Shown here in pieces: positions 1 through 64,000 of a DNA stretch of 64,000 bases. Location of the stretch: positions 140,686-204,685 of the IMG/VR virus record IMGVR_UViG_3300018962_000001; one strand, given 5' to 3'. Numbering within the stretch: the first letter of the stretch is position 1; each line of letters opens with the position of its first letter. The notes under the pieces are model-generated. The model saw only the letters and a program-made list of their open reading frames with translations. It was not told the origin of the DNA and ran no database searches. The position numbers and the translations under genes were made by a program.

Positions 1-473
1 TGGCTAATCCAGAAACAGCGGAGCCAGTGCCCAACCGAGGCTGAAAAGGCAGCGACCGCTTCGCGCGTCCCTTGCAACATGGTTGCGTTGGGGACGCGCG
101 ACCACTGCTGAAGCAGCGAAAGGACGCTGGTCTCGGCAGCCGTTCCAGGCACCGTGTTTAAAAAGATCGGTCCTTCCCGCCAATAGCGTTGGGGAACCCC
201 AAAACTCCGCACCAGCGTATCGTCGGGAGTGACGCACACAGAGCCGGTGGTTCCACCTCCATGAATGGCGTCCGCTCCTTGCCACCCATAGGCCGCCCCA
301 GGACTTCCAGCGGCTTCCATGCCGGTTGGAATGACACCGGCTCGGCCCGTCCGCGAATAAATGCGATTCCACCGCAGAACTGTTGGGTTGGGGCGGATAA
401 CCGCCTGGACTCGCGGCGTTTGAATCGCCGCGGAATCGGCGCGGAGAAAGTCGAGACTCAGATCCGTGCGCAC
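1..473 (-). CDS. Partial tail/virion protein running off the left edge (MRTDLSLDFLRADSAAIQTP...)
   Basis: Manual translation: GTG at 473 with AAAGGA RBS, directly after the stop of 478..7185; frame is open to position 1. Not in the ORF track. Confidence 0.7.
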   Translation of the reverse strand, partial: MRTDLSLDFLRADSAAIQTPRVQAVIRPNPTVLRWNRIYSRTGRAGVIPTGMEAAGSPGAAYGWQGADAIHGGGTTGSVCVTPDDTLVRSFGVPQRYWREGPIFLNTVPGTAAETSVLSLLQQWSRVPNATMLQGTREAVAAFSASVGHWLRCFWIS

Positions 474-477
474 ATGC

Positions 478-3400
478 CTATCCTTTCAAGATATACCACC
501 GATGTAAGCAGGCCGTCCCTTCACTGACCGCCAGCATTGCCAGCGGCACCTCGCTCAGAGTCACCGGCCACGGAATCGTTCCGACACTCACCATCCGTTT
601 GCGATTCTGCCAGATTTCGAGTCGTGCCCCCCCAGGCCGCGCCGCCAGCACGACGAGATAGCGGCCTGCCACACGACCGTCGACACTGCCCGCGACTCGT
701 GCTGTCTGGCCGGTTGGATCAGCGGGGTCCACCCCCCATAGGAGAAAGCCCTGCGTTCGCCATTCTAACCAGATCCCGGCGCTGCCAAATCGTCGGTCGC
801 GGGAGCTTGGGAGGGACAATCCGATTTTGCCGGTTGCCGCCCCGCGCACGGCCTGAATCGTTAGATCGGCGACCAACGTGGGCTGGAATCGTGTCCCCGC
901 TGCGCGTTCCCGAATCGACGTACTTGCGAGGTGCGAGCCGTTCCCCGTCAAGACGATTCCAACATCCGGCTCATGGTCCACAACCCCCTGGATCGTATAC
1001 AGCGGAGCAGGCAGATCGCTATAGGCGAACGCCCCCGTGGCTGATCGCCAAAAGACATCGGCCAGGGCTACGTCATGGCGGACGCGCCAGGTCGTTTGAT
1101 ACTGATCGGTTCCGCGCGCATAGTGTCCCCGAACGCTGTGTGCGCGCAGCTCCGGCGTTTCGACCGCCACGCGCGTCCCATCCAGTAAAATCATGGGAAG
1201 AACGCCTGGGAGGGCCAGGAGACGCGGAAGGACTGCCGCCGTCGCCGCATCCGGCGGATAGGGTTCAACGGTCAGCGTTGTCAGATGGACGGCGCTCCGT
1301 TGGGCCACCGTTCGGCCACTCGTGGTTTCGGTAGCCTGAACCATGCCGCCACCAAAGCCGCGCTCAATCGTCCCTGCGCGGGTGTATAACGCCACCCCGC
1401 CCAGGAACAGCATATTCCTGGGCACCTCCGACTCTGCCGGAAGGGTGGCTCCCGGTACCGGCGGCGACCACGGCGAGGGGCCACTTGGCCCCACGGTACG
1501 AATCTGGTACCAGTACACACTTCCGCGTGGGAGGGGAACGTGATCCCACTGATAGGTGCGCTGCGTCGGATCGATCGGCAGCTGCGCGACGGGAGTCCAC
1601 GTCAGCGCAGCTAAGGCATACGCGATTTCAAACCGCTGGGCAGTCGGGCTTGCCTGGGGATCGAAGGTCCAGTGGACTCGAATCCGATCAGCAAAGCCGC
1701 TCTCCGTCCGTACCGACTCCGGCGGCGGCGGCAGGACCGGCAAGGAGCCACTGACAAAGGACGACCACGGAGACACGCGCATGCCACTGACGGCGCGAAC
1801 CGCATACGTCACAACGGTTCCGGGAGGCACCTGCGGATGCACCAACATCGGATGCGTCGCAGGCACGGATGGGAAACGGTACCACTGGCGGCGGTCAATG
1901 GTCCAGATCAGCTCATTACTTTCTACCAGCGGCGTTGGATTGGTCCACTGGACCACGAGATCCGGTGCTTGCGGAATTACCACTAGATCAACGGGAGCTG
2001 CGAGCGACACTTCTTCGTGCCGGACGAGCGCGGCATGCTGGGTGGGGCGTCGCCCCGCTGCTCCGAGCAACATCGGCACCATGCGCAGGAGGACATGGTT
2101 TCCAGGGCGTCGTGGAATCACCGCCCCACCCTGGGCCAGAGTATGCAGGAAATCAAGTCCGGCGACAGCGGGGTGGCGATTCCACCCCGGACTTCCGCCC
2201 AATGGATGCCGCAGACCACTGATCGTTGCCGCCGCTCCTGCCATTCGCACGGGCATGGCTCCCCCAAGCGGATGGTGGCGATCGAAGGCGGCGGTGGGTG
2301 CGCGGGGTGCGGCTGGGACCGATCCGCGTAGACTCACCTGGACCTGAAGCAGTGCGGCCCCGCCCTTCGCGGCTGCATGCTGGTGCCCCTGGATCGCGTG
2401 GCCGACTCGCACGGAGGCCGCCCCGGTAGGCCGGTGGCCGAAACTCGTCCCTTGGAGTGACGCGGCGGGAATCGCGGGCGTGCTACTCAGGAGCGCCACG
2501 GGCCGGACACGGCGGGCCGCCGCTGCCGCCCATAAGGTCGTCACTCCCCCACCCCAGGTAAGGCCACCCTGGATCGGGACGATCGCGGTCCCGTCCCGGC
2601 GACCCACGGTGCGCCGCAGGAGCCGCCCCTGGAGTCCCATACTGGCAGGAACCATACGGCGCAGGAGGGTACGGCGCAGGAGGGTTGTTCCCGGTGCTCC
2701 TGGGAGTGTAGGAAGGGCTACCGTGCGCCACTTCTGGCGATGAACGGCCAGGGCTGCTAGAATCGAGTGTGTGCCCGTGCGTTGGAGCACCACGCGCCGG
2801 AGCACACTTCCCTCCACGCCCACCGTTGCTGCCACACCGCGCGCACGCCCCGTTCGCCACCCCACGGTGATGAGCAGCGCCGCCCCGGCCTGCTGGAACC
2901 GAGCACGGCCCACACGGTATCCCAGGCTGGTCGTATTCGGGGTGGTCGCCGCAACAGCCCGCGGGACCGCCACACGGATCGTCAGATCCGTGGCGGCGCG
3001 ACTCCGGCTCAAACTCGCCCCGGTAATGGCATGGGTCGTCATGAGGGCATTCACGTTATCGTAGGCGAGGGTATTCGGGGCACTTAGCGCTCCACCCGTA
3101 CTGACATACGAATCGAATCGCACTCTGGTCGTGGCAAGCTGGCCCGCCGTGTAGAATCCTTGCCAGGCCAGATTCCATCCTGGCGGGTTCGTCCAGGTCG
3201 TGCCATCCGGCGAGAACTCAGCATAGATCGTCCCGCCGGTTTCCCGAATTCGTGCCCAGCGATTAGCATTCAAGTCAAGCGGTGCGGAGGCAATCGTGGT
3301 ATCCACGCCTGCCACACGCCGCTCAAAACTTAATGTCGCCCCAATGATTCGGATCTGAATCCAATGGCTTGAGTCAAAGCGGAGCGTGATTTGGTTGCGT

Positions 3401-6400
3401 TGCCGACTATCCAGCGTGCCGAAGTCCGTAAATTGCCAGTGCAACCCGGATTCGGTGAGATCATAGGTCCCAGCACTCTGAAGCACCGGGAAAATGCCCG
3501 GCGCACTGGTATCAAACGCGATCTGGAGCACTTCCTGCTGGGTAATGGTCGCCCCCATCGCTGCCGTCATCGCCCAGCGGGTGGAATCGATCGTCGTCCC
3601 GGTAAAGCGATCGACCAGATCACTCAATCGCCGAGATTCGAGTCGTCCTCCAAGACTAAAGGCCGTTTCCGACGCCTGGAGGTGCCCACTCACGCCAAAG
3701 CTCAGATCCTGAAGTGCCCGCAGCTGGCCGCTCACCAGAAATGACGCATCCAGTTGTTGCAGGAGCGCGGCCTTGATTTCGACCGCATGGAGCACCCAGT
3801 AGGTTGCGGCAGCAAAGGTGCCATCCAGAGTCACCTGCCCTGGCACCGGAACATCCGCGTACTCAATCGACACACTGGAGTTTGCGGATGCCGAGCTGGC
3901 TCCGGCGCGATGATTCAGGCGCAGGGGACTTTCGCCCTCACCCACGGCGAAGGTCGCATCCCGTGTCCCAACAATGGCAAGCGCACGCGCCTGGGCCGAG
4001 GTCGTCGATAACGCCACACTTGGCGTGGTTTCTTGGGCCGTATCCTTCGTCGTCACGGGAACGCCGAATGCGCCACTCCCGCCGCTTCCCGTCGTGGCCG
4101 CATTGGTAAGCGGGACTGCGAGAATAACCGCCGAGTCGGACACCGCACTGAGGGTGGCAGTGGTTGGCCCGGTGGTTGGCGCAGCGCCAATACCACGAAA
4201 CACGGCGAGCTGCGATCGTCCGCCACCATCAAAATCGTGAGTGATCCGAGTCCAGGTGATTCCATTCCCGGCCACCGAGTCGATCGTGAGGGGGACTTGC
4301 CGCCGCGCAACCACGGCGACCAGAATGGGCGTATTCGACGGCGGGGACCAGGTGCTCGTGGCGACCGTTTGCGCGGCAAGCGCTGATCCCACCACCTCGG
4401 TGCCGAATCCCAGCGGCGCAATCTGTGGCGGAGCTTGCAGCTTTGCTCCCACGCTGAAGCTGCACTCTCGTTCCTCAACGGTCATGATCGCAGGTTGAAT
4501 CACCAGAACCGAGGCCGCCGCCGCCGCCGCATACGTGAACCCCGATGTTTTCACGCCACTGGGGGAAAGAGCACTGAGGTGTTGTGATGCGGTGGCGAAG
4601 CTGATTTGGACGCCGGAGGTTTTTCCCTGTGCCTGGATCGTCATCTCGCCTGGTGGGGTGATCGTATTCAGCGCGCCAATGGAGGAAACAAAAAGCAATA
4701 AGAGTCCATCGGCGACATCTGGTTGGAGTGACGGAGCAAGGATCTGGGATTCGGTCGACAGATTGGTTGAGCCATCGATCACATTGACCAGGCTGGAACG
4801 GTCCACATTGTTGAGGGTATAGATCGTTCCCCCACTCGGGACCGCTTCTTCAAGGGTAAAGGTAAACGGCTGCGCTCCACCCGCCGGGGCGTAGCGTCCA
4901 AACACCGCGTCGGCGACCGAATAGTCTTTGTTGGTTCGGATCAGGAGACTCCACCCTTCGGGCGGCGTAATCTCCACGCGCGGTAACGTCCCTGTATTAC
5001 GAATGGCAACATGCGCAATCAGCGCCTGATCCGCGAGGGTCTGTGCCACGCTCGTGAGCGTGATCGTCCCCGCAGCGGCTTGGGGTGGCGTGACGCCCAC
5101 CCCGACAATCGAGATCGGCTTCGATTGCACACGCTGTCCAACGTGCAGCATGCCGCCAAGCGGAACCAGGAGCGAATGTTCGCCCGTGGTCGTGCCTGCT
5201 GCAATTTTGCCCCCTACCGTAAAGGACCGATCCACAACCGTGATCCCGGCACTCGCTGCTAAGACCGAGATCGATCCCAGGAGATAGGAATCATCGGCTT
5301 GTTTTCCGTTCTGAGCGAGCCGGAGATTCGGGGCTTTGCCCGCCTGATCCACGATGACCACATGCAGGTTATACGATCCAGCGGGAACCGTGAGCGGTAT
5401 ATTGATGGTATCAAGGACGGTCACCGGCGCTTCGCCGGTGGGCAGCAGTTTCGTGAGATCGAGACTCGATGCGGGACTTTGCCACGTGACCGTTCCCGTC
5501 GAGGGATGGCGGAATTGGTAATAGATTAGCCAGCGGAGAAAGCTGCGGCTCACGCCCAGGTTCTTCCACTCGCTGGTGATCGTCGTTTGTTGCCCTGCAC
5601 GAATCGTGGTCCCTCGGATGCCAGTCATCGCATAGCGATACCCCGACGTGGACATACAGAGGATAAAGTTCTGCTGTTCTTCAAGCGTTAAGTTGCTATA
5701 TGCCTGTGAGATGTTGCCATTCATCACCGAATCGACGCCGTAATAGCGGATGTGATCGAGGGTCAGGGCATAGTTCTCGCTGCCTCGGTACCATTCCCCG
5801 GTAAACGGCGCATCATAGATCTGGGTCCGCAGCAGTGCCCATAGGGTACGACTCGCCCCCATTTTGCGGCGGAGGTCAAAATGCTCGATCTTGCCGAGGC
5901 TTTCGCGTCGCGCGCCGACCCAGGGATAGGTCGATCGGGCATATTCGTAGGAATAGGTGTCATCGGTCATGATGTACACAAACGTGTTTGGAAACATCGC
6001 CACCAGTTGATCGATGACATATTGCTTGGTCGCGTTCGTTGCAAAATACGGGGCGTTGCCCGGAAGATACCCCTCCCCAAATTGTCCATACCAGAACAGA
6101 TCGATCGCCTCGAAGTTCACATTCTTATCGTAGCGAGTCGCAATCGCTTGAAAGCAAGCGAGCAACCGTTCCAAGAAGTAGGCATGATTCCAGTTCGGAC
6201 ACCACAGGTCGCCGAGCCACGCGCCATACGGGGAAACCGTGAGGTAGCCGGGCACTTTTGATCCGGTATAACCGCCCCCACCCATCGGGTTTAACCCAAA
6301 CTGGAAACGTCGCCCTTTCTGGGTTGCCCACCCGACCCAGGTATCCAGCGAGGACCAGTCATACACGCCCTGGCTGGTTTCAAAGTCATTCCAGAACCGC

Positions 6401-7185
6401 CGTCGATACGAGACGCGCCCCGGCATCGCAACGACCTGCGAACTAAACCATTCAACCGAGCCACGCATGGGATTGGGAATCTCATTGGCGGCAACCGTGG
6501 AATACGGGATCAGGGTGGGAGTAAACTGAAATGCGGGGGACGGCGGAACCGTGCCGGGCGCGAGCCGCAGGACAACCATTTGCCCGATATTGGTCGCCGC
6601 CGCCGCCGCCGAGGCGGTTAAGGAGGCAATCGTGCTGGCATTCAGGATCGTGCGATCGGCGACGGAGACGGTCAGGCTTAGGTTGGCGGCACGTGCTTGG
6701 GGAGTCCAGGTAGTCGGATCGGTGATCGTGGTTCCCGCAGCGGTCGCCGTAAAGACGAGGACATGGACATCCGCCACCTGGGGGAGCGTAACCCCAGGAA
6801 TCGCGATCCCCGTGCTGGTACTGGTAAAGACGCCGGTGGAGTCGAGGACGGGAGCGGTCGGATCGAGTCCACCCAGACAGGCAATGGCACCCGCAGCTTG
6901 GTACTTGGTGTCAAAGGTTGCAAGATGATAGCGTGGCTCAGTCGCCGTCACCTTACGGATATACAGCGCCGAGGCGATCGTCGATCCCGACTGCGTACGT
7001 CGGATGGGCGTCCAGTTGGGCAGCGTGATCGTCACCGTGGCACTGGTGACCGCGATCTGCGCGATCAGCCATTCGCCGGGCACGGCATTATACGGAGTCA
7101 CGAGGAGGAGAAAGTCGGCGAGCGCCGCTCCCCCACTCGTCGTTCCGTTGTGATCGGCGAGAATGCCGCGCCGGACAATTGGCAT
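478..7185 (-). CDS. 2235 aa multidomain virion fibre/receptor-binding protein with a GH-type TIM barrel plus DUF4832-like domain, a ConA-like domain and two FN3-like domains
   Basis: NPMRG / W..FETSQGVYDWSSLD / GYR..KNLG motifs resemble GH42-like/DUF4832 proteins; C-terminal W..P..Y..R.V..SPWS FN3 patterns; located downstream of the tape measure gene. Confidence 0.7.
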   Translation of the reverse strand: MPIVRRGILADHNGTTSGGAALADFLLLVTPYNAVPGEWLIAQIAVTSATVTITLPNWTPIRRTQSGSTIASALYIRKVTATEPRYHLATFDTKYQAAGAIACLGGLDPTAPVLDSTGVFTSTSTGIAIPGVTLPQVADVHVLVFTATAAGTTITDPTTWTPQARAANLSLTVSVADRTILNASTIASLTASAAAAATNIGQMVVLRLAPGTVPPSPAFQFTPTLIPYSTVAANEIPNPMRGSVEWFSSQVVAMPGRVSYRRRFWNDFETSQGVYDWSSLDTWVGWATQKGRRFQFGLNPMGGGGYTGSKVPGYLTVSPYGAWLGDLWCPNWNHAYFLERLLACFQAIATRYDKNVNFEAIDLFWYGQFGEGYLPGNAPYFATNATKQYVIDQLVAMFPNTFVYIMTDDTYSYEYARSTYPWVGARRESLGKIEHFDLRRKMGASRTLWALLRTQIYDAPFTGEWYRGSENYALTLDHIRYYGVDSVMNGNISQAYSNLTLEEQQNFILCMSTSGYRYAMTGIRGTTIRAGQQTTITSEWKNLGVSRSFLRWLIYYQFRHPSTGTVTWQSPASSLDLTKLLPTGEAPVTVLDTINIPLTVPAGSYNLHVVIVDQAGKAPNLRLAQNGKQADDSYLLGSISVLAASAGITVVDRSFTVGGKIAAGTTTGEHSLLVPLGGMLHVGQRVQSKPISIVGVGVTPPQAAAGTITLTSVAQTLADQALIAHVAIRNTGTLPRVEITPPEGWSLLIRTNKDYSVADAVFGRYAPAGGAQPFTFTLEEAVPSGGTIYTLNNVDRSSLVNVIDGSTNLSTESQILAPSLQPDVADGLLLLFVSSIGALNTITPPGEMTIQAQGKTSGVQISFATASQHLSALSPSGVKTSGFTYAAAAAASVLVIQPAIMTVEERECSFSVGAKLQAPPQIAPLGFGTEVVGSALAAQTVATSTWSPPSNTPILVAVVARRQVPLTIDSVAGNGITWTRITHDFDGGGRSQLAVFRGIGAAPTTGPTTATLSAVSDSAVILAVPLTNAATTGSGGSGAFGVPVTTKDTAQETTPSVALSTTSAQARALAIVGTRDATFAVGEGESPLRLNHRAGASSASANSSVSIEYADVPVPGQVTLDGTFAAATYWVLHAVEIKAALLQQLDASFLVSGQLRALQDLSFGVSGHLQASETAFSLGGRLESRRLSDLVDRFTGTTIDSTRWAMTAAMGATITQQEVLQIAFDTSAPGIFPVLQSAGTYDLTESGLHWQFTDFGTLDSRQRNQITLRFDSSHWIQIRIIGATLSFERRVAGVDTTIASAPLDLNANRWARIRETGGTIYAEFSPDGTTWTNPPGWNLAWQGFYTAGQLATTRVRFDSYVSTGGALSAPNTLAYDNVNALMTTHAITGASLSRSRAATDLTIRVAVPRAVAATTPNTTSLGYRVGRARFQQAGAALLITVGWRTGRARGVAATVGVEGSVLRRVVLQRTGTHSILAALAVHRQKWRTVALPTLPGAPGTTLLRRTLLRRMVPASMGLQGRLLRRTVGRRDGTAIVPIQGGLTWGGGVTTLWAAAAARRVRPVALLSSTPAIPAASLQGTSFGHRPTGAASVRVGHAIQGHQHAAAKGGAALLQVQVSLRGSVPAAPRAPTAAFDRHHPLGGAMPVRMAGAAATISGLRHPLGGSPGWNRHPAVAGLDFLHTLAQGGAVIPRRPGNHVLLRMVPMLLGAAGRRPTQHAALVRHEEVSLAAPVDLVVIPQAPDLVVQWTNPTPLVESNELIWTIDRRQWYRFPSVPATHPMLVHPQVPPGTVVTYAVRAVSGMRVSPWSSFVSGSLPVLPPPPESVRTESGFADRIRVHWTFDPQASPTAQRFEIAYALAALTWTPVAQLPIDPTQRTYQWDHVPLPRGSVYWYQIRTVGPSGPSPWSPPVPGATLPAESEVPRNMLFLGGVALYTRAGTIERGFGGGMVQATETTSGRTVAQRSAVHLTTLTVEPYPPDAATAAVLPRLLALPGVLPMILLDGTRVAVETPELRAHSVRGHYARGTDQYQTTWRVRHDVALADVFWRSATGAFAYSDLPAPLYTIQGVVDHEPDVGIVLTGNGSHLASTSIRERAAGTRFQPTLVADLTIQAVRGAATGKIGLSLPSSRDRRFGSAGIWLEWRTQGFLLWGVDPADPTGQTARVAGSVDGRVAGRYLVVLAARPGGARLEIWQNRKRMVSVGTIPWPVTLSEVPLAMLAVSEGTACLHRWYILKG

Positions 7186-7187
7186 GC

Positions 7188-7586
7188 CTATGCTTCTCCG
7201 GTCGTCAGTTTCAGATCACCGTTCGGATAGATGTACAGACGCACCGCGCGGACGCTGGTGATCTCAAGCTTGTCCGCAACGAGGCTCTGGGTCACCGTTC
7301 CCTGCATCACCTGGAGACTTTTCTCAACCACCCATGTTTTCGCCCAGCGTTCGTCAGCCGCCACCTCCAGGATGATCCGGCGGTGCGTTAAGTAGATGGG
7401 GGTGAGCACGATACGTCGCAGGGCCGACTCGCGCACCACGTCGATCGATTGTTCAACCCATCGATCGTGCTCCCAGCGATATTGGGAAATCGTGGTCCCA
7501 TCCACCAGATCCGCGTTCCAGATGTACCCCCCGCGGAGATTCTCGACGCCCACCTGAGCCACCAGATCGACAACCGATAGATCCAT
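7188..7586 (-). CDS. Hypothetical tail-module protein, 132 aa
   Basis: GGAGG RBS; tightly packed in the tail operon. Confidence 0.75.
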   Translation of the reverse strand: MDLSVVDLVAQVGVENLRGGYIWNADLVDGTTISQYRWEHDRWVEQSIDVVRESALRRIVLTPIYLTHRRIILEVAADERWAKTWVVEKSLQVMQGTVTQSLVADKLEITSVRAVRLYIYPNGDLKLTTGEA

Positions 7587-7595
7587 CCAGCCTCC

Positions 7596-8102
7596 TTAGG
7601 TTTCGTCATACCGATACGTCAGCGTATAGTTTGGAAGCACCCCGGCGGCGGCGGCGGCGGTCACGCCCATTTGCGCATGCACATAATCTTGTGTGCCAAC
7701 GCCGGTGCTGGCACTCAGCACCGTCCCCGCATTCACCACAAGGGGACTGGCGGCGGTATAGGAGGCCGCACTGACTCCATTGGAAATCCGCGTGGTTTCT
7801 TCCGCCGCATTGGGCTGGCTATAGGTCGAAGTTGTGCGGAGATACAAGGTTACGCCGGTTGCCCAAGCCCCTGATCCAAACAGCCGCAGATTGCTAATGC
7901 TGCCACTTGGCGCGGTGGTCGCTTCCATCTTAAAATACTTCGACCAGGAAAAGACCTCCCCCTGTCCCGGTATCTGCACGGGAACCGTTGCGACATCGGT
8001 GGTCGGATCACTATCACCTTTATGAAACCGCCCACCAGCAGCCAGCGCGGTCCCTGCCGCCACCGCACCGTGATAGGAAAGTGCCCGCGTGGTTGCTGGC
8101 AT
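7596..8102 (-). CDS. Putative virion structural protein, 168 aa
   Basis: AGGAG RBS; Thr/Ala/Gly-rich beta-type composition; operon position. Confidence 0.7.
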   Translation of the reverse strand: MPATTRALSYHGAVAAGTALAAGGRFHKGDSDPTTDVATVPVQIPGQGEVFSWSKYFKMEATTAPSGSISNLRLFGSGAWATGVTLYLRTTSTYSQPNAAEETTRISNGVSAASYTAASPLVVNAGTVLSASTGVGTQDYVHAQMGVTAAAAAGVLPNYTLTYRYDET

Positions 8103-8113
8103 GGAGAGCCTCC

Positions 8114-8743
8114 TTAGCCTTCATAGAGCGCCAGTGCGCCGGGGGCAATCGACGGCGCACTATCGCCCGCGTTGATCGTGCGTGGCAAGCCCAGCAGCAC
8201 GCCTGCGGAGTCCGTGTGCCCGGTTGCTCCAGCACCGCGCGTCACGGTCCACACGGTGGTTCCTTGCCCGGCGGTCACCGTCAGTTGCTCATCGTCGATC
8301 GTGATGGTATAGCTCCCGGAGGTGGGAAAGCCACTCGCAGACGCGACGGTGATCGTCGTCGCCACGGCAGTGATTGCGCCGACCAACAAGGTGTACGCGC
8401 CGACCGGACCACCTTCCCAATAATTGCCCCCCACCGCCGCATCCCAGATTCCAAAGAAGGCCACCGTTCCCCAGTTCGCGCCGGTCGGCACCGGAAACGT
8501 AATGGCATTCACATTCGTAATGCGCTGCACCTCATTCCCCACGGCAACGGGCGCAAACCACGAGGCATCGCCAACCGGCACCGCCACGCGGGCATAGCCT
8601 CCTCCGGACACCTCATTCGCGCCGGTATCTCCTGGATCGCCGGTATGGAGGGATACATACACGGTGGTTGGTTTTGCCAGGGTGGCCGATCGGTAGCGAT
8701 GATTCAGGAGGGCTGCCTCCAAGTAGTTCGACTTTCCAGCCAT
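8114..8743 (-). CDS. Phage minor tail / tail-fibre-associated protein, 209 aa
   Basis: N-terminal SNYLEAALLNH...VYVSLHTGDPGDTGANEVSGGGYAR motif, typical of a widespread phage tail protein family. Confidence 0.75.
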   Translation of the reverse strand: MAGKSNYLEAALLNHRYRSATLAKPTTVYVSLHTGDPGDTGANEVSGGGYARVAVPVGDASWFAPVAVGNEVQRITNVNAITFPVPTGANWGTVAFFGIWDAAVGGNYWEGGPVGAYTLLVGAITAVATTITVASASGFPTSGSYTITIDDEQLTVTAGQGTTVWTVTRGAGATGHTDSAGVLLGLPRTINAGDSAPSIAPGALALYEG

Positions 8744-8748
8744 ACGGC

Positions 8749-9057
8749 TTAGACTCCTTCCATGACAATTTCAAGGATCTCCAGCGTCAGCGTCACCGGG
8801 CGCTGCGGGTCGGGGATCGCAACCGGCGTGATCGCTCCTGCCGGAAGGTGGATTCCAGATGGCAAGGTGATCGGGAGCGGCATGCCACCCATCGCCAGCA
8901 GCAGGGCGGATTCTTGGGCGGGTGTTTCCACCACCACACCGATTTGCCAGCGCCGTGCCGCCTGCCAGATCTGTCCCCCGCCGAGTTGTTGGGTTTCCGA
9001 TCCGGCAACCGTGTAGAACGGGGTCGATCCGAGATAGAATGGGCTTAATAGTACCAT
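8749..9057 (-). CDS. Small protein directly after the tape measure gene (possible distal-tail-like protein)
   Basis: GGAG RBS and position only. Confidence 0.55.
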   Translation of the reverse strand: MVLLSPFYLGSTPFYTVAGSETQQLGGGQIWQAARRWQIGVVVETPAQESALLLAMGGMPLPITLPSGIHLPAGAITPVAIPDPQRPVTLTLEILEIVMEGV

Positions 9058-9069
9058 CCCCTGGACTCC

Positions 9070-12000
9070 TTAAATATATCCAGCGGCACGCAGATCGCGC
9101 AAAAAGCCTGCCCAGGCTTCTTCTTGCCGGGCATCAATCATCCGGGCAATTTGATCAAGGGTATAATTGACGCCCTCAATCTGGTAGGTCGGAGCATAGG
9201 TGATGGGCGGCAGGTTCAGCCGGGTCGCCACGGCAGCCAGCGCGGGCGCTGCTGTTTGTGCCCGGAATCGGTCAAAGGTCGCAGCGCCGCCACCAAGCGA
9301 ACGGTCGAGCAATCCATGCTCCAGCTCCTGTGTCAATGCGACTAATTGATCCTCCATCGCCGCCCGCAATCGCGCGAGTCGTTCGCGTAACCGATCGACG
9401 GGAACGACGACCTCCGGCCCAGCCTCGCCCAATAAGTAATTGGTACCAGTATGCGCCCCGATCCCGGTCACCGGCTCCCGAATGACGCCACCTGTGGCAT
9501 ACCCAACCCAGCCACCACCACGCATCACCGACTGGACCCCAGGCAGATCACGAATATGGCCGTACCGGCGTTTAATATAATTAATCGCGGCGATCAGGTT
9601 TTCAATGGGATCATAGATGTCTCCGGGATTGCCAAGATCCCGTCCGTTCGCATAGCCCAGATCTCCGGTATAGGCACGGGCGGATGCCCGTTTGTTGGCA
9701 TTAAAGGTTTGCGGAATCGTTTGAGCCAGGCCGCGCGATGGATACCCCGCGCGAAAATTCGAGTCCCATAGATTGATAGATCGGGGATTCCAGCCTGACT
9801 CATACTTGCCAAGAATGGACAGCCCCTGAAGCCAATCGCGGGTAACCGCAGCCCCTGCCAGTGCCTCGCTGATCCACGATCGCGCTGGCCCCGGTGTGCC
9901 CGGCCAGTACTCGCCACCCCGTGGGTCCGGCGTGTCTTGAGTCACGCCCCGCAGTTCGCGGAGGAAGGCCGCGAGTTCCAGCTTGGGATCAACCCAATTG
10001 CCCCGTTTGTCACTAATCTGATAGTGGAGGTGATCGACCATTTCCCCGTCGCGGTAGGGCGTATGCCCGACGTTGCCGATGTCATAGCCCCGCTCGATCT
10101 GCTGGCCCGCGCGGAAGTTGGCTGGATCAACGAGGTGGGCATAGTAGTGTTCGCGACCCGATTGCCCGCGAATTTGAATATAGTTTCCACCGAATCCGTT
10201 CCAGCCCTGATAGGAAACGACGCCGCTCTCCAGTGCTCGGATGATCGTCCCTTCATCGGCGAGAATGTCGATGCCCTCGTGTCTCCCGGTGGTATCAGGA
10301 CGCGCATCCCCCCACCACGATACGATCTCCCGGCTGCCGACCATAAACTCGGCAGCGTCATAGACATCGGTCCCGACCTGGGCATCCTCAAAGGCACGCA
10401 GTAAGCCTTCGACCAGCGCGAGTGCCCACTCTTTCACTTTGCCGAAGATCGCCGTGCCCACACCAGCAAAGGCATCACCAGCAAAGTCGAACGACTCGAA
10501 TCCCACGGCGCTCAGCCCACGATCCAGCACCCACCCCGCACCTTGACTGATCCAGTTAATGACATCGCCGATCGCGTCGCCAATGCCAAGTTCATAGGCC
10601 GGGTAGTTCCCCGGTAGCAACCCACGCCGCCGCAGGCGCGCGGTCTCCTGATGCGGGAGGACCGTTGAGCCGCGCGGCAACATAACGATTTCCGGTCCCT
10701 TTTCTCCCACAATGGCCGGGCCACCTGGATGGTACCCCCGCCGCGTGCCCCGCGCATATTGGGGAATGGTCGGAAGATTAAAGGTATCGGGAAGCGGCGC
10801 GGCAGCACCGAGCTTCTCGGCAATCCAATTGATCGCGTCGCGGAATTTGTTGACAAAGAACTCAAACCCTTTAATGGCAGCATTAAGTCCCGACGATCCA
10901 TCCGCCGGGCCGATGGCCGTGTTTGCCATCTTTTTCATAATGGTGCCGATCTCGTTAGCAGCTCCCACGAACGGGGCGAGAATGGCCTCCTTGATCTCGC
11001 TGATTCGGTCGCTCATCCCTTTCCAGGCGCGATAGCCTCCATTGAGCACGCCATTGCCCCGGTCATCCCAGGTGCCGACAAAATCACGCATCGCGGTTTT
11101 GCCACCCTCGACGAGATTCGCAAAGAGTCCCAGCACGCCAGGGCCACCAACGGTGTACGTTCCCACCAAATTGTTCCGAATAAGATTCGGAAGATTAACG
11201 ACCAGTTGTGCCACCTGGCCGATTAAGGAGTCGCCGCTGGTATCACTCAGCCCAATCCACTGCTTCACGGTGCGACTGGTATCGTTGATTAACCCCCAGA
11301 ATAGCCCAAGGACGCCGCCGCCGCCGGACGCATAGCGCCCGACCAACTCGCCGATGAGTCGGAAGAATCCATTCGCGAGGCGTTGGATCGTGCCTAACAT
11401 CGATCCGGCAGCAGAATCCGATCCGACCCAGGCAATCAGCGCATCGAGGCCTTCATTGACAAGCCAATACAGCCAGCCCAGTACCCCGTTCTGCCCGGAC
11501 GCATACGTGCCAACCATCCATCTGATCGCAGCGAGATAGTCATCCGCAAGCGTGCGGATCAGACCGAGCATCCCCCCCTGTTGGTAGGCTCCGATCCATC
11601 GCTCAATATTTGTTAGCGCGGTATCCACCAGCGTTGCCAGGAGTCCAAGCAGACCGCCGCCGCCGGGAGTCCACGTGCCGACCATCCAACGGATGGTCTG
11701 AAGCATGGCATCCGCGAGACCCTGGATTTTCGCAAGCCCCCAGTCCCATAAGTTCTGGAACCACCGCACGATCCCGTTGACCATATCGGGAATAATCGAG
11801 TGCCCAACCAGATCCACCCACAGCTGGTAAAAGGCGTTTTTCACCCCTTCCCACAAGCCAACTGCCAGGCCGATCACCGTGGTCACTGCCCCGGTGAAGA
11901 TCGATACTACACTGTCAATAATCCCCTGGACAAAATCGCCAACCGCTTGCCAAAGCGGCTGCCAATCGCCGGTATAGAATCCGTAGATGATTCCCGCAAC

Positions 12001-15000
12001 AATCCGCACCACCCCGGTGATCACCGTCGCGATTAGTTGAATCACGCCAAGGAAGACCTCAATGATTCCGCCAAGCCCGACGATCACGCCCGGCAGCACC
12101 CCGGACAGCAGATTGATGATGAATCCCAGGACATAGAGAAACGTCGTTCCCAGAATCGTGCCCACCGTCACCAATACCGCAGCGATACCTCCTAAGATGG
12201 GCATGAGCGACCGCAGGGTATTGAAAAAGATGGTGACCAGAGGACTCAGCACCTGGAACGCGGTTTGGAGATTCGCCCAGAGGCGTCCGAACGCTAACCC
12301 AACCGCTCCCACGGCACGTTGAAAATCATGAAAGAGCGGTTGCAGGAAGGCGATGAATCGACTCCAGGTCGGCGTGACCGTGGTGTTCCAGTACTGAACA
12401 AACTCGGCGACGCGCCCCTGAATATTGCCCCAGTTCTTCAGCCACGCCACCGTTAACAGCCCGATCACCAGCGCGATCGCGCCAATCGCGAGGGTGACGG
12501 GGTTGATCGCGACCGCTAAGGCTGAGAAGATGGCTGGCCCGGTGCGGAATAGCCCCAGGAGGTTGCTGACAGGATTGGTCAGCATGGTGAGCGGGTTCAA
12601 TGCCCGCCAGATTGCGCTGAACACCGGTCCCAGCCGTGATCCCACGGCTGCCAGGACCGGGAAGCGCGTGCCGAGGGCCGTAAATAGGCCCGTAACCGTG
12701 TTGACAGGGTGGATTAACAGTTGGAATGGATTCAGGATTCCGCGCAGCGCAGGGGCTAGGGGACCAAGGTAGGTTGTCACCCCTTGGATTCCAAGATGAA
12801 TCGCACCGCCAACGCGGAAGACGGCAAAGGCCGTCCCAATCCCCGCGACGACACTGAGAATCGTCCCGCCATTGGTTTGCAAGAAGGCAAAGAAGGGCTG
12901 GATTTCGGCCCGCACCCCTTGCATCGTCGCCCGCAGATTGGCAAACTCATCGGGGAGTTGACCGAGTCCGCCGAACTCGGATTCCCAATCCACCCGTGCT
13001 TCGCCCCCCGCAGGCATCGGAGGCAGCGGGATGTCGGGAGCCGTCATGCCAAAGAGGGCAGTGACAAATTGGACAACCGCATTGCGGGCTAAGTCGATTC
13101 GCTCCTTAGCCGTATCAATCGTGGTGCTGAATGATTGCCATGCTTGTTGGCCTTGGGCCAGGCCAGTCGTGATATTGTCGGTGAGCTGCGTGATCGCCTG
13201 GGTCGCGTCACCAAAGGTCGATTGTTGTCCACGAGCCGCTTGATCGGCTGCTTTTTGCGCCTTTTCCTGAATGTTCAGGATCATCTGCTCAATTTCTGAG
13301 TACTCTTGTGATCCCTCGGCATAGCGACTGCGAAGGCCCATCAACAGCTCAAGGGCTTCGTTATATCGTCCTTGATCCGTCAGGAGGCGCGCTTGGGCCT
13401 TGATCTGCCGCTCATAGGCGTTTTCTGCCTTGATCCCCGAACTTGCGATCGAACGATCCCGCTGGGCTTGCAGACGCTCAATCTGCGCCTCGATGTTGAG
13501 CCACTCTTTCGATCCCTCGGCAAAGTGCGACTGTCGCTCCCGCAGCTTCGCAATCGCTCCATCATAATCGCCGGTTGCCTTTTCCAGATTGGCTTGCGCG
13601 GCGATCTGTTGATCCATCGCCTTCGCAGCCTTGCCGGTTGCCTCCTCCTGCAACCGTGCCCGGCGTTCTTCGAGCACCTGGATCTGGCGCAGCGTGTCAA
13701 AGTACTCCTTGCTCCCCGGCTCCAAGCCCGCCAACTTTTCGCGCAAGATGGCGATCTGCCCGTTGGTGTCCTCCAGTTCCAGGTTGTATTTTTCCTGGGC
13801 GGTTCCCACCTTGGCAGCATCGCGGGCGGCGTCCTCCGCTTGCTGGCGTTGGAGATTGGCGATCTGCTCCATGATGCGGTAGCGCTCTGCCGGATCAGTG
13901 GTTCGTTCAAGCTCCTCGTTAAGCAACGCGATTTTGCCGGGCGTATCCGCAATGGCGAGCTGGTAGTCGAGGAGGGCTTTTCGCTGCCGTTCCTGTTCTT
14001 CCGTCGCTTCACGCCGGGCTTGATTGAGTTCTCGCTCCGCTTCCAGATATTCCAGTGTGCCGGGGGTCAATTCACTTAAGCGTTGCTCTAGGATCGCGGT
14101 CTTTTCCGCCGCCGTCGCCGTTTCGAGGGCATTGCGGCGCTGCGCCTCGGCCAAGGCTTCCGCTTCTTTGCGCGACTTTTCTTCAGCCGCCGCCTGAAGC
14201 TGCGCCAACTGGGTCCGCAGCCGGTATCCTTCTTCAGACTCTTCGCCAACCGCCGCGATCCGGTCGCGCAACATTTGCTGGCGTGTTGCATCATCGGCAA
14301 TCGCGTATTGATAATCCCACTGTGCGTCCGCTAAGCGCTTGAGCCGATCTTCTTCCTTTTTGGTCCCACTTTCGCGTTCATCGGCCAGGCGATGCTCCAG
14401 GTCATAGATCTGCGCGAGAATCTTGTAGTATTCTTCACTTCCATGCTCAACATTCGCAAGTTCACCGCGCAGGATCGCCAGTTTCCCGGCAGTATCGGCA
14501 ATATGGAAGTTGTAGTCGCGCTGGGCTTTCGCGCGGCGGTTGGCTTCCAAGACCGCCTCGCGTTCCCCCGGCGTCATGCCCGGCAGCAGCCCAAGTTTGC
14601 GATCTTCATTGATCTGGCGTTGAATTTGCAGCACCTGCTCCATGAAGCGGAGTTCCCGCTCTTGGAGGCGGTCGGCGGCGGCAAATCCGGCCAAACGGTC
14701 GGCGACCACCTGCTGCTGCTGTTTCAAAATCTCAAGCTGCTGCTGGAGTTGGGTCTTTTGATCGTCTTGGGCCTGTTCCTGGGCCTCCAACATCGCCAGC
14801 TGATCGCGCGCGGCACGTTGTTGCGTAAAGGTGCGTGCGTTGCGCAGGGCACGTTCTGCCGAGCGTGTTGCTTCTTGGAGACGGCGGCGGGCGGCGGGAT
14901 CATCCAAGGCCCGCAGCTTCGCTTGCACCTCATCGATCTGTTGGGTAAGAACGGCCTGATTCAACCGCTCTTGAATACGTAGGAAGATGTCGCGGTTTTG

Positions 15001-16713
15001 TTCGCCGAGGCGCGACTCGATCTGCATCAATGATTCGGCACTGATCCTCCCCGTTTGATTGATGGAGTCGATCGCCTGCGCGACCAGTTGCGTGATCCCC
15101 GGATCTCCATTGGTGCCCACGGAGATGCGAATCGCTTCCTCAGCACTAATTTTGCCCGCCGTAACCAGCGCCGTCAGCCGATCTTGAACCTCCTCGGCGA
15201 TCGTCGTCAGTGCGCCAAAGTCCGAATCGTCCCACTCAAGATAGGCCCGGAGGACCGGACTAAACCACGTGTCAATGGTCGAGAGCGGCCCTTCTCGCGG
15301 CGGCGAGAAACCACGCAAGAACGCTTCGATCCGGCTAGTGATTGCCAGGATTGCCATCTCGACGTAGCTACTGGCTCCTGCTAACATGCCATCGGCGAAG
15401 GCTGCAATGCTGTTCACACCGCCAAGGAACAGTTCACGCGACAGGTTCTGAATCAGGCGAAGAATGAGTCCACTTAATCCCAGCAGGAGATTCGTAATCT
15501 GGGTGGCAGCCGTGCCGAAATCGCCGCTAAACAGGGAGATCAAGGCTCCCCGGAGCGGCGCGAGCGCGGCCAGCACCTGCGCTGCAAACTGGCCGTATCC
15601 TCCCACGACCCGATCCACAAAGGCCAGCGCTGGGGCGGTTGCCTGGCTGAATCCGGTTGCCATTGCCTGAACCGTGCTGATAGCGAGGCGCATGCCTGCG
15701 GCAATGCCCTGCCCCAGCGTGGCGGCGGCGGCGAATAACGCCGGGTCTTTCAGTAAATTTTCGAGGCCAACCAACTGCTCTTTGATGACATCAAAGATTG
15801 GTGCTCCGAACACGCTGCGCAGCATGAACCAGCGGTCAGAAATATTCGACAGAATACCGTCCATCGATCGGGCGGCAAGTTGGGCGGCACCGCCGAACTT
15901 CTCGGCAAGAATCTCGTTGAGGGCGGTGAGCGCCTGATCCGCCGTGCCGAGATACGTTCCCTGCGCATCGAACTTGAGTCCCTTCATCTCAAGATCGGAG
16001 CGAGTCGCAATCGCAAGCTCTCGGAGGCGGCGGAAGGCATCGCCGAAGTCACCCGTTCCAACACGAGCAATCGCGAAGGTGACTTGTTCCAATTGGCTGC
16101 TTAAATCACGGATCGCCGGACGAGTGACGACCGCTGCGTTGGCGACGTTGAGGAGAAATTCTTGCGTGCGCGCGCCAGCAACCTGGAGTTGCCGATCCGC
16201 TTCCACCAGCGCGGGCAGATCAAACGGGGTTTGCACATTAATCGCCTGCAATTCGGCAAGGCGACTTCGGGCGCGCGCGAGCATCTGCGCTGTCGTATCG
16301 CCTTCCTGTCGCAGCAGGGTCATGTAGGAGATGATGCTGTTTTCGAGTTGCTGGTTGGGACCAACCAGCCCGGAGAGTGCTGCCGAGGCAATCCGGCCTA
16401 ACTCACGGAATCCAAAGGTCAACGCGCCCACGCGCGTGATCAGGCCGACCATCCCCCCGCCTAAGACGTTGATCGACGATGACAATCCTGACGAGGTTTG
16501 CTGGGCACGGACGAACGTGTCGCGAAGCACGGAAGCCAGGGTTCGGGCTGACGCGGTAAGTGAACTCATGGATCGCGTGCTCGTCTGCGTGTTGACGTTA
16601 AACCCCTGGAGCTGTGATCCAAGCGCTTGAAGATTTGACCCGATGGCGCGGAGGGCGTTCAGCGCCGACTGGGCATTGCCCGTAAAATTTAAGAGAACCT
16701 GAATTTGATTCAC
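9070..16713 (-). CDS. Tail tape measure protein (2547 aa) with C-terminal M23 peptidase and SLT lytic-transglycosylase domains
   Basis: Start re-assigned to GTG 16713 (AAGGAGG RBS). N-terminal tape-measure domain, long helical repeats, HEGID...YAHL...HLHY (M23), ESGWNP..INLWDSN..G.PS.GL.Q (SLT). Confidence 0.9.
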   Translation of the reverse strand: MNQIQVLLNFTGNAQSALNALRAIGSNLQALGSQLQGFNVNTQTSTRSMSSLTASARTLASVLRDTFVRAQQTSSGLSSSINVLGGGMVGLITRVGALTFGFRELGRIASAALSGLVGPNQQLENSIISYMTLLRQEGDTTAQMLARARSRLAELQAINVQTPFDLPALVEADRQLQVAGARTQEFLLNVANAAVVTRPAIRDLSSQLEQVTFAIARVGTGDFGDAFRRLRELAIATRSDLEMKGLKFDAQGTYLGTADQALTALNEILAEKFGGAAQLAARSMDGILSNISDRWFMLRSVFGAPIFDVIKEQLVGLENLLKDPALFAAAATLGQGIAAGMRLAISTVQAMATGFSQATAPALAFVDRVVGGYGQFAAQVLAALAPLRGALISLFSGDFGTAATQITNLLLGLSGLILRLIQNLSRELFLGGVNSIAAFADGMLAGASSYVEMAILAITSRIEAFLRGFSPPREGPLSTIDTWFSPVLRAYLEWDDSDFGALTTIAEEVQDRLTALVTAGKISAEEAIRISVGTNGDPGITQLVAQAIDSINQTGRISAESLMQIESRLGEQNRDIFLRIQERLNQAVLTQQIDEVQAKLRALDDPAARRRLQEATRSAERALRNARTFTQQRAARDQLAMLEAQEQAQDDQKTQLQQQLEILKQQQQVVADRLAGFAAADRLQERELRFMEQVLQIQRQINEDRKLGLLPGMTPGEREAVLEANRRAKAQRDYNFHIADTAGKLAILRGELANVEHGSEEYYKILAQIYDLEHRLADERESGTKKEEDRLKRLADAQWDYQYAIADDATRQQMLRDRIAAVGEESEEGYRLRTQLAQLQAAAEEKSRKEAEALAEAQRRNALETATAAEKTAILEQRLSELTPGTLEYLEAERELNQARREATEEQERQRKALLDYQLAIADTPGKIALLNEELERTTDPAERYRIMEQIANLQRQQAEDAARDAAKVGTAQEKYNLELEDTNGQIAILREKLAGLEPGSKEYFDTLRQIQVLEERRARLQEEATGKAAKAMDQQIAAQANLEKATGDYDGAIAKLRERQSHFAEGSKEWLNIEAQIERLQAQRDRSIASSGIKAENAYERQIKAQARLLTDQGRYNEALELLMGLRSRYAEGSQEYSEIEQMILNIQEKAQKAADQAARGQQSTFGDATQAITQLTDNITTGLAQGQQAWQSFSTTIDTAKERIDLARNAVVQFVTALFGMTAPDIPLPPMPAGGEARVDWESEFGGLGQLPDEFANLRATMQGVRAEIQPFFAFLQTNGGTILSVVAGIGTAFAVFRVGGAIHLGIQGVTTYLGPLAPALRGILNPFQLLIHPVNTVTGLFTALGTRFPVLAAVGSRLGPVFSAIWRALNPLTMLTNPVSNLLGLFRTGPAIFSALAVAINPVTLAIGAIALVIGLLTVAWLKNWGNIQGRVAEFVQYWNTTVTPTWSRFIAFLQPLFHDFQRAVGAVGLAFGRLWANLQTAFQVLSPLVTIFFNTLRSLMPILGGIAAVLVTVGTILGTTFLYVLGFIINLLSGVLPGVIVGLGGIIEVFLGVIQLIATVITGVVRIVAGIIYGFYTGDWQPLWQAVGDFVQGIIDSVVSIFTGAVTTVIGLAVGLWEGVKNAFYQLWVDLVGHSIIPDMVNGIVRWFQNLWDWGLAKIQGLADAMLQTIRWMVGTWTPGGGGLLGLLATLVDTALTNIERWIGAYQQGGMLGLIRTLADDYLAAIRWMVGTYASGQNGVLGWLYWLVNEGLDALIAWVGSDSAAGSMLGTIQRLANGFFRLIGELVGRYASGGGGVLGLFWGLINDTSRTVKQWIGLSDTSGDSLIGQVAQLVVNLPNLIRNNLVGTYTVGGPGVLGLFANLVEGGKTAMRDFVGTWDDRGNGVLNGGYRAWKGMSDRISEIKEAILAPFVGAANEIGTIMKKMANTAIGPADGSSGLNAAIKGFEFFVNKFRDAINWIAEKLGAAAPLPDTFNLPTIPQYARGTRRGYHPGGPAIVGEKGPEIVMLPRGSTVLPHQETARLRRRGLLPGNYPAYELGIGDAIGDVINWISQGAGWVLDRGLSAVGFESFDFAGDAFAGVGTAIFGKVKEWALALVEGLLRAFEDAQVGTDVYDAAEFMVGSREIVSWWGDARPDTTGRHEGIDILADEGTIIRALESGVVSYQGWNGFGGNYIQIRGQSGREHYYAHLVDPANFRAGQQIERGYDIGNVGHTPYRDGEMVDHLHYQISDKRGNWVDPKLELAAFLRELRGVTQDTPDPRGGEYWPGTPGPARSWISEALAGAAVTRDWLQGLSILGKYESGWNPRSINLWDSNFRAGYPSRGLAQTIPQTFNANKRASARAYTGDLGYANGRDLGNPGDIYDPIENLIAAINYIKRRYGHIRDLPGVQSVMRGGGWVGYATGGVIREPVTGIGAHTGTNYLLGEAGPEVVVPVDRLRERLARLRAAMEDQLVALTQELEHGLLDRSLGGGAATFDRFRAQTAAPALAAVATRLNLPPITYAPTYQIEGVNYTLDQIARMIDARQEEAWAGFLRDLRAAGYI

Positions 16714-16725
16714 GGTTGTCCCTCC

Positions 16726-16754
16726 TTGCCGAAGGGACGAACGTGATCTACAGT
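16726..16754 (+). promoter_or_regulatory. Putative SigA promoter for the isolated pentamer tract
   Basis: TTGCCG-N17-TACAGT; lies immediately next to the tape measure RBS on the opposite strand. Confidence 0.5.
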
Positions 16755-16765
16755 GCGGTGAACGC

Positions 16766-16845
16766 GGCCTGGATCGGCCTGAGACGGCATCGACGGGCAA
16801 GGCACGGTTGGGCTATCCGTGGCTAGGTATGGTTGGGCGTGGCGC
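16766..16845 (+). ncRNA. Isolated GGY-NN pentamer tract (16 phased units); candidate stand-alone guide RNA
   Basis: GGCCT GGATC GGCCT GAGAC GGCAT CGACG GGCAA GGCAC GGTTG GGCTA TCCGT GGCTA GGTAT GGTTG GGCGT GGCGC, between a promoter-like element and a terminator. Confidence 0.7.
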
Positions 16846-16880
16846 AGCACCTCACATGTGTGAGGTGCTGTTTGATTCTT
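16845..16880 (+). terminator. Intrinsic terminator
   Basis: 11 bp perfect stem CAGCACCTCAC-ATGT-GTGAGGTGCTG followed by TTTGATTCTT. Confidence 0.8.
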
Positions 16881-17029
16881 GGGATGCCAACGGTGCCCCA
16901 TCCGAGCCTCGCACGATACGGATCATGTGTCGGATGGGCGAGCACGGGGGAATGGTGGCCCATATAGGAGAAGTCGGGGCAGATGCGCGGACTTCTGCCC
17001 CGTAGTATAGCAAAGACCAGCGGCGTCGT

Positions 17030-17221
17030 CTAGGATGGGTCGGTGGGGGACTCCCACGGGAAGGGAATCCCATTGGCGAGAAAATACTTCCGCCAAAACT
17101 CGGTGTCGAAGGGATGGCGATCCGGCGGCGGCGGCGTGAGATGGCGCGTCTTAATGGCTGCCGCGATTGCCACCAGCGAACGGTAGATCACGGCCCAGAA
17201 CAAGCGATCGGCGTTCTTCAT
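17030..17221 (-). CDS. Hypothetical protein, 63 aa (MKNADRLFWAV...)
   Basis: AAAGGAGG RBS before ATG 17221. Confidence 0.65.
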   Translation of the reverse strand: MKNADRLFWAVIYRSLVAIAAAIKTRHLTPPPPDRHPFDTEFWRKYFLANGIPFPWESPTDPS

Positions 17222-17231
17222 TGTTCCTCCT

Positions 17232-18239
17232 TTAAGGAGCAGTGCGCTCCGCTGCTTCGATGGTGTGAATCCCGGTGAGAAGTTGATAATACGCCAAGCT
17301 TCCAGGCTGAAATAAGAGCAGATAGCCTTGGAGCAACTCTTTCCGCGTGGCACGCGCGGGTTCTAAGGTGATGCGTGCTCGAATCAGCGCCATCCGTTCG
17401 TCATCCGTCAACTGCGGATCGGCCAGCCGATCTTCAAGCAGCAGGATCTTCTGGACGCGCGCAGCGGCAGCGAGGGCCATTGTGGTCGGCGAGATGATCG
17501 AGTCGGAGTCGTCCTCCGGTGGCGTATAAGGCCGGGGGGCAGCTAATCGGGTGGTTGGCCCCGTCGCCGGACGCAGACGTTGATAAATCTCGACCCACGA
17601 CAGGCCCAACCGCCGGAGTGCGAGGATTTCCGCACGCCGGTTCGGCAGATTCTGATAGGCCACCGACTGACGCAGATCCTCCCAGAGCGGCTGAATCTCG
17701 CTGAACCACTGCTGACGGCGGAGAACATCCTGTGGCCCCGGATCAAGCACTCGCACCTCCTCCGGCCAGAAAGCAATCGCCTGATCGATCTGGAGATTAA
17801 TGAGTCCCAGTGGCACGCCCGCAGCATCGCACTCAACACCATCTTGATCGATCCACGGCTTGTGCGGTGATCGCCGGATGAGATGGGGTTTCGTTCCCTG
17901 GATGACCGGGAAGATCGCCGGATCGAGTGGGGGGACAAAGGCCGCATGCGACGTGGGATCATCCACGCGGGCCAGATCTGGGATCGTGTGCCCACACCCG
18001 GAACAAAACTTCGCACCGGGTTCGATTCCACGATACCCACAGCGGGTACACTGATTTGCTGCGCGCGCGCGCTGTAGGCACTGATTTGCGAGCAATGTCC
18101 GGGACCGAAACTCTGCCAGATCAGATCGATAGAGCAGGGTGGTCCGGTAGGCTGCATACAAGGTCGCCATCAGGACTCCTACCTGAACTCCCTCACTCGA
18201 AAGATGGAATAGGAGATCCACGAACCAATCATTCATCAC
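17232..18239 (-). CDS. 335 aa protein with N-terminal hydrophobic segment, double zinc ribbon and a possible HTH
   Basis: CTRC...CSGC; RRAEILALRRLGLSWVEIYQRL; overlaps the HTH gene stop. Confidence 0.7.
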   Translation of the reverse strand: MMNDWFVDLLFHLSSEGVQVGVLMATLYAAYRTTLLYRSDLAEFRSRTLLANQCLQRARAANQCTRCGYRGIEPGAKFCSGCGHTIPDLARVDDPTSHAAFVPPLDPAIFPVIQGTKPHLIRRSPHKPWIDQDGVECDAAGVPLGLINLQIDQAIAFWPEEVRVLDPGPQDVLRRQQWFSEIQPLWEDLRQSVAYQNLPNRRAEILALRRLGLSWVEIYQRLRPATGPTTRLAAPRPYTPPEDDSDSIISPTTMALAAAARVQKILLLEDRLADPQLTDDERMALIRARITLEPARATRKELLQGYLLLFQPGSLAYYQLLTGIHTIEAAERTAP

Positions 18240-18451
18240 TCCTCCCGTTCCTCCGGCGGCGGCGGCGCGAACAATGCCAGCAACGGCACACCGAGCGCGG
18301 CAGCCATTTTGTCAAGCGATCCGATCGTTAACGTCTCGACGTGGCGATTATGCCAGGCTTTGCGAACCGTCCCCACCCCCAGATCGGCCCGTCGTGCCAG
18401 CTTCGAGATATTTAACGCCTGGGCGGTGGCGATAACAGCTACTTGAAACAT
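18236..18451 (-). CDS. Cro/C1-type (XRE) HTH regulator, 71 aa
   Basis: ISKLARRADLGVGTVRKAW...LDKMAAALGV pattern; AAGGAGG RBS; divergent from the RAMP locus. Confidence 0.85.
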   Translation of the reverse strand: MFQVAVIATAQALNISKLARRADLGVGTVRKAWHNRHVETLTIGSLDKMAAALGVPLLALFAPPPPEEREE

Positions 18452-18491
18452 TCGATCCTCCTTCCTCGTGTGGAGCGCGCATCATTGTGCA

Positions 18492-18580
18492 TTGACAGAC
18501 CGCATATCTATGTTATACTGTCATTATAATGTATAGTATATAGAGTATAGCATACAAAACCTATGCTACATTATACTCCC
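18492..18580 (+). promoter_or_regulatory. SigA promoter and inverted-repeat operator region upstream of the pentamer array
   Basis: TTGACA-N16-TATACT with extended TG; AT-rich island with TATAATGTA/TACATTATA and TAGCATA/TATGCTA inverted repeats. Confidence 0.7.
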
Positions 18581-18624
18581 ACTCCCGGCAGAATGCTAGA
18601 CATTCGACAGATGAATTCGGACAT

Positions 18625-19025
18625 GGTTGGGTGTGGATTGGCTAGGCTAGGAGAGGCACGGTGAGGTCTGGCACGGATGACTCTGCACTGAGTCCAATCC
18701 CTTCGGGGTATCTGGGTATGGCATGGGAACGGTTGGGTCCGGTAAGGATCGGCTGGGAGCGGCAAGGTGTGGCAAGGTCGGGCTGGGCCGGGCAACGCAG
18801 GGCACGGATGGCGGTGTATTCCGCCACCATTCCCCACCAGGGGAATACGAGGATGGCTGGGCGCGGGCATGGCGAGGCGTGGCAAGTCGAGGCTGGGCCG
18901 CGCTAGGTGCGGCAAGGCACGGATGATCGTGGATTCGATCACCATCCCTCACACGAGGGTTATTTGGCTCGGATCGGTCAGGATTGGCTAGGTCAGGTGG
19001 GGCTGGGTGAGGCTTGGTTTGGTAC
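18625..19025 (+). ncRNA. Upstream array of four GGY-NN pentamer tracts separated by double hairpins (candidate guide-RNA array)
   Basis: Tracts at 18625-18679, 18715-18810, 18855-18925 and 18966-19025; the first three end GGCAC-GGATG plus a stem-loop. Confidence 0.85.
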
Positions 19026-19038
19026 AAGGAGCAGTATG

Positions 19039-19674
19039 ATGGCATCCAACATGATTCAAGCGACGGTTGAGATCCAGGGAACGAAGCCACTGTTGTGGCA
19101 CGCCTTTACGCCCGACAGCATTCCGGCGGACGGCAAGAAGGAAAAGACCGGGGTGGCGGGTAACGATCCCCAGGAATGGCGGCGATCCTTCCTGGCGGAT
19201 CACGAAGGCCGCTTGTTTGTGAACCCGGAATACATCTTCGGCTGCCTGCGCGATGGCGCGCGACACACCAAAAAAGGCCGTGGATCGATTATGTCGAATG
19301 TGGCGGCAACGCTTCAGATCGTGGACGAGCGGATCTACACCGATCGCTATTTCCCACGCAACGGCGCGACTGGCCCCTTTGATCCGGCATCGGCGGATCG
19401 CCCGCCGATCGAGATCACCGAGCCGGTTTATCTCGACGTGCGATCGGTGAAGAACCCGTCCACGAAAGGTCGGAACGTCCGCTACCGGGTGGCGGCGAGT
19501 CCAGGGTGGCGGGCGAGCTTTACGATTCTGTGGGACAAAACCATTGTCAGCCGCACCGAGATGGAGGCGGTCATTACTGATGCGGGCCGACTCGTCGGGC
19601 TGGGTGATGGCCGATCGATCGGCTTTGGTCGATTCATGGTGGTGCCAGGGTCCATCACGTTTACCGAGGTCTAG
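19039..19674 (+). CDS. Stand-alone RAMP/Cas7-like protein (211 aa), Vipr-like candidate
   Basis: N-terminal beta-strand VEIQGTKPLLWH and C-terminal glycine loop GRLVGLGDGRSIGFGRF characteristic of RAMPs; AAGGAG RBS at 19026 (alternative ATG 19036). Confidence 0.8.
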   Translation: MASNMIQATVEIQGTKPLLWHAFTPDSIPADGKKEKTGVAGNDPQEWRRSFLADHEGRLFVNPEYIFGCLRDGARHTKKGRGSIMSNVAATLQIVDERIYTDRYFPRNGATGPFDPASADRPPIEITEPVYLDVRSVKNPSTKGRNVRYRVAASPGWRASFTILWDKTIVSRTEMEAVITDAGRLVGLGDGRSIGFGRFMVVPGSITFTEV

Positions 19675-19684
19675 AGTCTTTCGA

Positions 19685-19743
19685 GGCGAGGCATGGTGAG
19701 GTGAGGTATGGGGTGGTTGGCGAGGTACGGCCTGGCAAGGAGT
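19685..19743 (+). ncRNA. GGY-NN pentamer tract between the RAMP and HNH genes
   Basis: GGCGA GGCAT GGTGA GGTGA GGTAT GGGGT GGTT GGCGA GGTAC GGCCT GGCAA GGAG; the end doubles as an RBS. Confidence 0.75.
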
Positions 19744-19749
19744 TTGAAC

Positions 19750-20067
19750 ATGGGCATGAAACGACAACCTCCGAAGATCTGGGAAGGAACCCGCAAACGA
19801 ATATTCGAACGCGATCGGGGGATCTGCCAATCTCCCCTGGCTCCACCCCTGTGTCAAGGGAAACGCGGCGAGTTAACGCTTGCCACGGCGCATATCGACC
19901 ACCGGCGAAGCGGTCGGTTTGGCACGAATGCGGATAGCAACCTCCGGGTGCTCTGCCGCGCGTGCCACGTCCTCCGCGACGATCCGCGCCACCGAGGCAT
20001 GATCGGCGGAGCCTTGCGCGACGGGATCATCCCTCCCCATTGGCGGGAGCTAACCTGGGGAGAGTAG
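19750..20067 (+). CDS. HNH endonuclease, 105 aa
   Basis: IFERDRGICQ..C...HIDH...G.N..SNLRVLCRACH; AAGGAG RBS 7 nt upstream. Confidence 0.85.
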   Translation: MGMKRQPPKIWEGTRKRIFERDRGICQSPLAPPLCQGKRGELTLATAHIDHRRSGRFGTNADSNLRVLCRACHVLRDDPRHRGMIGGALRDGIIPPHWRELTWGE

Positions 20068-20289
20068 ATGGGTCGTCCAAGGCACAGAACGGGTGCCGTG
20101 CGCCAGCTGCCGTGGCGCAGAGTCGTCACGGCAGCACGTGATGGCGGAATCATGGGGGCGGTGCTGGGAGGGGTGTTCTTTGGCCCTTCTGGCGCGCTGG
20201 TGACCAGCTTAGTAGGAGCGGTGGCAGCGGCGGCGGTTCGCTGGTATCGAAGCGTCAAGGCGAGAGGTCGCATGGGAAGGCATGGATGA
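20068..20289 (+). CDS. Small putative membrane protein, 73 aa
   Basis: Abuts the HNH stop; Gly-rich hydrophobic segment GAVLGGVFFGPSGALVTSLVGAVAAAAV. Confidence 0.55.
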   Translation: MGRPRHRTGAVRQLPWRRVVTAARDGGIMGAVLGGVFFGPSGALVTSLVGAVAAAAVRWYRSVKARGRMGRHG

Positions 20290-20640
20290 TCGTGGATCGA
20301 TCCCACTTCTCGGTTGGGCAAGCGAGGGTCTGGCAAGGACAGGCAAGGCTTGGCTCGGCAGGGTCGGGTTCGGCTGGGCAAGGATACTGGTGTTTCCAGT
20401 ACCATCGATTGGGTGTGGCGGGGCGGTGGTAGGGTGGGGCTTGGCTTGGTCCGGCACGGCAGGGATGATGGTGTCTCCATTCCACCTCATGGTCGGGCGA
20501 GGAGGGGCGAGGCAGGGCTAGGCGGGGCAAGGTGAGGCCCGGCAAGGTTCGGCACCGATCCTCGTGTCATCGAGGCCACCACGGGGTATGCCGAGGCGTG
20601 GTAAGGTGAGGCTAGGCTGCGGTGAGGTCCGGCGAGACGG
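20259..20640 (+). ncRNA. Downstream array of GGY-NN tracts (one degenerate plus four)
   Basis: Tracts at 20259-20288, 20312-20386, 20412-20467, 20491-20560 and 20585-20640, with TG-loop hairpins after the first four. Confidence 0.85.
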
Positions 20641-20642
20641 GG

Positions 20643-20673
20643 AACAGGACGGGTGCTGGTCACCCGTCCTGTT
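20643..20673. terminator. Hairpin at the convergence of the pentamer array and the tail chaperone genes
   Basis: AACAGGACGGGTG-CTGGT-CACCCGTCCTGTT perfect 13 bp stem. Confidence 0.75.
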
Positions 20674-21145
20674 GATTCTCCGGTGCCTGGTCGGCGAACT
20701 CATCAACCTTGTTGGCACGTTTGTAGGCTTGCCAGAAGGCTGACTGCATCGGCGGCGGCGGCGGCGGGGCGAATGGATCTTGATAGACCTTCTCAAACGG
20801 CGGCAGCGCCTGCGGTTTCTTGCCACCGAACGCGGGTCCAAGGACGCGGGCCAGGGCGGTTTCGAGGGCCATAATCTGACTCATTTGCTGGTCCCAGCGA
20901 TTCCGCGCGACCTGCTGGTACTCGCGATGGAGTCGCCGCCACCGCCAGCCCAGCACCTCCTCCAGGGGCAAATGCCGGGTTGCCACGATCTCGGTCACCA
21001 TGTCGTCGATCAGGGTGCCAATGGCTCCTATGATGTCGAAGGCGAGTTGACCACCGTTGCGCCAGCTGGTGGTGGAGTCTTGGCCGGTTGTTGATTGCGC
21101 TTGCCCCACAGCTCCACCGCTTGCCGGGCGAGCGTGAAGTTTCCC
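20660..21145 (-). CDS. Tail assembly chaperone, frameshifted C-terminal part (gpT-like)
   Basis: The -1 frame is open from the slippery site G GGA AAC (21145-21139) to the stop at 20660. Confidence 0.75.
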   Translation of the reverse strand, partial: GKLHARPASGGAVGQAQSTTGQDSTTSWRNGGQLAFDIIGAIGTLIDDMVTEIVATRHLPLEEVLGWRWRRLHREYQQVARNRWDQQMSQIMALETALARVLGPAFGGKKPQALPPFEKVYQDPFAPPPPPPMQSAFWQAYKRANKVDEFADQAPENQQDG

Positions 21146-21693
21146 AGTGCCGCTGCCAAGTCTTCGGACTGCCGGATGCGCCAGGCCAGTGCCTTCACAA
21201 TCGGCGCGACCTTTACATCGTCCTCCGACAGCTGCCGGAAAAACAACTCCGCCTCTTTCTTCTGGTGATCCTTGCCACCGAACAACACGATCGCGGCAAT
21301 CCGCAAAAAGTGTTGCACATTGATGGTTGCAAGCAAGGCGAAGATCGTGGCTTCAAATGGCTGCGCCGACTGGACCTTGCCGTTCACCAGCGCTGTAAAC
21401 GCACTGCCCAGCTGCCCGGCGAGGTATTTTTCAGCCCGCAACGACACGTCCCCAATCACATTACACAGTGCCAAGATCGCGTGAATATCGGGTTCTCCGA
21501 TCTCAAAGACTCGTCCGCCAAAGGTGACTCGATAGTCCACCACTTCCTCGACCACCGCCTCCGTAGGCCCGTCCTCGGCAGCTGGTGGAAACAAGGGTTC
21601 ATCGGGCGCAGCGATCGGTTCCGATCCCCAGAGCGATTGGTCGTTGGGCAAGGGAGCCTGGCCCCCCAGGTCGAAGCTATTGCCGTCTGCCAT
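21028..21693 (-). CDS. Tail assembly chaperone (gpG-like), 221 aa
   Basis: Follows the tail tube gene; contains an in-phase slippery heptamer. Confidence 0.8.
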   Translation of the reverse strand: MADGNSFDLGGQAPLPNDQSLWGSEPIAAPDEPLFPPAAEDGPTEAVVEEVVDYRVTFGGRVFEIGEPDIHAILALCNVIGDVSLRAEKYLAGQLGSAFTALVNGKVQSAQPFEATIFALLATINVQHFLRIAAIVLFGGKDHQKKEAELFFRQLSEDDVKVAPIVKALAWRIRQSEDLAAALGNFTLARQAVELWGKRNQQPAKTPPPAGATVVNSPSTS

Positions 21694-21705
21694 AGCGAAT
21701 CCTTC

Positions 21706-22371
21706 TTAGGTAAGCTCAAACAAGAGTCCGAAGTCCGAGCCGTCCGTGACGCCGGGATCGGGCAGGATGTTAAAGCTAAACTCGTTCGTGGTCGTGCCAC
21801 GCGATTGAATTTGGAAGTCTCCGGCGGAGGCGATCCGCGCTTTCCGCAAGAAGAACATGCGAATCTTGCCGGTCACATCATTTTGCTGGAGCACCACCAG
21901 CGGGCGCTCGATCAAGGCAGATGGCGCACCAAGCCCTACCCGTCGCTGCGCAGCGTTGGCGGGCGTCCCGCTCGGGTTTGCGGAAATCGCGGTGATCGCG
22001 CCGAGTGCCCACAACCATTTCATACGGTCGAGACTGGTATCCATACTGGTCCCGCCGAGCGTCATGGCAAAGTTATTCGGACGACCGCCGCGCAGCGGAT
22101 AATCGCGTTGATCGATATTGATGCCGTCTTGTATATCAAAGCTGCGACCGAGCGTAATTCCATCCTCACTGGTCGCCCCGAAGTCATGATAGCCATCTTC
22201 CAGGGCGTAGCTCGTCAGATTCAGGATGTCCTCAATGTAGCGCGGCACCGCCTGAGTCGGCACCGGCGTTTCCGGCGCGACCGCGGCATAAACGAGGCGT
22301 GCCCCGCCTTGCCAGATGCGCGCATCTGCGCTGGCATCAATACTAATGGCACTAACCAGTTGCGTTGCCAT
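21706..22371 (-). CDS. Major tail (tube) protein, 221 aa
   Basis: FGATSEDGITL...IDQ...MTLGGTSMDT pattern; position before the chaperones. Confidence 0.8.
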   Translation of the reverse strand: MATQLVSAISIDASADARIWQGGARLVYAAVAPETPVPTQAVPRYIEDILNLTSYALEDGYHDFGATSEDGITLGRSFDIQDGINIDQRDYPLRGGRPNNFAMTLGGTSMDTSLDRMKWLWALGAITAISANPSGTPANAAQRRVGLGAPSALIERPLVVLQQNDVTGKIRMFFLRKARIASAGDFQIQSRGTTTNEFSFNILPDPGVTDGSDFGLLFELT

Positions 22372-22384
22372 CTACTCCCTCCTT

Positions 22385-22894
22385 CTAGTCCGTTGAGTCG
22401 GTGCCACTGGTCCGACTTCCGCGACTTCCTGCACCAGTGGCACGGGGGGGAGTTCCAGGCGTGCTACCCGGTGTGGGATCGGCGGCGGTGCTCGTGTGGA
22501 CCGTACCGGGTGCGTCCACACCGCCCTGCCCAACGCTTCCGCCGCCGCCGTGTGGCGTGGTTGCGCCCGTCGTCAGCGCGGCCCCCGACTGGAGATGCGC
22601 ACTGATCTCCGCGGAGTAACGCTGCTCGGCAAGCCGCCGCTGTTTCGGCGACAACCCCCGCAGCGCTTCGTCCCGGCTGGGCGGCGGCGTCGCTTCCTTG
22701 ATGTGAAATTTAAAGTCAGGATGCCCGCGGAGATACTCGGCCATGTCGCCATCCACCGGAACGGCGACACCCCGCGCAAAGGTCAGGTCATCGATCTCGA
22801 CCGCATCGGCGTAAAAGTGTCGCCCGGCCACGAACTCAGCCAGGTAGCTTGTGGGCTGATCCTGGGTGGGCGCATCATCTTGCTGCTTTGGCAT
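22385..22894 (-). CDS. Hypothetical virion-module protein, 169 aa (MPKQQDD...)
   Basis: Start re-assigned to ATG 22894; operon packing. Confidence 0.65.
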   Translation of the reverse strand: MPKQQDDAPTQDQPTSYLAEFVAGRHFYADAVEIDDLTFARGVAVPVDGDMAEYLRGHPDFKFHIKEATPPPSRDEALRGLSPKQRRLAEQRYSAEISAHLQSGAALTTGATTPHGGGGSVGQGGVDAPGTVHTSTAADPTPGSTPGTPPRATGAGSRGSRTSGTDSTD

Positions 22895-22898
22895 CGCA

Positions 22899-23408
22899 TT
22901 ATCCCATCGTTCCCAGCGCATCGCGCGCCACCTGCCGCAAACGAGCGATCGTCTCGGCCTGCGTCCGCTGCCACGCGCGTTCAATAAATGGATTGGGCCG
23001 AGTACCGGGATGATTGACCTTCCGAAAGAAGTAGATCCCCCCGGTCCCAAACGGCGCATTCGGCCATTCAAACGCCAAGGCCCGGCCACGGCGCGATCGA
23101 ATGACGTGAGGCGGTGATCCTTCCACGACCAGCGGGATCAGATCGGCATGCGGGCCTTCGGCAATGATTTGTGCTTGTGCCCGACCTGGCCCGAGCGAAC
23201 GAATCCGATACGTGATCGAATCGGCCATGTGCGGATCGGCCCGATTCGCCTCAGTTCGCACACCGCGCGGCGCTTCGGCACGCAGCGCCTCCACGACTCG
23301 CTCGGCTTCTTCCCGCAGCCGTTGGATCTGGGCACGCTCTAAACTGCTGGAATACCGGGCATAGCGACCTTGCGCATCGCGGAGTCCCGTCGTCGTCAGG
23401 GTAATCAT
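22899..23408 (-). CDS. HK97 gp10-like neck/tail-completion protein
   Basis: APRG...MADSI...V.HPGTRPNPFIERAW motif; ATG 23408 overlaps the upstream stop. Confidence 0.75.
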   Translation of the reverse strand: MITLTTTGLRDAQGRYARYSSSLERAQIQRLREEAERVVEALRAEAPRGVRTEANRADPHMADSITYRIRSLGPGRAQAQIIAEGPHADLIPLVVEGSPPHVIRSRRGRALAFEWPNAPFGTGGIYFFRKVNHPGTRPNPFIERAWQRTQAETIARLRQVARDALGTMG

Positions 23409-23938
23409 CGCGTGTACCTCACTTGCAGGCCGATCGTGGTTGATCCTCCGGCGAGCAGGCCCAACTCCGCGCCAATGTTCGGGCCGGTGTCCGGGCGCAG
23501 GCTCGATGCTTGGCCTTCGTCCACCGGCGGCGTGATCGACATGATCTCGTAGGGCCAGCGTGGCTCTGCGGCGAGGATCGTTTCCAGCAGGGCTTCGCCA
23601 TACCGCCAGCCCATCAGGGTTGCTTCTCGTACAGTTGGTCCCAGGACCTGCCATTCCACCAGCACGCTGTGGAGCGCCAGCGCAATCTTCTGACTTGTCT
23701 GGCCCGGTAGCGGCGACCGAGGCGCAGCGATCACGGCTACGCGCGGAAAGTCGTCGATAAACAAATCCAGCACGTTCTCCCGAAAGCCGAACGTGATCTC
23801 GGCAGGCGGGGGGAGCACAATCGGCTCACGGGCTGCCCAGCGCGTTTGCACCGTGCTCAGCCAGGTAGGCAGATCCGCGCGAATGGCCTCCTCGACGGCC
23901 CGCGCCACATACTCGGTTTGCAGCGCTGGTGTTGCCAC
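23405..23938 (-). CDS. Putative tail terminator, 177 aa
   Basis: Synteny between head-tail and tube genes; DDFPRVAV motif. Confidence 0.55.
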   Translation of the reverse strand: MATPALQTEYVARAVEEAIRADLPTWLSTVQTRWAAREPIVLPPPAEITFGFRENVLDLFIDDFPRVAVIAAPRSPLPGQTSQKIALALHSVLVEWQVLGPTVREATLMGWRYGEALLETILAAEPRWPYEIMSITPPVDEGQASSLRPDTGPNIGAELGLLAGGSTTIGLQVRYTR

Positions 23939-24309
23939 TAGCTCGGTCCTCCTCGATTCCGGCGAAGATGAATGTCCAGGCGATACACGATCCCCATCCC
24001 ACCCTCGTCGTTGATTCGCCGGATACCATATTCGCCTTCTGTGACCATCCGATCATGCACAACCGTTGCTTTATCAGCGGTCGTGACCACGGGAATCCCG
24101 GTGGGAACGAGCGCTGCCGGAACGTACACCAAGAAATCCACATCATCATGATCGGGATCAGTCTGAATCACCGCCGCGAGATCCTGCCACTCCGGAATAG
24201 GCACCCAGGTTCGCGTTTCGTGAACAAAGCGCCAGATCGTGACCGTTCCATTAAACGCTTCGAGGTCTTGGAGCAGGCCGAGGGCATCCTCATCCGAAAT
24301 CAGGCCCAT
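23938..24309 (-). CDS. Putative head-closure (stopper) protein, 123 aa
   Basis: Synteny and size. Confidence 0.5.
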   Translation of the reverse strand: MGLISDEDALGLLQDLEAFNGTVTIWRFVHETRTWVPIPEWQDLAAVIQTDPDHDDVDFLVYVPAALVPTGIPVVTTADKATVVHDRMVTEGEYGIRRINDEGGMGIVYRLDIHLRRNRGGPS

Positions 24310-24797
24310 TCATCCTCCCGGACACCACCCAATGGGATCGGCGTCACGGACGCTTGGCGTCCGGCAACATGGTTGAGATGGATTAACGCCAGTTCCCAGG
24401 AGGCATCGGCTTCCACGATCAGGCCGCGCTGCTGCATGGCAACCGCTGCCCCATACACTTTGTTATCCAGCAGATCCTTAAGATGGGCGAAGGTTTGGGA
24501 TCGGGCCTTGCTCATCGCCAGCCCACCGCCCATTTGGACATTCACCTGCGGCACGGCCTTCCGAAGAAAGCGCAGCAGCGCGAAATAGGTCGCCGCCCAC
24601 TGCACGTCATCCACCGAGCTATAGTGCAGGCCGGGGATTAACTCAGCAGGCGGCGGATGAATTCCACTAAACAACCGCAGGGTTGCGTCGAGGACGGGCT
24701 TATAGCCATCGGGATCGTCGCGATCCGACAGCTTAAGTTCAGCAGTGACCGCTGAAAACTCATTCCGTAGCCAACTCAGCAATTCCCCACGTAGCAT
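24300..24797 (-). CDS. Putative head-tail adaptor, 165 aa
   Basis: Synteny; helical protein after the capsid genes. Confidence 0.55.
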   Translation of the reverse strand: MLRGELLSWLRNEFSAVTAELKLSDRDDPDGYKPVLDATLRLFSGIHPPPAELIPGLHYSSVDDVQWAATYFALLRFLRKAVPQVNVQMGGGLAMSKARSQTFAHLKDLLDNKVYGAAVAMQQRGLIVEADASWELALIHLNHVAGRQASVTPIPLGGVREDEWA

Positions 24798-25351
24798 TAG
24801 CGCCTCTGCTGCTTGGTCGCGATCGGGACGCCATCGGCGTCCACTTCCACGCCACCGACGATATAGACCGGGCCGCCAGGTCCAGCCTGGTCTAAGCCCA
24901 GCCCGGCCAGTTCCGCAGCGGCACTCGCCGCCTGGGCGGATCGCAGGATTGCCTCACTAATCACGATCTGGCCGCCGCCGTGGGCCGCCGCCGCCGCCGA
25001 CTGGGCTGCCTGAACATCCTGCGCCAACGTCCGTTCGCGCTGCGTTTGCTGCTGGATCGAGACCTGCGTGGTCGCCTGGGCTGCTTCCTCCGCGCGCGGC
25101 GCGCGCACTTCGCCCGTCGTTAGCTCTTTGCCATCCGGCGGATTCTGCGCCAAGGTGTCTGCGAGCGCCTGCTCCCGCGCCAAGCGTTCTTTTGTCGCCG
25201 CACGTAGCTCCTCGCGCCGGGCTTCCTGCTGCTCCTGTTCCTGGCGGGCTTGGGCCTCGGCGACCTCTTTCGTGGTCTGATCCGCGACCTTCGTGGCTTC
25301 CCGGTCCAGTGCCGCATCCCGCTTGGCCTGCTCGTCTTTCTTCTCAGCCAT
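24797..25351 (-). CDS. Hypothetical Ala/Glu/Gln-rich protein after the major capsid gene, 184 aa
   Basis: AAGGA RBS; coiled-coil-like composition. Confidence 0.7.
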   Translation of the reverse strand: MAEKKDEQAKRDAALDREATKVADQTTKEVAEAQARQEQEQQEARREELRAATKERLAREQALADTLAQNPPDGKELTTGEVRAPRAEEAAQATTQVSIQQQTQRERTLAQDVQAAQSAAAAAHGGGQIVISEAILRSAQAASAAAELAGLGLDQAGPGGPVYIVGGVEVDADGVPIATKQQRR

Positions 25352-25393
25352 GATCGGTTCCTTTATGCCGTGCGCCCGGAGGCGCGATTCGGC

Positions 25394-26455
25394 CTAGATC
25401 GTTGGAGCCGTATAGGTTGCGCCCCCAACATAGAGGACGGCCCCGTTCGTCCTATTCCAGACCCCGATCCCAAACTCCCTGTCCATCGTCTGGGCGCGCA
25501 GTGGATAGTGCTCGTGGTCGGCAGCAATCGTCAGATCCCCGGCGAGACCACCATCACGGGTGCGCAGCACCAGCGGTTTCAGCGGCGAGGCGGCATCGAA
25601 GCAGAAAAGGTAGCCGGATGGAACCCACGGCTTCACCCACACCTCCGCTGGCCCGAAGATCCCGATGGCGCGGTTATACATCGTGCCCATATCGAGAGTC
25701 CGACCCGGTGCGGTTCGCTCGTTGGCTCCCGGCTGAATCCGCATATCGAAATAGGGCGTGAAGTTCGAGAATGCCCGGAACGTGGCTTCCGACGCGCGAT
25801 TGATATACAGCCGGACCCCTACGCCAAACCCGTGCTCGACCACCGTCTCAACCACGTTCAGCGCTGCCGCTTCGGTCAGCGTGGTGGTTGCGAGGTAGTG
25901 GGTATGTGTGCTTGAATCAAACGGCTGCCCGTAGGGATCGTTGGGGATGGCCGTCCCATCCGCATTGACCAACGCCCGCAGCGGCACGTTGACGTTATCC
26001 ACCAACCGATCGATGTAGGCAAGGTTGTTCGTTGGGGTAAATAACGCACGCTTAATCTGCCGTTGGATATTCCGAATATCCGCCGTGCGGGCCGCGACAT
26101 ATTGTGCGTCCAGCTCGGCGACGGTTCGGTTCATCATGTAGAGTCGCGTCCATTGAATCGAGTACTGGAACAGGCGCATCGGAAAGCCCACGGTAACACC
26201 GGCGGCGATCTTCTGCGCGTCTGCCGTGCCGTACTCGTCAACTTCGACCATCTCGCCCTCGGCCACGCCACCGTAGCGGCGCTGGCGATCGACGGTCGGA
26301 TCGACCAGATCCCCGATCATTTCGCGCACAATCATATTGTGGGCATCGAGGTTGGCTTGAATCGCGGCGAACGCACGGTCCTCCCCAAACTGCGCAATCG
26401 TCTGATTGGCGGCCTGGGTGTCAAGGACCTGTAAGGTACCGTATGAGGTTGCCAT
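25394..26455 (-). CDS. Major capsid protein, 353 aa
   Basis: Size; position after scaffold and decoration genes; EVDEYG, FPMRLFQYSIQWT, REFGIGVWNR motifs consistent with an HK97-fold MCP. Confidence 0.85.
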   Translation of the reverse strand: MATSYGTLQVLDTQAANQTIAQFGEDRAFAAIQANLDAHNMIVREMIGDLVDPTVDRQRRYGGVAEGEMVEVDEYGTADAQKIAAGVTVGFPMRLFQYSIQWTRLYMMNRTVAELDAQYVAARTADIRNIQRQIKRALFTPTNNLAYIDRLVDNVNVPLRALVNADGTAIPNDPYGQPFDSSTHTHYLATTTLTEAAALNVVETVVEHGFGVGVRLYINRASEATFRAFSNFTPYFDMRIQPGANERTAPGRTLDMGTMYNRAIGIFGPAEVWVKPWVPSGYLFCFDAASPLKPLVLRTRDGGLAGDLTIAADHEHYPLRAQTMDREFGIGVWNRTNGAVLYVGGATYTAPTI

Positions 26456-26467
26456 TGCAGATCCTCC

Positions 26468-26866
26468 CTAGTATGAGCGCATCGTATGGATGCGCGTGCC
26501 GTCGAGCGTTCGTCCAACCGGCACGGTGCCACCCGTCGAGGCCACCGTATCATAGCCACCCGGCACCGTGCCGGACAGGTACAAGAAGATTCCGGGCGTT
26601 AGGCCCGCGCCATAGCGCACGTTCACATCGTAGTTCAACGTGCATGCTTCACCAATGGCCGCTGCCTGTAACGCCATACCGTCCACCACGGCGGCGGCAT
26701 TGGCCGCCGCCCCGGACGAGCGGTAGATCCGCCCGTCCACTGCGGAGATATAGCACAGGTCACCGGCAGCGATCGGCTCGCCTGCGATCAAGCCCGTATA
26801 GCGATTAACGGCGGGCGGGACCACATGCGAGAGGGTTGGAACCCCACTTTTCGCGATAGCAGCCAT
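26468..26866 (-). CDS. Capsid decoration/cement protein, 132 aa
   Basis: AGEPIAAGDLCYI...G.ALQAAAIGE...YLSGTVPG pattern; position between scaffold and MCP. Confidence 0.7.
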   Translation of the reverse strand: MAAIAKSGVPTLSHVVPPAVNRYTGLIAGEPIAAGDLCYISAVDGRIYRSSGAAANAAAVVDGMALQAAAIGEACTLNYDVNVRYGAGLTPGIFLYLSGTVPGGYDTVASTGGTVPVGRTLDGTRIHTMRSY

Positions 26867-26881
26867 AATGCTGAGACCTCA

Positions 26882-27685
26882 CTACAGGGAATACATGCCT
26901 GTCTGGTGCAGGCGTGCGCGCTGTTCATCGGTCGCTTGCTGCGAGGCCGATGGCTGCGCACTCCCATCTGGTTTCGGGGGGCGCGGATTACCGGGCGGGA
27001 TTGGGGTCATGAGTCGCTGGGCAAGCGATCGTGCTTGTTTCGCCCACTGGACCCGCTGCTCCAGGGCAGCCGCTCCGGGGTCGAGCACTTTCACTTCAGT
27101 CGGCCATTCACCCGTTTCCGTGTCGATTAATTCATTGACCATCGCGGCATACCGCTCGGCCTGGGCACGCGCCGTGGCGAGTTCGCCCTGCGCTTGCTCC
27201 TGCTGCACGGTCAGCTGGGTCGTCAGTTGCGTGGTCTGGGCTTCCAACTCGGTGACTCGGCGTTTGTGATCACCGATCTCGCGTTCGCGTTTATCGGCGA
27301 GCTTTTGCCACTGTCGTTGTTTTTCAGCTTCCTCCTCCTCGGCTTTGCGCGCGGCCTCCGCGGCCTCCGCTGCTGCCGTCGCCGCCGCCGCCGCCGCTTC
27401 CTCCTGGGCCACCCGTTCCTGGGTTTCGCGGTCCAGAATTTGTTGCCGCAAGCGCGCCGCTTCCGCCTCCGCATCCTGCTTGGCCTTGTTCACTTCGTCA
27501 AACCGGGCCTTGGGGATCATATGGTCCGCCGGGGCAGGCGTTGGTGCGGGGCTGGGCGTTGGTGCAGGATCGGTCCCCGTAGGCGCAGGATCACCGTCAC
27601 CCGGCGCAGGATCAGTCGTGAATGACCGGGTAAGGAGGAATAACGACCACAGCGCCAATTGTGGGAGCATGAATGTGCCAAACAT
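26882..27685 (-). CDS. Capsid scaffolding protein, 267 aa
   Basis: IPKARFDEVNKAK motif, long coiled coil, PPGNPRPP tail; start re-assigned to ATG 27685 (GGAG RBS). Confidence 0.85.
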   Translation of the reverse strand: MFGTFMLPQLALWSLFLLTRSFTTDPAPGDGDPAPTGTDPAPTPSPAPTPAPADHMIPKARFDEVNKAKQDAEAEAARLRQQILDRETQERVAQEEAAAAAATAAAEAAEAARKAEEEEAEKQRQWQKLADKREREIGDHKRRVTELEAQTTQLTTQLTVQQEQAQGELATARAQAERYAAMVNELIDTETGEWPTEVKVLDPGAAALEQRVQWAKQARSLAQRLMTPIPPGNPRPPKPDGSAQPSASQQATDEQRARLHQTGMYSL

Positions 27686-27786
27686 ACAGGAATCTCCGGT
27701 ACGATCCGTTTCGAGTTTTTCGTGCAACGCCACGGGATCAATACTGCTAGGATGGGGGGATTGAGCAGCTGCTTCAGCGGGGGAGG

Positions 27787-27835
27787 TTAAACAACAACAG
27801 CGCTCGAACTACCTCGTGAGGTAGTCTGAGCGCTG
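27787..27835 (-). terminator. Terminator/attenuator-like hairpin in the capsid operon leader
   Basis: CAGCGCTC..ACTACCTC GT GAGGTAGT..GAGCGCTG stem followed on the minus strand by TTGTTGTTTAA. Confidence 0.6.
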
Positions 27836-27871
27836 ACGAAACCGTGCTCCGCAGCTATACGTAATGCCCAT

Positions 27872-27900
27872 AGTATAAGGACCGCTGGTGCTGGTGTCAA
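27872..27900 (-). promoter_or_regulatory. Near-consensus SigA promoter upstream of the scaffold/capsid operon
   Basis: TTGACA-N17-TATACT. Confidence 0.8.
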
Positions 27901-27914
27901 TAGCGGGGGTTGAC

Positions 27915-28169
27915 TCAGGCGGGATCTCGCCTCGATTCTGGGTCGGAATCGAGCAGCGGTGAGCTGGAATCATGGCGCAGCCGCTGACGATCCGCGCGGC
28001 GTTCCGTTCGCGACAGCACGCTATGCGGGAGTCCCAAATAGTCCTCCAGGCTGGTCAACAGCAAAATCAGCGCCTGACGTGCCGCCATGCCGAGTCGATA
28101 GTGATCTCCTTGGGCACTTGGCCGGAGCGGTACCGGAGATTTCGTGGGCGAATCGTGAGCCATACCCAT
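27915..28169 (-). CDS. Hypothetical protein, 84 aa
   Basis: AAGGA RBS; packs after the BppU-like gene. Confidence 0.55.
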   Translation of the reverse strand: MGMAHDSPTKSPVPLRPSAQGDHYRLGMAARQALILLLTSLEDYLGLPHSVLSRTERRADRQRLRHDSSSPLLDSDPESRRDPA

Positions 28170-28182
28170 TCCTTCTTGCTCC

Positions 28183-28548
28183 CTACAGGGGATTCAGATC
28201 TTCGATCACTCGAATGGTAAAATAATCGTCGGTTGGAATTGTGAGTCGCTGATCTGGCGACCCATACTGGACCTCGATTTCGGCGAGATAATCCCCCGGC
28301 GGGAGCGCGGTCTCGCCCGGAAGCCACTGAAACTGAAAGCGCGTGGTTACCCGCCCATCATACGTTCCGGTTTCCGCCGTTCCAGGACGTTGAATGACCA
28401 ACACCCCCCGCTCATTCCGCACGAAAAACCAGAACACGCCATTGAGTGTTGGGAGGGGCGTGCCATCCGCCTGCCACAGATCGGCCCGAAACGGCGTGAG
28501 TGTATCATTGCGCTTCTGATAATGAACCAGATTTGACCCGCGATTCAT
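28183..28548 (-). CDS. BppU-like (baseplate upper, N-terminal domain) protein, 121 aa
   Basis: KRNDT..F.A.L...GDYLAEIEVQY...TIPTDDY..I.V.EDL pattern; GGAGGTG RBS. Confidence 0.7.
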   Translation of the reverse strand: MNRGSNLVHYQKRNDTLTPFRADLWQADGTPLPTLNGVFWFFVRNERGVLVIQRPGTAETGTYDGRVTTRFQFQWLPGETALPPGDYLAEIEVQYGSPDQRLTIPTDDYFTIRVIEDLNPL

Positions 28549-28552
28549 TGTG

Positions 28553-31500
28553 TCACCTCCGTACCTGGGCGCGTGTTCGGCTGGGGAGCACCATGCTGCG
28601 ACAACGATGGCTGACCACTGCTGCGCGCATCCGCAGATCACGCACGACGGCGCGAATTGGGAGCGCGAGCGTCGGGATCGCGCCCTGAAGATCGCCTGCC
28701 ACGACCGCAAAACTGAGCACGGCGTGGCCGATCGATCGACTCAGCACCTGCCCGGCCCGCAGGGAAGCCTCCACGCTGAGCACGACCAACAGCGCACGCT
28801 GTCGGTGCGCTGTCGCGCCTGGCCCGACATCAAGCGCGATTCCGGCAGTCACCGATCGATACCCCGCACGTCGGGTGCCAGCAGCAATGATACTCGGTGC
28901 TGCGCTGACCAGGCTCCGAGCCACCGTGCTTTTGGCATGGAGGCTTCCCGTTCCAGCGGCGGTGCTGGTGAGCTGCCGCTGGGAATCTCGTCGCACCTGG
29001 GCGGTCATCAGATCGAGGACGCTTATCGCAATCGTATGCCCCCGCGCACTGATTCGATCGACGGTCCCCTGTACCGGGCCATGCCATCCACCAGGCCGGT
29101 GCGATTCTTGTGCCCGCGCGCCGGTGATGGTGGTGGCATGATCCACCTCGCCGAACCGAGTAGCCCCACCCCGACGCAGCACGTGGGCTTCCCCAACGAC
29201 CCCCGCCGACACTCCCTGCCGGACCAGTGCTTGCCGGGCCAGCTGGAGACCGGTCTCCAGCGGAACGCCGAGACCGCGCACGGTGCTTGCCTGCGACCCA
29301 ATCACAGCCTCAGCTTCCGCGTCCACCGTCCCGCTTCGATCGCGTCGACTCCACCGTTCAGCAAAGGTGCTCCCCGGAATAACGAATCCCGCATGGCGGG
29401 CACTTTGCCCCCCCGGACTCACCAGCGGGACCGCTGCCAGGCTGTCGCTCACGGCCCGAATCAGGCGTTGATCGCCACGCAGCCACGCCACCGCCAGCGC
29501 CCCCCACGGAGCTGCGCGACCAAAGCCCCGTCGCGTCGCGCTGGCCGGGTCGATCCCTTGGCTCACTGAGGGCGCGCGCGCGAGGATCTGGCGGCCTCCG
29601 GTTGTCGCGACCGGAGCAATTGCCTCTGCCACCCACTGGATCATGGTTGTGACTCGATCCCCGATCGTGGTTGTGACGATGGCGATCGGAGCCGTGCGGC
29701 GCTGGGCAAGGATGCGCGTCCCAACACTCATGACTCCCGTACCCCAGCCTGGCACACGGCGCACGGCCTGATGGGCCGCGAGGCCGATCGCTGGAAGATT
29801 TGCAGTTGCCGTTTGGCGAGACGCCGCCGTTCCCGCAGCGATGCCGGTGCCGATCGGCATCACTTGACTACGCAGGCGGGTTAACGCTTGGGCAGTGCGT
29901 AGCAGGCCGATCCCTGGCAGGTCCAGTAGCACGCCCCGCAGCGCCTCACGGCGCTGGGTAAGTCCGGCGGCGGCGGCGGCGATCGCCATGATCCCCCGGC
30001 GAATCGTTTGCTGTCCGCCCAGCGCGAGGGTGCTGCCGGTTCCCGCCGCGATCTGGCGCTGGGTCATGGTGCGATACCCAAGCCCACTGTTCGCCGCCTG
30101 GGTGCTGCCGATCCCGCGCAGGCCGTGGGTCATACGACTCGTGGTCATGGTGATGGGGACGGGCACCGCTGGGACCTTCAGTGCGTGTCCGCCTTTTGCC
30201 AGAGGGACCCCGATCTCGGTGGCGATTGCCACCGAGCGCGTCACCACTTGGCCCGCAGCAACGGTTGTATAATCGAGGTGATAGTCGTCAACATCAAAGA
30301 TTTGCTGGGTTCCCGCAGGGACATTATCGATCTGCAAGGCGGCAACAATCCGGGGTGAGTTCCACATATCCACCACGCCCGGATAGCTTTCGTTCAGGAC
30401 AAACAGCACGCCATCCGAAAGAAGCCAGCGGTAGGTAATCTGGTCATTCGCGATGTCCACAACAAACTCCAGGCGATGCCATACATCTGGGTCTAGCTCC
30501 TGCGTGAATCCATAGGCTTGCTCCGTTGAGGGCCGGTTGGCATCCCAGCCACGAGTCGCGCCAAACGGTCGCCAGTGCCGCGTTGGCGCGGTGATGATGT
30601 ACGTAAAGGCAGCCTCCAAGCGCCGTCCCTGCTGGTACACCGAAAACGGAAACTCGACGGCTTGCGGGGCATTGACCGTGCCCGCATAGCGCCAGTTGAT
30701 CCGGTAGATCCATCGCACGGCATCGACCCACGGAAGATCCTGGTACCGATACACATTGACATAGACCGGCTCACTCCCCGTATTGACCCCACCTGAGGTG
30801 GTGATTTCGATTTGATAGATCTGTCCATCGCCCGATGGAGCCGATGCGTCCGCGACGATTCGATGGGTCTGCGTCATCGTATAGCCGGGCGACCCATCAT
30901 TCGGGTTGAAGGTTGTGAGCGCGCCGTGAGTCCAAAATGCCTCGGTGTAGAGTTTCCATGCACTCAGCGCCGCCTGATCCAGCGGACCAAAAAATCCCTG
31001 GCTGCTACTGTCTCGCCGGGTCAGCGCTCCACTTGCAGGGAGGTTGACCCCTCCAGCGCGCTGGAGTGCCCGCCGCCCAATAGGCAGAGCGGCACTGTTT
31101 GCGAGGGTTGTGACTGCCTGGCGGCGTGCGGCGATCGTCCGCCAGATGCCGCGACTTCCGGGCAGCAACACACTGAGTTGTTTCGTGGCCTGGCCGCGCA
31201 GGCTTAACGCGGCCAGGGCTGGCCCGACCCAGGAGCCAGCAAGATGGGCACCTATGCGACGGACCAGCAGGCCGTTAACAGGGATGATGTGGTCCACCCC
31301 GCGCGGCTGTCCGATCCTCCGCCCAGCACTCGTCTCCAAGGCGATCGAGGTCGTGGCAGCGCGCGTGATCGCGTTGCCAGCCGCAGGCGGGGCATTTAGA
31401 TTGTCAAAGCTCGCGGTGTAGGCAGCGGCAGCGGCTCCCGCCGAGGACGTGCGTGCCCCAAATTGGACATATACCGACTCCAGCTCCGCGCCGGTGAGGA

Positions 31501-33613
31501 TGGAGGTACTTTTCCACGCGGTTGTCCCATCCGGCAAGGCATCAGGATGACTCCAGGTCAGCCCGTCTGCCGATACATCTCCATACAGAACCCCCGCCGT
31601 TTCCCGAATCCGCCACCATCGATGGGCTGCCTCCTGGTAGCTGATCGTAATCGCTCCAATCCCGGTTTGCTGCCATTCCAGCGCCTGGGTATTCCCGTTA
31701 TACTGAATCCAGACCGCATCCGCACTGGGATTGACGACCGCGGTTGCTTGCACCCGCAGCAGCACCCGCACGTTCGTTGTTGCGACTAAGGGGAGCACTT
31801 CCACGTGAATCGCTTGGCCGGTCAGGCGATAGGCGCTCGCAGAGGTGTAATAGCCGTAGTCACTCCCTGCTCCGGCGGAGGAAAGACTGATCTGAAGAAC
31901 GGCTCCCGTTTCTGTCAGCGTTGGGGTTGCTGTCTTGTGGACGGTCCACATCGGACTCGCCACCGTGTCACTAAACGTATCGACCAGGCTTCCAAGGTTG
32001 GCGGTACTACTCATCATCTGGATCGTCGGTTCGACGCCAACACCCACCGCCGGACCGATAAAGGCACCGCGCGCCACCGAGTCGATCGAATTTACTCCCA
32101 GAGACGCATTCCCGCTGATCAGCGCTCCTCGGCCAGTGCTTCGGATCGGTGCGGGTCCTGCCGTGGCGGGTATCGCGACGGTGCTGGATCGTGGATAGGC
32201 GGATCGATCGCCAAGTCCTGATGTGTTTGGCGAGGCAATCGTGCTGGCACGGCGAATACTAACGCCCACGCCAACACCGGGGGTGACACTGACTCCGACC
32301 GTTGGCTGACGGATGACCGCCGTGGCTCCGGCGGCGGCCTCCTTATAGGTCACAATACCGCCAATCCAGGTTGCCGTGGCCGACAGGGTAAAGCCCACGG
32401 TTTCCGCTGCCCCACCCACAAGGTCGCGGGTCCCCACGGTTAACGCGGCAGTCGTGGCGTCAGGATAACTCCCGCGACTCGCGTATGGACTGGCAACGCT
32501 GACCGACGCGACGGTCGCCGCATTCGCCAGCAGGCCGATCGCGAGGCGATTGCCACTGCCAAGGGCGGCACTGGTCGTCGCACTCGCAGCAGTCCCCATC
32601 CCGCCGCTGAACCCCGTGCGATCAACGGGATTGGTTGTGGCAATGCCAACAAACTCAAATGCGATGATCGAAAGATTGCCGGACCCAGCGCCACGCTGCA
32701 CGGTGATCAAGGGATTCGTGGTTGTCTGATTGTTTGCGTAGCGCCAGATCTGAATTTCATCACTCCCGCTAACCTGAACAAAATCGCGCGTGAAGCCGAG
32801 ACCGCTGTTGTAGCTGACACTGGTAATCTCACTGGTTCCCGACATGCGATTATTCAGGGCGACGATCAGGGACGATCCTGATCGCGCGGCTTGCGGGAAG
32901 GAAAGGTTAAAGGTCGTGGTCGAGATTCCCTGGTTCCGGGCGGATTGGCAGAGGCCAAACGCACTGGGGGTCGCTGGGACGAGAAACACCGTGAGTCCAC
33001 TATAGGCTCCGCTTCCCGCGTCATGCGATCGTGATCCGGTGACTCCTTCGGCAAGATCGTAGCCATACGCGACAAACTGGCGGCAATGAGCCGTGGTGGT
33101 CCCACCACTATTTTGATCGGTCTCCTTGAACATCCGCCAATCCGCGGTGTACGTCGTGCCGGGCACCGCGCTCGTCTCTACCGTTAACCGCATCGCGCCG
33201 CGATAGCCAAGCCCTGCCCCATTGGTGGCAGCCGCATCCGTATGGGTGGTTCCGGTGGTACCACTGTACGACAAGAGACCGACCGCGCGCGCGCCCGCCG
33301 TGGTGAGCACGCCAGAGATCCCGCAACATGACCAGACACCGCGGCCCGATGTTCCCCAGGAAATGACGGGCGCGGCGGCGTTCCAGGCCGCTGAGAACAG
33401 CGCGGTACAGGTGGCGTTCGTCGAATCCTGGACCTGGCCTTCCTTGGTCCATCCGGTCGTTGCCGTTGTCACGGTGATGGCCGTGCTCGTTTTGATCGAC
33501 ACAAACACCCACAGCGTATCCTCGCTTGTCAGTGCAGGCGAGGATGGCAACGTGGGCGTTACCGACGCGGCGCTGAAGGTGCCCGTGGTTTTGTTTTTAT
33601 GGCGAATGGGCAC
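28553..33613 (-). CDS. 1686 aa virion fibre-like protein
   Basis: Thr/Ser/Ala-rich beta domains; ConA-like domain paralogous to the one in 478..7185; long ~19-21 aa pseudo-repeats. Confidence 0.7.
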   Translation of the reverse strand: MPIRHKNKTTGTFSAASVTPTLPSSPALTSEDTLWVFVSIKTSTAITVTTATTGWTKEGQVQDSTNATCTALFSAAWNAAAPVISWGTSGRGVWSCCGISGVLTTAGARAVGLLSYSGTTGTTHTDAAATNGAGLGYRGAMRLTVETSAVPGTTYTADWRMFKETDQNSGGTTTAHCRQFVAYGYDLAEGVTGSRSHDAGSGAYSGLTVFLVPATPSAFGLCQSARNQGISTTTFNLSFPQAARSGSSLIVALNNRMSGTSEITSVSYNSGLGFTRDFVQVSGSDEIQIWRYANNQTTTNPLITVQRGAGSGNLSIIAFEFVGIATTNPVDRTGFSGGMGTAASATTSAALGSGNRLAIGLLANAATVASVSVASPYASRGSYPDATTAALTVGTRDLVGGAAETVGFTLSATATWIGGIVTYKEAAAGATAVIRQPTVGVSVTPGVGVGVSIRRASTIASPNTSGLGDRSAYPRSSTVAIPATAGPAPIRSTGRGALISGNASLGVNSIDSVARGAFIGPAVGVGVEPTIQMMSSTANLGSLVDTFSDTVASPMWTVHKTATPTLTETGAVLQISLSSAGAGSDYGYYTSASAYRLTGQAIHVEVLPLVATTNVRVLLRVQATAVVNPSADAVWIQYNGNTQALEWQQTGIGAITISYQEAAHRWWRIRETAGVLYGDVSADGLTWSHPDALPDGTTAWKSTSILTGAELESVYVQFGARTSSAGAAAAAYTASFDNLNAPPAAGNAITRAATTSIALETSAGRRIGQPRGVDHIIPVNGLLVRRIGAHLAGSWVGPALAALSLRGQATKQLSVLLPGSRGIWRTIAARRQAVTTLANSAALPIGRRALQRAGGVNLPASGALTRRDSSSQGFFGPLDQAALSAWKLYTEAFWTHGALTTFNPNDGSPGYTMTQTHRIVADASAPSGDGQIYQIEITTSGGVNTGSEPVYVNVYRYQDLPWVDAVRWIYRINWRYAGTVNAPQAVEFPFSVYQQGRRLEAAFTYIITAPTRHWRPFGATRGWDANRPSTEQAYGFTQELDPDVWHRLEFVVDIANDQITYRWLLSDGVLFVLNESYPGVVDMWNSPRIVAALQIDNVPAGTQQIFDVDDYHLDYTTVAAGQVVTRSVAIATEIGVPLAKGGHALKVPAVPVPITMTTSRMTHGLRGIGSTQAANSGLGYRTMTQRQIAAGTGSTLALGGQQTIRRGIMAIAAAAAGLTQRREALRGVLLDLPGIGLLRTAQALTRLRSQVMPIGTGIAAGTAASRQTATANLPAIGLAAHQAVRRVPGWGTGVMSVGTRILAQRRTAPIAIVTTTIGDRVTTMIQWVAEAIAPVATTGGRQILARAPSVSQGIDPASATRRGFGRAAPWGALAVAWLRGDQRLIRAVSDSLAAVPLVSPGGQSARHAGFVIPGSTFAERWSRRDRSGTVDAEAEAVIGSQASTVRGLGVPLETGLQLARQALVRQGVSAGVVGEAHVLRRGGATRFGEVDHATTITGARAQESHRPGGWHGPVQGTVDRISARGHTIAISVLDLMTAQVRRDSQRQLTSTAAGTGSLHAKSTVARSLVSAAPSIIAAGTRRAGYRSVTAGIALDVGPGATAHRQRALLVVLSVEASLRAGQVLSRSIGHAVLSFAVVAGDLQGAIPTLALPIRAVVRDLRMRAAVVSHRCRSMVLPSRTRAQVRR

Positions 33614-33615
33614 CG

Positions 33616-33927
33616 TCAGGCTCCAAGATCATCAAATCCGTAGGAGAACTCGTCGCTAACCGTATTGACGTTAAACAGCCCCGCACCGATCGGCGGGGTG
33701 CTCGCTATGGGACTGCCGGTCGTGGGATGGCGTGGACTGGGGGGCACCTCATAGGTCCACCGCCGCCGCCGCCGGACGTTGGCGGCCCAGAACCGCAGGG
33801 TGTTGGGCGTGAGGTTCGTAATCACGATTCCGTTTTCGACATTCGCGCCGGTCACCGTGTCATACGAAACAAGGACTCGAATCAACCCCTGCTCGTATTC
33901 AGCCACCAGATCCGTCACCACAGCCAT
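33616..33927 (-). CDS. Hypothetical protein, 103 aa
   Basis: GGAGG RBS; operon packing. Confidence 0.7.
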   Translation of the reverse strand: MAVVTDLVAEYEQGLIRVLVSYDTVTGANVENGIVITNLTPNTLRFWAANVRRRRRWTYEVPPSPRHPTTGSPIASTPPIGAGLFNVNTVSDEFSYGFDDLGA

Positions 33928-33942
33928 GATCCCTCCTTCGCG

Positions 33943-34587
33943 CTAGTTGGAGATGGTCCAATCCACGCGCAGGGTGTCATTGGTGGCTAAGACGGCATTC
34001 GACGAGAAATTGTCCTCCGCATACAGCACCGATCCCGCCACTGTCGCCGAGTCAAATAATCCGGCTCCATACGCCGTGGCCGCGCCGGTGGCGGTATAGG
34101 TGTACTGGACAAGCTGGCTGAATTGTGCGCCGTTGGTGGCGGGAGCCGTGTAGTTGCCCGTAATCACCGTTGCCGCCGCACGCGCGAGGCCCAGGGTCGT
34201 GAACTCGTTGGTGGTAACCCCCGCCGAGGTTGACCCGAGCGACAGATTGGCTTTCGATTTGGTGAGGGCAGCGCTGGCAACAGCGATAATCTTAAACTGG
34301 TTGGTATTGACCGCCCCCGGCGAGGCTCCGCCCCCAAAGATCTGAAGCGCCTGACGATTCGCACCCGAATCGACGCGCTCGTTACAGGACAGATCGACCC
34401 AGAGGGTGTCCCACCTCAAGATCTGCCCCGCCTCCATCACAGGTCGCCGTTGCACGGCGACGACCAACCCAAATTCTCCCGGCTGCCGGGTGGCTTTCCG
34501 GCCACCAGGGTAGATCCGCATGGCATCCCAGGAGGCCGGGCGAAAAATGCGTCCCAGCAGGGGATGCGTATAGAGCACCTGCGTCAT
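33943..34587 (-). CDS. Putative virion structural protein, 214 aa
   Basis: C-terminal AGLFDSATVAGSVLY...F...VLATNDTLRVDWTI motif seen in phage fibre-associated proteins. Confidence 0.65.
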   Translation of the reverse strand: MTQVLYTHPLLGRIFRPASWDAMRIYPGGRKATRQPGEFGLVVAVQRRPVMEAGQILRWDTLWVDLSCNERVDSGANRQALQIFGGGASPGAVNTNQFKIIAVASAALTKSKANLSLGSTSAGVTTNEFTTLGLARAAATVITGNYTAPATNGAQFSQLVQYTYTATGAATAYGAGLFDSATVAGSVLYAEDNFSSNAVLATNDTLRVDWTISN

Positions 34588-35255
34588 GACCCGGACTCCT
34601 TCTGCTGTGTGGCGGTGGCATCGCTACTCAGATCCTCGCCTTGGCGGGACCGTTCGGCACGAGCGAGCGTTTCGGCGGCCTGGTCGGCTTGCTGCCGGAG
34701 CTGTTCCTCCGGCGGCGGCGCAGTCTGATTCGTCGGATTGAGATTCATCGCCCGAAACCCGTCCCCCTTCCGGTATAACCGCTCCTGGCTGGGATCAACG
34801 TCCCAGGATCGTCCATGTGGATCAGTGACCGTGACCGGGGTGGACCGGGGACTCGTCTGGTACTGGCGGAGCGCACTATCCCGCAAGATCGTCCACTGGG
34901 CGACCAGGGTATTCACCGCAACCTCCGCCGCCGCCAGTGCGCCTTCATCTGCCGCATCGACGACTCCGTCGTCTTCCACGCCTTTGAGAAAGGTGGTAAT
35001 CGCGGTTCGTGCGCCATCAAAAACCGGCTTTAAGTCACGGGCCAGGGTTTTGAGGTCAGCCCGATAGGGATTCCAGCCCTGCGCCTGGAGCGCGGCCACG
35101 GCTGTTTGGGGGGCTTTAATACAGATTTCGCCGCGCGCATCCCAGAGATCAACGAGCACATCACCATTGACCTCAACCGTGGTCGCTGCCTGAGAGGCAA
35201 GCTGAACAGCCCCGCCACTTTCGACGGTCGCGCCGATGGCTTGTGGATCAGCCAT
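34584..35255 (-). CDS. Hypothetical protein, 223 aa
   Basis: AGGAGG RBS; first gene after the promoter at 35292-35319. Confidence 0.75.
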   Translation of the reverse strand: MADPQAIGATVESGGAVQLASQAATTVEVNGDVLVDLWDARGEICIKAPQTAVAALQAQGWNPYRADLKTLARDLKPVFDGARTAITTFLKGVEDDGVVDAADEGALAAAEVAVNTLVAQWTILRDSALRQYQTSPRSTPVTVTDPHGRSWDVDPSQERLYRKGDGFRAMNLNPTNQTAPPPEEQLRQQADQAAETLARAERSRQGEDLSSDATATQQKESGS

Positions 35256-35291
35256 ACGTATCCTCCTGGTGTCGGTGGGGGGCGTGCCTAC

Positions 35292-35319
35292 AGTATAGCA
35301 TCTGCCACGCGGTTGTCAC
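35292..35319 (-). promoter_or_regulatory. Putative leftward promoter of the second fibre module
   Basis: GTGACA-N16-TATACT. Confidence 0.55.
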
Positions 35320-35349
35320 ATGGTCCGTGCAAACTCCGATCGATGCCCC

Positions 35350-35378
35350 TTGACATACGCTGATACATGCGCTAAGCT
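35350..35378 (+). promoter_or_regulatory. SigA-type promoter of the plus-strand accessory block
   Basis: TTGACA-N17-TAAGCT. Confidence 0.7.
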
Positions 35379-35405
35379 GGGAGCAAGCAAGGGAGGTACC
35401 GGACA

Positions 35406-35801
35406 ATGAGGGATCGTGAACTGCTGAACCGGGTCCGCGAAATATTAGCCCGCATCGGATTGAAGCCGACGCACCAGCAAAGCGGCCTGGATACGCGACG
35501 GATCGATCCGACCATGCTTGCCAGGAGCGGCGGGCGCATGCCGTATCGGATGAAACCACAGCACCGCGCCGGGTATCGACTCGCCAACCATGTCCTCCGA
35601 GTTGCGGATCAGCACCAGCACACGATGCGGATCGTGTGGCAACCGGAGTCGGACAACTACGCAGCGACCACCATGCCCCAATACCAGTATGTGTTGGAGC
35701 GTGCCCGTGCCGCCTGCGAATCCGCAGGCGTTCGGGTCATCACCGATACGCAGTATCCATATGATCTCATTCTTTTGCCCACTGAGGAGGATCGCCCATG
35801 A
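35406..35801 (+). CDS. Hypothetical protein, 131 aa
   Basis: GGAGG RBS; ATGA overlap with the next gene. Confidence 0.75.
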   Translation: MRDRELLNRVREILARIGLKPTHQQSGLDTRRIDPTMLARSGGRMPYRMKPQHRAGYRLANHVLRVADQHQHTMRIVWQPESDNYAATTMPQYQYVLERARAACESAGVRVITDTQYPYDLILLPTEEDRP

Positions 35802-36520
35802 CTCGATCGATTGGCCCTGGATGGAATGGCTACGCCACCATCGATAACCTGGAGGCCATTGCCACGGCCATCAGGACGCTTCTCGCCGGACGCCGCTATG
35901 TATTTATCGCGGTTAACGAATCGTATCCCTACCGAGTCGACGCCCGCACCGGCCAGCGACTTAGCCCGGAAAAAGCCACCTCGCGCCAGTCCCTGCGAGT
36001 CTGGTATAACGATGACGTGAAGCACCCGGCGACCGCGCGCTTTGGCGGCCTCACCGCGATCGATACCTATGGAACCTGGGGAATTACGACCAGCGCGCGG
36101 GACACCATGAAAGTTAATGAGCTGGACACGTTGCAAACCCCTTACATCAGCTTCGATGGGCGCGGGGAGCACGCGAAAATCCAGATCCGGCACTACAATG
36201 GCATGAGCGAGGTGTTAAACTGGACCATCGCCGTTGAAGCCGAGCCGGATGCCGATGCGACTTGGTGGCCGCGCCTGTCGCCGGAGCGGGTCATGGAGCG
36301 GCTTACGCAGCAGCGAGTCAACGTCACCGCCTGCTATATGGACGGGGGAACGCATCATCCCTATTGGGTGATCGCAGGCTATACCAGCGGCGGCGAATTT
36401 GCGGTGCTATACGACGATACCACCTGGAGCGTTCGGGGTGATCGATCGATGCAGCCGGTGGTTGAGGAGTGGCTCGCGCCGATCCTGGGTGGGCGAGTCT
36501 ATCGGGAACGCCCGGTATGA
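35798..36520 (+). CDS. Hypothetical protein, 240 aa
   Basis: GAGGAGG RBS; coupled overlaps. Confidence 0.75.
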   Translation: MTRSIGPGWNGYATIDNLEAIATAIRTLLAGRRYVFIAVNESYPYRVDARTGQRLSPEKATSRQSLRVWYNDDVKHPATARFGGLTAIDTYGTWGITTSARDTMKVNELDTLQTPYISFDGRGEHAKIQIRHYNGMSEVLNWTIAVEAEPDADATWWPRLSPERVMERLTQQRVNVTACYMDGGTHHPYWVIAGYTSGGEFAVLYDDTTWSVRGDRSMQPVVEEWLAPILGGRVYRERPV

Positions 36521-36828
36521 GCCCTCATACCCCTGGCTACTTTTACGCGATCCGGTGTGTCTGTGGGTGTATTCACGGCTGGATCACCCACCCTGCCGTT
36601 CGCAAAGTGACCCGCGAATCGCGAACGGCGATGGAAACTGTCTGGTACTGCCCGGCATGCGGTCGCCAACATCGCACCACCGATGGTACCTGGCTAGGCC
36701 AACCTCGCAAAGCCTATGAGGAAATCACGGACGAATCGCAGCTGCCCACACAAGGCAGTCGTGGTCATGGGCCAAGGCGGATACGGAACGGGCAGATCTT
36801 CGAGGTTCCTGAGGAGGATAGCTGGTGA
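36517..36828 (+). CDS. Zinc-finger-like protein, 103 aa
   Basis: CVCGC and CPACG motifs; ATGA overlap. Confidence 0.65.
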   Translation: MSPHTPGYFYAIRCVCGCIHGWITHPAVRKVTRESRTAMETVWYCPACGRQHRTTDGTWLGQPRKAYEEITDESQLPTQGSRGHGPRRIRNGQIFEVPEEDSW

Positions 36829-37265
36829 GTGATTCATTGGTGTCGGAGGGAGCGTATCGGCATCCGCGTGGCGTCTATTTTGCGCACGAGTGGGATGCGT
36901 GGCGCAAGCGCGTTGTCGCCGCCCAGGAGGCCGTGAGTGCCGCCAATCGGGCAGCAGAGCGTGCTACGGAGGAGTATGATGCCGCGATGGCCGAGTATGC
37001 CGAACGGCTGGTGACGCGCTGGGCCACATATAGCGCGGGTGGGGTGCTGCCAGATGTCATCTATGCCCGGCTGCGGCAGGAGGGACATCCCGGCCAGCTC
37101 ATTGCCGATAGCATCTGGTGGGTCTGGCGGCGACTCGATCGCGAGTTTTATGCCATCGAGCATATTACGGACGATCAGGCGCGGACAGGGTATGAACAGC
37201 TCGATCAGTTTCGCACGTGGTGGTCGATCGCCAATCGCTGTGCCGAACAGGAAGGCACCGCATGA
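36825..37265 (+). CDS. Hypothetical protein, 146 aa
   Basis: GAGGAGG RBS; GTGA overlap. Confidence 0.7.
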   Translation: MSDSLVSEGAYRHPRGVYFAHEWDAWRKRVVAAQEAVSAANRAAERATEEYDAAMAEYAERLVTRWATYSAGGVLPDVIYARLRQEGHPGQLIADSIWWVWRRLDREFYAIEHITDDQARTGYEQLDQFRTWWSIANRCAEQEGTA

Positions 37266-37741
37266 TTCTGCAAGTTGGGAATATGTGGGATATGTGGGAT
37301 ACTGCCGACCTGTTTCTCATTACGACCAACAGCACGATCAAAAAGAACGGCGCGCTCGTGATGGGTCGCGGGATTGCGCACCAGGCACGCGACCGTTTTT
37401 CAGGGATCGATCATACGTGGGGCCAGCACATTGAGCAGCTGTGTGGACATCTCGGAGTCTATGGCCTGCTCATCAGCGCCGCGTGGCCCGACAAGAAGAT
37501 TGGGGCGTTCCAGGTCAAACAACATTTCCGCGATCGGGCAGATCCGGCGCTGATTGCCGCCAGTGCTGCTCGCCTGCGGGCGTGGTGTACGACTCATCCC
37601 CAGGCCACCGTGCATCTCAACTTTCCCGGCATTGGGAATGGTCGTTTAGATCGATCGGTCGTCCTGCCCCTGCTTCATCGCTTACCGGATTCGGTAACGG
37701 TCTGGGAATTGCCCAAGGAGACTCACGATGACCCGGCCTGA
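37262..37741 (+). CDS. Macrodomain (ADP-ribosylglycohydrolase-like) protein, 159 aa
   Basis: ITTNSTIKKNGALVMGRGIA and NFPGIGNGRL motifs typical of macrodomains. Confidence 0.8.
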   Translation: MILQVGNMWDMWDTADLFLITTNSTIKKNGALVMGRGIAHQARDRFSGIDHTWGQHIEQLCGHLGVYGLLISAAWPDKKIGAFQVKQHFRDRADPALIAASAARLRAWCTTHPQATVHLNFPGIGNGRLDRSVVLPLLHRLPDSVTVWELPKETHDDPA

Positions 37742-38069
37742 TTCCCCCATTGTCACCATTTCCGGCGATGTCAGCAGCCCGACAGAGGGGTCGGCTACCT
37801 ATGCCATCGGAGCACTGCGCGGTGGGCCGGTTCGCCGGGTCTTTGTGTATGGTCCCGGCGAAGGGATGCCGCCCATGTTTGAAATGATCGGTGTCGTCCG
37901 TGGGCGCACCCCTGGGGACGCAATCGCGACGTGGCTCCAAGATCGCTTTCGCGAGGCCAGGGAAATTCACGCCAGCATCTTCTGGCATCCGAAAAATGTC
38001 CAGCTGCGCCGATTTGTGTACGATGTTCATATCCAGATTGCGGGAGAAGAACGCGATGCCACGATTTAA
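37728..38069 (+). CDS. Hypothetical protein, 113 aa
   Basis: AAGGAG RBS; operon packing. Confidence 0.65.
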   Translation: MTRPDSPIVTISGDVSSPTEGSATYAIGALRGGPVRRVFVYGPGEGMPPMFEMIGVVRGRTPGDAIATWLQDRFREAREIHASIFWHPKNVQLRRFVYDVHIQIAGEERDATI

Positions 38070-38364
38070 CCGCTCCAAGACCTTATTCCGGGTGTATCGA
38101 TTGCTGTGCATTCCCTTGCCCCAAGGCGGCGGCGGCACGAAGTCTGCCGCAACGACCGGCTATGTATCCTTTAGCGAAGATATGCGCCATGCCTTGCCGC
38201 TGATTCAGGACGTGATCCGCCAGTGTTATCAAGGCGAGGATTACCAGGGATCGGTAGAGGAAACGTTAACCAAACTGGAAGCCTGGCATGCCGCGCGTAC
38301 CCGTGCGAATTGGGATTTTGCCGGGTCTGGGTGGAAACAACGGGTGTCGGAGGACGGCCAATGA
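38056..38364 (+). CDS. Hypothetical protein, paralogue of 38361..38624
   Basis: Shared ALP.I..VI..C....E.TL...E.WHA.R...W...G.G pattern. Confidence 0.7.
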   Translation: MPRFNRSKTLFRVYRLLCIPLPQGGGGTKSAATTGYVSFSEDMRHALPLIQDVIRQCYQGEDYQGSVEETLTKLEAWHAARTRANWDFAGSGWKQRVSEDGQ

Positions 38365-38624
38365 CGATTCAAGAAGCACTCCAACGACTCGGACGGGTGA
38401 TCCGCATCCCGATTCACAATGGCAGTAATCAGTATGCTGCCGACCTGATGTATGCCCTGCCAAAGATCGAAGCGGTTATTGATGAATGCTCTCGCAACAC
38501 CCCCGATATGGAGATCATCGAGCAAACACTCCAGCTCATGGAACGCTGGCACGCCATCCGCGTCGAGGAGGGGTGGAGCTACCTGGGCGCGGGCATTGTG
38601 GGCGTGATCCGGCGCGCTCCCTGA
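38361..38624 (+). CDS. Hypothetical protein, paralogue of 38056..38364
   Basis: GGAGG RBS; ATGA overlap. Confidence 0.7.
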   Translation: MTIQEALQRLGRVIRIPIHNGSNQYAADLMYALPKIEAVIDECSRNTPDMEIIEQTLQLMERWHAIRVEEGWSYLGAGIVGVIRRAP

Positions 38625-38698
38625 TATTATTTCCGGTTGTGGCCCTCCGAGACGATTAACAGAGTGGGAGCCTTTTCCCGTCGTAGGAGTGTCACGAT

Positions 38699-39007
38699 AT
38701 GCCACGGAAACCAATCACGGAAATCCTGCGCGAAGTAACGGAGCAACTGGAGCGCGAAACCCCGGAAGAACGCGAGGCGCGGCATCGCGCGCAAATCCCT
38801 GGCGATCTGGTGTGTGAGTGGTTGATCCAGAAAGAGGACGAGCGGCAGGCACGCGAGTCAGGGACTCCCATCCCGACCCTGCGCCTGCACACCTTTGTCA
38901 CCCGGTTATACCACCACTACGGCCAGGAGGTGGCCCATGAGGTCGTCGAGTTGATCCTGCTCCATCACCAGATGACCGACTATGAAAGCCTCGAACCCGA
39001 AGTCTAG
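38699..39007 (+). CDS. Hypothetical protein, 102 aa
   Basis: AGGAG RBS. Confidence 0.7.
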   Translation: MPRKPITEILREVTEQLERETPEEREARHRAQIPGDLVCEWLIQKEDERQARESGTPIPTLRLHTFVTRLYHHYGQEVAHEVVELILLHHQMTDYESLEPEV

Positions 39008-39372
39008 GTTTCGTCGCGGGGGCGCGTCTCGCCCGCCCGCTTACATGCCAGGAGCTGGCGCGCGGTATCAGTTGGCATCGATTCGATATGGAGATCATCG
39101 CCCACGACAACCGTGGGCGATCGTTTCGTCCATCCCGCCACCAATGCTTCACCGAACGACTGCGCAAACGCCGCCGCCGCCGGATCATCGGCATCGAACC
39201 CGATCAGGACAATGGCGCGTGCCGACGAGACCACCTCGCGAATAGTTGTCCGCAGCCCCAACTGTTCTTCAAGCCACTGAATGCGCGCGTAGCAGCGCTC
39301 CAGATGGTCGTGTGCAGCCCGTTCTCCATCGGTTAAGGGACGGGCATCGGGCGGCCAGGTTGCTTCACTCAT
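39004..39372 (-). CDS. Hypothetical protein, 122 aa
   Basis: GGAGG RBS; own promoter-like TTGCAC-N16-TATACT at 39434-39407. Confidence 0.7.
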   Translation of the reverse strand: MSEATWPPDARPLTDGERAAHDHLERCYARIQWLEEQLGLRTTIREVVSSARAIVLIGFDADDPAAAAFAQSFGEALVAGWTKRSPTVVVGDDLHIESMPTDTARQLLACKRAGETRPRDET

Positions 39373-39451
39373 CGAATTAATCCTCCCTGATAGGCATACC
39401 AGGAGCAGTATAGCGACCTTTGGAATCTGTGCAATCTGCGCGATGTGCCTC

Positions 39452-39480
39452 TTGACATTCGCGTGTATATGCGCTATTCT
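39452..39480 (+). promoter_or_regulatory. SigA-type promoter
   Basis: TTGACA-N17-TATTCT. Confidence 0.75.
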
Positions 39481-39539
39481 ACCCTCATCGGAACCGCGTG
39501 ACGAAGAAACGGGCCATATACGAAAGGACAGGAAGCCAC

Positions 39540-40619
39540 ATGGACAACATTCTCGGCGATCGCTTCATTATGCACGGGACGGATGAACGGGACAAAGCCT
39601 GGCACCGCAAGGGAAACACCTTCACAAAGGATGTCATGTCAGCAATGGAAGCCTACGAGCGCCTGGGGCGCATGCCGGTTCGCCTGGTCCCACTGCAAAC
39701 CGCGCCGGAGATCGCGCCTGATGGCAGCACCATCCCTGGGATCACGATCCCGAATCGGGCGATCATGCGCGGCCCGATCCCGGAGGACCAAACGGATGTG
39801 TGCTTCGGAGTCGTCGGGCCGGAGTATGTCCTCATCACCCCGGAGCAAGTCGCCCGTATCTGGGACGAGGTTTCAGGGCAGGGTCGAATCGAAACGATGG
39901 GCTTTCTGGGCCAGGGCGAGCGTCTGTTCGTCACGCGCAAGGAACGCCCGCTGGAAATCGACGGCGACGAGGTGGAGATGTACACGGTCCTCGACTCGCC
40001 GATGCAGCAGGGCTATAGCGCCCAGATCTTGATCACGCCCTGGCGAGTTGTCTGCCAAAATACGCTGATTGCAGCGATCGAAGGGGCACGCGAACGCTGG
40101 CAAATTGCCCACAGCGAGGGGGCACATATCAAGCTGATGGAATGGCTCTCGCTCGCCTTCGCGCGCACCGACGAGAAGGTTAACAACATCAAGACCGCCT
40201 TTGAAGCCCTGGCTGCCGGAGGCTCCTGCACGATCGAGGAGATCGAATACGTCGCGATCCAGACCTATCCCGATCCGAAAAAGCCCCGCCGCAACTGCCC
40301 GCCCGCGCAGTACACGCAGCGCATGGAAATCTTCGAGGACGTGCTGACTCGGCAGCGCAACCGGCGCGCGGCGGCGATCGAGTTTGCGCAGGGGAAGGGT
40401 GCAGGGCTGGCGGATCGCGCGATCACCCCCTGGGTCATCTATAATGCAATGGCCGAGCACGCCCAATACTGCTCATCCACACGGGGCAAGATCGGTGCGG
40501 ACACGTTGTTCGGAGAGCGGGCAAAGTGGATCGCGAATGCCTTTAACGCATCGATGGATCTGGTGACGGGCAAGCGGCACGCGACTCCCGAAGTCGAAAT
40601 GGCCGCGCTCGCCAACTAG
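39540..40619 (+). CDS. DUF932 family (phage/plasmid) protein, 359 aa
   Basis: AWH..G, IETMGFLGQGERLF, TPWRVVCQNTL...HS motifs. Confidence 0.8.
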   Translation: MDNILGDRFIMHGTDERDKAWHRKGNTFTKDVMSAMEAYERLGRMPVRLVPLQTAPEIAPDGSTIPGITIPNRAIMRGPIPEDQTDVCFGVVGPEYVLITPEQVARIWDEVSGQGRIETMGFLGQGERLFVTRKERPLEIDGDEVEMYTVLDSPMQQGYSAQILITPWRVVCQNTLIAAIEGARERWQIAHSEGAHIKLMEWLSLAFARTDEKVNNIKTAFEALAAGGSCTIEEIEYVAIQTYPDPKKPRRNCPPAQYTQRMEIFEDVLTRQRNRRAAAIEFAQGKGAGLADRAITPWVIYNAMAEHAQYCSSTRGKIGADTLFGERAKWIANAFNASMDLVTGKRHATPEVEMAALAN

Positions 40620-40687
40620 AATCGCTCTGGGGGGAAGCAACCTCTCGCTTCCCCCACCGTATCTCTCCTTAAGAGAAAGGAATCGCT

Positions 40688-41269
40688 ATGTTAAGCTTCA
40701 TGCACCGCTGGATTGGCCTGCTGCTCGTACTCCTGATGCTGGCCGCTTGCGGCACGAACAACGCCCCGCCACCACAAAGTGATGCGCGCGGGACGAGCTG
40801 GAATGTCTCAACCTTCGGCGGTGATCTCGCCGTCGATGTCGATCGCGCCTACTACCGGATTGAAGGCGAGGTGATTGGGGAGCTGCGCGATCTGGAGCGC
40901 TATCGCAGCAGCAGTTCCTTTACTGCCGTGAATGGGGTTGCGTCCGGCTCCAGTTGGAGTGAAACAGACGGAAAAGGGTTTGTCCGGGTGCGTGTCTCTC
41001 GGATCGAACCCGCAGCGCCCCATATCGGCACGGTCGAGCAAGTGCTCCTGCTCAAATCCACGGATAGCAAGATTAAGGCGGTCTTGCCCGGCGATCGGGT
41101 GACCTTTATCTGCCGGGCGAATTTTGAAGCGGTTGCCCCCGTCCTCGTCGATCAGGTGTACACCGCCGAGGATAAAGAGCAAGGCGGCGTATGGGAATTC
41201 GATTACTGCCGTATGGACACGCCGCAGCTGGGCGTTCCCGACCCCACCCCCACCATCCCCAAGGAGTAA
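40688..41269 (+). CDS. Lipoprotein, 193 aa
   Basis: Signal peptide with lipobox LAAC; flanked by hairpins at 40628-40656 and 41290-41314. Confidence 0.8.
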   Translation: MLSFMHRWIGLLLVLLMLAACGTNNAPPPQSDARGTSWNVSTFGGDLAVDVDRAYYRIEGEVIGELRDLERYRSSSSFTAVNGVASGSSWSETDGKGFVRVRVSRIEPAAPHIGTVEQVLLLKSTDSKIKAVLPGDRVTFICRANFEAVAPVLVDQVYTAEDKEQGGVWEFDYCRMDTPQLGVPDPTPTIPKE

Positions 41270-41338
41270 CGACTCAATCCACACACGGAAGGGGGGATCA
41301 TCACGATCCCCCCTCGGCTTGCTGAAAGGAAGAACGCG

Positions 41339-42076
41339 ATGCCTAAATATCACACGGCACACGATACGCTGCGCACCAAGAACCAGCTTCACGTGGTAGG
41401 GCACTGTCCAATCTCGCACAAGCGCCAGTTTGCTGCCTTGGAACCGGCGACCAGCGAGGCCAAGCGACTCAGCGACGAGTCCGGGTATGTCATCCTTCCC
41501 TACCAAGCAGTGTGTTGCCCGTATTACCACGTCGGCAAGCAGCGGTGTCCCCGTTGTTCGGGGTATCTGAAGCTGGCAGGCCATGTGTGCCCCAATCCTG
41601 ATATGACCGTGCCACCACGCGGCTTCGATCTAGCCGATCTTCCCGCGATTGACTCCGAGTATGCTGCGCTGGGCGCGCAGCTCACGGCCCTTTCACGCGA
41701 TCTCGCGCAGATTCGCCAGGGCATTCTCGATCCGGCGCTCCGGGCGGGCCAGCCCGTGGCGGTGTATCGGGCAATGGCAATCGCTGAATGTGAGCGAATC
41801 AAAGATCGCCGCCGGGAGCTTCAGCCGATTCGCCATCGCCTCCATCAGTTTCGCGACTATCAGGCAAAAGTCGCGCGGATCAGCACGTGGAGCGCCGATC
41901 CCCCGGATCTCGCCGACACCCGTGATCTCCTCATGCAGATTCGGACCTATTTTGCCATCCGTGAGATCGAGGGCGATCTCACGCCTGTGGAACAGGCACT
42001 CCGAACGGCAATCTCACGCTGGCTTGTGGCAAATCAGCCCCCCGACCCACTGGAAGCTGCCGATGAAGCCCCTTGA
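41339..42076 (+). CDS. Hypothetical protein with Cys/His cluster and coiled coil, 245 aa
   Basis: CCP..H...CPRC...H.C motif; RBS present. Confidence 0.7.
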   Translation: MPKYHTAHDTLRTKNQLHVVGHCPISHKRQFAALEPATSEAKRLSDESGYVILPYQAVCCPYYHVGKQRCPRCSGYLKLAGHVCPNPDMTVPPRGFDLADLPAIDSEYAALGAQLTALSRDLAQIRQGILDPALRAGQPVAVYRAMAIAECERIKDRRRELQPIRHRLHQFRDYQAKVARISTWSADPPDLADTRDLLMQIRTYFAIREIEGDLTPVEQALRTAISRWLVANQPPDPLEAADEAP

Positions 42077-42101
42077 CTTGCGCGCCGGAATACGCTAAGA
42101 T
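42073..42101 (+). promoter_or_regulatory. SigA-type promoter of the same family as those at 58-62 kb
   Basis: TTGACT-TGCGCGCCGGAATACGC-TAAGAT. Confidence 0.7.
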
Positions 42102-42129
42102 GAGTGAGTAGCAAGACAGGAGCGCACGT

Positions 42130-42783
42130 ATGACATATCCACTCACGCAGGAGGGACCGGCGGCGGCGGGCCGGTATCTGACACGCGAGGAAGCCCGGCA
42201 GATCTACCACCAGTACGACTCGGAGCATACCGCCCTGAAGGGTCAGATCGATCGTCTCAGCGAGTGTGTGCTGGCACGCGAGATCGCTGAAGGGGCAGCG
42301 GCGGCGGTTCGCTTTGCCGATGATCTGACCTCTGACCCGTGGACCGGATTCTTTCTGTCGGTTGCGGAGCAACCGACGCGGTTTCCCGGCGTCTTTTGCA
42401 ATGCCCGCTGCGAGGCAGAGGGACGAATCGCGTATCCCGACAAGTCCGATGCCGCGTGGCATGGCGCGCAAACGGGACATTGCCATGCCCCGACCTGCGG
42501 CCAATGGGATGTACGGCACGAGGCTCCGTTATGGAGTCCCCAGAACCCCATCTATCTGATCGTGCGGCACCGCAGCGCGGCGCTGGACTATCTGGATGGC
42601 TATGCCGTGATCGCCGCGCGCGTGGGAGCCTTCCTGATCGCCGCTGTGCGGCCCCAGGATGCCGTCTATTGCCGCGACCGCATGATCAGCGGTATCCGGG
42701 TGCTGGGCGCGCGCGAGTTCTTTCCCACGCTCGCCACGGCGGTCACGGTGGCGGCGGGGCTGGATCGGTTTGAAAGAGTCTAA
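42130..42783 (+). CDS. Hypothetical protein, 217 aa
   Basis: AGGAG RBS; Cys motifs. Confidence 0.7.
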   Translation: MTYPLTQEGPAAAGRYLTREEARQIYHQYDSEHTALKGQIDRLSECVLAREIAEGAAAAVRFADDLTSDPWTGFFLSVAEQPTRFPGVFCNARCEAEGRIAYPDKSDAAWHGAQTGHCHAPTCGQWDVRHEAPLWSPQNPIYLIVRHRSAALDYLDGYAVIAARVGAFLIAAVRPQDAVYCRDRMISGIRVLGAREFFPTLATAVTVAAGLDRFERV

Positions 42784-42784
42784 C

Positions 42785-43102
42785 ATGGTACAGCCATTTA
42801 CCGAGAAAACTCCTGCCCACACGATTGCGCAGGAACCATTGTCGGAGCAGCGCCAGAGTGATCAAAGCATTGTGATTGTTGCCGCGCGCCGCCTCCTGCG
42901 AATCTCGCCCTATCCGTGGACCTTTCGCCGATGTACACCGGGAAGTCAAGTCGTCGAGTTTCAAGCCCTGATCCCAGGGGACGGCGTGATTGCGACCTAT
43001 TACCCGTTTACACGGCTCATCACCTTCGCGTTCATGTCCGGGTTACAGGCGCGGATTGAGTTTACCGCGCCGCTGGAGCCGGACTCAACCGGCACTAGCT
43101 AA
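42785..43102 (+). CDS. Hypothetical protein, 105 aa
   Basis: Packed operon. Confidence 0.6.
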   Translation: MVQPFTEKTPAHTIAQEPLSEQRQSDQSIVIVAARRLLRISPYPWTFRRCTPGSQVVEFQALIPGDGVIATYYPFTRLITFAFMSGLQARIEFTAPLEPDSTGTS

Positions 43103-43115
43103 AAGGAGCGTGTGC

Positions 43116-43526
43116 ATGTCGACTCAGGATGATCTGATCCCACCACGATCCAAGGAGCGATTCCTGGTTCAGTTTGAATCTACCCGTGAGGAAGTGGACG
43201 CCCTGCTGCGGTTGCTCGCTTGCGCGCCATCGATTGTGTCGATCGTCGATCCCGACAGCTTCCATCTTCTGCGCATCGAACCAGCCGTGCATAGCGCGCT
43301 CCTCCTCCCTCTGCCGCTGGATGGGCCGACCGTGCCATCCTTGGAGCTGTATCAGCTTGAAATGCAGCTCGCGCAGGCGCGGCAGAACGCCTGGGAGTCG
43401 CTGACGCGCTCGGTAGCGGAGGCGGATCGCAACGCCGCCTTCGAGGCGCTGGAACGGGCGCGAGTCGCCTACGATCAAGCACTGGGGCGACTTCCAGGCC
43501 GCGAAGCACCTGAGGAGTCCCGATGA
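43116..43526 (+). CDS. Hypothetical protein, 136 aa
   Basis: AAGGAG RBS. Confidence 0.7.
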   Translation: MSTQDDLIPPRSKERFLVQFESTREEVDALLRLLACAPSIVSIVDPDSFHLLRIEPAVHSALLLPLPLDGPTVPSLELYQLEMQLAQARQNAWESLTRSVAEADRNAAFEALERARVAYDQALGRLPGREAPEESR

Positions 43527-43996
43527 AACCACCCCTGTTTGACGAGCCGCCCCCAGTTGACGAGCCGCCGCCGGATCTCAGCCTTGCACTCCGGCAGGTG
43601 GCGGCCTGGGAGCAGATCGCCGCCGCCGCCGCCGGGAGGGTTGCCATTCTCCGGGCAATCTTCGTTCTTCTCATCCTGTATATCTTGATGTACGGGTACT
43701 TCCTCTCTCCAAGCGCCGACGATCTGCGCATTCAAACCCTGCCCGGCGCAACCTGCGTCTGGATTGAAGGCCAAATGCGACTTACGATGCAGTGCGTCCC
43801 GAATGGTCGGGCCACGATTCCATCACAGGAGGAGACCCCCGATGACTCTGTCCCGATGGGGCGAACTAACCACCGTTCAGGTAGCCTACTTTCGCACGGG
43901 CGATCACCCCTGGACGGCGCTGGACGGACCGATTGCCACGAGCGCAGAGTCGGACTCTGCGCTCGTGGGGACCGTCATTGCCGGGTTGTCGATTGA
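43523..43996 (+). CDS. Putative membrane protein
   Basis: Hydrophobic segment AIFVLLILYILMYGYFL; the 3' end overlaps the next gene by about 150 nt. Confidence 0.55.
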   Translation: MKPPLFDEPPPVDEPPPDLSLALRQVAAWEQIAAAAAGRVAILRAIFVLLILYILMYGYFLSPSADDLRIQTLPGATCVWIEGQMRLTMQCVPNGRATIPSQEETPDDSVPMGRTNHRSGSLLSHGRSPLDGAGRTDCHERRVGLCARGDRHCRVVD

Positions 43997-44855
43997 GCCA
44001 TTTTCGACCGATGAGCTGGAGCGGCTCGTCGACGCAGCGGAGATGCCCGCACCCTCCGAAGCCAGTCCTCTGCGACTGTGCGGCTGTTGCGGGGCGGTAT
44101 TAAGCGGATCGCCGCCGTTTGATCCGGTCTGGTGGCAAGGTGGCGAACTCTGGTGGTTGGCCGACCAAGACTATGGCACCGTGGAAACCGCCTGGGACGA
44201 GGCGACCGGCCTGCTGTTGTGCGACGCGGCACGATTCGAGATCGCGGCGATCGCCTGGGGATCGACCGATGAGCCAGGAAACGGTCCCAGCTATCTCGCC
44301 ACAGAGATCGGGAATGTCAGTATGCGCGACCTGTTTGCGCCGTTTCTCGGGGATCTGAAGGTCGCTGCCGATTGGGTCCGCTGGCGGCGCGGTGAAGGGC
44401 GCGATCGGTTCGTCAGCTTCGTGGTCTTGTGGGAATGTTCCCAGGAGATCGGAGGCGGCTATTTTGGCGATGATTGGGAGGTGGCGGTGGATTTCGTCGG
44501 GATTGTGCGGCCCACACGCACCGGCCTCGATGTGATCCCTCCCGCCCAGTACGATACACGAGGAGGACCGCAGATGCAAATTACAACCCAGCGCCGATCC
44601 GGCGATTGGATGGCGTGCCTGGATGGGGATCTCACCAAGTTTGAAACCGGACGGACGGAGGAGGAGGCGGTTGGGACGCTGATTCGGACTCGTGCCGCCG
44701 AAGTGCCCGATCATACCGTGATCCAAACGCAGCTGACCAACTGGCGGGCAAGCCGGGCGGGCGTGGCGGTGCTCGGAGCGGAGGCGATCGCCTCCGGCAG
44801 CGTCCAGATCCGGCGGCTTCCTCCCGAATCGGGTGGAACTGGAGCCCCACGATGA
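43842..44855 (+). CDS. Hypothetical protein, 337 aa, with an in-frame internal start at 44574
   Basis: GGAGGAG RBS at both starts. Confidence 0.65.
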   Translation: MTLSRWGELTTVQVAYFRTGDHPWTALDGPIATSAESDSALVGTVIAGLSIEPFSTDELERLVDAAEMPAPSEASPLRLCGCCGAVLSGSPPFDPVWWQGGELWWLADQDYGTVETAWDEATGLLLCDAARFEIAAIAWGSTDEPGNGPSYLATEIGNVSMRDLFAPFLGDLKVAADWVRWRRGEGRDRFVSFVVLWECSQEIGGGYFGDDWEVAVDFVGIVRPTRTGLDVIPPAQYDTRGGPQMQITTQRRSGDWMACLDGDLTKFETGRTEEEAVGTLIRTRAAEVPDHTVIQTQLTNWRASRAGVAVLGAEAIASGSVQIRRLPPESGGTGAPR

Positions 44856-45208
44856 GCACCGAGACTCCCGATTCCTTGGATCTGTTGCGCCATTGGCCGA
44901 CCCCGTGGACCGTTCGCCCCGTAACCCGGTATCACATTGGACTCTATGATGCCGTGGGAAAGCTGGTGCTATCCGCAGAAACGAGTCACCAGACCTTGCT
45001 GCTCAGTCTCATCGCTACCTGTGTGAATCAGGCCGCGGCAACGAAGGACCTGATCGCCGCTGCGCGCGCGCTGTCGGCGGATTGGGAGCCGTTCACCGAT
45101 GATCAGGAACGGCTGGTCGTTGCCCCGCCGTATATCCGGGCTGTCCAGCGGGCGGTCGCCCGCTACGACGGCAAACCAACCTGGCCCTATGAAGGAGGTC
45201 CGGCATGA
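44852..45208 (+). CDS. Hypothetical protein, 118 aa
   Basis: ATGA overlap; GGAG RBS. Confidence 0.7.
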   Translation: MSTETPDSLDLLRHWPTPWTVRPVTRYHIGLYDAVGKLVLSAETSHQTLLLSLIATCVNQAAATKDLIAAARALSADWEPFTDDQERLVVAPPYIRAVQRAVARYDGKPTWPYEGGPA

Positions 45209-45492
45209 CCCAGTGCAGTCATCAGCGGGCCGTGGAACACCACCAGTACAAATCCCTGATTCCACGCTTGGATCAAGGACACCTTTTTACCGAGCGCGTG
45301 CCCTGCCCGGATTGCGCGCTCCCCGTTACCCTGATCCCGCAATATAGTCGTCCGGTTCCTCATCTGTTGGTCGTCACCGACGACTACGCGATCACGGCGG
45401 ATTTCGCGTTCTACGGCGGCCAGCTCTATCAGACGGTGCAAACCGAGCCACGGACCTATCCGCCGCCGTACGAACGGGAGGTGGGTGGATGA
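45205..45492 (+). CDS. Small Cys/His-containing protein, 95 aa
   Basis: GGAGG RBS; CPDC motif. Confidence 0.65.
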   Translation: MTQCSHQRAVEHHQYKSLIPRLDQGHLFTERVPCPDCALPVTLIPQYSRPVPHLLVVTDDYAITADFAFYGGQLYQTVQTEPRTYPPPYEREVGG

Positions 45493-45851
45493 CGATCTCG
45501 TTTCCGAATGATCCACAAGCCTTCTTTCTCCACCTTGCCAACTATTGTGACGGGCCGGTCACGGCGGTAACCCTGAGCTTCCACGCCGATCCGGTGGCCT
45601 TTGGGTGGCGAATCTCGGCAAATTACTATCCTGAGTCCCGGCGGCTGATGCGCGACCACTTTTATCTCACCGCTGATCCGCAGATGGATCGGTTGATCCA
45701 ACTCAGCATTGAGGGGCGCATCATTGAGGCCGTGCCAGGCGGGATTCCAGGGCCGGATGGTGATCCGCCGTATCGCCTGTGTGCGGGGATTATGCCCGAT
45801 ACCGATTCCCGGTCCAACCCGCTGCGCCTGGAGGACCGACATGGCGCTTAG
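45489..45851 (+). CDS. Hypothetical protein, 120 aa
   Basis: GGAGG RBS; overlap coupling. Confidence 0.65.
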   Translation: MTISFPNDPQAFFLHLANYCDGPVTAVTLSFHADPVAFGWRISANYYPESRRLMRDHFYLTADPQMDRLIQLSIEGRIIEAVPGGIPGPDGDPPYRLCAGIMPDTDSRSNPLRLEDRHGA

Positions 45852-46137
45852 CCCGGATCTGGTGTGTGCGATTAATACGTGGTTTGCCTTTCGGCGAACT
45901 CCGCGATGGATCAATCACGAAGGCCGGAGTCGCCGGGCTGGTGGTCGCGCGGTGCAGATTCTGACCTGGCCGGATGACCGGACCAAGCAGATGATCGAGG
46001 AGCATGTCATCACCGTGGCCGCTGCGCACGGGATCGCGGTCACGATCCGGCAGTCGGGCATGCTGCTGCTGGCGTGCGGCGATGATCGCTGGATCATCAC
46101 GGAGCCGATTCCTCCGTGGGAGGACCGAACGCAATGA
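45841..46137 (+). CDS. Tandem paralogue 1 of 3 (LS..L..AINT.FAF family)
   Basis: GGAGG RBS; similarity to the next two genes. Confidence 0.75.
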   Translation: MALSPDLVCAINTWFAFRRTPRWINHEGRSRRAGGRAVQILTWPDDRTKQMIEEHVITVAAAHGIAVTIRQSGMLLLACGDDRWIITEPIPPWEDRTQ

Positions 46138-46601
46138 ATCTCAGTATGAACCTGCTGGCCGCGCTAAACACCTATTTCGCCTTCCAGACCATGCCACACC
46201 AGCACGGCACGGTCCAGGTGGTTGGATGGCGCGATGACCCCACGCGCCAGCGGGTCTGTGCCGCGCTGACGGCTACTGCCGAGGAGGATGGGTGGCGGAT
46301 CGCCATCCGTTCGGACGGTATTGCCCTGTTTCGTGATGACGAGTCCCATCTCATCACCGGCCCGATCGAGATTCCACGCCACGCGCCCGGACGGATTCCT
46401 ACCCGGCTGGCGGAGTATCTCTGGACCTATACGTGTCTGTGTTTGGGTGATCCGCGCATGACCGGGCCAATTGCCCTGTTTGCCCTGTCGGTGGATGCCG
46501 ACGCCCACCGGGAGCAGCTTGCCAGCACGTATCACCAACGCGAGGTGGTGCTCCTTGGCTTCGACGACTGGTGTGATCGTTTTGAAGGAGGATCGGTCTA
46601 A
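46134..46601 (+). CDS. Tandem paralogue 2 of 3
   Basis: GGAGG RBS; LSMNLLAALNTYFAF. Confidence 0.75.
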   Translation: MNLSMNLLAALNTYFAFQTMPHQHGTVQVVGWRDDPTRQRVCAALTATAEEDGWRIAIRSDGIALFRDDESHLITGPIEIPRHAPGRIPTRLAEYLWTYTCLCLGDPRMTGPIALFALSVDADAHREQLASTYHQREVVLLGFDDWCDRFEGGSV

Positions 46602-46861
46602 TGCGCCTGAGTGCTGCGATGAAAGCCGCGATTAATACCTATTATGCGTTCCGGCGGACCCCAACCCGCGTGGCAACACTGGAACGTGGTGGATCGCTCT
46701 ACAACGTCGGCTGGCCCGACAGTGCGACCAAGGAGCGGATCTGCCAACACGTGTGTGATGTTGCCGCTACGCACGGGATCAGTGTGTCGATTGTGCCGGG
46801 GACCATCTTCCTCCGGCGTGGCACGCAACGCCTGCAAGTGAATGGACCAATCGAGCCATGA
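46601..46861 (+). CDS. Tandem paralogue 3 of 3
   Basis: AGGAGG RBS; LSAAMKAAINTYYAF. Confidence 0.75.
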   Translation: MRLSAAMKAAINTYYAFRRTPTRVATLERGGSLYNVGWPDSATKERICQHVCDVAATHGISVSIVPGTIFLRRGTQRLQVNGPIEP

Positions 46862-47733
46862 GTGACCACCGAACCCTGCGCAGCGATGGGACGCTGCGCT
46901 ATGCTGATGGAATCTACCGACTCGCGCAGTTCGAGGGCGGCGACCCTGACGGCGAGTGGTGGAATCAACGAGTTGATCCGTATCTAGGAAAGCGGGTGGA
47001 GGTGGAGCTGGACGACGGGATTCAACTCGGAAAATTGGCCGTGTCTGATCCACGCACGGGCGACTTCCTCTTTTATATGTTTCGCGATCAGGACGTTGGT
47101 CCGCCGCCGCCGCCACTGGATACCCAGGTGGCGGAAGATGGCGCGGTGTATTATTCCTGGCGCTGGTGGATGCCGGAAGCCCCCGCTTCAGTCTGGCGGC
47201 GCTGGATCGGCAAGGTGGTGCATCTCCATGATGATCCCGACGCGCCCCAGGATCGAGTTCAGGTCGTTGATCCGGCGACCGGCACCACCCTGTGGTGGGC
47301 GCTCATCGTGCCACTCCCGCCGCGCGATCCCCTTGCGCGACCGACGCGGCAACCAACCGTGATCGACAAACTCCAGGAGGCTCTCACGGGTCTCGAAGCG
47401 ATGCAGGCGCAGATTGATCGGTGGCGCGACCAGCTCACCTGGCTGGTCGATGCCTGGGATCAAGATCTGGGCACCCGCATTGATCCCGATCACCTGATCG
47501 ACCTGATCGCCGACTTCGCCGGTATTCCTGGGCGCGGCCCCAAGGAACGCGCCGACGTGGGGACGTTTACCGTGCGACTTTCTGCGGAGCAGATCGCGCT
47601 GCTGCGTACGGCGACGCAGGCAGACGCGCAGCACGTCCTCCCCGCCATCCTGTCGCAGCTCACGATCGCGGCACGGGCGCGATCGGCGCACGGCCTCATC
47701 GATCTCCGGCAGCCGTCCCCGCCCCGCCCCTAA
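46858..47733 (+). CDS. Hypothetical protein, 291 aa
   Basis: ATGA overlap; last gene of the plus-strand block. Confidence 0.7.
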   Translation: MSDHRTLRSDGTLRYADGIYRLAQFEGGDPDGEWWNQRVDPYLGKRVEVELDDGIQLGKLAVSDPRTGDFLFYMFRDQDVGPPPPPLDTQVAEDGAVYYSWRWWMPEAPASVWRRWIGKVVHLHDDPDAPQDRVQVVDPATGTTLWWALIVPLPPRDPLARPTRQPTVIDKLQEALTGLEAMQAQIDRWRDQLTWLVDAWDQDLGTRIDPDHLIDLIADFAGIPGRGPKERADVGTFTVRLSAEQIALLRTATQADAQHVLPAILSQLTIAARARSAHGLIDLRQPSPPRP

Positions 47734-48539
47734 CGAAACACCACCTGTGGCGCGGTGGTCAATGGATCAAGCTGGACCACCCGCCGCCACTGCTGGCCGA
47801 TTCGCCACGGATGGACGTGATCCAGATCGGTAAACAAGGTCCGACCCAGCAGTGGCCCCAGCAGTGGCGCACAGGTGTCGAGCAGCCGAGGAGCCAGGGT
47901 CGAACTGGATACGCACAGCACCACAAAGCGCCGGGCCGCGCCCGCGCCCTCGGCTGCGCGCCGATACATCCGCAGCTTCTCCTCCCAGACCCCGATCCGC
48001 CGTGCCCGATCCACCTCCAGATAGTACTGGATGGCTCCCTTCGGATGCTCAAGGGAAAAGACCGCATCCGGCGTGGAGGTATCGGATTCTTCCCGCAGGC
48101 GTGGCGCAAGCTGCCAGCCTTGCAATCCAGTCGGCGTGGTTTCCTCCAGACGGCTCCGCACCGCCGCATACACGCGCCCGACATCAAGCCGCTGCTGAAG
48201 CGCCTCATCGGACTCTGGAGGCATCGCGACATACCGGATCGTGGCCTCTGGGCGGCCCGTGGTGACATGCAGCCGCTCAGCACCCCGCGCCGTGAGGCCA
48301 TAGGCGATCTCGGCCCGTCCAGGCCGTTGCAGGCGCTGGAGATAGCCCGCGCGCGTCAATCGCCGCAGCCGATCGTACAGCCACGAGGCGGCGGGGACGC
48401 GCCCGCCATCCTCGCCGGTGCGCGTCCGCCAGCCGGTGTAGTGCAGCCATTCGATGGCCGGGACCGTAAGATACTGGGCGTCCGCCAGGCTCCCAAACAT
48501 CGCCAGATCGCGATCCGTCACTTCAACGCCCACCGTCAT
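47730..48539 (-). CDS. Replication-relaxation (Replic_Relax-like) family protein
   Basis: TDRD..F..L...YLT, RLRRL...GYL, Y.LT..G, PDAVF...YYLEVDR...EKL..Y motifs; GGAGG RBS. Confidence 0.7.
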   Translation of the reverse strand: MTVGVEVTDRDLAMFGSLADAQYLTVPAIEWLHYTGWRTRTGEDGGRVPAASWLYDRLRRLTRAGYLQRLQRPGRAEIAYGLTARGAERLHVTTGRPEATIRYVAMPPESDEALQQRLDVGRVYAAVRSRLEETTPTGLQGWQLAPRLREESDTSTPDAVFSLEHPKGAIQYYLEVDRARRIGVWEEKLRMYRRAAEGAGAARRFVVLCVSSSTLAPRLLDTCAPLLGPLLGRTLFTDLDHVHPWRIGQQWRRVVQLDPLTTAPQVVFR

Positions 48540-48762
48540 GCGAATCCTCCGATAAGACCGTGATCGAGTCAAACGCGCCGATCTCGATCCACAGATCGTC
48601 CAACCGATCAGTCCTGGGAACCTGGAATCGCTCGCCCGTGGTCATAGGCGGAATCTCGCCTACCACACGTCCATGCAACACGATCTTCAATCCCACGCTT
48701 AGCTGTTCATGGAAGATCGGCTCATCCCCGCTTGGCTGTTCATCGAATATCGGCTCGTCCAT
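48523..48762 (-). CDS. Hypothetical protein, 79 aa
   Basis: GGAGG RBS. Confidence 0.55.
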   Translation of the reverse strand: MDEPIFDEQPSGDEPIFHEQLSVGLKIVLHGRVVGEIPPMTTGERFQVPRTDRLDDLWIEIGAFDSITVLSEDSHDGGR

Positions 48763-48922
48763 TATCCCTCCGCGCTGGACCCGTCAGATACCCCAGGAGA
48801 TCCTAGACTTCCGCACAGGTTGACGCATATTCTAGGAGATCGCGCCGACTTTTGCAAATCCGTGTCGCACTTTGCGAAGTTTTGGGGAAAGAGAAGTAAG
48901 ACAGGTATATAAGGAGGCCATC

Positions 48923-49213
48923 ATGGGGTTTGTCGATCTTCGATTTCACACGGAACAGAGTTGCAGCTGGTGCCACACGATGAACGCGACCACCGTGCAG
49001 CGCTGCGCGCGCTGCGGCCACGATGCGCACCAGCCACGGATGGTGTGTACCTGCCCACGCTGTCAGGGCGGCTGGCAACCGTTGGGGCTACAAAAACACC
49101 ACGCGGAAGCGGATCGCGCCGACCAGTCGCCAAAACACCGCGAGGTACGGGATCAGGACGGAGGTGACGATCATCTCGGCGATATGCGCGGGCCGGTGCG
49201 AGGTGCCGGTTAA
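48923..49213 (+). CDS. Cys-rich zinc-ribbon protein, 96 aa
   Basis: AAGGAGG RBS; CSWC, CARC, CTCPRC. Confidence 0.65.
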   Translation: MGFVDLRFHTEQSCSWCHTMNATTVQRCARCGHDAHQPRMVCTCPRCQGGWQPLGLQKHHAEADRADQSPKHREVRDQDGGDDHLGDMRGPVRGAG

Positions 49214-50142
49214 GCGCTCCAGACAAAAATCATGATCCAGAGGATCGCCAGCGTTGCCAAAAATAGGGCGATGACGCCAGCTCCCGCAACGCTGGCGATC
49301 CCGGCCAGCACGGTGCTGATCACAATCGCATAATAGTGGCCGGGAGGCCAGCGCTGAATCTGCGCCCGATACAGGGCGGGGTATTTTTTATACAGGAGCG
49401 CATTGTATTGTGACTTGCGTTGTTGCCCAATCGACACGCCCCACGGGGCAGGGCGGATCGGATGGACGACGATCGCCTCCGGTGCGGGAACGACCCGCAT
49501 CCCTGCCGTGAGCAGCGTAAAGTACAGGTCGCTATCTTCACGCCAGGCGGCGCGGTAGCGTTCATCAAAGCCGTCGATCGACTCTAAGGCTTGGCGCTTC
49601 ACAAAACAGTTCGCGGTGATAAATCCGAGACCGGCGAGGCCAGCGGCATTTCGTTCATAATCCGTTGGCACCGCCGGGAGGGGCATCGTCGTCAACCCAA
49701 AGGCCGCTGCCGCCTCGCCGGTGTCGATGGCTGCCACGCCCGACGCGAGCCAGTCCGGATCAGGCACGGTGTCATCGTCCGTAAAGGCGATAATGATCCC
49801 CTCGGCGCTGCGCCAGCCCACATTCCGGGCCGCCGCCGGGCCAGCAGGAGATCCCGGCTGTCCGGCGCGCAGGTAGCGAAGCCGCCGTCCGGTGATCACC
49901 GCAGGTTGCTCGTGATGCCGAATCAGCGCGAGCATTCCGGCAGCGGACATGCCTGCGTCCTCCACCACCAGCACCTCGTAGGCAAACGATACGCGCTGGT
50001 GCATCACTGCGGCGACGCACCGATCCAGGAGATCGAGTCGTCGATAGGTTGGGATGACCACCGACACCAGCGGACGAGCAAACGGGACCTGTTTGGCCCG
50101 ATGCTCCACCGCCCCGTGAGTCCACCGATTCTGCCGATCCAT
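49210..50142 (-). CDS. Glycosyltransferase family 2
   Basis: VSVVIPTY, GPAAARN.G, FTDDD (DxD) and REDSDL motifs; C-terminal hydrophobic segments. Confidence 0.9.
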   Translation of the reverse strand: MDRQNRWTHGAVEHRAKQVPFARPLVSVVIPTYRRLDLLDRCVAAVMHQRVSFAYEVLVVEDAGMSAAGMLALIRHHEQPAVITGRRLRYLRAGQPGSPAGPAAARNVGWRSAEGIIIAFTDDDTVPDPDWLASGVAAIDTGEAAAAFGLTTMPLPAVPTDYERNAAGLAGLGFITANCFVKRQALESIDGFDERYRAAWREDSDLYFTLLTAGMRVVPAPEAIVVHPIRPAPWGVSIGQQRKSQYNALLYKKYPALYRAQIQRWPPGHYYAIVISTVLAGIASVAGAGVIALFLATLAILWIMIFVWSA

Positions 50143-50144
50143 CC

Positions 50145-51788
50145 CTATCCTCCTGCCGATCCGCGCTGCCCGCTTGTTTGATCTGCCGCCGCGGTCTGAT
50201 CCGCCGTTTCGGCAGCCGCCGCCGCCGCCGCCGCCGCCTGGGCCAACAGGCGCTGACTCGCACTGGTTTTCTCGGTCAGCGGGTTGGCCGATCCCGCTGC
50301 CCCCGCAATCCGCCCTGCCTGGAGGGCGGTTTGGACCCCAGCGCGATCGGCTTCCAACTCCAACCGGGCACGCTCGTATTCCAACTGCTCCAACGCCGTG
50401 AGCGCCACCAACGGGCGTGGCATGATCTCATGATCCAGCTCACCACGGGCATAGCTTTCGAGATCGAAGGGCAGGAACTTCTTTTGCTGGCGCGTGAGCT
50501 GGGCAGGCGTGGCCGACCAGGCTCCCGAGTTGGCGCGAAAGCCGCCCATTGCGACCGCCATCTGCTGCAATTTCATCATTTGCTGATCGTAGTTTGCCTG
50601 CGCCTCCAGCACCGTGCCCGACACATCGCCCATCAAGCGAATCGCCGCCGGACCCGTGACCTGACTCATCGCGCGGAGTTCCCGATACATCGACAGTTCC
50701 GGGTGATCATGCTCGATCTCGGCCAACAAGGACTCAATCCAGGGCAGCGCTTCCGCCGGATTGAGTTCGCCCAGCAGGGACTCGACCTTCCCACCGATCG
50801 GTCCCTTCAGCATCAGCACGGAATCGCGATCGGTATTATCGGGCAGATCAATATCCACCTTCTGCTGCTCGGTGTCGCGATTCTTCCGCGCGCCGAAGAT
50901 GTTGGTAATCGATCCTCCCGACCAAAAAACGACCGGGTTGGCGATCGCTTTGTGCATCTGATCGTGAATATGGGCGGCCATACTATTCAGCTGGTCGAGC
51001 TTCCCGATCGCCCGAATCGCCGGAGCGCCAAAGTCTCCGCCGAGATCGACATGCTTACACCACACTGCCGGAACAAACCCGTACGGATTCTCGATCTCAG
51101 GCGGCGTGCCGTCATAGCTGAACAGCTCGTGATTCCGAAGCGTGCGAATGGATTCCTTGGAGACTTCCTTGGTGTACACATAGGGGGTGCCGTCCGGGGC
51201 CAGCGCCCGGTATTCCATTGCATAAAAGAGGACGTTGCCCGTCGCATCGAGCTGGAGATCATCGCGGACCAGGCCCGGCCACACAATATTGCGGGTGATC
51301 TTGCCGCGATCCAGCTCATCGAGGAGCTCGACCAACACATCCCCACTACACCCGCCATACCGGACCAGCACCGACTTTCCCGCTTGCCAGTTCGCCCATT
51401 GCCACCATTGGCCGATCGCGTGTTTCAGGGCTTCGGGCGTATCTTCGGCCAACGGAATCGCCAGGGGCACGCCATCAGGAAGGCGGGACCCATCGATCGC
51501 CAGCACGCCCGGATATACCTGGGCGGCGTAGAAATCCACCAGTCGCCGTACCGGGTTGTACAGAATGCGCGTTTGTTTGTAGAGGCGATACTGGCTTTTA
51601 TACCGTGCCCATTGTGCGGCGGTGGTGGCGAGATCTTCGAAGGCCTCATTCCGATACCAGGACCAATACAAGGCATATTGATCGATTCGTCCATTAAACG
51701 ACCCTCGCCCGGCGGCGGGTTGCCCCGCACTCCCTGGATCAGCAAGGCGCTGTCGAAACGCCGTCAATCCTGCGCGCGTTGCTGCCAT
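50145..51788 (-). CDS. Portal protein (SPP1 gp6-like), about 547 aa
   Basis: YNPVRRLVDFY, ENPYGFVP.V...H, D.LN motifs and size; GGAGG RBS at ATG 51788. Confidence 0.8.
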   Translation of the reverse strand: MAATRAGLTAFRQRLADPGSAGQPAAGRGSFNGRIDQYALYWSWYRNEAFEDLATTAAQWARYKSQYRLYKQTRILYNPVRRLVDFYAAQVYPGVLAIDGSRLPDGVPLAIPLAEDTPEALKHAIGQWWQWANWQAGKSVLVRYGGCSGDVLVELLDELDRGKITRNIVWPGLVRDDLQLDATGNVLFYAMEYRALAPDGTPYVYTKEVSKESIRTLRNHELFSYDGTPPEIENPYGFVPAVWCKHVDLGGDFGAPAIRAIGKLDQLNSMAAHIHDQMHKAIANPVVFWSGGSITNIFGARKNRDTEQQKVDIDLPDNTDRDSVLMLKGPIGGKVESLLGELNPAEALPWIESLLAEIEHDHPELSMYRELRAMSQVTGPAAIRLMGDVSGTVLEAQANYDQQMMKLQQMAVAMGGFRANSGAWSATPAQLTRQQKKFLPFDLESYARGELDHEIMPRPLVALTALEQLEYERARLELEADRAGVQTALQAGRIAGAAGSANPLTEKTSASQRLLAQAAAAAAAAAETADQTAAADQTSGQRGSAGG

Positions 51789-51981
51789 TAAGCGCCTCCC
51801 CACTGCTGCTGGTCGATCTTGCACCACCGTCGCTCCTACTCCGTCCCGGAGTGCTAGGTTGAAATAGACCATCCGGTACGGTGGGGGGCGCGCAGGCGCA
51901 CGCAGAGTGGTCGGTGCCTATAGCATACCAAAGAAACGCGCTCCGGCATAGTCGGAGCGCGTCAGTCGGGAGAGGAGCGTG

Positions 51982-52419
51982 TCAGGATGGGGGAGTCGGG
52001 GCAATTAAGGGCGGACAGGACTCGACGATTTCGGCATGATCAAGGGAGACCGCCCCTCCTGGCGTGGACGCCCAGGTAACGCGATAGCCCTGCATCGTCG
52101 GATCTTCAAAGACCTGCGCGCGGGAGCCTTTCCAGATCGTCTCACCGAGATAGATCAGGGGGGCATGCGGCGACCGCGCCTCAGTATCCTGATCCCCCAG
52201 GTGCCAGGCCGCCAGGCCGGTGATCCCGCCATGCCGCTGCACCATACGCAGCCCTTCTTCCAGCGCAAACGCCTCGATCTGGCCTGCGGCCCACTCGTCG
52301 TTGGTCGGCACGGTCCATGACCCGGTGGCCTGCGGGATCTCAGCCTCCCAATACGTTACGTCCTGCCGCTGCGTATAGCTCGATCCATCGGCAAAATCGA
52401 ACCGAAAAAAATACGCCAT
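51982..52419 (-). CDS. Hypothetical protein, 145 aa
   Basis: AGGAGG RBS. Confidence 0.7.
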   Translation of the reverse strand: MAYFFRFDFADGSSYTQRQDVTYWEAEIPQATGSWTVPTNDEWAAGQIEAFALEEGLRMVQRHGGITGLAAWHLGDQDTEARSPHAPLIYLGETIWKGSRAQVFEDPTMQGYRVTWASTPGGAVSLDHAEIVESCPPLIAPTPPS

Positions 52420-52431
52420 GTTTCCTCCTGA

Positions 52432-52845
52432 TCAGGACCGGGGCAAGCGGAGCGCTGCCTCGATCTCCTCGGCGCTGAGTGGCTGCATCACGGTGACGCA
52501 ACGATCGAGCGCTTGCCAGCCAATCCACCAATCGGAACCGGGAGCCAGCGTCAAATCCCGCACGCGATTCCCGCCGGTATAGCCAAACCACGTCGCCAAG
52601 GTCCACACCGCATGGTTGCCCGGCCTCTGGCCGCCGGGCAAGGAGATGCGCAGATGCCGATAGACTCCGTGGGGCCGCTCCGCCAGATAGAAAACACAAC
52701 GGTAACTTCCGACCAGACAGGCATGGCGACCATGATCCCCCGGTGGTGGCGATCCGGCCACGGCGCGATGCCAGCGCTGCTGGGGGGTTGCCCAGGATCG
52801 GACGCGGGTGATGCGCGCAAGCGCGTGCGGCGAGCTTTCTAGCAT
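52432..52845 (-). CDS. Hypothetical protein, about 137 aa
   Basis: Overlap coupling with the upstream gene; start uncertain. Confidence 0.55.
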   Translation of the reverse strand: MLESSPHALARITRVRSWATPQQRWHRAVAGSPPPGDHGRHACLVGSYRCVFYLAERPHGVYRHLRISLPGGQRPGNHAVWTLATWFGYTGGNRVRDLTLAPGSDWWIGWQALDRCVTVMQPLSAEEIEAALRLPRS

Positions 52846-53186
52846 TCGGGCCGACTCCGGGGCGACTCGATCCAGGTCACCGTCCCGGCGGCGATGCAAC
52901 TCGCCAGGAGCACCTGCCGCAGCGACCAGCCGCGCACGCGCCCGACCTGGCCGACAATCAGGCCAGCTCCGTAGCCCAGGAGCCGCCGTCGCCACCGCCG
53001 CCCCGCTGCGGTGATCCCGCGCTCCGGCGTCCACAGGCCCAGATCAACGGCATAGGCACAGAGCACGACCGTCCGCCAGTGCCGCCAGCGACTCCAGGGG
53101 AAGCTCGCGGCAGTATTGGGTCCCATCGTTGCAATGAATCGTGCGCCGTGGGCAAGCCAGCGCCCCCGCTCAAGCAGCTTGTTCAT
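52839..53186 (-). CDS. Putative membrane protein, 115 aa
   Basis: AAGGATG RBS; hydrophobic stretches. Confidence 0.55.
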   Translation of the reverse strand: MNKLLERGRWLAHGARFIATMGPNTAASFPWSRWRHWRTVVLCAYAVDLGLWTPERGITAAGRRWRRRLLGYGAGLIVGQVGRVRGWSLRQVLLASCIAAGTVTWIESPRSRPEC

Positions 53187-53204
53187 CCATTCATCCTTCC
53201 ATGT

Positions 53205-53486
53205 TCACACATAGGTATCCAGGCCCAGGCGTTGCCGGACCTGGCGAATCCACCAGATCACCGTAATAAACTCAATGTGGAGGTGCCAGTGATAGCCTGC
53301 CGGATGCCCAGGCCGAACGTCAAGCCGGGTGGTCAGCACCTGGATTCGGAGTTGGCAGTCACACCACGTCGTGAACGCAGTGAGTGAATCTCGATAGGCC
53401 GTCGCGAAATCGGCGGCCTTGCCATGCAGATCAGCGACATAGGGGACCAGATAGACCGGATTCTGGTCGGCGGGAAGAACCGCCAT
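53205..53486 (-). CDS. Hypothetical protein, 93 aa
   Basis: AAGGAGG RBS. Confidence 0.65.
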   Translation of the reverse strand: MAVLPADQNPVYLVPYVADLHGKAADFATAYRDSLTAFTTWCDCQLRIQVLTTRLDVRPGHPAGYHWHLHIEFITVIWWIRQVRQRLGLDTYV

Positions 53487-53496
53487 AGTGTCCTCC

Positions 53497-53841
53497 TTAC
53501 TGGGGCATTTCCGTCGACTGAGCCAGCAAGAATCGTTGCACCACGGAGGGAGCCGACTCCGTAGGGAGGAGCGCCCCGTCAGACTCAAGCCACTCCGCGA
53601 AGCGATGCACCAGCGCAGTGGCCTGGTCCTCAGCTGCACGGCCCTCTGGCGGGGACTCCTGCGCGCACGTTGGGCACCGCCACTGGCCCCTCGCATCAGC
53701 GATCCAGCCCTCGCGCTCCCACACCGCCAGCGCCGCCGCCGCCGATCGCCCCTGTTGCAAGACATCCGCCGTGGTCGGACACGTCAGACAGTGAATCCGT
53801 ATCAGGCGGACCCATCCCCCTGCAAGCACTAGCTTCCCCAT
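53497..53841 (-). CDS. Zinc-ribbon protein, 114 aa
   Basis: GGAGGAG RBS; CLTC and CPTC. Confidence 0.65.
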   Translation of the reverse strand: MGKLVLAGGWVRLIRIHCLTCPTTADVLQQGRSAAAALAVWEREGWIADARGQWRCPTCAQESPPEGRAAEDQATALVHRFAEWLESDGALLPTESAPSVVQRFLLAQSTEMPQ

Positions 53842-53855
53842 AACTCCTCCACGTG

Positions 53856-54275
53856 TCACCGTATCCCAGATGCCTGCTTTCGTCCTAAACACCGCAGACA
53901 CAAGGGGTGCAGATTAGCGCGCCGATTTCGTCCGCCGCGTTCCAACGGAATCAGATGCTGGAGATACAGCCGCTCTCCCTCCGCTCGGCACCACCCACAT
54001 CGGTTCCCATACAAGGCCAAACAGGCATCCCAATCCTCAACGGTAATGCGCTCGGCAAGTCCCCGGAGCGCCGCCCGCTGGTTGGCTGCCGCAACATCAT
54101 AATAATCGCCCATTGGGCGGCGCGCTGGCACAACGGGCGGCATAGTCGGCGTGCCCACCGTGATCCTCGCCCGATCCCGTGGGATCGGCGTGGGATCGGG
54201 ATCGGCGTGCGCTGCCAGGCAGCGATCACACCAGCACTTGAATCCATGCGCGGTGCGACGATTCTCGTGGTTCAC
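53856..54275 (-). CDS. Second HNH endonuclease-like protein
   Basis: CGWC...HLIPLERGG.N...NL.PLCLRC motif; start uncertain. Confidence 0.7.
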   Translation of the reverse strand: MNHENRRTAHGFKCWCDRCLAAHADPDPTPIPRDRARITVGTPTMPPVVPARRPMGDYYDVAAANQRAALRGLAERITVEDWDACLALYGNRCGWCRAEGERLYLQHLIPLERGGRNRRANLHPLCLRCLGRKQASGIR

Positions 54276-54316
54276 GCGCTCCCCATATGCCCGCCAGCAC
54301 CGATAACAACCCACGC

Positions 54317-55021
54317 TTAGCCGTCCTGTTCCGCCCGATAGCGCGCGCCAATCCCAGTCAGAGCAGACCACGGAGCTTCCGTGGCAGCCCAGGCCCGAAT
54401 CTCCGCCAGCAGATTCAGCGCTTCCACCGTTTCGGCGGCATCCGTTGCCGCCGTCACCAACCCCCAGGTCCGATCGTCGCGGAAGATCAGGTGGACATCA
54501 CTGCCCGTCGCGACCAGCGCCGGATACGTCTCACAATGAAACGGCCCCGGTAGCCGGATTAATTGTGCGGGACCACCGTAGGTTGCCGACACTTCCACCA
54601 GCCCCGGATCGATTCGCATCCAGGCTTTCGGCGGAAACCACTCGGCATCCACTCCGGCGGCGGCGGCGGCGGCGCTTAAGACCGCATCTGGGCGATAATC
54701 GGTCGCGACCAAGCGATCCGGGCCGGGAGTATCCGCCCACGGATCGGCGGGATTCCAGACCACGGGAGTCTCACGAAACCACCGATCGATCTCGCGGGCC
54801 AACGCCGACTCAAAACACGCCACCTGTTCCCCGGTTGGGATCGGTTCCGACCACAGCCGCTCCGCTGCCAATATCCCGATTGAGTCGGCCAGATCCCGTT
54901 TCGTTGGCGCTGCCTGGCGCAGCGCAATGCGCTGGATGATCTGATCAGCCCACCAGCGTGCTGCCGCGCGCACCTCCCGTGCCCACCGTGGATCACATGC
55001 TCCCTGCCTGGATTTCTCCAT
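54317..55021 (-). CDS. Hypothetical protein, 234 aa
   Basis: GGAG RBS; AA.WWA motif common in phage early proteins. Confidence 0.7.
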   Translation of the reverse strand: MEKSRQGACDPRWAREVRAAARWWADQIIQRIALRQAAPTKRDLADSIGILAAERLWSEPIPTGEQVACFESALAREIDRWFRETPVVWNPADPWADTPGPDRLVATDYRPDAVLSAAAAAAGVDAEWFPPKAWMRIDPGLVEVSATYGGPAQLIRLPGPFHCETYPALVATGSDVHLIFRDDRTWGLVTAATDAAETVEALNLLAEIRAWAATEAPWSALTGIGARYRAEQDG

Positions 55022-55094
55022 ACGTCGTGACTCCGATCTGTAAAGGATAAACCCCCCAAATCCCGGCTTTTTGGCCCTTAACGCTTGACACCGC

Positions 55095-55421
55095 TTAGGA
55101 TTCGTTCACCGCGCGGGCACGGCGCACCGGGATCATTAACTCGATCGCATGCTGCCGCTCAAACCGCTCGTACACGTGCGCGACCACACTCCCACCGTCC
55201 AGTTGCGCCGATCCAAGATACCGGCGCGGCAGCTCCGACATCGGCTTCCCGGTCCCGAAGGTTTCAATCCAGCGTTCTTCCGCCGGAAAATCGGTCTCCA
55301 CTTCTGCCCACAGACAGGCTTCGTTCTCCTGAGCCTGCACCGTGAGAATCTGCGCCCCGCGCGGCATCCTGATCGACTGGAGACTTTGCCGCGTGAGCGG
55401 ATATTTGTAGATGGTTCGCAT
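55095..55421 (-). CDS. Widespread small phage protein (DUF7352-like)
   Basis: MRTIYKYPL...MPRGAQILTVQ...CLWAEV...FGTG...YLGS.Q...V.HV.E pattern. Confidence 0.65.
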   Translation of the reverse strand: MRTIYKYPLTRQSLQSIRMPRGAQILTVQAQENEACLWAEVETDFPAEERWIETFGTGKPMSELPRRYLGSAQLDGGSVVAHVYERFERQHAIELMIPVRRARAVNES

Positions 55422-55422
55422 A

Positions 55423-55692
55423 TTAATCCTGTTTCTCCCGCGCGGATTGCCGCGCGGTACGGCGATCCCGACGAGTCACAACAGCCTGCCGGACACCGCA
55501 CTGCTGACAGCGACGGCTGGTTTTCTGCTGGAGCGCCGTCGCTGCGACCTCGCGCTCCGCCCCACAGCTGCACCGACACCAATAGTACACTTTTGAGCTT
55601 GGACCGTAGGCACTGACCCGGTTGGGAAGCCGATGCAGCACCGTCCACTCGCCAATCACCTGCCCGCTCAGATCAACCGCCCGGAGTGGCAT
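55423..55692 (-). CDS. Small Cys-rich protein resembling the N-terminal module of HNH/AP2 homing endonucleases
   Basis: DLSGQ.IGEWTV...W.C.CSCG..REV....L....SRRC..C. Confidence 0.65.
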   Translation of the reverse strand: MPLRAVDLSGQVIGEWTVLHRLPNRVSAYGPSSKVYYWCRCSCGAEREVAATALQQKTSRRCQQCGVRQAVVTRRDRRTARQSAREKQD

Positions 55693-56452
55693 CCTGATCT
55701 CCTTCCTCCTTCGCCACCAGCGTCCACAGTGGATTTCCGTTGCCACTGGTGCCATCCTCGTTCCAGTGGTTCGACTGGCTCCACGCGGACCAGCCCGACC
55801 ACTGCGTGCTCCGCTGGAGCCGCGCAACCAGCTCAACCCGTTCGCCCTCCTGGGTCCGGTACCAGCCCGGCCCGGTGATGAACACCGGAGCCGGTGGTGC
55901 GGTGACCGTAATGGTCGCCTCCAACGACTCCCCCGCCGCCGAGGCAGCCAGCACCCGCGGCACTAGCTCGTCGAGGAGATAGGCAATCACCGCACGCCGA
56001 TCAGTCCCGCTGGTCAGGCCACTGGTGCGATCCGGCGCGACGATTTGCACCGCCACGAAACTCAGCAATCGACTGTCCGCCTCCCGCCTTTCGTTATCCC
56101 CACATTGGGGATGGTTTGGGGATAGTGGGGATGATTCGCGACCAAGCAGCAACCCTAGCGCGCTCCGCGCGCGCGCGCCCATATCGCCTGCTCCCAGGTC
56201 GGTATGCCCATACTCCGCAGCATATCCGTCCGGGTTGGCATACAAGCGCAACGCATCCACCACCGGGTCTTCTTGATCGCTATGGATGGTGATCGCCACC
56301 CGATTCGATCCGGTTGCCAGGGCGGCGGCGCGCACCCACCCGATGAGGTATCCGGCCAGCGCATCGTCGATTCCAGTCACTGCCGAGTCCAGCGTTACCT
56401 CCTGCCGCGATCCAAGGGTCGGATCAGAGATAATAATCGTTAGCTCATCCAT
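55673..56452 (-). CDS. Hypothetical protein, 259 aa; N-terminal half paralogous to 57333..57659
   Basis: DALR.YA...Y...GHTDL..GD.G.RA..AL..LLG shared. Confidence 0.75.
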   Translation of the reverse strand: MDELTIIISDPTLGSRQEVTLDSAVTGIDDALAGYLIGWVRAAALATGSNRVAITIHSDQEDPVVDALRLYANPDGYAAEYGHTDLGAGDMGARARSALGLLLGRESSPLSPNHPQCGDNERREADSRLLSFVAVQIVAPDRTSGLTSGTDRRAVIAYLLDELVPRVLAASAAGESLEATITVTAPPAPVFITGPGWYRTQEGERVELVARLQRSTQWSGWSAWSQSNHWNEDGTSGNGNPLWTLVAKEEGDQDATPGG

Positions 56453-56508
56453 TGGCTCCTCCCTCCAGGGCCGAGATACTCCGAATCGGACATTCTAAGG
56501 CGGATATT

Positions 56509-56955
56509 TTACTCGTCGCGGGCCGGGGTCCGCCACCGGGTCCGTTCCCCCTGCTCACGGGCCTTCCGGGCCAACGCTAACGCCCGCTGCTCACCATGAC
56601 GCGGGATGGAAAACTTGGTCCGTCGTTGCTTGCCAGTGGTTGTGGTCCAGGTGGCCTCGTAGTATTCGGTATGGCCTTCGCGCCGCCGCCGAACACCGGG
56701 CACGCCCGTGGAAGAATGGATGATCCCCAGCACCTGCCGCTCGGTGCGCGGCTTGCCAATATCGCGCTCGGTCGCATTGCGCCAGTCGAGCGCGGCCCCC
56801 AAGGCCGCTAACCGATCGCCATAGACCTGATCCGAGAAGAACTTGGAGCGACGTTCGCCTTTCCATTGAATGCGCACAAAATATCCATGCGTTCCCTTGG
56901 CGGCACGGTCGATGCGCGTCAGGTTCTTGTGCTTAACGGTGCGTGGTCGCTTCAT
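56509..56955 (-). CDS. AP2-domain DNA-binding protein, 148 aa
   Basis: Two AP2-like repeats (GYFVRI..KGERRSKFFS...; TGV.GV...YEATW...RRTKFS...GE..AL.LA). Confidence 0.75.
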   Translation of the reverse strand: MKRPRTVKHKNLTRIDRAAKGTHGYFVRIQWKGERRSKFFSDQVYGDRLAALGAALDWRNATERDIGKPRTERQVLGIIHSSTGVPGVRRRREGHTEYYEATWTTTTGKQRRTKFSIPRHGEQRALALARKAREQGERTRWRTPARDE

Positions 56956-57200
56956 AGCATCCTCCGCGACATCATCGGAAGCACGACATACACGCCATAG
57001 GCATCGGAGTCGTTCGCAAGCTCCTGCCAACACGCAGCTTCGGTGGGGTGATCCTCGAATCGACCGTAGGGACCGCCATACCCACTTTGCTGCGGCTCCT
57101 TCAGCAACCCTTCCCGGATCTCATAGATCCGGTACCAGACGCGGACGTTGGATGGTGGCCCGGATGGCGATTCGGGCACTGATTCCGGCGGTTGACACAT
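56952..57200 (-). CDS. Hypothetical protein, 82 aa
   Basis: ATGA overlap with the AP2 gene; AAAGGA RBS. Confidence 0.6.
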   Translation of the reverse strand: MCQPPESVPESPSGPPSNVRVWYRIYEIREGLLKEPQQSGYGGPYGRFEDHPTEAACWQELANDSDAYGVYVVLPMMSRRML

Positions 57201-57332
57201 GGGCAAGTAATCCTTTCGTGCCCCTGGCGATACCGTCAAGGGGTCATAAACGATGCGGAAGTTTTAATCCCCCCCCGCGCAGGGCGGCAACGCGATTCAA
57301 GCAAAAACCTTACAAATAACGAGGTTCGGGCC

Positions 57333-57659
57333 TTAGCGTGCCTCCTGCGCCCCCAACAAGGCCATTAACGCAGCCTGGGCGCGCTGACCCCCATCGCCGG
57401 TTGCCAGGTCGGTATGCCCATGCTGATCGTAATAGGCATTAAGGTCCGCGTAGAAGCGTAGGGCGTCGATACACGCGGTGATCGCATCAGAATTGACCTG
57501 AATCAGCACATGGAGGCGGAGACCAATCAGGCGGGCAGCAACCAACTGTGGGAGGACATGCTCCCGCAGGTACACGTCGGTTGCTTCAGTATCCGCGAGC
57601 ACCTGCCGCCGGTGCGATTGGGTGTGCGGATCGATGATGAGGCATTCAATGTCGGCCAT
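57333..57659 (-). CDS. Hypothetical protein, 108 aa
   Basis: GAGGA RBS; paralogue of 55673..56452. Confidence 0.7.
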   Translation of the reverse strand: MADIECLIIDPHTQSHRRQVLADTEATDVYLREHVLPQLVAARLIGLRLHVLIQVNSDAITACIDALRFYADLNAYYDQHGHTDLATGDGGQRAQAALMALLGAQEAR

Positions 57660-57755
57660 CGTGGTCCTCGCGTTCAGGTCGATGCGGGAGGAATTGCTCC
57701 CCCCCGCGCTCAGATCAAACATCCAGCAAGTCAAAAATTCGTATAGTTAGGATAG

Positions 57756-57787
57756 GGGGGGATTCGGGCGCGGTACCCGAATCCCCC
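57756..57787 (-). terminator. Hairpin after 57796..58170
   Basis: GGGGGATTCGGG...CCCGAATCCCCC 12 bp stem. Confidence 0.65.
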
Positions 57788-57795
57788 GATCGATT

Positions 57796-58170
57796 CTAGC
57801 GCGGGCGGAAAAAATCGCCGCGCGCGATCGCGCTATCGATCGGCGCGGCGATCGGATCGTTTAATTCGCCGCGCCCCGATCGGGTATTTTCGTAGGCGGC
57901 GGCGGCGGCGGGTAGCGGGCGGCGATTCGCGCGCGCCCAAATTTTATCCGCGCGATCGATACCGCGATTCGCGGCGGCGTACGCGGCGGAATCGGATAGT
58001 AGATCCGGGCGGGCGTAAAATTCGGCGGCGGCTAGTACGATCGGATCGGGGTAAAAATCGCGGCGATCGATAATTAAGCCGTTAAGCGCGTAGCGTAGAT
58101 AAATTTGGGCGGCGGCGGATTCGATTCGGGCTAGGATCGTAGCGGTAGCGGTAGCGGTAGCGGTAGTCAT
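57796..58170 (-). CDS. Compositionally extreme protein 1, 124 aa
   Basis: Own promoter, GGGGA RBS and terminator. Confidence 0.75.
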   Translation of the reverse strand: MTTATATATATILARIESAAAQIYLRYALNGLIIDRRDFYPDPIVLAAAEFYARPDLLSDSAAYAAANRGIDRADKIWARANRRPLPAAAAAYENTRSGRGELNDPIAAPIDSAIARGDFFRPR

Positions 58171-58221
58171 TTTGGTATCCCCTAGTAGCGGCGCGGCGGG
58201 CGCGATTCATTTGATAGGTAT

Positions 58222-58250
58222 AGTATAGCGTATATCGGCGCGCTAGTCAA
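58222..58250 (-). promoter_or_regulatory. Repeated strong promoter, copy 1
   Basis: TTGACT-AGCGCGCCGATATACGC-TATACT, then TATCAAATGAATCG leader. Confidence 0.85.
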
Positions 58251-58389
58251 TCAAAATCTAGTAAAAATAGCGGCGGATTTTGTATAGATATATTAACTAT
58301 ATCTAGGCGGATCGGGCGCGCTAGGCGGCGCGCTAGGGGCGATAGGGGCGCTATCCGCGCCCCTATACGCGATCGGGGGATACGCGGCG

Positions 58390-59043
58390 CTACGCGGCGC
58401 GGGTAGCCTTAAGGCCCGTCTTAACCGTACCGTGCCCCTTAATTTCTACCGCGATCGGCGTATCGCGTACTACGCGGGCGCGTACCGTATAGCGGATACG
58501 GGTAGCGGTACGATCCGCTACGATCGCCTTAATTTCGCCGTAGATCGCGCCGCCGGTAGCGGCTATATCGCGGATAAAATCGGCGCGGGCGCTATCGATC
58601 GTACTATCGATCGGGCGGCTATAGCGGATAAATTCGGATCGGGCGCATTTCGGTACCGCTACCGGATAGACGCGGGCGCGGCGGGCGCTAGGCGCTACGG
58701 GCGCGGGCGCTACGGGCGCGGGCGCGGTATAGATCCGGGCGCGGCGCGGGCTATCGTAGGCATGCGATAGTAGGCGGGCGATTCGGGCGCGGCGGGCGGA
58801 TTCGTAGCGGGCGGCGGCGCGGCGGGCATTAATTTCTAGCGATTCGCGGGCGTACGTACTAGCCGGATAGGTACCCGCCGAAAATTCGCGCCCGGTACGC
58901 GGATCGGTTAAGTAGGCCGTATTTTCAAATTGGCCGGGATTCGGGCGGCGGCGATCGTAGCGAATCGCGTAGGTAGTACCGTTAATTTCGATCGTAGCGG
59001 CGGCGGCGGATTTTTTGGCGGCGGTAGTAGCGGTAGTAGTCAT
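58390..59043 (-). CDS. Compositionally extreme protein 2, 217 aa
   Basis: Own promoter; GGGGA RBS. Confidence 0.75.
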   Translation of the reverse strand: MTTTATTAAKKSAAAATIEINGTTYAIRYDRRRPNPGQFENTAYLTDPRTGREFSAGTYPASTYARESLEINARRAAARYESARRARIARLLSHAYDSPRRARIYTAPAPVAPAPVAPSARRARVYPVAVPKCARSEFIRYSRPIDSTIDSARADFIRDIAATGGAIYGEIKAIVADRTATRIRYTVRARVVRDTPIAVEIKGHGTVKTGLKATRAA

Positions 59044-59101
59044 TTCCGTATCCCCTAGATACTAGGCCGCTATCGGTAGCGGCGATTCATTTGATAGCGG
59101 T

Positions 59102-59130
59102 AGTATAGCGCGTATCGGCGCGTACGTCAA
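59102..59130 (-). promoter_or_regulatory. Repeated strong promoter, copy 2
   Basis: TTGACG-TACGCGCCGATACGCGC-TATACT, then TATCAAATGAATCG. Confidence 0.85.
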
Positions 59131-59298
59131 GTATAGATTTGGTAAAAATAGGCCGGATTTTGTATAGATTTGGTAAAAATTTTATACGGGTATGGTTGTA
59201 AAAAATCGGTAAAAAAGTACCGGAATCAACCGCCCGGATCGACATAAGGAGGCGCGCATGTGCGCGTGTGTGAGCGTGCGTGTGCGCGCCGATTCGCA

Positions 59299-59480
59299 CG
59301 TACGGCCAACCAGCCATTCTCAACGAAGCGCCTGCGCGTGCGCGTTGATACCCGCGTGCGGCCAACCAGCGATTCCCAACAAACCGCCTGCACGCATCCA
59401 TGAATACCCGCGTACGGCCAACCATGCAGTTCCGAGAATGTCCCTGCGCCCCTGTGTTGATGCCCGCGTGCGGCCAACCA
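59299..59480 (+). repeat. Four copies of CGTRCGGCCAACCA at exact 56 bp spacing
   Basis: Copies start at 59299, 59355, 59411 and 59467. Confidence 0.85.
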
Positions 59481-59487
59481 TCTATGG

Positions 59488-59775
59488 TCAGGGGAGCGGA
59501 TCAGGATCATGCCAGCCATGCGGGCTATCCGCATAACAACCACGAAACACCAACGAGTCCCCAAGCACCGACGCTTCCGCATCGGTTCGGCGCGTCTTGA
59601 TACGCCAACCCAACCGCCGACAAACGGCGACCATCTGCTCGAACTGGTCGGGCGCGGCCTGGATCGCCAGGCCGCCGGGCACGATGTCGGAGGAAATGCC
59701 AACCTCGGCCAAGGCCGCTTGCGCAGCACACGCCTGCTGATAGGTGCGCGGTTGAATGGTGTACTCTTTGGTCAT
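59488..59775 (-). CDS. Hypothetical protein, 95 aa
   Basis: GAGGAG RBS. Confidence 0.65.
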   Translation of the reverse strand: MTKEYTIQPRTYQQACAAQAALAEVGISSDIVPGGLAIQAAPDQFEQMVAVCRRLGWRIKTRRTDAEASVLGDSLVFRGCYADSPHGWHDPDPLP

Positions 59776-59846
59776 GGTCTAACTCCTCGGCAGAATCCCT
59801 GCCCGATGCGAGGGCCGGTCGTTGTGATCGGCCCTCGGTACCCGAC

Positions 59847-60089
59847 CTACCAATCGTAGTCAGCAGCAATCGACACGAAGCTGGACGAGCCGACCGCGAA
59901 TGCGTGATCCTCAACACGGGAATCGGCATCGGTCGCAGCCTCGATCATGGTTGACAGCACCCAGCACTCGGCAGGATCGGTCGTTTCCGCGTGGGCGGCG
60001 GCGGCGGCGTCGAGCACTTCTTGCCGGGCGGCAGGACTCAACTTGGCGGCAAGGGCAAGCAAGGCAACATATTCGGTTGATGACCTCAT
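59847..60089 (-). CDS. Hypothetical acidic protein, 80 aa
   Basis: CGAAAGGAACCCGCC-ATG leader; promoter TTGACA-N17-TAAGCT at 60167-60139. Confidence 0.7.
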   Translation of the reverse strand: MRSSTEYVALLALAAKLSPAARQEVLDAAAAAHAETTDPAECWVLSTMIEAATDADSRVEDHAFAVGSSSFVSIAADYDW

Positions 60090-60196
60090 GGCGGGTTCCT
60101 TTCGTGCTCGGCGCTGGGCCGGTATCTATCGTGCTTGGAGCTTACCGCTGGTCGGCCAGTATGTCAAGGGGTTACAAGAACGACCTGCCGAACGCT

Positions 60197-60481
60197 TTAC
60201 GAATCCGCCAGGGCGCGCGGAGCGAGGTGGTTGGCGACATCGCGCGATTGCTCGGCCAGCTGCCGCAGCGTGTCGGCCAGCGGGCCAGCCGCAGGGGTGA
60301 TTCGGGCCAGGGCCGCAGCCTCGGCGGCCAACCGCAGGACATCTGCCGCAATGCAGGTTGCGAGGGTGGCGGCAACCTGCGCCTCGTGCTCGGCATTGGT
60401 ATGCTGCGCGCCGATCCGGCAAAACGCGCATGGTTGGGGGAGATTTGGTGACACGACCTGATTCCTTTCGTATGCAAGCAT
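60197..60481 (-). CDS. Hypothetical protein with CAFC motif, 94 aa
   Basis: Follows the 37 aa peptide gene; start uncertain. Confidence 0.5.
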   Translation of the reverse strand: MLAYERNQVVSPNLPQPCAFCRIGAQHTNAEHEAQVAATLATCIAADVLRLAAEAAALARITPAAGPLADTLRQLAEQSRDVANHLAPRALADS

Positions 60482-60493
60482 GGTTGGAGAGGG

Positions 60494-60607
60494 CTATGCC
60501 CCCTCCTCCTCGTCCTCGTCCCGGTTGTCCTGGTCGGCGGCGGCATCTTCGCGTTCGAGTCGCGCTACGGCTTCCTCGGCTTCTCGGTCGGCCCAATCGC
60601 GGTACAT
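60494..60607 (-). CDS. 37 aa highly acidic peptide (not in ORF track)
   Basis: MYRDWADREAEEAVARLEREDAAADQDNRDEDEEEGA; same CGAAAGGAACCCGCC-ATG leader as 59847..60089; promoter TTGACG-N17-TATGAT at 60673-60645. Confidence 0.7.
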   Translation of the reverse strand: MYRDWADREAEEAVARLEREDAAADQDNRDEDEEEGA

Positions 60608-60677
60608 GGCGGGTTCCTTTCGCTCCATCGTCGTATCTGAGCACATCATACCGGAGGTCGATCGGAACGTCAAGGGG

Positions 60678-61001
60678 TTATGATACGACCTTTGATCGAC
60701 CCGATTCCCTGGGGGTCCGGGCGAGCCGCGCCCTGGCGTCGGCGATTAAGGCGACCAGATCGGCAGGCTTGCGCCGTGGGGGGAGCGACTGCTCTAGGGC
60801 AACCACGGCGGCCTCAACCCCTTGGGCGGCGCGTTCTCGCGCCTCGCAGGTTTGCCGGGAGGGCATCCATACCTGGCCGAATCCATAGGCGGGCATAGGC
60901 CGCTTCGACCGATCAACGGCTCGGTTGGCCTCCTGCAAGGTTTGGAGCGCTGCGCGAAGACAGTCGGCGCGATACGCACGGGTGGTTGCTCGATGGCCCA
61001 T
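60678..61001 (-). CDS. Hypothetical protein, 107 aa
   Basis: AAAGGAGG RBS. Confidence 0.7.
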   Translation of the reverse strand: MGHRATTRAYRADCLRAALQTLQEANRAVDRSKRPMPAYGFGQVWMPSRQTCEARERAAQGVEAAVVALEQSLPPRRKPADLVALIADARARLARTPRESGRSKVVS

Positions 61002-61028
61002 GACGGCCTCCTTTCGGTTGCAGGTTGC

Positions 61029-61054
61029 CGCCGGGCGGATTAATCCGCCCGGCG
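61029..61054. terminator. Perfect 26 bp palindrome after 61065..61520
   Basis: CGCCGGGCGGATTAATCCGCCCGGCG. Confidence 0.7.
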
Positions 61055-61064
61055 ATTCGCGGAT

Positions 61065-61520
61065 CTAGCGGGTTGATTTTTCCCCGTAGCGCGGGTCGAG
61101 TCGCGGTAGCGCGTTAAGCGCGGCGGCTAGGGCCGAATCGTAGATCGCGGCTACGGCGGCGGCGTACCGATCGAGTCGATCCGAATCGTAGGCCGCGCCC
61201 GATTCGAGGTCGGCGGCGATCGCGGCGGCGGATTCCGATTCGTAGCCGCCGCCTAGCGCGGCAAAAATCGATTCGGCGGCGGCGGCGGCGGTCGATAGGA
61301 TATACAAATCGCTATAGGATTCGAGTCCGGCGGCGGCTAGGATTTCGCCAAATCCTACGGCGCTATCCCCCCCGATATACCCGGCGCGATTCCCCGCTAC
61401 GATTCCGGCGGAAATCCCGGCGGCGGCGGCGGCGATTAATTCGACCGAATCTAGGGGATAGACGGCTAGGGCGGCGGCGGCGGCGGCGGCGGATTTTGGG
61501 GCGATTTGGATCGGGTTCAT
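61065..61520 (-). CDS. Compositionally extreme Ala-rich acidic protein 3, 151 aa
   Basis: Own promoter and terminator. Confidence 0.75.
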   Translation of the reverse strand: MNPIQIAPKSAAAAAAALAVYPLDSVELIAAAAAGISAGIVAGNRAGYIGGDSAVGFGEILAAAGLESYSDLYILSTAAAAAESIFAALGGGYESESAAAIAADLESGAAYDSDRLDRYAAAVAAIYDSALAAALNALPRLDPRYGEKSTR

Positions 61521-61572
61521 TAATTTTTCCCTACTAGCCCGTATCGCTACGGGCGATTAATTTGATAGCCGT

Positions 61573-61601
61573 AGTATAGCGCAAAAATACGCGCTAGTCA
61601 A
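61573..61601 (-). promoter_or_regulatory. Repeated strong promoter, copy 3
   Basis: TTGACT-N17-TATACT, then TATCAAATTAATCG. Confidence 0.85.
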
Positions 61602-61722
61602 GGGAGGTTGACGGGGAAAAAGAAGGTCGATCCGACGAATCGCACCGGGCCGGGTTGGATCGGCGCTGCGCAGCGGCGGTAGGTTGGCGGGCGGGTTGGC
61701 ATTACCCAACCCGCCCGGCGAT

Positions 61723-62163
61723 CTAGGGATTAAGCAGGTTGGTTACGATTCCCCCCGGATCGGTACGGTAAAATGCGATCAACTTCCCCCCGGAAATGCA
61801 ACCTTCGAAGGTCGGGCCGAGGGCCGCGTCTAGGTACGTATCCAAATCGGGAATCGCGGCGGCGGATTCGGCGCGCGGGCAACCTTCGGCTACCCATTTA
61901 ACGTAGCCCGCCGCGATTCCAACATGGGCGGCGGCGATTCCGCGCGCGATCCGGGGCGGATCAACCGGAATCCCGTAGGCGGCAAATCCGGCGGCGGCGA
62001 TCGGCGGCGCGGCGATCGGCGGCGCGGGCGCGGCGGGCGGCGCGGGCGGATAGGGATACGTTAAGCGATCGTAGGTATAGGCGGCGGCGGATTCGCGGAT
62101 CATTTCAAATTCGGCGGCGTAGGATTCGGGCGAATTGTTGGAATCGTAGACTCGGATAGGCAT
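61723..62163 (-). CDS. Compositionally biased protein 4, 146 aa
   Basis: Own promoter; GGGAG RBS; hairpin 61689-61716 downstream. Confidence 0.75.
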   Translation of the reverse strand: MPIRVYDSNNSPESYAAEFEMIRESAAAYTYDRLTYPYPPAPPAAPAPPIAAPPIAAAGFAAYGIPVDPPRIARGIAAAHVGIAAGYVKWVAEGCPRAESAAAIPDLDTYLDAALGPTFEGCISGGKLIAFYRTDPGGIVTNLLNP

Positions 62164-62217
62164 TTTCGGACTCCCGTAGCGGTAGCGGCGCGTAGGCCGG
62201 ATTTATTTGATACCGCT

Positions 62218-62246
62218 ATATTACCGCGTATCGGCGCGCTAGTCAA
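62218..62246 (-). promoter_or_regulatory. Repeated strong promoter, copy 4
   Basis: TTGACT-AGCGCGCCGATACGCGG-TAATAT, then TATCAAATAAATC. Confidence 0.8.
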
Positions 62247-62559
62247 GGGTAACCTTCGCCCGATCGCGCAGGTCGATCCGCCGATCGCACCCGGCGTACT
62301 GCTGAAGGTCGGGCTTGACAACCAGGCCCGTGGGCAGCGATGCTGCTGGCAGGGGCCACGCCAGGGGCCAGCAGCACGCTGAGCTGCGTCCACCTTCTGA
62401 CCTGCACCCACCTGGACAGGTGGACTTGTACGTACGGCCAACCATTCAAACCCAGCGATGCGCAGCTTGGCGCGTACGGCCAACCATCCAAACCCAGGGA
62501 TGGCCCGACCTTGCAGCGATCCGGTTTCACTGAACCTGCGCCAGCGTCCACGGTCACGC

Positions 62560-62588
62560 TTGACGACCGCACCGCATAGCGCTATGCT
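62560..62588 (+). promoter_or_regulatory. SigA-type promoter
   Basis: TTGACG-N17-TATGCT. Confidence 0.7.
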
Positions 62589-62625
62589 GCCCCTATCGAA
62601 TGACGAGTCTACGAGGAGGATGTCC

Positions 62626-62859
62626 ATGATCGTCTGTGTGCCGGTATCACCCGCCGAAGAAGCCCGCATTGCCGCGCTGAACCTGCCGGATCGGGTCTGG
62701 CGTATCCGTCTTGACCCGCACGAAGAACGCGAGATCGCCGCTCCGCTGGTCGAGCTGGCGCAGCATCGGTACCTCCAAGCCTTAGACCTGGACCGGGATG
62801 CTCGTGCCTGGGACCGGGTGCAGGCGATCCCAGGCACCGACCCCCATCCGCAGCGATAG
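62626..62859 (+). CDS. Hypothetical protein, 77 aa
   Basis: GAGGAGG RBS after the promoter. Confidence 0.7.
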   Translation: MIVCVPVSPAEEARIAALNLPDRVWRIRLDPHEEREIAAPLVELAQHRYLQALDLDRDARAWDRVQAIPGTDPHPQR

Positions 62860-62950
62860 CCCTCCAGGTCCACCTGCGCAGACAGAGCGATGTGCGCGTA
62901 CGGCCCACCACGTGTGCGCACCGATTCGCAGGTCCGGCCCACCATCGGGT

Positions 62951-63241
62951 TTATGCCGCACGGCGCTCCACAATCGACTCCCCGACGACCCAGTTCATCG
63001 CCACCGCCACATGTGCCGCCATCGCGACCGGATCGTGCCCGTCGCAGGTCGCGATGGCAAGAATATAGCTCCAAACGAGGACTGCATCTCCCGCGCATGC
63101 CCATCCCGACACGTGCAGCCCTTGCCCGGCGAGCCGCCGGGCAAGGTGTTCTCCTTGATCGACCGTCAACCGAACGCGATCGACGGTGTACACGACTCGG
63201 ATCGGCGCTAGGGGATCGTTCCCCGGTTGATCATCGGTCAT
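62951..63241 (-). CDS. Hypothetical protein, 96 aa
   Basis: GGAGG RBS; overlap with the upstream stop. Confidence 0.6.
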   Translation of the reverse strand: MTDDQPGNDPLAPIRVVYTVDRVRLTVDQGEHLARRLAGQGLHVSGWACAGDAVLVWSYILAIATCDGHDPVAMAAHVAVAMNWVVGESIVERRAA

Positions 63242-63476
63242 GGTGCTTCGCGCCTCCCCGACGATGCCAGCTTCGAATATCGACCACATGCTGGGTGCTG
63301 GTGTACAGCATCCAGGTTGCCCCGGCCCGCTCAAAGATGATACCGGTCCAGCCGGTATCGAAGGCCATCATCATGCGGAGGCTCAGGATTTCACGGTCGA
63401 GCACCGTTGCCGCCTCGTCATGGAGGTCGGGCGGCAGCTGAAACCAGCCCTGGGGTGTTTCGAGTGCGATCACCAT
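63231..63476 (-). CDS. Hypothetical protein, 81 aa
   Basis: GGAGG RBS. Confidence 0.65.
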   Translation of the reverse strand: MVIALETPQGWFQLPPDLHDEAATVLDREILSLRMMMAFDTGWTGIIFERAGATWMLYTSTQHVVDIRSWHRRGGAKHHDR

Positions 63477-64000
63477 GCTGGGCGATCCTCCAGCCGAACG
63501 ACCGATCCGGGTACGATGTCGTTGAAGACTGCGGCCAGCCGACCGGCCACCTCTGCGGGATCTTGCCCGTGGATCACGCCCTGATCAATCAACACCTCCC
63601 AGATCACTTCGGAGTCGCCCAGGCCGAAGTCGATTCGATAGGTCCACATCGGGGGTGCCGCCGCCTGGAGGATCGTCGCTGCCACGGCCCGCGAGTGGAC
63701 GGCAAAGGGTTGAATCTGATAGGTCGCATGGACGGCTTCAAGCGCGGGATTCGGCGGCAGCTCCGGGTTGGGATACCGATCCAGTACCCACGCCCGGCGA
63801 CACAACCGCCGCCGGTGCCAGGCCGCGCGCACCACAGTGCGGGCCTCGACGATCGCCGGTTGTCGATCGGGTGCGTCGCGCAGAAGCCGACCCAGCTCGT
63901 GCTCGGCCTGCGCGACGGCGAGATTGGCTTCCTGCCAGGCGGTTTCGATCGCGTCCGGTTGCGCAGGCCCAATCAGGAGATCCAGGAGCGGCGAAACCGC
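63470..64000 (-). CDS. Partial hypothetical protein entering from the right edge
   Basis: Frame is open from 64000 to the stop at 63470. Confidence 0.65.
   Translation of the reverse strand, partial: AVSPLLDLLIGPAQPDAIETAWQEANLAVAQAEHELGRLLRDAPDRQPAIVEARTVVRAAWHRRRLCRRAWVLDRYPNPELPPNPALEAVHATYQIQPFAVHSRAVAATILQAAAPPMWTYRIDFGLGDSEVIWEVLIDQGVIHGQDPAEVAGRLAAVFNDIVPGSVVRLEDRPAW

What the first reader, a model, noticed from the sequence alone, without database searches (positions are those of the whole stretch)
16726..16880. Self-contained promoter-pentamer tract-terminator unit: a stand-alone guide RNA gene 2 kb from the RAMP gene
Seen: TTGCCG-N17-TACAGT, then 16 phased pentamers (13 start GG), then an 11 bp hairpin with T tail. 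This predicts a ~115 nt RNA divergent from the tape measure gene, with its -35 next to that gene's RBS. Variable dinucleotides: CT TC CT AC AT CG AA AC TG TA GT TA AT TG GT GC. Inference: an independently expressed guide that loads the RAMP protein in trans; its transcription could also interfere with tape measure expression.
Basis: partly seen in the sequence, partly recalled or inferred. Interest (0 to 1): 0.8.

Follow-up and report, generated by a model that had tools for sequence, protein, structure and literature searches.

The report
Stand-alone VIPR guide RNA gene
This is a small stand-alone gene for a VIPR guide RNA (five-base GGYNN repeats capped by a terminator hairpin) serving a phage-borne, CRISPR-like DNA-targeting system 2 kb away; it is real, but the kind was described in 2026 preprints.

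Summary
On the + strand, 16766-16845 carries 16 in-phase pentamers (13 GG, 13 with a pyrimidine third). A perfect 12-bp hairpin and a T-rich tail follow. A weak sigma-70-like promoter (8/12) sits just upstream. In-phase GG runs this strong occur only between 16751 and 20506.

Two kb away lies a full VIPR locus (Viral Interference Programmable Repeat, bioRxiv 2026): a strong promoter, four repeat tracts, a 212-aa Vipr protein, a further tract, an HNH nuclease gene, a 73-aa ORF, four more tracts and a terminator. The Vipr protein matches the solved SUSP1 Vipr (E 8e-6) and its model has a Csm3/Cas7 fold.

The finding is therefore a detached ("solo") vrRNA gene. Its NN dinucleotides should read duplex DNA with a one-base skip after Vipr protomers coat the GGY motifs.

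Not shown here: transcription, loading onto Vipr, or any effect on the tape measure gene. No RNA run was listed. No target of this guide was found. A sibling guide (B1) matches an ImmA-like prophage regulator gene at 24/26 positions with the skip on the codon wobble.

Verdict: a new member of a known kind, of moderate interest.

The parts
16726..16754 (+). Putative promoter of the solo vrRNA: TTGCCG, 17-nt spacer, TACAGT. The predicted transcription start is near 16761.
   Evidence: Read directly from the sequence. It scores 8/12 to the consensus and falls below the scan threshold. Sites this good occur 25 times in 128 kb. Inferred, not shown.
16766..16845 (+). Guide tract of the solo vrRNA: 16 GGYNN units, 13 with GG and 13 with Y at position 3. 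NN = CT TC CT AC AT CG AA AC TG TA GT TA AT TG GT GC.
   Evidence: Position entropies are 0.67/0.67/1.50/1.95/1.94 bits; simulated windows reach at most 9 of 16 in-phase GG.
16844..16880 (+). 3' cap and intrinsic terminator: 12-bp hairpin followed by TTTGATTCTT. It overlaps the last NN of the tract.
   Evidence: The last three units and the flank CTGTT(T)GATTCT resemble those of the array-terminal unit B4.
9070..16713 (-). Tail length tape measure gene (2547 aa). GTG start at 16713; SD GGAGGG at 16720-16725 lies inside a hairpin at 16718-16738.
   Evidence: phrog_167 E 3.4e-73; sequence; fold.
17004..17032 (-). Promoter-like site (TAGACG, 17-nt spacer, TATACT, with an upstream TG). It would start the tape measure transcript and read antisense through the solo vrRNA.
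   Evidence: Consensus match only.
18236..18451 (-). Cro/C1-type HTH gene, divergent from the VIPR promoter. A candidate regulator of the locus.
   Evidence: Pfam HTH_26 E 1.6e-5.
18492..18519 (+). Strong promoter of the main VIPR locus: TTGACA, 16-nt spacer, TATACT (11/12), in an AT-rich stretch.
18625..19025 (+). Upstream vrRNA array with four tracts: A1 18625-18679, A2 18726-18810, A3 18866-18925 and A4 18966-19025. Hairpin tails beginning GGCAC GGATG separate them.
19036..19674 (+). vipr gene encoding a 212-aa RAMP protein with G-loop GLGDGRSIGFGRF.
   Evidence: PDB 36pp_D SUSP1 Vipr E 8.4e-6; phrog_4652 E 3.7e-14; AF2 model with pLDDT 84.5; Csm3/Cas7 fold hits at E about 4e-7; 2031 homologues.
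19685..19743 (+). Tract M between vipr and HNH: 7 + 5 units with one 4-nt slip. Its 3' end GGCAAGGAG doubles as the SD of the HNH gene.
   Evidence: Relatives have a tract at the same position.
19750..20067 (+). HNH endonuclease gene, the likely vap accessory gene.
   Evidence: Pfam HNH E 2.9e-4; PHROG HNH families; 54% identical to the HNH next to vipr in L008; vipr-HNH pairs in L011, L090, L091, L092 and L148.
20068..20289 (+). 73-aa ORF of unknown function. Its 3' end runs into a tail-like GGCATGGATGA.
20312..20680 (+). Downstream vrRNA array with four tracts: B1 20312-20386, B2 20428-20467, B3 20491-20555 and B4 20585-20640. It ends in a terminator hairpin at 20643-20673 followed by TTGATTCT.

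Best explanation
The unit at 16726-16880 is a detached (solo) vrRNA gene of the phage's own VIPR system.

Proposed mechanism. A weak sigma-70-type promoter starts an RNA of about 120 nt near 16761. This RNA is almost entirely 16 GGYNN units and ends in an intrinsic-terminator hairpin that also serves as the structured 3' cap. Vipr protein made from 19036-19674 polymerises along the RNA, one protomer per unit. It buries each GGY and displays each NN. The filament then reads duplex DNA of a competing mobile element with a one-base skip (xNN, the skip usually on the codon wobble). It represses that DNA or, with the linked HNH nuclease, perhaps cuts it.

Shown here: the tract, the hairpin, the Vipr homology and fold, the conserved vipr-HNH pairing, and the recurrence of detached terminator-capped vrRNAs in a relative.

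Taken from the literature: filament assembly and the 1-nt-skip code.

Inferred: transcription from this promoter, loading in trans, and the identity of the target.
For: 1. Tract signature. The tract has 13 of 16 GG in phase, against a maximum of 9 in simulations. Position entropies (0.67, 0.67, 1.50, 1.95, 1.94 bits) mirror those of the 111 array units (0.13, 0.28, 1.51, 1.94, 1.94).

2. Clustering. All strong GG-phased runs in 64 kb lie on one strand between 16751 and 20506.

3. Vipr protein. It matches SUSP1 Vipr at E 8.4e-6, with D177, R179 and R138 conserved as D191, R193 and R151. The AF2 model (pLDDT 84.5) hits Csm3/Cas7 at E about 4e-7.

4. Published definition and mechanism. vrRNAs, Vipr filaments and solo vrRNAs working in trans are described.

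5. 3' cap. A hairpin abutting the last unit is the 3' end of array-terminal vrRNAs here (B4) and in relatives L008 and L090.

6. Precedent. L008 has a second vrRNA on the other strand, 2.6 kb from vipr, with its own promoter and terminator.

7. No self-target in the window above a shuffled-guide null, as published for VIPR.

8. A sibling guide follows the code. B1 matches an ImmA/IrrE-HTH gene in viral contig L147 at 24/26 variable positions, with the skip on the wobble base.
Against: - The promoter is only 8/12 and falls below the scan threshold.
- No RNA run was listed, so there is no transcript evidence.
- Three of 16 units lack GG, against about 6% of array units. However, A3 has a similar share, and the preprint notes frequent internal degeneracy.
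- The unit lacks the internal tail (GGAUG stem-loop) and the 3' GGCAA GGATG motif seen in most other units.
- No target was found. The exact 26-base pattern gave 0 hits in the viral and metagenome collections, and half-patterns gave only chance-level extensions of at most 22/26.
- No close relative of this phage was available to test conservation of the unit.
Confidence: 0.75

Rival explanations
1. Relic vrRNA. The unit is a decaying leftover of an older array edge. It is no longer expressed or loaded, and has no current function.
For: The unit has three degenerate units, a weak promoter (8/12) and no conserved internal tail or GGCAA GGATG end. A second, far more eroded GG-phased stretch followed by a hairpin lies next to it at 16932-17001. 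The motif GGCAAGGCACGG, which normally ends a tract, sits in the middle of the tract at units 7-8. No target was found.
Against: The phase is kept over 80 nt without any indel. The hairpin arms are perfectly complementary, 12 of 12. A promoter-like site sits at the right distance. Y at position 3 is still 13/16 and the NN entropy is maximal. The degeneracy is comparable to array unit A3.
Confidence: 0.15
2. The function lies on the other strand or in the overlap. The element acts as a cis-antisense regulator of the tape measure gene, whether or not it also guides Vipr. In one version the + strand RNA pairs with the 285-nt tape measure leader. In the other, convergent transcription tunes tape measure expression.
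For: The unit lies wholly between a minus-strand promoter-like site (17032-17004) and the tape measure start at 16713. The minus-strand leader folds unusually well (z = -4.05) and sequesters the SD in an 8-bp hairpin. The terminator is one-directional, so minus-strand transcription can pass through it.
Against: Nothing requires it. The same antisense relation holds for the whole 2.2-kb VIPR locus, which lies in the opposite orientation to the tail genes. Relatives place VIPR loci near tail genes in either orientation. The pentamer signature is explained fully by Vipr binding.
Confidence: 0.07
3. Competitor-directed or decoy solo vrRNA. The RNA is made to be loaded by the Vipr of a rival phage, or to redirect Vipr complexes to repeated host sites, as satellite solo vrRNAs do, rather than to arm the phage's own system.
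For: Published solo vrRNAs work in this way. The unit has its own promoter and a 3' end unlike the internal tails.
Against: The phage encodes its own Vipr 2 kb away. The 3' end resembles that of its own array-terminal unit B4. The guide has no match above the null in the VIPR loci of 12 relatives. The host genome could not be searched.
Confidence: 0.03

Closest known systems
VIPR systems (type II, phage SUSP1 and the P. fulva prophage; bioRxiv 10.64898/2026.04.26.720920 and 10.64898/2026.04.26.720927)
   Same: Both have a small Vipr RAMP protein. Both have vrRNAs built of 9-16 GGY/NN pentamers with a structured 3' end, arranged as arrays on both sides of vipr. Both are phage-encoded and show no self-target.
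   Different: The Vipr here is only distantly related: phmmer E 8e-6, with W178 of the G-loop replaced by G192. The accessory gene is an HNH nuclease rather than a DNA-binding vap1. Tails are simple hairpins or intrinsic terminators, not the SUSP1 pseudoknot. The locus has ten tracts, against four vrRNAs in SUSP1.
Solo (orphan) vrRNAs of F5 satellites and SUSP1-family phages (bioRxiv 10.64898/2026.10.15.759431)
   Same: In both cases a vrRNA is encoded apart from vipr, with its own expression signals, and acts in trans on a Vipr protein.
   Different: The published solos were recognised by a 40-bp tail shared with the helper's vrRNAs, and most sit in elements that lack vipr. This one is in a VIPR-positive phage, 2 kb from the locus. 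Its cap is a terminator hairpin shared only with the array's last unit. Its target is unknown.
Nuclease-associated VIPR types (III and V in the preprint)
   Same: vipr is paired with a predicted nuclease. The preprint's Fig. S21 legend lists an HNH domain among the vap proteins of types II, III and VII. One relative (L092) lies in a defence island beside Qat and MmeI genes.
   Different: The type could not be assigned, because the preprint's tree and type tables are not held as text. The preprint describes the nuclease types as enriched in cellular defence islands. This locus and several relatives sit inside phage tail modules instead.
Class 1 CRISPR-Cas backbone (Cas7/Csm3 on crRNA)
   Same: Both share the RAMP fold, G-loop and thumb, with one protomer per fixed RNA step. 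In both, arrays of variable guides are separated by conserved structured elements.
   Different: The period is 5 nt, with only 2 informative bases per unit, instead of 6 nt with 5. There are no CRISPR repeats, no cas1/cas2 and no other cas genes in the window. By the published code the target is read with a 1-nt skip.

Membership tests
VIPR system | A Vipr protein: a small RAMP with an RRM core, a glycine-rich loop and a thumb, related to known Viprs | tested here: met
   window:19036-19674 matches SUSP1 Vipr (36pp_D) at E 8.4e-6, with an aligned G-loop and D/R/R contact residues conserved. The AF2 model (pLDDT 84.5) hits Csm3/Cas7 chains at E about 4e-7. The protein also matches phrog_4652.
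VIPR vrRNA | At least 4 (typically 9-16) tandem YNNGG/GGYNN units with conserved GGY and hypervariable NN | tested here: met
   The tract has 16 units, 13 with GG and 13 with Y at position 3. Entropy is 0.67/0.67/1.50 bits at GGY and 1.95/1.94 bits at NN. Simulations reach at most 9 of 16.
VIPR vrRNA | A conserved structured 3' tail after the repeat tract | tested here: inconclusive
   A 12-bp hairpin abuts the last unit. The same layout ends B4 here and terminal vrRNAs in L008 and L090. The sequence is not the internal tail shared by seven other units, and homology to B4 rests on about 25 nt of flanks.
VIPR vrRNA | Expressed as a discrete RNA of about 100 nt that co-purifies with Vipr | not testable with these tools
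   No RNA run was listed for this sequence. The DNA runs only re-found the same contig.
VIPR vrRNA | A natural DNA target matching the NN string under the 1-nt-skip rule (80% or more) | tested here: inconclusive
   For the solo guide, the exact 26-base pattern gave 0 hits, and sub-patterns gave only chance-level extensions. The collection scans allow no mismatches, so sensitivity is low. The sibling guide B1 has a 24/26 match in wobble phase.
VIPR vrRNA | No self-targeting of the source element | tested here: met
   The best self-match in the 64-kb window is 17/26, equal to the shuffled-guide null (mean 16.3, maximum 18). The other 140 kb or so of the phage contig could not be read.
VIPR system | Minimal locus: vipr plus a vap accessory gene, flanked by non-coding vrRNA regions, with no CRISPR array or cas genes | tested here: met
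   The locus is vipr plus HNH plus a 73-aa ORF, flanked by 4 and 4 tracts. The vipr-HNH pair recurs in six relatives. Neighbouring genes gave no Cas family hits apart from a weak Cas6-like match of Vipr itself.
CRISPR-Cas (class 1) | A CRISPR repeat-spacer array and an adaptation module (cas1/cas2), with a crRNA of 6-nt protomer period | tested here: not met
   The period is 5 nt. Direct reading of 18200-21200 shows no repeat-spacer organisation; the only repeat search run was for inverted repeats. Pfam, NCBIfam and PADLOC gave no cas1/cas2 hit for the genes tested around the locus.
Hammerhead-interspersed vrRNA arrays / any Rfam family | A match to a curated RNA covariance model | tested here: not met
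   No family reached the gathering score in 64 kb. A permissive scan of 16600-20800 gave only two chance-level hits.

The most novel reading that the evidence does not exclude
The placement may not be accidental. The solo vrRNA gene sits antisense inside the tape measure leader, so early + strand transcription and late minus-strand transcription would exclude each other. This guide, whose terminator hairpin replaces the usual tail as the nucleation cap for Vipr, would then be made only before tail-gene expression, giving VIPR guides a temporal programme. The RNA, or Vipr bound to it, might in turn hold back tape measure synthesis.
Probability: 0.08. Interest if true: 0.55.

Novelty: new member of a known kind. 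Interest (0 to 1): 0.35.

Why it matters
VIPR was described only in 2026, and experiments so far cover E. coli and Pseudomonas type II systems.

This locus adds a well-preserved example from an uncultured phage contig of about 205 kb from a biocrust. It pairs vipr with an HNH nuclease and carries ten guide tracts. Its tails are hairpins or terminators rather than pseudoknots or ribozymes. One guide is detached from the locus.

It shows that detached, self-terminating vrRNA genes also occur in VIPR-positive phages far from the Enterobacteriaceae. It also offers a compact test case (16.6-20.7 kb) for two questions: whether a plain terminator hairpin is enough as the vrRNA cap, and whether HNH-linked VIPRs cut their targets.

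It does not change the picture of how such systems work.

Tried and rejected
**Ideas considered before the PDB hit and dropped once VIPR explained the 5-nt period**
- A TRAP- or CsrA-like protein-binding RNA.
- A two-tetrad G-quadruplex tract.
- A pentapeptide-type coding repeat. The + strand tracts contain stop codons, and the minus-strand 63-aa ORF 16710-16901 is a by-product of CC phasing.

**Searches that found nothing**
- Rfam at gathering thresholds over the window, and permissively over 16600-20800. No hammerhead or other ribozyme lies between the tracts.
- tRNA/tmRNA scan.
- blastn of 16000-19000 against GenBank phages.
- No Pfam or NCBIfam family matched Vipr.
- No RNA run was listed. 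The DNA runs only re-found identical contigs, so there is no strain variation to exploit.

**Target searches for the solo guide**
- No self-target in the window.
- No match above the null in 12 related VIPR loci.
- The exact 26-base pattern gave 0 hits in viral and metagenome contigs.
- 16- and 18-base sub-patterns gave 60, 16 and 52 hits, all in AT-rich unrelated contigs and extending to at most 22/26.
- These sub-patterns may have wrongly included unit 15, if the last units act as a handle rather than as guide.

**Other negative results**
- Guide A2's single hit (L146) extends only at chance level, 21/32.
- The solo unit is not a recent copy of any array unit.
- The 335-aa neighbour is not homologous to the 321-aa gene beside the detached vrRNA of L008.
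- The VIPR type (I-VII) could not be assigned, because the preprint's tree and tables are not held as text.

Full report
**1. The observation**

TTGCCG is at 16726-16731, followed by a 17-nt spacer and TACAGT at 16749-16754. Sixteen pentamers in one phase then run from 16766 to 16845, followed by a hairpin and a T-rich tail.

Thirteen units start with GG; the exceptions are GAGAC, CGACG and TCCGT. Thirteen have a pyrimidine at position 3.

The hairpin has perfect 12-nt arms at 16845-16856 and 16859-16870. The terminator scan calls it as 12 pairs followed by TTGATTCTTG. It is the only structure kept in the centroid fold of the predicted RNA, at -22.5 kcal/mol.

The phasing is not chance. The tract scores 13 of 16 in-phase GG, whereas 200 Markov-simulated windows never exceeded 9. 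The pattern GGNNN x6 occurs 67 times against 2.06 expected.

The promoter is the weak point. It matches 8 of 12 positions, below the scan's threshold, and 25 sites of equal quality occur in 128 kb. Only its position, about 12 nt ahead of the tract, speaks for it.

**2. The surroundings**

Nearly all GG-phased runs in the window lie on the + strand between 16751 and 20506. Reading 18200-21200 shows a + strand unit set among minus-strand tail genes. In order it contains:
- a near-consensus promoter, TTGACA-16-TATACT, at 18492-18519;
- four tracts, A1-A4, separated by small hairpin modules;
- a 212-aa ORF at 19036-19674;
- a further tract, M;
- an HNH gene at 19750-20067 (Pfam HNH; PHROG HNH families);
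- a 73-aa ORF;
- four more tracts, B1-B4;
- a terminator hairpin at 20643-20673.

Over the 111 array units, positions 1-2 are G (0.13 and 0.28 bits), position 3 is C or T in 85%, and positions 4-5 are near-random at 1.94 bits each. The solo tract has the same profile.

The large minus-strand ORF that starts at GTG 16713 is a tape measure protein (phrog_167, E 3.4e-73). A major head protein gene lies at 25394-26455. The window is the end of IMG/VR contig UViG_3300018962_000001 (204,685 bp), from a biocrust metagenome.

**3. Identification**

The 212-aa protein has no Pfam or NCBIfam family. It does match phrog_4652 (E 3.7e-14), weakly a Cas6 model, and the solved "SUSP1 Vipr protein" 36pp_D (E 8.4e-6).

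In the alignment to SUSP1 Vipr the G-loops correspond (GLGDGRSIGFGRF against GVGDWRP-RFGRF). The published RNA-contact residues D177, R179 and R138 appear here as D191, R193 and R151. These are invariant or nearly so among 25 homologues. W178 is replaced by G192.

An AlphaFold model (pLDDT 84.5) hits Csm3/Cas7 subunits of type III-A, type VII and gRAMP complexes at E about 4e-7.

The literature then explains the RNA. VIPR systems pair Vipr with vrRNAs of 9-16 GGY/NN pentamers plus a structured 3' tail. One Vipr protomer binds per repeat and buries GGY. The NN dinucleotides pair with DNA, skipping every third target base, on either strand and without a PAM. Targets are mostly competing phages and satellites, with the skip on the codon wobble. 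Solo vrRNAs, encoded apart from vipr and active in trans, are also published.

The finding is therefore a detached vrRNA gene of a VIPR locus.

**4. How the solo unit compares with its siblings and with relatives**

Seven internal modules share a tail: GGCA(C/A) GGAUG, then a 4-bp stem, a loop starting UG, and the complementary arm. The stems differ but always pair (ACUC/GAGU, GCGG/CCGC, AUCG/CGAU, CUGG/CCAG, AUGG/CCAU, CUCG/CGAG), which is covariation.

The solo unit lacks this tail. It ends like B4, the last unit of the downstream array. Its final three units are similar (GGTTG GGCGT GGCGC against GGTCC GGCGA GACGG). A hairpin of unrelated sequence follows, and then CTGTT(T)GATTCT.

In relatives with Vipr 60-66% identical, terminal vrRNAs likewise run straight into an intrinsic terminator. 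This is seen in L008 at 10908-10987 and in L090 at 10994-11093.

L008 also carries a second vrRNA of 13 units on the opposite strand, 2.6 kb from vipr. It has its own TTGACA-17-TATAAT promoter, a small upstream ORF (58 aa; an RHH-like fold by my reading of the sequence, not searched) and a terminator, and it lies beside a tape measure gene.

Of 12 loci examined, two (the window and L008) have such a detached unit. The vipr-HNH pair is conserved: L008 at 54% identity, and L011, L090, L091, L092 and L148.

The solo unit is not a recent duplicate of any array member. Its three degenerate units (81% GG) compare with about 94% across the arrays, but with 10 of 12 in A3. The preprint notes frequent internal degeneracy.

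**5. Targets**

I used the published scoring: identity over NN positions, 1-nt skip, both strands, with a shuffled-guide null.

No guide has a self-match in the window above the null; the solo guide scores 17/26 against a null mean of 16.3. None matches the VIPR loci of 12 relatives.

Collection scans accept only exact patterns. For the solo guide:
- the 26 informative bases gave no hit in viral or metagenome contigs;
- sub-patterns of 16-18 bases gave 60, 16 and 52 hits, all in AT-rich contigs, with chance-level extension of at most 22/26.

Its target is unknown.

As a check on the system, nine units of guide B1 gave a single hit, in viral contig L147. That hit extends to 24 of the 26 variable positions. 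It lies in a 414-aa ORF combining an HTH with a HEXXH motif (read by eye as ImmA/IrrE-like; no family search was run), at the peptide RHDRLDNFWFCLLH. Every skipped base falls on the codon's third position. This is the published signature of a real target: a prophage switch regulator, read in wobble phase.

The mismatching last unit, GGCAA, belongs to the conserved 3' motif. This suggests that terminal units are handle rather than guide. If so, my sub-patterns for the solo guide that included unit 15 may have been too strict.

**6. Mechanism and its limits**

- Most likely (0.75): a self-contained gene makes an RNA of about 120 nt that Vipr coats in trans, adding a tenth guide to the phage's repertoire. 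Repression, or HNH-assisted cutting, of a competitor's DNA is inferred from the family.
- Relic vrRNA (0.15): this is the main rival.
- Antisense role (0.07): the unit lies antisense between a minus-strand promoter-like site (17032-17004) and the tape measure start. That leader folds strongly (z = -4.05) and hides its SD in an 8-bp hairpin. An antisense effect on tape measure expression therefore cannot be excluded, but nothing supports it directly.
- Transcription could not be tested: no RNA run was listed, and the DNA runs only re-found the same sequence.

**7. Novelty**

The kind is known from three bioRxiv preprints dated April to October 2026. This locus is an undescribed member, with:
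- an HNH accessory gene inside a phage tail module;
- hairpin and terminator tails;
- ten tracts;
- one detached unit in a VIPR-positive phage.

The finding is confirmed but not new in kind.

Noticed in passing
window 16718-16738 (minus strand): The SD (GGAGGG) of the tape measure gene sits in an 8-bp hairpin, GUCCCUUC-ggcaa-GGAGGGAC. The 201-nt leader folds with z = -4.05.
   Followed up: partly
window 16932-17001: A weak GG-phased stretch (6 of 10 units) is followed by the hairpin GGGGCAGA...TCTGCCCC, just downstream of the solo unit. It may be an eroded second vrRNA. It abuts the minus-strand promoter-like site at 17004-17032.
   Followed up: no
window 19016-19038 and 19734-19752; also L002 and L013: The 3' ends of tracts A4 and M run into, or form, the Shine-Dalgarno of vipr (GGTAC AAGGAG) and of HNH (GGCAAGGAG). 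Relatives show the same arrangement. Vipr binding could therefore autoregulate translation.
   Followed up: no
window 18675-18725, 18806-18865, 18921-18965, 20284-20311, 20382-20415, 20463-20490, 20556-20584: The internal vrRNA tails share GGAUG plus a 4-bp stem whose sequence differs in six ways but always pairs, with a loop starting UG. This is a hairpin tail class, not the SUSP1 pseudoknot and not a hammerhead.
   Followed up: partly
L147:12325-12366 (IMGVR_UViG_3300048837_001928): [quoted passage not shown] This is a likely natural target class.
   Followed up: partly
window; L008, L011, L090, L091; contig of P0119: VIPR loci of this Vipr clade repeatedly sit next to tape measure or tail genes, often in the opposite orientation. 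This looks like a favoured insertion spot.
   Followed up: no
L150:10001-19743: A Vipr gene with a 20-unit vrRNA lies beside a 5.4-kb stretch without called genes, followed by Cas1, a reverse transcriptase (RVT_1) and Cas6. VIPR and a CRISPR locus are neighbours here.
   Followed up: no
L092:350-11016: A vipr-HNH pair lies in a cellular defence island beside QatB/QueC-like/TatD genes and an MmeI-type restriction enzyme. The close homologues in the window, L011, L090 and L091 are instead inside phage structural modules.
   Followed up: no
window 18480-18580: An AT-rich stretch (GC 0.48) with several TATAGT/TATACT-like repeats lies between the divergent HTH gene (18236-18451) and the VIPR promoter. 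It may hold operator sites for that regulator.
   Followed up: no
L008:7343-7650 (minus strand): The detached vrRNA of L008 follows a 58-aa ORF (RHH-like by my reading, not searched). The promoter of that ORF is flanked by TTGTCAAT/ATTGACA palindromes. It looks like a regulator-plus-guide mini-operon.
   Followed up: no

What the first reader, a model, noticed from the sequence alone, without database searches (positions are those of the whole stretch)
19750..20067. HNH nuclease inside the RAMP-pentamer operon: possible effector
Seen: a compact HNH with Zn-binding cysteines lies between the two arrays, co-oriented and with a pentamer leader. Knowledge: small HNH proteins in phages are often terminase cofactors or homing relics, but HNH domains also serve as effectors fused to some Cascade subunits. 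Inference: it could add cleavage to an otherwise binding-only RNP; no terminase is nearby.
Basis: partly seen in the sequence, partly recalled or inferred. Interest (0 to 1): 0.6.

Follow-up and report, generated by a model that had tools for sequence, protein, structure and literature searches.

The report
HNH nuclease partner of phage VIPR
The small HNH nuclease is real and is the conserved accessory gene of a VIPR system, a recently described CRISPR-like RNA-guided DNA-targeting system carried here by a 205-kb phage; it most likely lets the guide complex cut the DNA it finds rather than only silence it.

Summary
Window 19750-20067 (+) encodes a 105-aa HNH nuclease with all catalytic and Zn-binding residues. 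It sits between two arrays of GGY/NN pentamers and is preceded by a pentamer leader. The terminase gene is more than 48 kb away.

The "RAMP-pentamer operon" is a VIPR system, described in 2026 bioRxiv preprints. The RAMP family profile matches the solved SUSP1 Vipr protein (E 3e-10).

- An orthologous HNH lies directly downstream of Vipr in 93 of 108 related loci.
- Reciprocally, 35 of 37 clade HNHs have Vipr directly upstream, and 0 of 27 weaker HNH hits do.
- The two proteins co-diverge (Mantel r 0.67).

So the HNH is the Vipr-accessory protein (Vap) of what the preprint most likely calls type III.

New observations here:
- The system sits in a complete jumbo-phage genome and carries about 10 guide units; most relatives have one.
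- Two guides match, by the published 1-nt-skip rule and with the skipped base at the codon wobble position, the catalytic-motif region of ImmA/IrrE metalloprotease genes on other viral contigs.
- The last pentamers of the leader guide form the HNH Shine-Dalgarno sequence.

Guide-dependent cleavage is inferred, not shown. A predicted Vipr-HNH complex gets only weak support. This is a new member of a known kind.

The parts
16796..16871 (+). Solo guide unit S0: 10 GGYNN pentamers followed by a 12-bp hairpin terminator. It lies outside the main operon, opposite in orientation to the flanking genes.
18236..18451 (-). Divergent Cro/CI-type HTH regulator (HTH_26, E 1.6e-5), the likely regulator of the VIPR promoter. 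Analogous divergent HTH genes occur in at least 16 related loci.
18492..18519 (+). Sigma-70-like promoter, TTGACA-16-TATACT, 11 of 12 consensus positions, with a TG extension. It lies in an AT-rich divergent control region.
18625..19025 (+). Upstream vrRNA array with units A1-A4 (11, 19, 14 and 12 pentamers). A hairpin spacer of the form GGAU-stem-loop-stem-CC follows each of A1-A3, and the stems differ in sequence but keep pairing. A4 runs straight into the vipr Shine-Dalgarno sequence. A2 matches ImmA/IrrE genes.
19039..19674 (+). vipr: a 211-aa single-RRM RAMP protein, the guide-binding filament subunit. An alternative start is at 19036.
19685..19743 (+). Leader vrRNA unit L (7 + 4 pentamers). 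Its last pentamers, GGCAA-GGAGT, form the Shine-Dalgarno sequence of the HNH gene. This is the canonical guide position in this clade.
19750..20067 (+). HNH nuclease, 105 aa, the Vipr-accessory protein (Vap). This is the finding.
20068..20289 (+). 73-aa glycine-zipper membrane ORF. Its start abuts the HNH stop codon. It is not conserved in any related locus, so it is probably a passenger gene. Its 3' end overlaps a guide remnant, B0, at 20274-20311.
20312..20635 (+). Downstream vrRNA array with units B1-B4 (15, 11, 13 and 8 pentamers). B1 matches ImmA/IrrE genes.
20643..20673 (.). 13-bp hairpin closing the operon, shared with the convergent tail-chaperone gene. The 65-nt stretch 20626-20690 that contains it folds at -36.6 kcal/mol (z -3.8).

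Best explanation
The locus is a VIPR (Viral Interference Programmable Repeat) system, and the HNH is its accessory nuclease (Vap).

Proposed sequence of events:
1. A repressor-controlled promoter at about 18.5 kb transcribes the guide arrays, vipr and the HNH gene as one unit.
2. Vipr protomers polymerise on each GGY/NN pentamer tract. They hold the GGY triplets and present the NN dinucleotides.
3. The filament recognises double-stranded DNA that reads xNNxNN..., skipping one base per pentamer, and forms an R-loop/triplex.
4. The 105-aa HNH, with an intact active site and a clade-specific C-terminal helix, is recruited to the target-bound filament. It nicks or cuts the DNA, turning silencing into destruction.

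At least two guides are aimed at ImmA/IrrE-type metalloprotease genes of other mobile elements.

Status of the steps. Shown here: the identity of the parts, the obligate Vipr-HNH pairing, and the target matches. Taken from the preprints, which worked on other VIPR types: filament formation and the DNA-recognition rule. Inferred: transcription as one unit, HNH recruitment and cleavage.
For: - Vipr identity: the family profile hits PDB 36pp 'SUSP1 Vipr protein' at E 3.2e-10 over its full length. The AF2 model (pLDDT 83.8) hits Csm3/Cmr4/Cas7.
- Pairing: an intact HNH lies directly downstream of Vipr in 93 of 108 loci. Reciprocally, 35 of 37 HNH hits at E<=1e-17 have Vipr directly upstream, and none of 27 weaker HNH hits do. 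Mantel r 0.667, 0 of 999 permutations reach it.
- No third conserved gene.
- Pentamer arrays adjoin the pair in 90 of 93 loci.
- Catalytic and Zn-binding residues are invariant.
- Complex prediction: weak support, median score 0.54 against best control 0.26, runs agree in at least 94% of contacts, partner pLDDT at least 88. That mark was reached by 58 of 80 solved complexes and 2 of 110 mismatched pairs, but scores of 0.60 or under by only 7 of those 80 and by both mismatches that passed.
- The guide rule works here. The A2 core has 28 exact IMG/VR hits, all at R-F-T-L-A-H-E-[LF]-G-H of Peptidase_M78 ORFs with the skipped base at the wobble position. B1 has 2 exact 24-base hits in Peptidase_M78 ORFs, extending to 27/30 and 25/30 NN (shuffle maximum 23). 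Five other guide cores gave 0 hits.
- Preprints 10.64898/2026.04.26.720920 and 10.64898/2026.04.26.720927 list HNH and other nuclease accessory genes and predict target destruction.
Against: - There is no biochemical or RNA evidence for this locus. No RNA run holds it.
- The complex score is weak by the tool's own calibration, and no interface was reported.
- In the characterised type II systems the Vipr-vrRNA complex alone represses targets, and their accessory protein is a DNA-binding protein. A non-cleaving role therefore cannot be excluded.
- True full-length targets were not found. The matches cover 10-13 of 19 pentamers for A2 and 12 of 15 for B1.
- Assignment to the preprint's type III is by elimination from its text, because its figures and tables were not available.
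Confidence: 0.6

Rival explanations
1. The HNH is an accessory of the VIPR system, but target binding switches on non-specific or collateral DNA degradation or nicking, an abortive or host-shutoff type of effector, rather than a site-specific cut at the guide's target.
For: The fold search returns Cap5, a ligand-activated indiscriminate HNH DNase, among the closest structures. The protein is tiny and has no obvious specificity domain. The obligate pairing fits this reading as well as the main one.
Against: Nothing here distinguishes it from site-specific cutting. A phage that carries an indiscriminate DNase would need self-protection, and no immunity gene is conserved in the locus.
Confidence: 0.12
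2. The HNH is a selfish homing or mobility endonuclease that travels with vipr and spreads the cassette. It has no role in guide-dependent interference.
For: Free-standing HNH genes in phages are often homing enzymes (general knowledge). The cassette sits in very different contexts: a tail module here, and next to integrases, Cro/CI genes, R-M genes and a CRISPR array elsewhere.
Against: - The gene order is fixed and the two proteins co-diverge (r 0.67) across phyla.
- The HNH clade is found essentially only next to Vipr.
- The HNH start region is built into the guide RNA in 27 of 61 loci that have an array between the two genes.
- Only 3 of 96 copies are disrupted.
Homing genes are typically sporadic and decay-prone.
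Confidence: 0.08
3. The HNH acts on RNA or on gene expression, either by maturing vrRNAs out of the polycistronic transcript or in a regulatory role, and does not act on target DNA.
For: Guides are embedded in the same transcript as the genes and must be released. The leader guide abuts the HNH start codon.
Against: In SUSP1, vrRNAs co-purify with Vipr expressed from a construct carrying only vrRNA1 and vipr (10.64898/2026.04.26.720927, methods). Every sequence or structure relative found is a DNA-acting HNH nuclease.
Confidence: 0.07
4. The HNH is a catalytically silent DNA-binding accessory that stabilises the silencing complex, as Vap1 appears to do in type II systems.
For: Vap1, a predicted DNA-binding protein, enhances VIPR protection, and SUSP1 needs it to fend off its satellite (10.64898/2026.04.26.720920; 10.64898/2026.10.15.759431).
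Against: D50, H51, N64 and H73 and the Zn-binding cysteines are invariant or nearly so in 40 diverse orthologues. That degree of conservation is not expected for a dead enzyme.
Confidence: 0.05
5. The HNH is the packaging cofactor of the phage terminase (HK97 gp74 / GVE2 type).
For: The nearest sequence relatives outside the clade are genome-end HNH genes of Burkholderia siphophages and the phage GVE2 HNH 5h0m.
Against: - The terminase gene is more than 48 kb away.
- Those matches cover only residues 11-76 and lack the C-terminal extension.
- Orthologues sit beside restriction-modification, ATPase and CRISPR genes in isolate and MAG genomes, with no packaging gene noted among the neighbours examined.
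Confidence: 0.02

Closest known systems
VIPR systems with a nuclease accessory gene (most likely 'type III' of bioRxiv 10.64898/2026.04.26.720920)
   Same: A Vipr RAMP protein, GGY/NN pentamer guide RNA and a two-gene operon with an HNH accessory. Guides match viral sequences. Orthologues in isolate genomes sit beside R-M, OLD-like ATPase and CRISPR genes.
   Different: - This copy lies in the tail module of a complete 205-kb phage genome, not in a host defence island.
- It has about 10 guide units in three positions. The type appears to be described as single-guide, and 53 of 93 relatives have one block.
- The type assignment is by elimination from the text, because the figures were not available.
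Type II VIPR (Escherichia phage SUSP1, Pseudomonas fulva prophage)
   Same: Homologous Vipr (E 3.2e-10 to PDB 36pp), pentamer guides with 3' structured tails, the 1-nt-skip and wobble-skipping target rule, and phage-borne location.
   Different: - The accessory protein there is a DNA-binding Vap1, not a nuclease.
- The demonstrated outcome there is transcriptional silencing.
- The guide tail there is a pseudoknot; here it is a simple hairpin with covarying stems.
- tblastn with this Vipr finds nothing in 50,697 GenBank phage records.
HNH-Cascade (type I-E / I-F variants with Cas8-HNH or Cas5-HNH; PDB 8yb6, 8zp7)
   Same: A RAMP-filament guide complex that gains DNA cutting from an HNH module. 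These entries appear among the fold matches.
   Different: The HNH there is fused to a Cascade subunit. The guide is contiguous with 6-nt periodicity. CRISPR arrays and adaptation genes are present. This is an analogy only.
HNH domains of Cas9 / IscB, and TasH of TIGR-Tas
   Same: A beta-beta-alpha-metal HNH that cuts DNA within an RNA-guided complex. There are weak profile hits to IscB (NCBIfam 5.9e-5; PDB 9nvu, 9k2z) and Cas9.
   Different: Those are domains inside large single effector proteins. Here the HNH is a free-standing 105-aa protein.
Phage packaging HNH (GVE2 HNH 5h0m; HK97 gp74-like genes at siphophage genome ends)
   Same: The closest sequence relatives of the catalytic core.
   Different: Here there is no terminase adjacency, there is a clade-specific C-terminal extension (R-H-R-G-M-I...W-R-E-L-V-W), and Vipr is an obligate neighbour.

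Membership tests
VIPR system | A Vipr protein: a single-RRM RAMP with a G-loop, homologous to the described Vipr | tested here: met
   The profile of 30 family members hits PDB 36pp_D 'SUSP1 Vipr protein' at E 3.2e-10, residues 8-193 against 5-190. The AF2 model hits Csm3/Cmr4/Cas7 at E about 1e-7.
VIPR system | Adjacent tandem GGY/NN (YNNGG) pentamer tracts, at least 4 units and typically 9-16, on the gene strand | tested here: met
   There are 10 units of 8-19 pentamers, all on the + strand, and none elsewhere in the 205 kb. 90 of 93 related loci have such tracts.
VIPR system | A minimal operon of vipr plus one accessory (vap) gene, with no cas genes or CRISPR array of its own | tested here: met
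   Vipr-HNH is the only conserved pair. There are no CRISPR-like repeats in the island.
VIPR system | Guides specify DNA by the NN dinucleotides with one skipped base per repeat, the skip falling on codon wobble positions | tested here: met
   Guides A2 and B1 match Peptidase_M78 genes exactly over 20-26 and 24 specified bases. Frame offset is 0 in the long Peptidase_M78 reading frame wherever one spanned the hit.
VIPR system | vrRNAs are expressed, processed and bound by Vipr as an RNP | not testable with these tools
   Only DNA runs from a biocrust metagenome hold the locus.
VIPR type III (as inferred from the preprint's text) | The accessory gene is a predicted nuclease (HNH) | tested here: met
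VIPR type III (as inferred from the preprint's text) | Single-vrRNA architecture and defence-island location | tested here: not met
   The window has about 10 units and lies between the tail-chaperone and tape-measure genes of a phage. Relatives do mostly meet this feature. The definition itself is inferred from text without the figures.
HNH (beta-beta-alpha-metal) nuclease | Catalytic His, Asn and metal-binding His, plus a CxxC-type zinc site | tested here: met
   D50-H51, N60/N64, H73, C26, C35, C69 and C72 are invariant or at least 90% conserved. Pfam HNH scores at its cut-off.
Terminase-associated HNH (HK97 gp74 type) | Encoded next to the terminase genes or cos end | tested here: not met
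   The only Terminase_6N match is at genome position 4155-4781, more than 48 kb away.
Homing HNH endonuclease | Sporadic presence among close relatives and independence from neighbouring genes | tested here: not met
   93 of 108 loci carry the HNH and 35 of 37 clade HNHs have Vipr upstream. The two proteins co-diverge.
CRISPR-Cas Cascade-HNH | A CRISPR array with about 6-nt guide periodicity, several Cas subunits, and an HNH fused to Cas8 or Cas5 | tested here: not met
   Here the repeats have 5-nt periodicity, there is a single RAMP gene, and the HNH is free-standing.

The most novel reading that the evidence does not exclude
A jumbo phage carries a nuclease-armed, multi-guide VIPR as an offensive weapon. 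It cuts, rather than merely silences, the ImmA/IrrE (anti-repressor or defence-regulator protease) genes of resident prophages, ICEs or host defence modules. This would run against the preprint's view that nuclease-bearing VIPRs are host-immunity systems.

In addition, the HNH Shine-Dalgarno sequence is made of the last pentamers of the leader guide. Vipr loading on that guide would therefore gate how much nuclease is translated, coupling the nuclease dose to RNP assembly.
Probability: 0.3. Interest if true: 0.65.

Novelty: new member of a known kind. Interest (0 to 1): 0.5.

Why it matters
VIPR is a months-old discovery, and its authors state that the role of nuclease and helicase accessory genes is unknown. 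This locus and its roughly 90 relatives give a clean, minimal test case. A 23-kDa Vipr, a 12-kDa HNH and a roughly 60-100-nt guide may together make an RNA-guided DNA cutter much smaller than Cas9 or Cascade.

The locus also shows that the nuclease-bearing form is used by phages themselves. It links the form to a concrete class of targets, the ImmA/IrrE induction and defence-regulator proteases. That makes the biology of this phage-versus-mobile-element conflict directly testable.

Tried and rejected
- Rfam at E<=1 over 16.5-21.5 kb gave only a meaningless miRNA hit. There is no hammerhead between guide units. No tRNA or tmRNA genes were found.
- Self-targeting: no guide matches the phage's own 205 kb above the shuffled controls.
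- Cross-targeting: 128 guides from related loci against 1.8 Mb of fetched sequence gave nothing at skip 0, 1 or 2. The skip-3 'hits' were the same contigs fetched twice.
- Exact 1-nt-skip searches for guide cores A4, B1 (10-pentamer core), A1, B3 and A3 in IMG/VR, and for A4 (12 pentamers) in metagenome contigs, gave 0 hits. These serve as empirical nulls for the A2 and B1 hits.
- Reads: the only runs are DNA contigs from one biocrust study. The second sample holds identical fragments, so guide variation could not be seen and expression could not be assessed.
- GenBank phages hold no tblastn match to this Vipr clade.
- Foldseek of the HNH model gave only weak E-values (>=0.028), although every hit was an HNH nuclease.
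- Complex prediction for Vipr + HNH gave weak support only: 0.54 against best control 0.26. This mark was reached by 58 of 80 solved complexes and 2 of 110 mismatched pairs, but at 0.60 or under by only 7 of those 80 and by both mismatches that passed. No interface was given.
- The window's membrane ORF, Zn-ribbon ORF and HTH gene have no tblastn counterparts in any related locus, so they are not counted as core parts.
- Terminase-cofactor and homing-endonuclease readings were considered and rejected on context.

Full report
**1. The observation**

The window is the last 64 kb of a 204,685-bp IMG/VR virus record rated 100% complete, from a biocrust metagenome. Structural genes run on the minus strand:
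- a 2,576-aa ORF at 9070-16800, taken as the tape-measure gene from its size and position (no family scan was run on it);
- two ORFs at 20660-21693, taken as tail chaperones from their position (no family hits);
- major tail protein at 21706-22371;
- major capsid protein at 25394-26455.

A 3.9-kb island is wedged between the presumed chaperone genes and the tape-measure gene. Its plus strand carries, in order:
- a strong promoter, TTGACA-16-TATACT, at 18492-18519;
- four pentamer tracts at 18625-19025;
- a 211-aa gene at 19039-19674;
- a pentamer leader at 19685-19743;
- the 105-aa HNH ORF at 19750-20067;
- a 73-aa membrane ORF;
- four more pentamer tracts at 20312-20635;
- a hairpin terminator.

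The HNH call is sound. Pfam HNH scores at its cut-off and PHROG HNH families score down to 8.6e-9. Profile hits reach the phage GVE2 HNH, McrA, IscB and Cas9 HNH domains. The AF2 model has pLDDT 87, and every fold match is an HNH nuclease. C26, D50, H51, N60, N64, C69 and H73 are invariant in 40 orthologues, and C35 and C72 are at least 90% conserved.

The pentamer periodicity is not chance. All blocks in the 205-kb genome lie in this island, on one strand, and there are none in shuffles. The only terminase match is more than 48 kb away.

**2. What the operon is**

The 211-aa protein belongs to a family of more than 2,000 proteins with no Pfam domain. Members are about 60% identical across Acidobacteria, Chloroflexota, Armatimonadota, Bacillota, Cyanobacteria and Chlamydiae.

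A literature search for pentanucleotide repeats with HNH in phages led to the 2026 preprint that defines VIPR systems (10.64898/2026.04.26.720920). According to that work:
- a phage-encoded RAMP protein, Vipr, polymerises on guide RNAs (vrRNAs) made of alternating GGY/NN motifs;
- the complex recognises dsDNA through the NN dinucleotides, skipping one base per repeat;
- loci are two-gene operons of vipr plus an accessory gene (vap);
- some types carry predicted nucleases or helicases, and an HNH is shown in its figure S21.

The family profile built here hits the solved SUSP1 Vipr protein (PDB 36pp) at E 3.2e-10 over its full length. The model hits Csm3/Cmr4/Cas7.

**3. Is the HNH really part of it?**

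- In 108 loci fetched with the Vipr profile (48 IMG/VR, 60 GTDB genomes), 93 carry an intact orthologous HNH (38-62% identity) directly downstream and co-oriented. Three more carry disrupted copies.
- The rest are truncated contigs, a divergent clade of about 40% identity with other or no small downstream genes (L040-L046), or one exception (L029).
- Reciprocally, a scan of IMG/VR with the HNH profile returned 37 strong hits (E<=1e-17). Of these, 35 have Vipr directly upstream, one is cut by the contig end, and one (L129) has none. None of 27 weaker HNH hits has a Vipr.
- Pairwise distances of the two proteins correlate (Mantel r 0.667; 0 of 999 permutations reach it).
- No third gene is conserved. 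The commonest neighbours are divergent Cro/CI-type HTH genes, excisionase-like HTH_17 genes and integrases.
- Pentamer tracts adjoin the pair in 90 of 93 loci: between the two genes in 56, downstream in 44 and upstream in 7. The median tract is 15 pentamers, and 53 loci have a single block.
- Cyanobacterial copies use GTYNN-type pentamers.

**4. Type and context**

The preprint says types II, VI and VII carry DNA-binding accessory genes. It says types III-V carry enzymes, that III and V are the only nuclease-bearing types, and that those two are enriched in defence islands. [quoted passage not shown] By elimination, the HNH belongs to type III. I could not see the figures or tables.

Orthologues in isolate or MAG genomes do sit in such neighbourhoods:
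- next to HsdM in Paenibacillus;
- next to an OLD-like ATPase and an HD protein in Bacillus;
- next to a caspase-domain protein and a DUF3854 protein in Nostoc;
- abutting a long RT-Cas1/Cas6 CRISPR array in an Anaerolineales MAG.

The window's copy differs. It lies inside a complete jumbo-phage genome and has about 10 guide units, the most seen in this sample. The next highest is 6, in L037.

**5. Guides and targets**

Units A1-A3, B1 and B2 end with ...GGAU followed by a hairpin. The hairpin stems differ in sequence but keep pairing: UGGCGG/CCGCCA, UGAUCG/CGAUCA and UACUGG/CCAGUA.

Applying the published rule, in which each GGY is replaced by one wildcard:
- No guide matches the phage itself.
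- The 10-pentamer core of guide A2 has 28 exact matches in IMG/VR. Five other guide cores gave none.
- All 28 A2 hits lie antisense at the peptide R-F-T-L-A-H-E-[LF]-G-H. Wherever a long reading frame spanned the hit, it was 170-360 aa with the skipped base at the codon wobble position. In six contigs the match extends to 13 pentamers.
- The five of these ORFs that were scanned are Peptidase_M78 (ImmA/IrrE) proteins, two of them with an N-terminal XRE HTH.
- Independently, the first 12 pentamers of guide B1 match two metagenome contigs exactly, extending to 27/30 and 25/30 NN against a shuffle maximum of 23. These matches are again antisense and wobble-skipping, in 407- and 408-aa Peptidase_M78 proteins, just before their HExxH motif.

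ImmA/IrrE proteases are the anti-repressors that trigger induction of some temperate phages and ICEs, and relatives such as CapP regulate defence systems (my own knowledge). This parallels the preprint's finding that natural guides aim at lysogeny-switch genes of rival elements. The full-length natural targets are not in the collections searched.

**6. How the HNH most likely works**

- Shown: it is an obligate, co-evolving, active-site-intact partner of Vipr.
- Taken from the literature on other VIPR types: Vipr-vrRNA filaments bind dsDNA and form an R-loop triplex.
- Inferred: the HNH docks on the target-bound filament and nicks or cuts the DNA.

A two-chain prediction gave weak support: median score 0.54, best control 0.26, runs agreeing in at least 94% of contacts, partner pLDDT at least 88. 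The tool's calibration warns that passes at 0.60 or under are weak.

The clade-specific C-terminal extension is absent from the packaging-type HNH matches and forms helices 79-90 and 98-101 in the model. It is a candidate docking element; this is inference.

There is one further design feature. In 27 of 61 distinct loci with a guide between the genes, the pentamer tract runs to within 9 nt of the HNH start codon. Its terminal GGCAAGG(A/G) pentamers then serve as the Shine-Dalgarno sequence, as they do in the window (GGCAA-GGAGT, 6 nt, ATG). Vipr loading on that guide could therefore limit HNH translation. This is a hypothesis only.

**7. Rivals**

All of the following are less likely than the main explanation, for the reasons given under Rival explanations:
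- collateral DNase activity;
- selfish homing endonuclease;
- RNA maturation;
- catalytically silent DNA binder;
- terminase cofactor.

**8. Novelty and verdict**

The kind of system, and the existence of HNH accessory genes within it, are already described in 2026 preprints. The finding is therefore a new member of a known kind.

What this analysis adds:
- a quantified obligate Vipr-HNH pairing;
- a phage-borne, multi-guide example;
- two guide-to-target assignments to ImmA/IrrE genes, which extend the 1-nt-skip rule to the HNH clade;
- the guide-embedded ribosome-binding site.

The effector function of the HNH remains open and is directly testable. No step needed referral. None of the sequence was taken for human.

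Noticed in passing
window 16796-16871 (+): A solo guide unit of 10 GGYNN pentamers followed by a strong hairpin terminator. It lies outside the VIPR operon, between the tape-measure gene start and a Zn-ribbon gene, and on the strand opposite to its neighbours. It overlaps the nominal TTG start of the 2,576-aa ORF, so the real start of the tape-measure gene is probably further in.
   Followed up: partly
window 20274-20311 (+), inside the 73-aa ORF 20068-20289: A remnant guide end of 3 pentamers plus a hairpin. It is 92% identical to the 3' end of unit A3 (repeat family D6). This suggests array growth by duplication, and raises doubt about whether the membrane ORF's 3' end is coding.
   Followed up: partly
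window 16800-20660: The whole island splits the junction between the presumed tail-chaperone genes and the tape-measure gene, which is usually contiguous. It holds the solo guide, a 335-aa Zn-ribbon protein, an HTH gene, the VIPR operon and the membrane ORF. The Zn-ribbon ORF (17232-18239) overlaps the HTH gene by 4 nt and has no family beyond weak zinc-ribbon hits.
   Followed up: partly
window 58300-59500: A dense cluster of G+C-rich tandem repeats (periods 9, 12, 15 and 22 nt at 58315-58827), plus a 56-nt unit repeated 3.3 times at 59299-59480. Its nature is unknown; it may be an origin or a regulatory region.
   Followed up: no
window 28553-33613 (-), 478-7185 (-), 50145-51872 (-): Very large ORFs of 1,686, 2,235 and 575 aa with no Pfam hit, and no PHROG hit for the two that were scanned against PHROGs, 1,686 and 575 aa.
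   Followed up: no
L110 10001-16000 (Anaerolineales MAG): A Vipr-guide-HNH cassette directly abuts a long CRISPR array (37-nt repeat, period about 75-80 nt, at least 11.3-14.9 kb) that belongs to an RT-Cas1/Cas6 locus. On its other side is an integrative element with a serine recombinase and a primase-like gene. This bears on the proposed VIPR-CRISPR evolutionary link.
   Followed up: partly
L091-L101, about 6630-6725 (Nostocales genomes): These copies use GT[CT]NN-type pentamers instead of GGYNN (about 15-18 units), and the tract overlaps the start of a longer HNH of about 125 aa.
   Followed up: partly
L129 4001-4288; L028, L063, L081: One clade HNH has no Vipr within 4 kb upstream (L129). 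Three HNH copies are broken: in-frame stops in L028 and L081, and fragments in L063.
   Followed up: no
L071-L083 (Chloroflexales), about 40 nt before the HNH start: In this subclade a G+C-rich hairpin lies between the guide tract and the HNH gene, instead of the guide-embedded Shine-Dalgarno sequence. Oscillochloris sp. ZM17-4 and a Chloroflexales MAG each carry four copies of the cassette.
   Followed up: no

What the first reader, a model, noticed from the sequence alone, without database searches (positions are those of the whole stretch)
57750..62260. DNA almost purged of CA/TG and of all S-W-S trinucleotides
Seen: in 57750-59240 and 61030-61600 (weaker to 62260), A/T bases occur almost only in runs of two or more, so CAC, CAG, CTC, CTG, GAC, GAG, GTC and GTG vanish, while CG, TA, GATC and CGCG are abundant. 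Manual count for 57796-58170: 3 CA/TG and 1 S-W-S in 375 bp, and two of these four come from the start codon region. The bias covers genes and spacers, the proteins have very few Q, H, C, W or M residues, and the intervening 59.25-61.0 kb looks ordinary. Inference: selection on the DNA itself to erase recognition sites of many restriction-type systems at once (GGWCC, CCWGG, GCWGC, CTGCAG, GTCGAC and many CA-containing type I/III sites), as expected for first-entering genes. An unknown motif-sensing defence or a DNA modification is an alternative.
Basis: partly seen in the sequence, partly recalled or inferred. Interest (0 to 1): 0.8.

Follow-up and report, generated by a model that had tools for sequence, protein, structure and literature searches.

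The report
Four CA/TG-free early phage genes
Four small early genes of an uncultured 225-kb desert-crust phage have been rewritten, codon by codon and even residue by residue, so that their DNA almost never contains the step CA/TG or an A/T block made only of A or only of T; this points to an unknown factor that reads very short features of double-stranded DNA.

Summary
In 57,755-59,131 and 61,030-61,602 (weaker in 61,680-62,247), CA+TG falls to 4-25% of expectation and S-W-S to 0-7%. In 46,290 control windows from 2.5 Mb of other DNA these never fall below 52% and 22%. The purged DNA is four minus-strand cassettes, each with a sigma70-type promoter, a leader hairpin, an ORF of 124-217 aa and a 3' hairpin. 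The rule is broader than reported: no CpA/TpG, and every A/T block holds both A and T (1 exception vs 208; ordinary DNA 997 vs 1,818). It is strand-symmetric, covers non-coding parts and has survived ~30% divergence of the promoter copies. ORF1 sits at the theoretical minimum. ORF2 is a recoded paralogue of an ordinary gene ~10 kb upstream (1.8 vs 17.7 forbidden words per 100 nt). Erasure of many restriction sites in first-entering DNA is not supported. The whole phage, cassettes included, already avoids 14 six-base palindromes (7 observed, 324 expected), while palindromes overall are enriched in the cassettes. Best reading: long-term selection on the duplex DNA of a few autonomous early genes against an unidentified factor that reads 2-3-bp features.

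The parts
57757..57787 (-). Cassette 1: 3' hairpin (12-bp G+C-rich stem, 7-nt loop) just after the ORF1 stop. It marks the sharp downstream edge of the purged DNA.
   Evidence: Read from the sequence. Predicted as a hairpin in the RNA fold. No forbidden words. No U-tract follows directly, so termination is inferred, not shown.
57796..58170 (-). Cassette 1: ORF1, 124 aa, pI 9.2, 24% Ala, no detectable relative.
   Evidence: The frame fixed by SD+ATG has 0 stops; the other five frames have 3-8. It has 4 forbidden words, equal to the theoretical minimum of 4, against 51.6 +/- 5.1 expected. All four are unavoidable: the ATG start (2), Trp78 and Gln22. No Pfam or PHROG hit.
58222..58250 (-). Cassette 1: sigma70-type promoter TTGACT-17-TATACT, followed by the conserved leader (TATCAAAT...) and a GGGGAT Shine-Dalgarno-like box (58,171-58,221).
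   Evidence: Top-scoring hit of the promoter scan, 10 of 12. Conserved block in four copies. The surviving CA/TG/GAC words lie in the -35 box and the leader.
58342..58366 (-). Cassette 2: 3' hairpin (10-bp stem) after ORF2. The spacer 58,252-58,389 is as purged as the ORFs (2 forbidden words in 138 nt).
   Evidence: Sequence; count of forbidden words per feature.
58390..59043 (-). Cassette 2: ORF2, 217 aa, pI 10.9. It is a recoded paralogue of an ordinary-composition 163-aa gene of the same phage, L324:3951-4442, about 10 kb upstream.
   Evidence: tblastn E = 1e-11, 37-40% identity over the full length. Forbidden words per 100 nt: 1.8 against 17.7. All 5 aligned Gln and both Cys are replaced. 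0 stops in frame against 4-19 in the other frames.
59102..59130 (-). Cassette 2: promoter TTGACG-17-TATACT, with leader hairpin 59,066-59,083 and an A/T-rich, half-purged upstream block 59,132-59,225.
   Evidence: The leader hairpin differs from that of cassette 3 by paired changes (GCCGCTA..TAGCGGC against GCCCGTA..TACGGGC).
61030..61053 (-). Cassette 3: perfect 24-nt palindrome (hairpin) after ORF3. It marks the downstream edge of the second purged block.
   Evidence: Sequence; no forbidden words.
61065..61520 (-). Cassette 3: ORF3, 151 aa, pI 4.2, 30% Ala, predicted all-helical at low confidence. CA/TG is purged, but some GAC/GTC/CTC words are tolerated.
   Evidence: 19 forbidden words against 64.6 expected, minimum 2. 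0 stops in frame against 1-10 in the others; G at codon position 1 = 0.54. AF2 pLDDT 45.
61573..61601 (-). Cassette 3: promoter TTGACT-17-TATACT with leader hairpin 61,537-61,554.
61688..61717 (-). Cassette 4: 3' hairpin (12-bp stem) after ORF4. This spacer is not purged.
   Evidence: Sequence. 13 forbidden words in 120 nt for 61,603-61,722.
61723..62163 (-). Cassette 4: ORF4, 146 aa, pI 4.7. It is the least purged; A-only and T-only dinucleotide runs are tolerated.
   Evidence: 24 forbidden words against 61.6 +/- 5.5 expected, minimum 7. The rule on A-only/T-only runs is relaxed here, 15 against 24. No relative in 5.8e9 proteins or in an exhaustive HMMER pass over 1.84e9 representatives.
62218..62246 (-). 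Cassette 4: promoter TTGACT-17-TAATAT. It marks the upstream edge of the purged DNA.
   Evidence: The profile returns to ordinary values above about 62,300.
59226..61029 (-). Context, not part of the anomaly: five ordinary-composition small genes and a 4 x 56-bp repeat lie between cassettes 2 and 3.
   Evidence: observed forbidden words are about equal to expectation.

Best explanation
The purged DNA consists of four self-contained early expression cassettes, each with its own strong host-type promoter, leader hairpin, ORF and 3' hairpin. They belong to an uncultured phage of at least 225 kb.

Their double-stranded DNA has been kept for a long time, by selection, free of two things. One is the CpA/TpG step. 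The other is any A/T block that has only A on one strand and only T on the other. To achieve this the phage uses rare synonymous codons (CTA, GTA, GAA, GAT). It has also replaced residues that cannot be encoded within the grammar (Gln, His, Cys, Trp, Met), and keeps them only where the protein needs them.

I infer that the grammar makes these few genes invisible to a factor that reads very short (2-3 bp) features of duplex DNA. I also infer that the factor's effect is local, dose-dependent and not lethal to the genome as a whole. It would block or damage the template of a gene in proportion to the number of such features in it. Candidates are a DNA-binding or roadblock protein, a reversible base modification, nicking, or a step-specific DNA ligand. 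The products of the four genes would then have to be made while that factor is active, which suggests counter-defence or takeover functions.

Shown: the grammar, its strand symmetry, its extent over coding and non-coding DNA, the coding status of the ORFs, the recoding relative to a paralogue, its persistence through divergence, and its independence from the phage's ordinary restriction-site avoidance.

Inferred: that selection (not a mutational mechanism) maintains it, that the agent acts on duplex DNA locally, and what the proteins do.

Rough split within this reading: local reversible block by a host factor about 0.2; the phage's own device for telling self from non-self about 0.1; nuclease avoidance about 0.1; other about 0.05.
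For: 1. The size and sharp edges of the anomaly coincide with promoter-to-hairpin units.
2. It is strand-symmetric: CA 8.3/kb and TG 9.7/kb. On the sense strand of the transcribed parts CA = 12 and TG = 13. A duplex-level cause explains this without further assumptions.
3. It covers leaders, spacers and hairpins as well as ORFs. The survivors sit in the -35 box, the conserved leader, the start codons and conserved residues.
4. Codon choice is at or near the theoretical optimum: ORF1 4 observed = 4 minimum against 52 expected; ORF2 12 observed, minimum 6, 96 expected. Leu CTA is 49% against 4% elsewhere, Val GTA 65% against 5%, Glu GAA 100% against 45%.
5. ORF2 against its ordinary paralogue: 1.8 against 17.7 forbidden words per 100 nt, synonymous recoding at conserved residues, and all aligned Gln and Cys replaced, with His kept only in the conserved KGHG motif.
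6. The four promoter/leader copies differ at 12-19 of 59 positions. Yet each keeps only 3-4 forbidden words, where random substitution would give about 8.3 (P <= 0.017 per pair). CG and TA, the enriched steps, are each one transition away from CA/TG, so the purge must be maintained actively.
7. The cassettes also lack all ten grammar-compatible palindromes that the rest of the phage avoids: 0 observed against 13-25 expected, P < 0.0005. They therefore evolved in the same host setting.
8. The genes are real. The designated frames have 0 stops while the other frames average 4-11 (joint P about 4e-13), and base composition by codon position is gene-like.
9. Locality: only 4 of about 40 small early genes are purged, although the ordinary ones also have sigma70-type promoters.
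Against: - No agent with this specificity is known to me or was found. DarT2 reads a T-N-T-C type motif and DarT1 has no known consensus. Daunorubicin prefers WCG/CpG, which is abundant in the cassettes.
- This is a single genome. No relatives or population variants were available, so selection cannot be measured from substitutions.
- A strongly biased, locally targeted mutational process combined with purifying selection on the proteins would leave the same static pattern.
- The functions of the four proteins are unknown.
- The purge is graded (ORF1 and ORF2 strongest, then ORF3, then ORF4) and the spacer after ORF4 is ordinary. This is untidy for a simple all-or-none requirement.
- The genome termini and the order of DNA entry are unknown.
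Confidence: 0.45

Rival explanations
1. One reading: these are first-entering genes whose DNA was purged to remove the recognition sites of many restriction-type systems (type I, II, III) at once.
For: - The phage is clearly under heavy restriction pressure: 14 six-base palindromes show 7 observed against 324 expected.
- CCWGG, GGWCC and GCWGC are absent from the cassettes.
- T5-like phages offer a precedent for early-entering DNA that has to cope with restriction (PMC10644984).
- From memory, not tested here: many type I, III and IIS sites contain CA/TG or an A flanked by G/C.
Against: - Palindromes are 2.4-fold enriched and CTAG 18-fold enriched in the cassettes.
- The named 5-bp sites are not avoided in the ordinary DNA, so nothing selects against them in this host range.
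- The word repertoire of the cassettes falls only about 2-fold.
- The cassettes are interleaved with ordinary genes, preceded by about 14 kb of them, and lie 13.7-18.2 kb from the contig end.
- Cleavage anywhere is lethal, so a local purge gives no protection unless DNA enters in a specific order, and the layout does not support that.
Confidence: 0.12
2. Selection at the RNA level: the mRNAs of these genes avoid cleavage by one or more endoribonucleases with short specificities (toxin-type or phage shut-off RNases), or avoid internal start codons and Shine-Dalgarno-like sites, so that they stay translatable when other mRNAs are destroyed.
For: - The effect is local to transcription units, which is natural for an mRNA property.
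- No NTG start codons or GGAG-type boxes occur inside the mRNAs, and the Shine-Dalgarno boxes themselves are GGGGA or GGGAA in three cassettes.
- The 5' coding part of the ORF1 mRNA is predicted to be unstructured.
- A recoded back-up copy of an early gene would fit a scheme of mRNAs that resist shut-off.
Against: - CA and UG, and each triplet and its reverse complement, are purged equally on the sense strand. This would need several RNases whose specificities happen to form a reverse-complement-closed set.
- UA, the classic labile step in RNA, is 4-fold enriched.
- The block upstream of promoter 2, which its own transcript does not cover, is half-purged.
Confidence: 0.1
3. A locally targeted, context-specific mutational process (editing or biased repair that turns CA/TG into CG or TA and removes isolated A/T), counteracted only where the protein or a signal needs the word.
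For: - Forbidden words survive only at functionally constrained positions. This is also what strong mutation bias plus purifying selection would give.
- CA/TG is the transition intermediate between the two enriched steps, CG and TA.
- The degree of purge is graded among the cassettes.
Against: - G+C content is unchanged, which would require two opposite biases in exact balance.
- The ORFs are intact although TAG and TAA are abundant in the other frames.
- The edges follow cassette borders, and no such process is known in bacteria or phages.
- No deaminase, reverse transcriptase or repair gene was recognised in about 76 kb.
- The rule that every A/T block must contain both A and T, at any length, is hard to obtain from a nearest-neighbour mutational bias.
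Confidence: 0.12
4. Foreign origin: the cassettes are morons imported from a donor whose DNA has this composition throughout.
For: - They have a moron-like build, with their own promoter and hairpin and a composition unlike the flanks.
- The four ORFs have no close relatives.
- Their promoter family differs from that of the neighbouring early genes.
Against: - ORF2 is a paralogue of a resident gene.
- The cassettes share the phage's own idiosyncratic avoidance of ten palindromes, 0 observed against 13-25 expected.
- No DNA with this grammar exists in 2.5 Mb of control loci.
- The promoter copies have diverged about 30% in place while keeping the grammar.
Confidence: 0.06
5. No function: low-complexity or repeat-derived DNA with chance open frames, or an assembly artefact.
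For: - Short tandem repeats and Ala-rich, low-complexity stretches are present.
- Open frames of about 120 codons arise by chance in DNA of this composition.
Against: - Three assemblers agree at even depth.
- The designated frames are open with joint P about 4e-13 and show gene-like codon-position structure.
- ORF2 has a full-length paralogue with conserved motifs.
- Restriction sites are avoided in the cassettes.
Confidence: 0.02

Closest known systems
Genome-wide restriction-site avoidance in phages (loss of short palindromes recognised by host type II enzymes)
   Same: Selection acts on the DNA sequence itself and is symmetric between strands. This phage shows the classical form very strongly (GCCGGC 0/45, GGATCC 0/37, CGGCCG 0/35 and others), and the cassettes obey it too.
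   Different: The cassette grammar concerns a dinucleotide step and the make-up of A/T blocks, not recognition sites. It is confined to four genes, palindromes are enriched in them, and the protein sequences were changed to satisfy it.
First-entering DNA adapted to defence: the first-step-transfer region of T5/BF23 and the leading regions of conjugative plasmids
   Same: Early, strongly expressed genes are thought to face defence before the rest of the element (PMC10644984; bioRxiv 10.1101/2025.04.03.647016, which tests motif depletion and codon adaptation in plasmid leading regions).
   Different: Here the purged genes are not contiguous and not at the contig end. They are surrounded by ordinary early genes, and they use codons that are rare in this phage instead of optimal ones.
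Morons and PeSL (promoter-early stem-loop) cassettes of T4-type phages
   Same: Small orphan genes are each flanked by a repeated early promoter plus stem-loop module, in a plastic early region (PMC2839356, PMC4122927). Here the four copies of the promoter-plus-leader-hairpin module are 68-76% identical and drive unrelated ORFs.
   Different: PeSLs and morons are defined by their mobility and regulatory build. No dinucleotide grammar is described for them. Shuffling between related genomes could not be tested because no relatives exist in the collections.
Nuclease-resistant transcripts that lack a short motif (for example ACA-less mRNAs that resist MazF), and CpG/UpA avoidance in RNA viruses
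   Same: Whole genes are recoded to remove a 2-3-nt word so that they escape a sequence-reading nuclease or sensor. (This is recalled knowledge, not tested here.)
   Different: Those biases are strand-specific (RNA). Here each word and its reverse complement are purged equally, and UA and CG are enriched.
Repeat-induced point mutation (RIP) of fungi
   Same: CpA/TpG is depleted and TpA enriched. (This is recalled knowledge.)
   Different: RIP is mutational, lowers G+C and destroys genes. Here G+C is unchanged, CpG rises, the ORFs are intact and a conserved His codon (CAC) is retained.
Short-context DNA modification by phages (Mu Mom acting on S-A-S-N-Y; 7-deazaguanine insertion at 2-3-nt motifs) and T4 Alc (elongation block on unmodified DNA)
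   Same: They show that phage-related factors can read contexts as short as an A flanked by G/C, and can distinguish classes of DNA for transcription. (This is recalled knowledge and only a lead.)
   Different: No such enzyme was recognised among about 70 ORFs scanned. Heavy restriction-site avoidance argues that the virion DNA is not generally modified. About 150 kb of the genome was not examined.

Membership tests
Classical restriction-site avoidance | The avoided words are enzyme recognition sites, typically 4-6-bp palindromes. | tested here: not met
   For the cassette-specific layer, the avoided units are CA/TG and S-A(n)-S blocks. Six-base palindromes are 27.3/kb against 11.4/kb, and CTAG is 10.9/kb against 0.61/kb. 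The separate genome-wide layer does meet this feature.
Classical restriction-site avoidance | The avoidance extends over the whole exposed genome. | tested here: not met
   CA+TG O/E is 1.08 in the rest of the window and never below 0.76 in any 400-nt window. CCWGG, GGWCC and GCWGC are at expectation in ordinary DNA.
First-entering (first-step-transfer or leading-region) DNA | Located at the end of the genome that enters first. | tested here: inconclusive
   The cassettes lie 13.7-18.2 kb from the end of the 224,726-bp contig and are transcribed away from it. The physical termini are unknown. The runs are held only as contigs, which show no molecule ends.
First-entering (first-step-transfer or leading-region) DNA | The adapted region is contiguous from the entering end. 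| tested here: not met
   About 14 kb of ordinary DNA precedes the cassettes and 1.8 kb of ordinary genes lies between cassettes 2 and 3.
Moron or PeSL-type autonomous cassette | Own promoter and own 3' stem-loop around a single small ORF. | tested here: met
   Four sigma70-type promoters are the best hits of the scan. Hairpins lie directly after each ORF. Termination itself is not shown.
Moron or PeSL-type autonomous cassette | A repeated regulatory module joined to unrelated ORFs. | tested here: met
   The four copies of the 66-nt module are 68-76% identical. The ORFs are not related to each other.
Moron or PeSL-type autonomous cassette | Presence or absence, or shuffling, between related genomes. 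| not testable with these tools
   No related early region exists in the collections. Capsid relatives are fragments only.
RIP-like or editing-type hypermutation | Loss of G+C and gene inactivation, with a C-to-T signature at CpA. | tested here: not met
   G+C is 0.57-0.66 against 0.61. CpG rises. The ORFs are intact with conserved motifs.
Motif-free, nuclease-resistant mRNA | The depletion is specific to the transcribed strand. | tested here: not met
   Sense-strand CA = 12 and TG = 13; CAG, CTG, GAG and GTG are all 0; CAC and CTC survive at 1 and 4.
Anti-restriction or DNA-mimic proteins (Ocr/ArdA type) as cargo | Sequence or fold similarity to a known anti-defence protein. | tested here: not met
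   No Pfam or PHROG hit. The atlas scores are at chance level. Fold searches gave nothing with E < 0.001. ORF3 and ORF4 are acidic (pI 4.2 and 4.7), which is only suggestive.

The most novel reading that the evidence does not exclude
The grammar is a sequence-encoded way of telling self from non-self at the level of template use. A protein or small DNA ligand, made by the host as defence or by the phage as a shut-off device, disables any duplex DNA in proportion to its content of CpA/TpG steps and A-only/T-only blocks. A handful of phage genes, including a recoded back-up copy of an ordinary early gene, are written in a restricted dialect that this factor cannot read, so they alone stay expressible. 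This would be a sequence-based counterpart of the base-modification trick by which T4 keeps its own DNA transcribable.
Probability: 0.25. Interest if true: 0.9.

Novelty: new variant of a known kind. Interest (0 to 1): 0.8.

Why it matters
If selection really keeps whole genes free of one dinucleotide step and of one class of A/T blocks, then some factor in phage-host conflict reads duplex DNA at a resolution of 2-3 bp. That resolution is far below anything in current catalogues of restriction, CRISPR or other defence systems. The phage's answer, rewriting a few key genes in a reduced dialect, would be a new counter-strategy.

The locus offers a ready-made experiment, because the same protein family exists in purged and unpurged form in one genome.

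It is also an extreme natural case of nucleotide-level constraint reshaping protein sequences: Gln, His, Cys, Trp and Met are almost eliminated. That is relevant to gene design and to detecting hidden selection on DNA.

Practically, a simple composition scan (CA+TG O/E below about 0.3 in G+C-rich DNA) could find more such genes, and through them the unknown factor.

Tried and rejected
- Nucleotide searches of GenBank phages found no match.
- A strict promoter/leader pattern in IMG/VR found only the source contig.
- A looser pattern in metagenome and viral contigs returned only chance hits in A/T-rich DNA, none with the grammar.
- A scan for the 16-nt repeat gave chance hits. A scan for the ordinary promoter module gave zero hits, because the IMG/VR copy of the contig ends before those promoters.
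- Homology searches for ORF2, ORF4 and two neighbouring genes found only the queries themselves.
- Pfam and PHROG gave nothing for the cassette proteins, and a PDB profile search gave nothing for the ORF2 family.
- Structure: ORF3 gave a low-confidence model. The paralogue's C-terminal domain was modelled confidently but has no significant structural neighbour. The atlas hits were at chance level.
- Reads: the runs are held only as contigs, so no variants, termini or expression data could be obtained.
- Ideas considered and set aside:
  - HIP1-type cyanobacterial palindromes: GCGATCGC is only about 3-fold enriched.
  - DarT ADP-ribosylation: its motifs do not fit.
  - Anthracycline chemical defence: daunorubicin prefers CpG, which is enriched here.
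  - Type I-E PAM avoidance: it explains AAG, ATG and GAG only.
  - Unusual mRNA structure: z = -1.6.
  - Phage tRNAs: none in the window.
  - ORF length alone as coding evidence: too weak, so it was replaced by the frame test.

Full report
**Observation.** Sliding counts confirm the finding at the stated coordinates. CA+TG falls from about 13 per 100 nt to 0-2 in 57,780-59,100 and 61,100-61,500. Values are intermediate up to about 62,250, and 59,226-61,029 is ordinary. In 57,780-59,225, CA is 8.3/kb and TG 9.7/kb against 67 and 61/kb in the first 57 kb. All eight S-W-S triplets are about 0, TA is 100/kb against 23, and CG is 169/kb against 107.

Observed/expected never falls below 0.52 for CA+TG or 0.22 for S-W-S. 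For the 12,306 G+C-rich windows the minima are 0.55 and 0.40. The cassettes reach 0.04 and 0.00.

The sequence is the same in a JGI assembly, an ENA assembly and a 131,875-bp Logan contig of even depth. It is therefore not an assembly artefact.

**What carries it.** The window is part of an uncultured phage from a biocrust metagenome. The contigs are 204,685 and 224,726 bp.
- It has a major head protein and giant virion-type ORFs, one with M23 peptidase and SLT domains.
- It has no nucleotide match in GenBank phages.
- Nearly all genes are on the minus strand.

The purged DNA is four minus-strand cassettes. Each has a sigma70-type promoter (TTGACT/G-17-TATACT or TAATAT); these four are among the best hits of an independent scan. 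Each also has a conserved leader with a short hairpin, a weak Shine-Dalgarno-like box (GGGGA, GGGAA or GGGAG), one ORF (124, 217, 151 and 146 aa) and a G+C-rich hairpin after the stop. The four regulatory modules are 68-76% identical. The ORFs are unrelated to each other.

**Coding status.** Length alone is weak evidence, because DNA of this composition gives chance open frames of about 120 codons. The frame fixed by the Shine-Dalgarno box plus ATG is the better test. It has no stop in any cassette, while the other five frames average 4-11 stops (joint P about 4e-13). Base composition by codon position is gene-like, with G at position 1 of 0.38-0.54.

**The grammar.** A/T runs flanked by G/C are almost always CTAC/GTAG, GATC, GAATC/GATTC, CTAG, CTATC/GATAG, GTAC and the like. 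GAAC/GTTC occurs once and GAAG/CTTC never, although neither contains CA/TG or S-W-S. Among A/T runs of 2 nt or more without CA/TG, cassettes 1-3 have 1 run made only of A or only of T against 208 mixed runs. Ordinary DNA has 997 against 1,818 (Fisher p = 2.5e-36).

So there are two rules:
- no CpA/TpG step;
- every A/T block must carry both A and T on each strand.

The few exceptions lie in the -35 box (TTGAC), the conserved leader, the ATG starts, and the codons for Trp, Gln, His and Cys. The purge is graded: ORF1 and ORF2 carry 1.1-1.8 forbidden words per 100 nt, ORF3 4.2 and ORF4 5.4, against about 18 in ordinary DNA.

**Not amino-acid composition alone.** Back-translating the four proteins with the phage's own codon usage gives 52, 96, 65 and 62 forbidden words (sd 5-7). 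The observed numbers are 4, 12, 19 and 24. The lowest number that any synonymous coding could reach is 4, 6, 2 and 7, so ORF1 is at the optimum. The proteins themselves allow 4-10 times fewer forbidden words per residue than their neighbours do. Codon use is shifted to codons that are rare in this phage: Leu CTA 49% against 4%, Val GTA 65% against 5%, Glu GAA 100% against 45%. Gln, Trp, His and Met are 2-10 times depleted.

**A natural control.** ORF2 is a full-length paralogue (37-40% identity, tblastn E = 1e-11) of a 163-aa gene of ordinary composition about 10 kb upstream (L324:3951-4442).
- Their DNA carries 1.8 and 17.7 forbidden words per 100 nt.
ORF2's does so twice: the ATG start and the His of the conserved KGHG motif.
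- All five aligned Gln and both Cys of the paralogue are replaced in ORF2, for example CAA or CAG to GAA.

This shows recoding of a real protein family. It excludes a chance ORF or a purely repeat-derived origin, at least for ORF2.

**Persistence.** CG and TA, the enriched steps, are each one transition away from CA/TG, so the state is mutationally fragile. Yet the four promoter/leader copies differ at 12-19 of 59 aligned positions and each keeps only 3-4 forbidden words, all in conserved signals. Random substitution at the same divergence gives about 8.3 (P <= 0.017 for every pair). The grammar has therefore been maintained over substantial divergence.

**Test of the restriction reading.** The ordinary 57 kb of this phage shows very strong classical site avoidance: GCCGGC 0 observed against 45 expected, GGATCC 0/37, CGGCCG 0/35, GGCGCC 0/33, CCCGGG 0/28, TGGCCA 0/25 and more. 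In all, 14 sites give 7 observed against 324 expected. Meanwhile GATC and CGATCG are 3.5- and 5-fold over-represented.

Two conclusions follow.
- The virion DNA is evidently exposed to type II enzymes, and so is probably not protected by a general base modification.
- The phage deals with restriction site by site.

The cassettes contain none of the ten avoided sites that their grammar would permit: 0 observed against 13 (maximal-order expectation) or 20-25 (Markov simulations), P < 0.0005. They have therefore evolved under the same host pressure, and the CA/TG grammar is an additional layer.

That layer does not look like site erasure:
- six-base palindromes are 2.4-fold enriched and CTAG 18-fold enriched in the cassettes;
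- CCWGG, GGWCC and GCWGC are at expectation in the ordinary DNA;
- the repertoire of 4-6-mers is only about halved.

The layout does not fit first-entering DNA either. The cassettes lie 13.7-18.2 kb from the contig end. They are preceded by about 14 kb of ordinary small genes, are separated by 1.8 kb of ordinary genes, and are the only purged DNA in about 76 kb. The ordinary early genes, the ORF2 paralogue included, have their own sigma70-type promoter family (ATGACCCCTTGAC-17-TAWGMT). Use of the host polymerase is therefore not what sets the four genes apart.

**Mechanism.** The equal purge of every word and its reverse complement, and the inclusion of spacers and hairpins, point to double-stranded DNA as the level of selection.

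Cleavage anywhere destroys a genome. A purge limited to four genes therefore makes sense only if the agent's effect is local, scales with the number of motifs in a gene, and leaves the rest of the genome recoverable. Such an agent could be a DNA-binding or roadblock protein, a reversible modification, nicking, or a step-specific DNA ligand. It could be made by the host as defence or by the phage as a shut-off device.

I commit to this reading at 0.45. The identity of the agent is inference only. I checked two concrete candidates and neither fits:
- DarT2 reads a four-base motif with T at the first and third positions, and DarT1 has no known consensus (PMC11543638).
- Daunorubicin prefers 5'-WCG-3' and CpG steps, which are enriched here (PMC2536678).

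Ligands that prefer TpG.CpA steps do exist, namely indolocarbazoles and pixantrone (PMC6009268). DNA intercalators are an established chemical anti-phage defence that acts early in infection (PMC13250531). A ligand-type agent is therefore conceivable but unsupported.

**Rivals.**
- An RNA-level cause is natural for a gene-local effect, but it needs a reverse-complement-closed set of RNase specificities and has to tolerate a 4-fold excess of UA.
- A targeted mutational process would give the same static picture. It would, however, have to keep G+C constant, respect cassette borders and produce the length-independent rule on A/T blocks, and no such process or enzyme was seen.
- Foreign origin is contradicted by the resident paralogue and by the shared avoidance of restriction sites.
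- An artefact or non-coding DNA is excluded by the tests above.

**What the proteins do is unknown.** There are no family, structure or language-model leads. ORF3 and ORF4 are acidic (pI 4.2 and 4.7), and ORF1 and ORF2 are basic.

**Comparison with known systems.** In build, the cassettes resemble morons and the PeSL promoter/stem-loop cassettes of T4-type phages (PMC2839356, PMC4122927). In logic, they resemble motif avoidance and the adaptation of leading regions (PMC10644984; bioRxiv 10.1101/2025.04.03.647016). I found no described case of a gene-local, strand-symmetric purge of a dinucleotide step with accompanying protein recoding. I therefore rate it a new variant of a known kind (motif avoidance), with about a one-in-four chance that it reflects a new kind of discrimination between DNAs.

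**Limits.**
- This is one genome with no relatives, no population variants and no expression data.
- The physical termini are unknown.
- About 150 kb of the phage was not examined.
- Statements about the recognition sites of type I, III and IIS enzymes, Mom, Alc, RIP and MazF rest on my own knowledge and were not tested here.

Noticed in passing
window 1-57000 (also 59226-61029, 62300-64000 and L002:1-8163): There is extreme genome-wide avoidance of six-base palindromes: GCCGGC 0/45, GGATCC 0/36.6, CGGCCG 0/34.6, GGCGCC 0/32.9, CCCGGG 0/28.4, TGGCCA 0/24.6, GGGCCC 0/14.8, CCATGG 0/12.5, CTCGAG 0/11.7, ACGCGT 0/11.5, CTGCAG 0/10.2, TCCGGA 3/27.6, ACCGGT 2/19.2 and AGGCCT 2/14. TGCA and GGCC are also strongly under-represented. 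This implies a host range rich in type II restriction systems and unmodified virion DNA.
   Followed up: yes
window 1-57000: GATC is 3.5-fold and CGATCG 5-fold over-represented relative to base composition, while GGATCC is absent. The phage prefers GAT, TTT and TAT codons despite 61% G+C. The reason is unknown: codon usage, or positive selection for a methylation site.
   Followed up: partly
window 59291-59499, 62423-62505, 62889-62963; also L324:1794: A 16-nt motif, CGCGTRCGGCCAACCA (minus strand TGGTTGGCCGYACGCG), occurs 8 times in ordinary non-coding DNA beside the cassettes. Four copies lie at an exact 56-bp period just upstream of cassette 2, and it occurs nowhere else in the first 57 kb. 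It could be an operator array, iterons or a phage-specific promoter.
   Followed up: partly
L324:1-13000 (beyond the window's right edge): This stretch holds an array of about 30 small same-strand orphan genes. Many have their own conserved promoter/leader module (ATGACCCCTTGAC-17-TAWGMT ... GAGCTTGAAAGGAA-ATG). It looks like a plastic early region with two distinct families of regulatory module.
   Followed up: partly
window 58136-58165, 58680-58730, 61975-62050: There are short in-frame tandem repeats inside the purged ORFs: GGTAGC x4 giving (Thr-Ala)n, a 15-nt unit giving PAPVAPAPVAP, and a 15-nt unit giving APPIAAPPIAA. ORF2 has low-complexity insertions relative to its paralogue. The laid contigs show 3-nt indels at 58,703-58,734, which may come from other G+C-rich organisms.
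   Followed up: no
window 478-7185, 9070-16800, 28553-33613: There are three giant minus-strand ORFs (2,235, 2,576 and 1,686 aa). Only the 2,576-aa one has recognisable domains (M23 peptidase and SLT lytic transglycosylase near its C-terminus). The other two have no Pfam match.
   Followed up: no
window 35400-49200: A mixed-strand block carries DUF932, Replic_Relax, an HNH endonuclease and a family-2 glycosyltransferase (49,210-50,142). These plasmid- or ICE-like genes sit inside a phage genome.
   Followed up: no
window 56509-57033 and about 55095-55421: An AP2-domain protein (below Pfam's cut-off, E = 3e-6) and a DUF7352 protein lie just downstream of cassette 1.
   Followed up: no
window 25394-26455: The major head protein has relatives at 57% identity on a 4-kb contig binned as Thermomicrobiales, at 33% in a Deinococcus pimensis scaffold (a likely prophage), and at 39-61% on 13 IMG/VR fragments. 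This is a weak clue to a host among desert-soil Chloroflexota or Deinococcota.
   Followed up: partly
window 63995-64000; L324 against L325: The JGI contig ends exactly at the window's end, with 5 mismatched terminal bases. A second JGI contig (11,908 bp) covers the adjoining DNA and differs from the ENA contig by one 9-nt indel (163 against 160 aa in one gene). This is a population variant or a break in the assembly graph.
   Followed up: no
window 58082-58210 (minus strand): In cassettes 1 and 2 the conserved leader contains an ATG (TCAAATGAATC) close to the predicted transcript start. It opens a 42-codon out-of-frame ORF in cassette 1. It is not conserved in cassettes 3 and 4 (TTA and TAA at that position), so it is probably not functional.
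   Followed up: no
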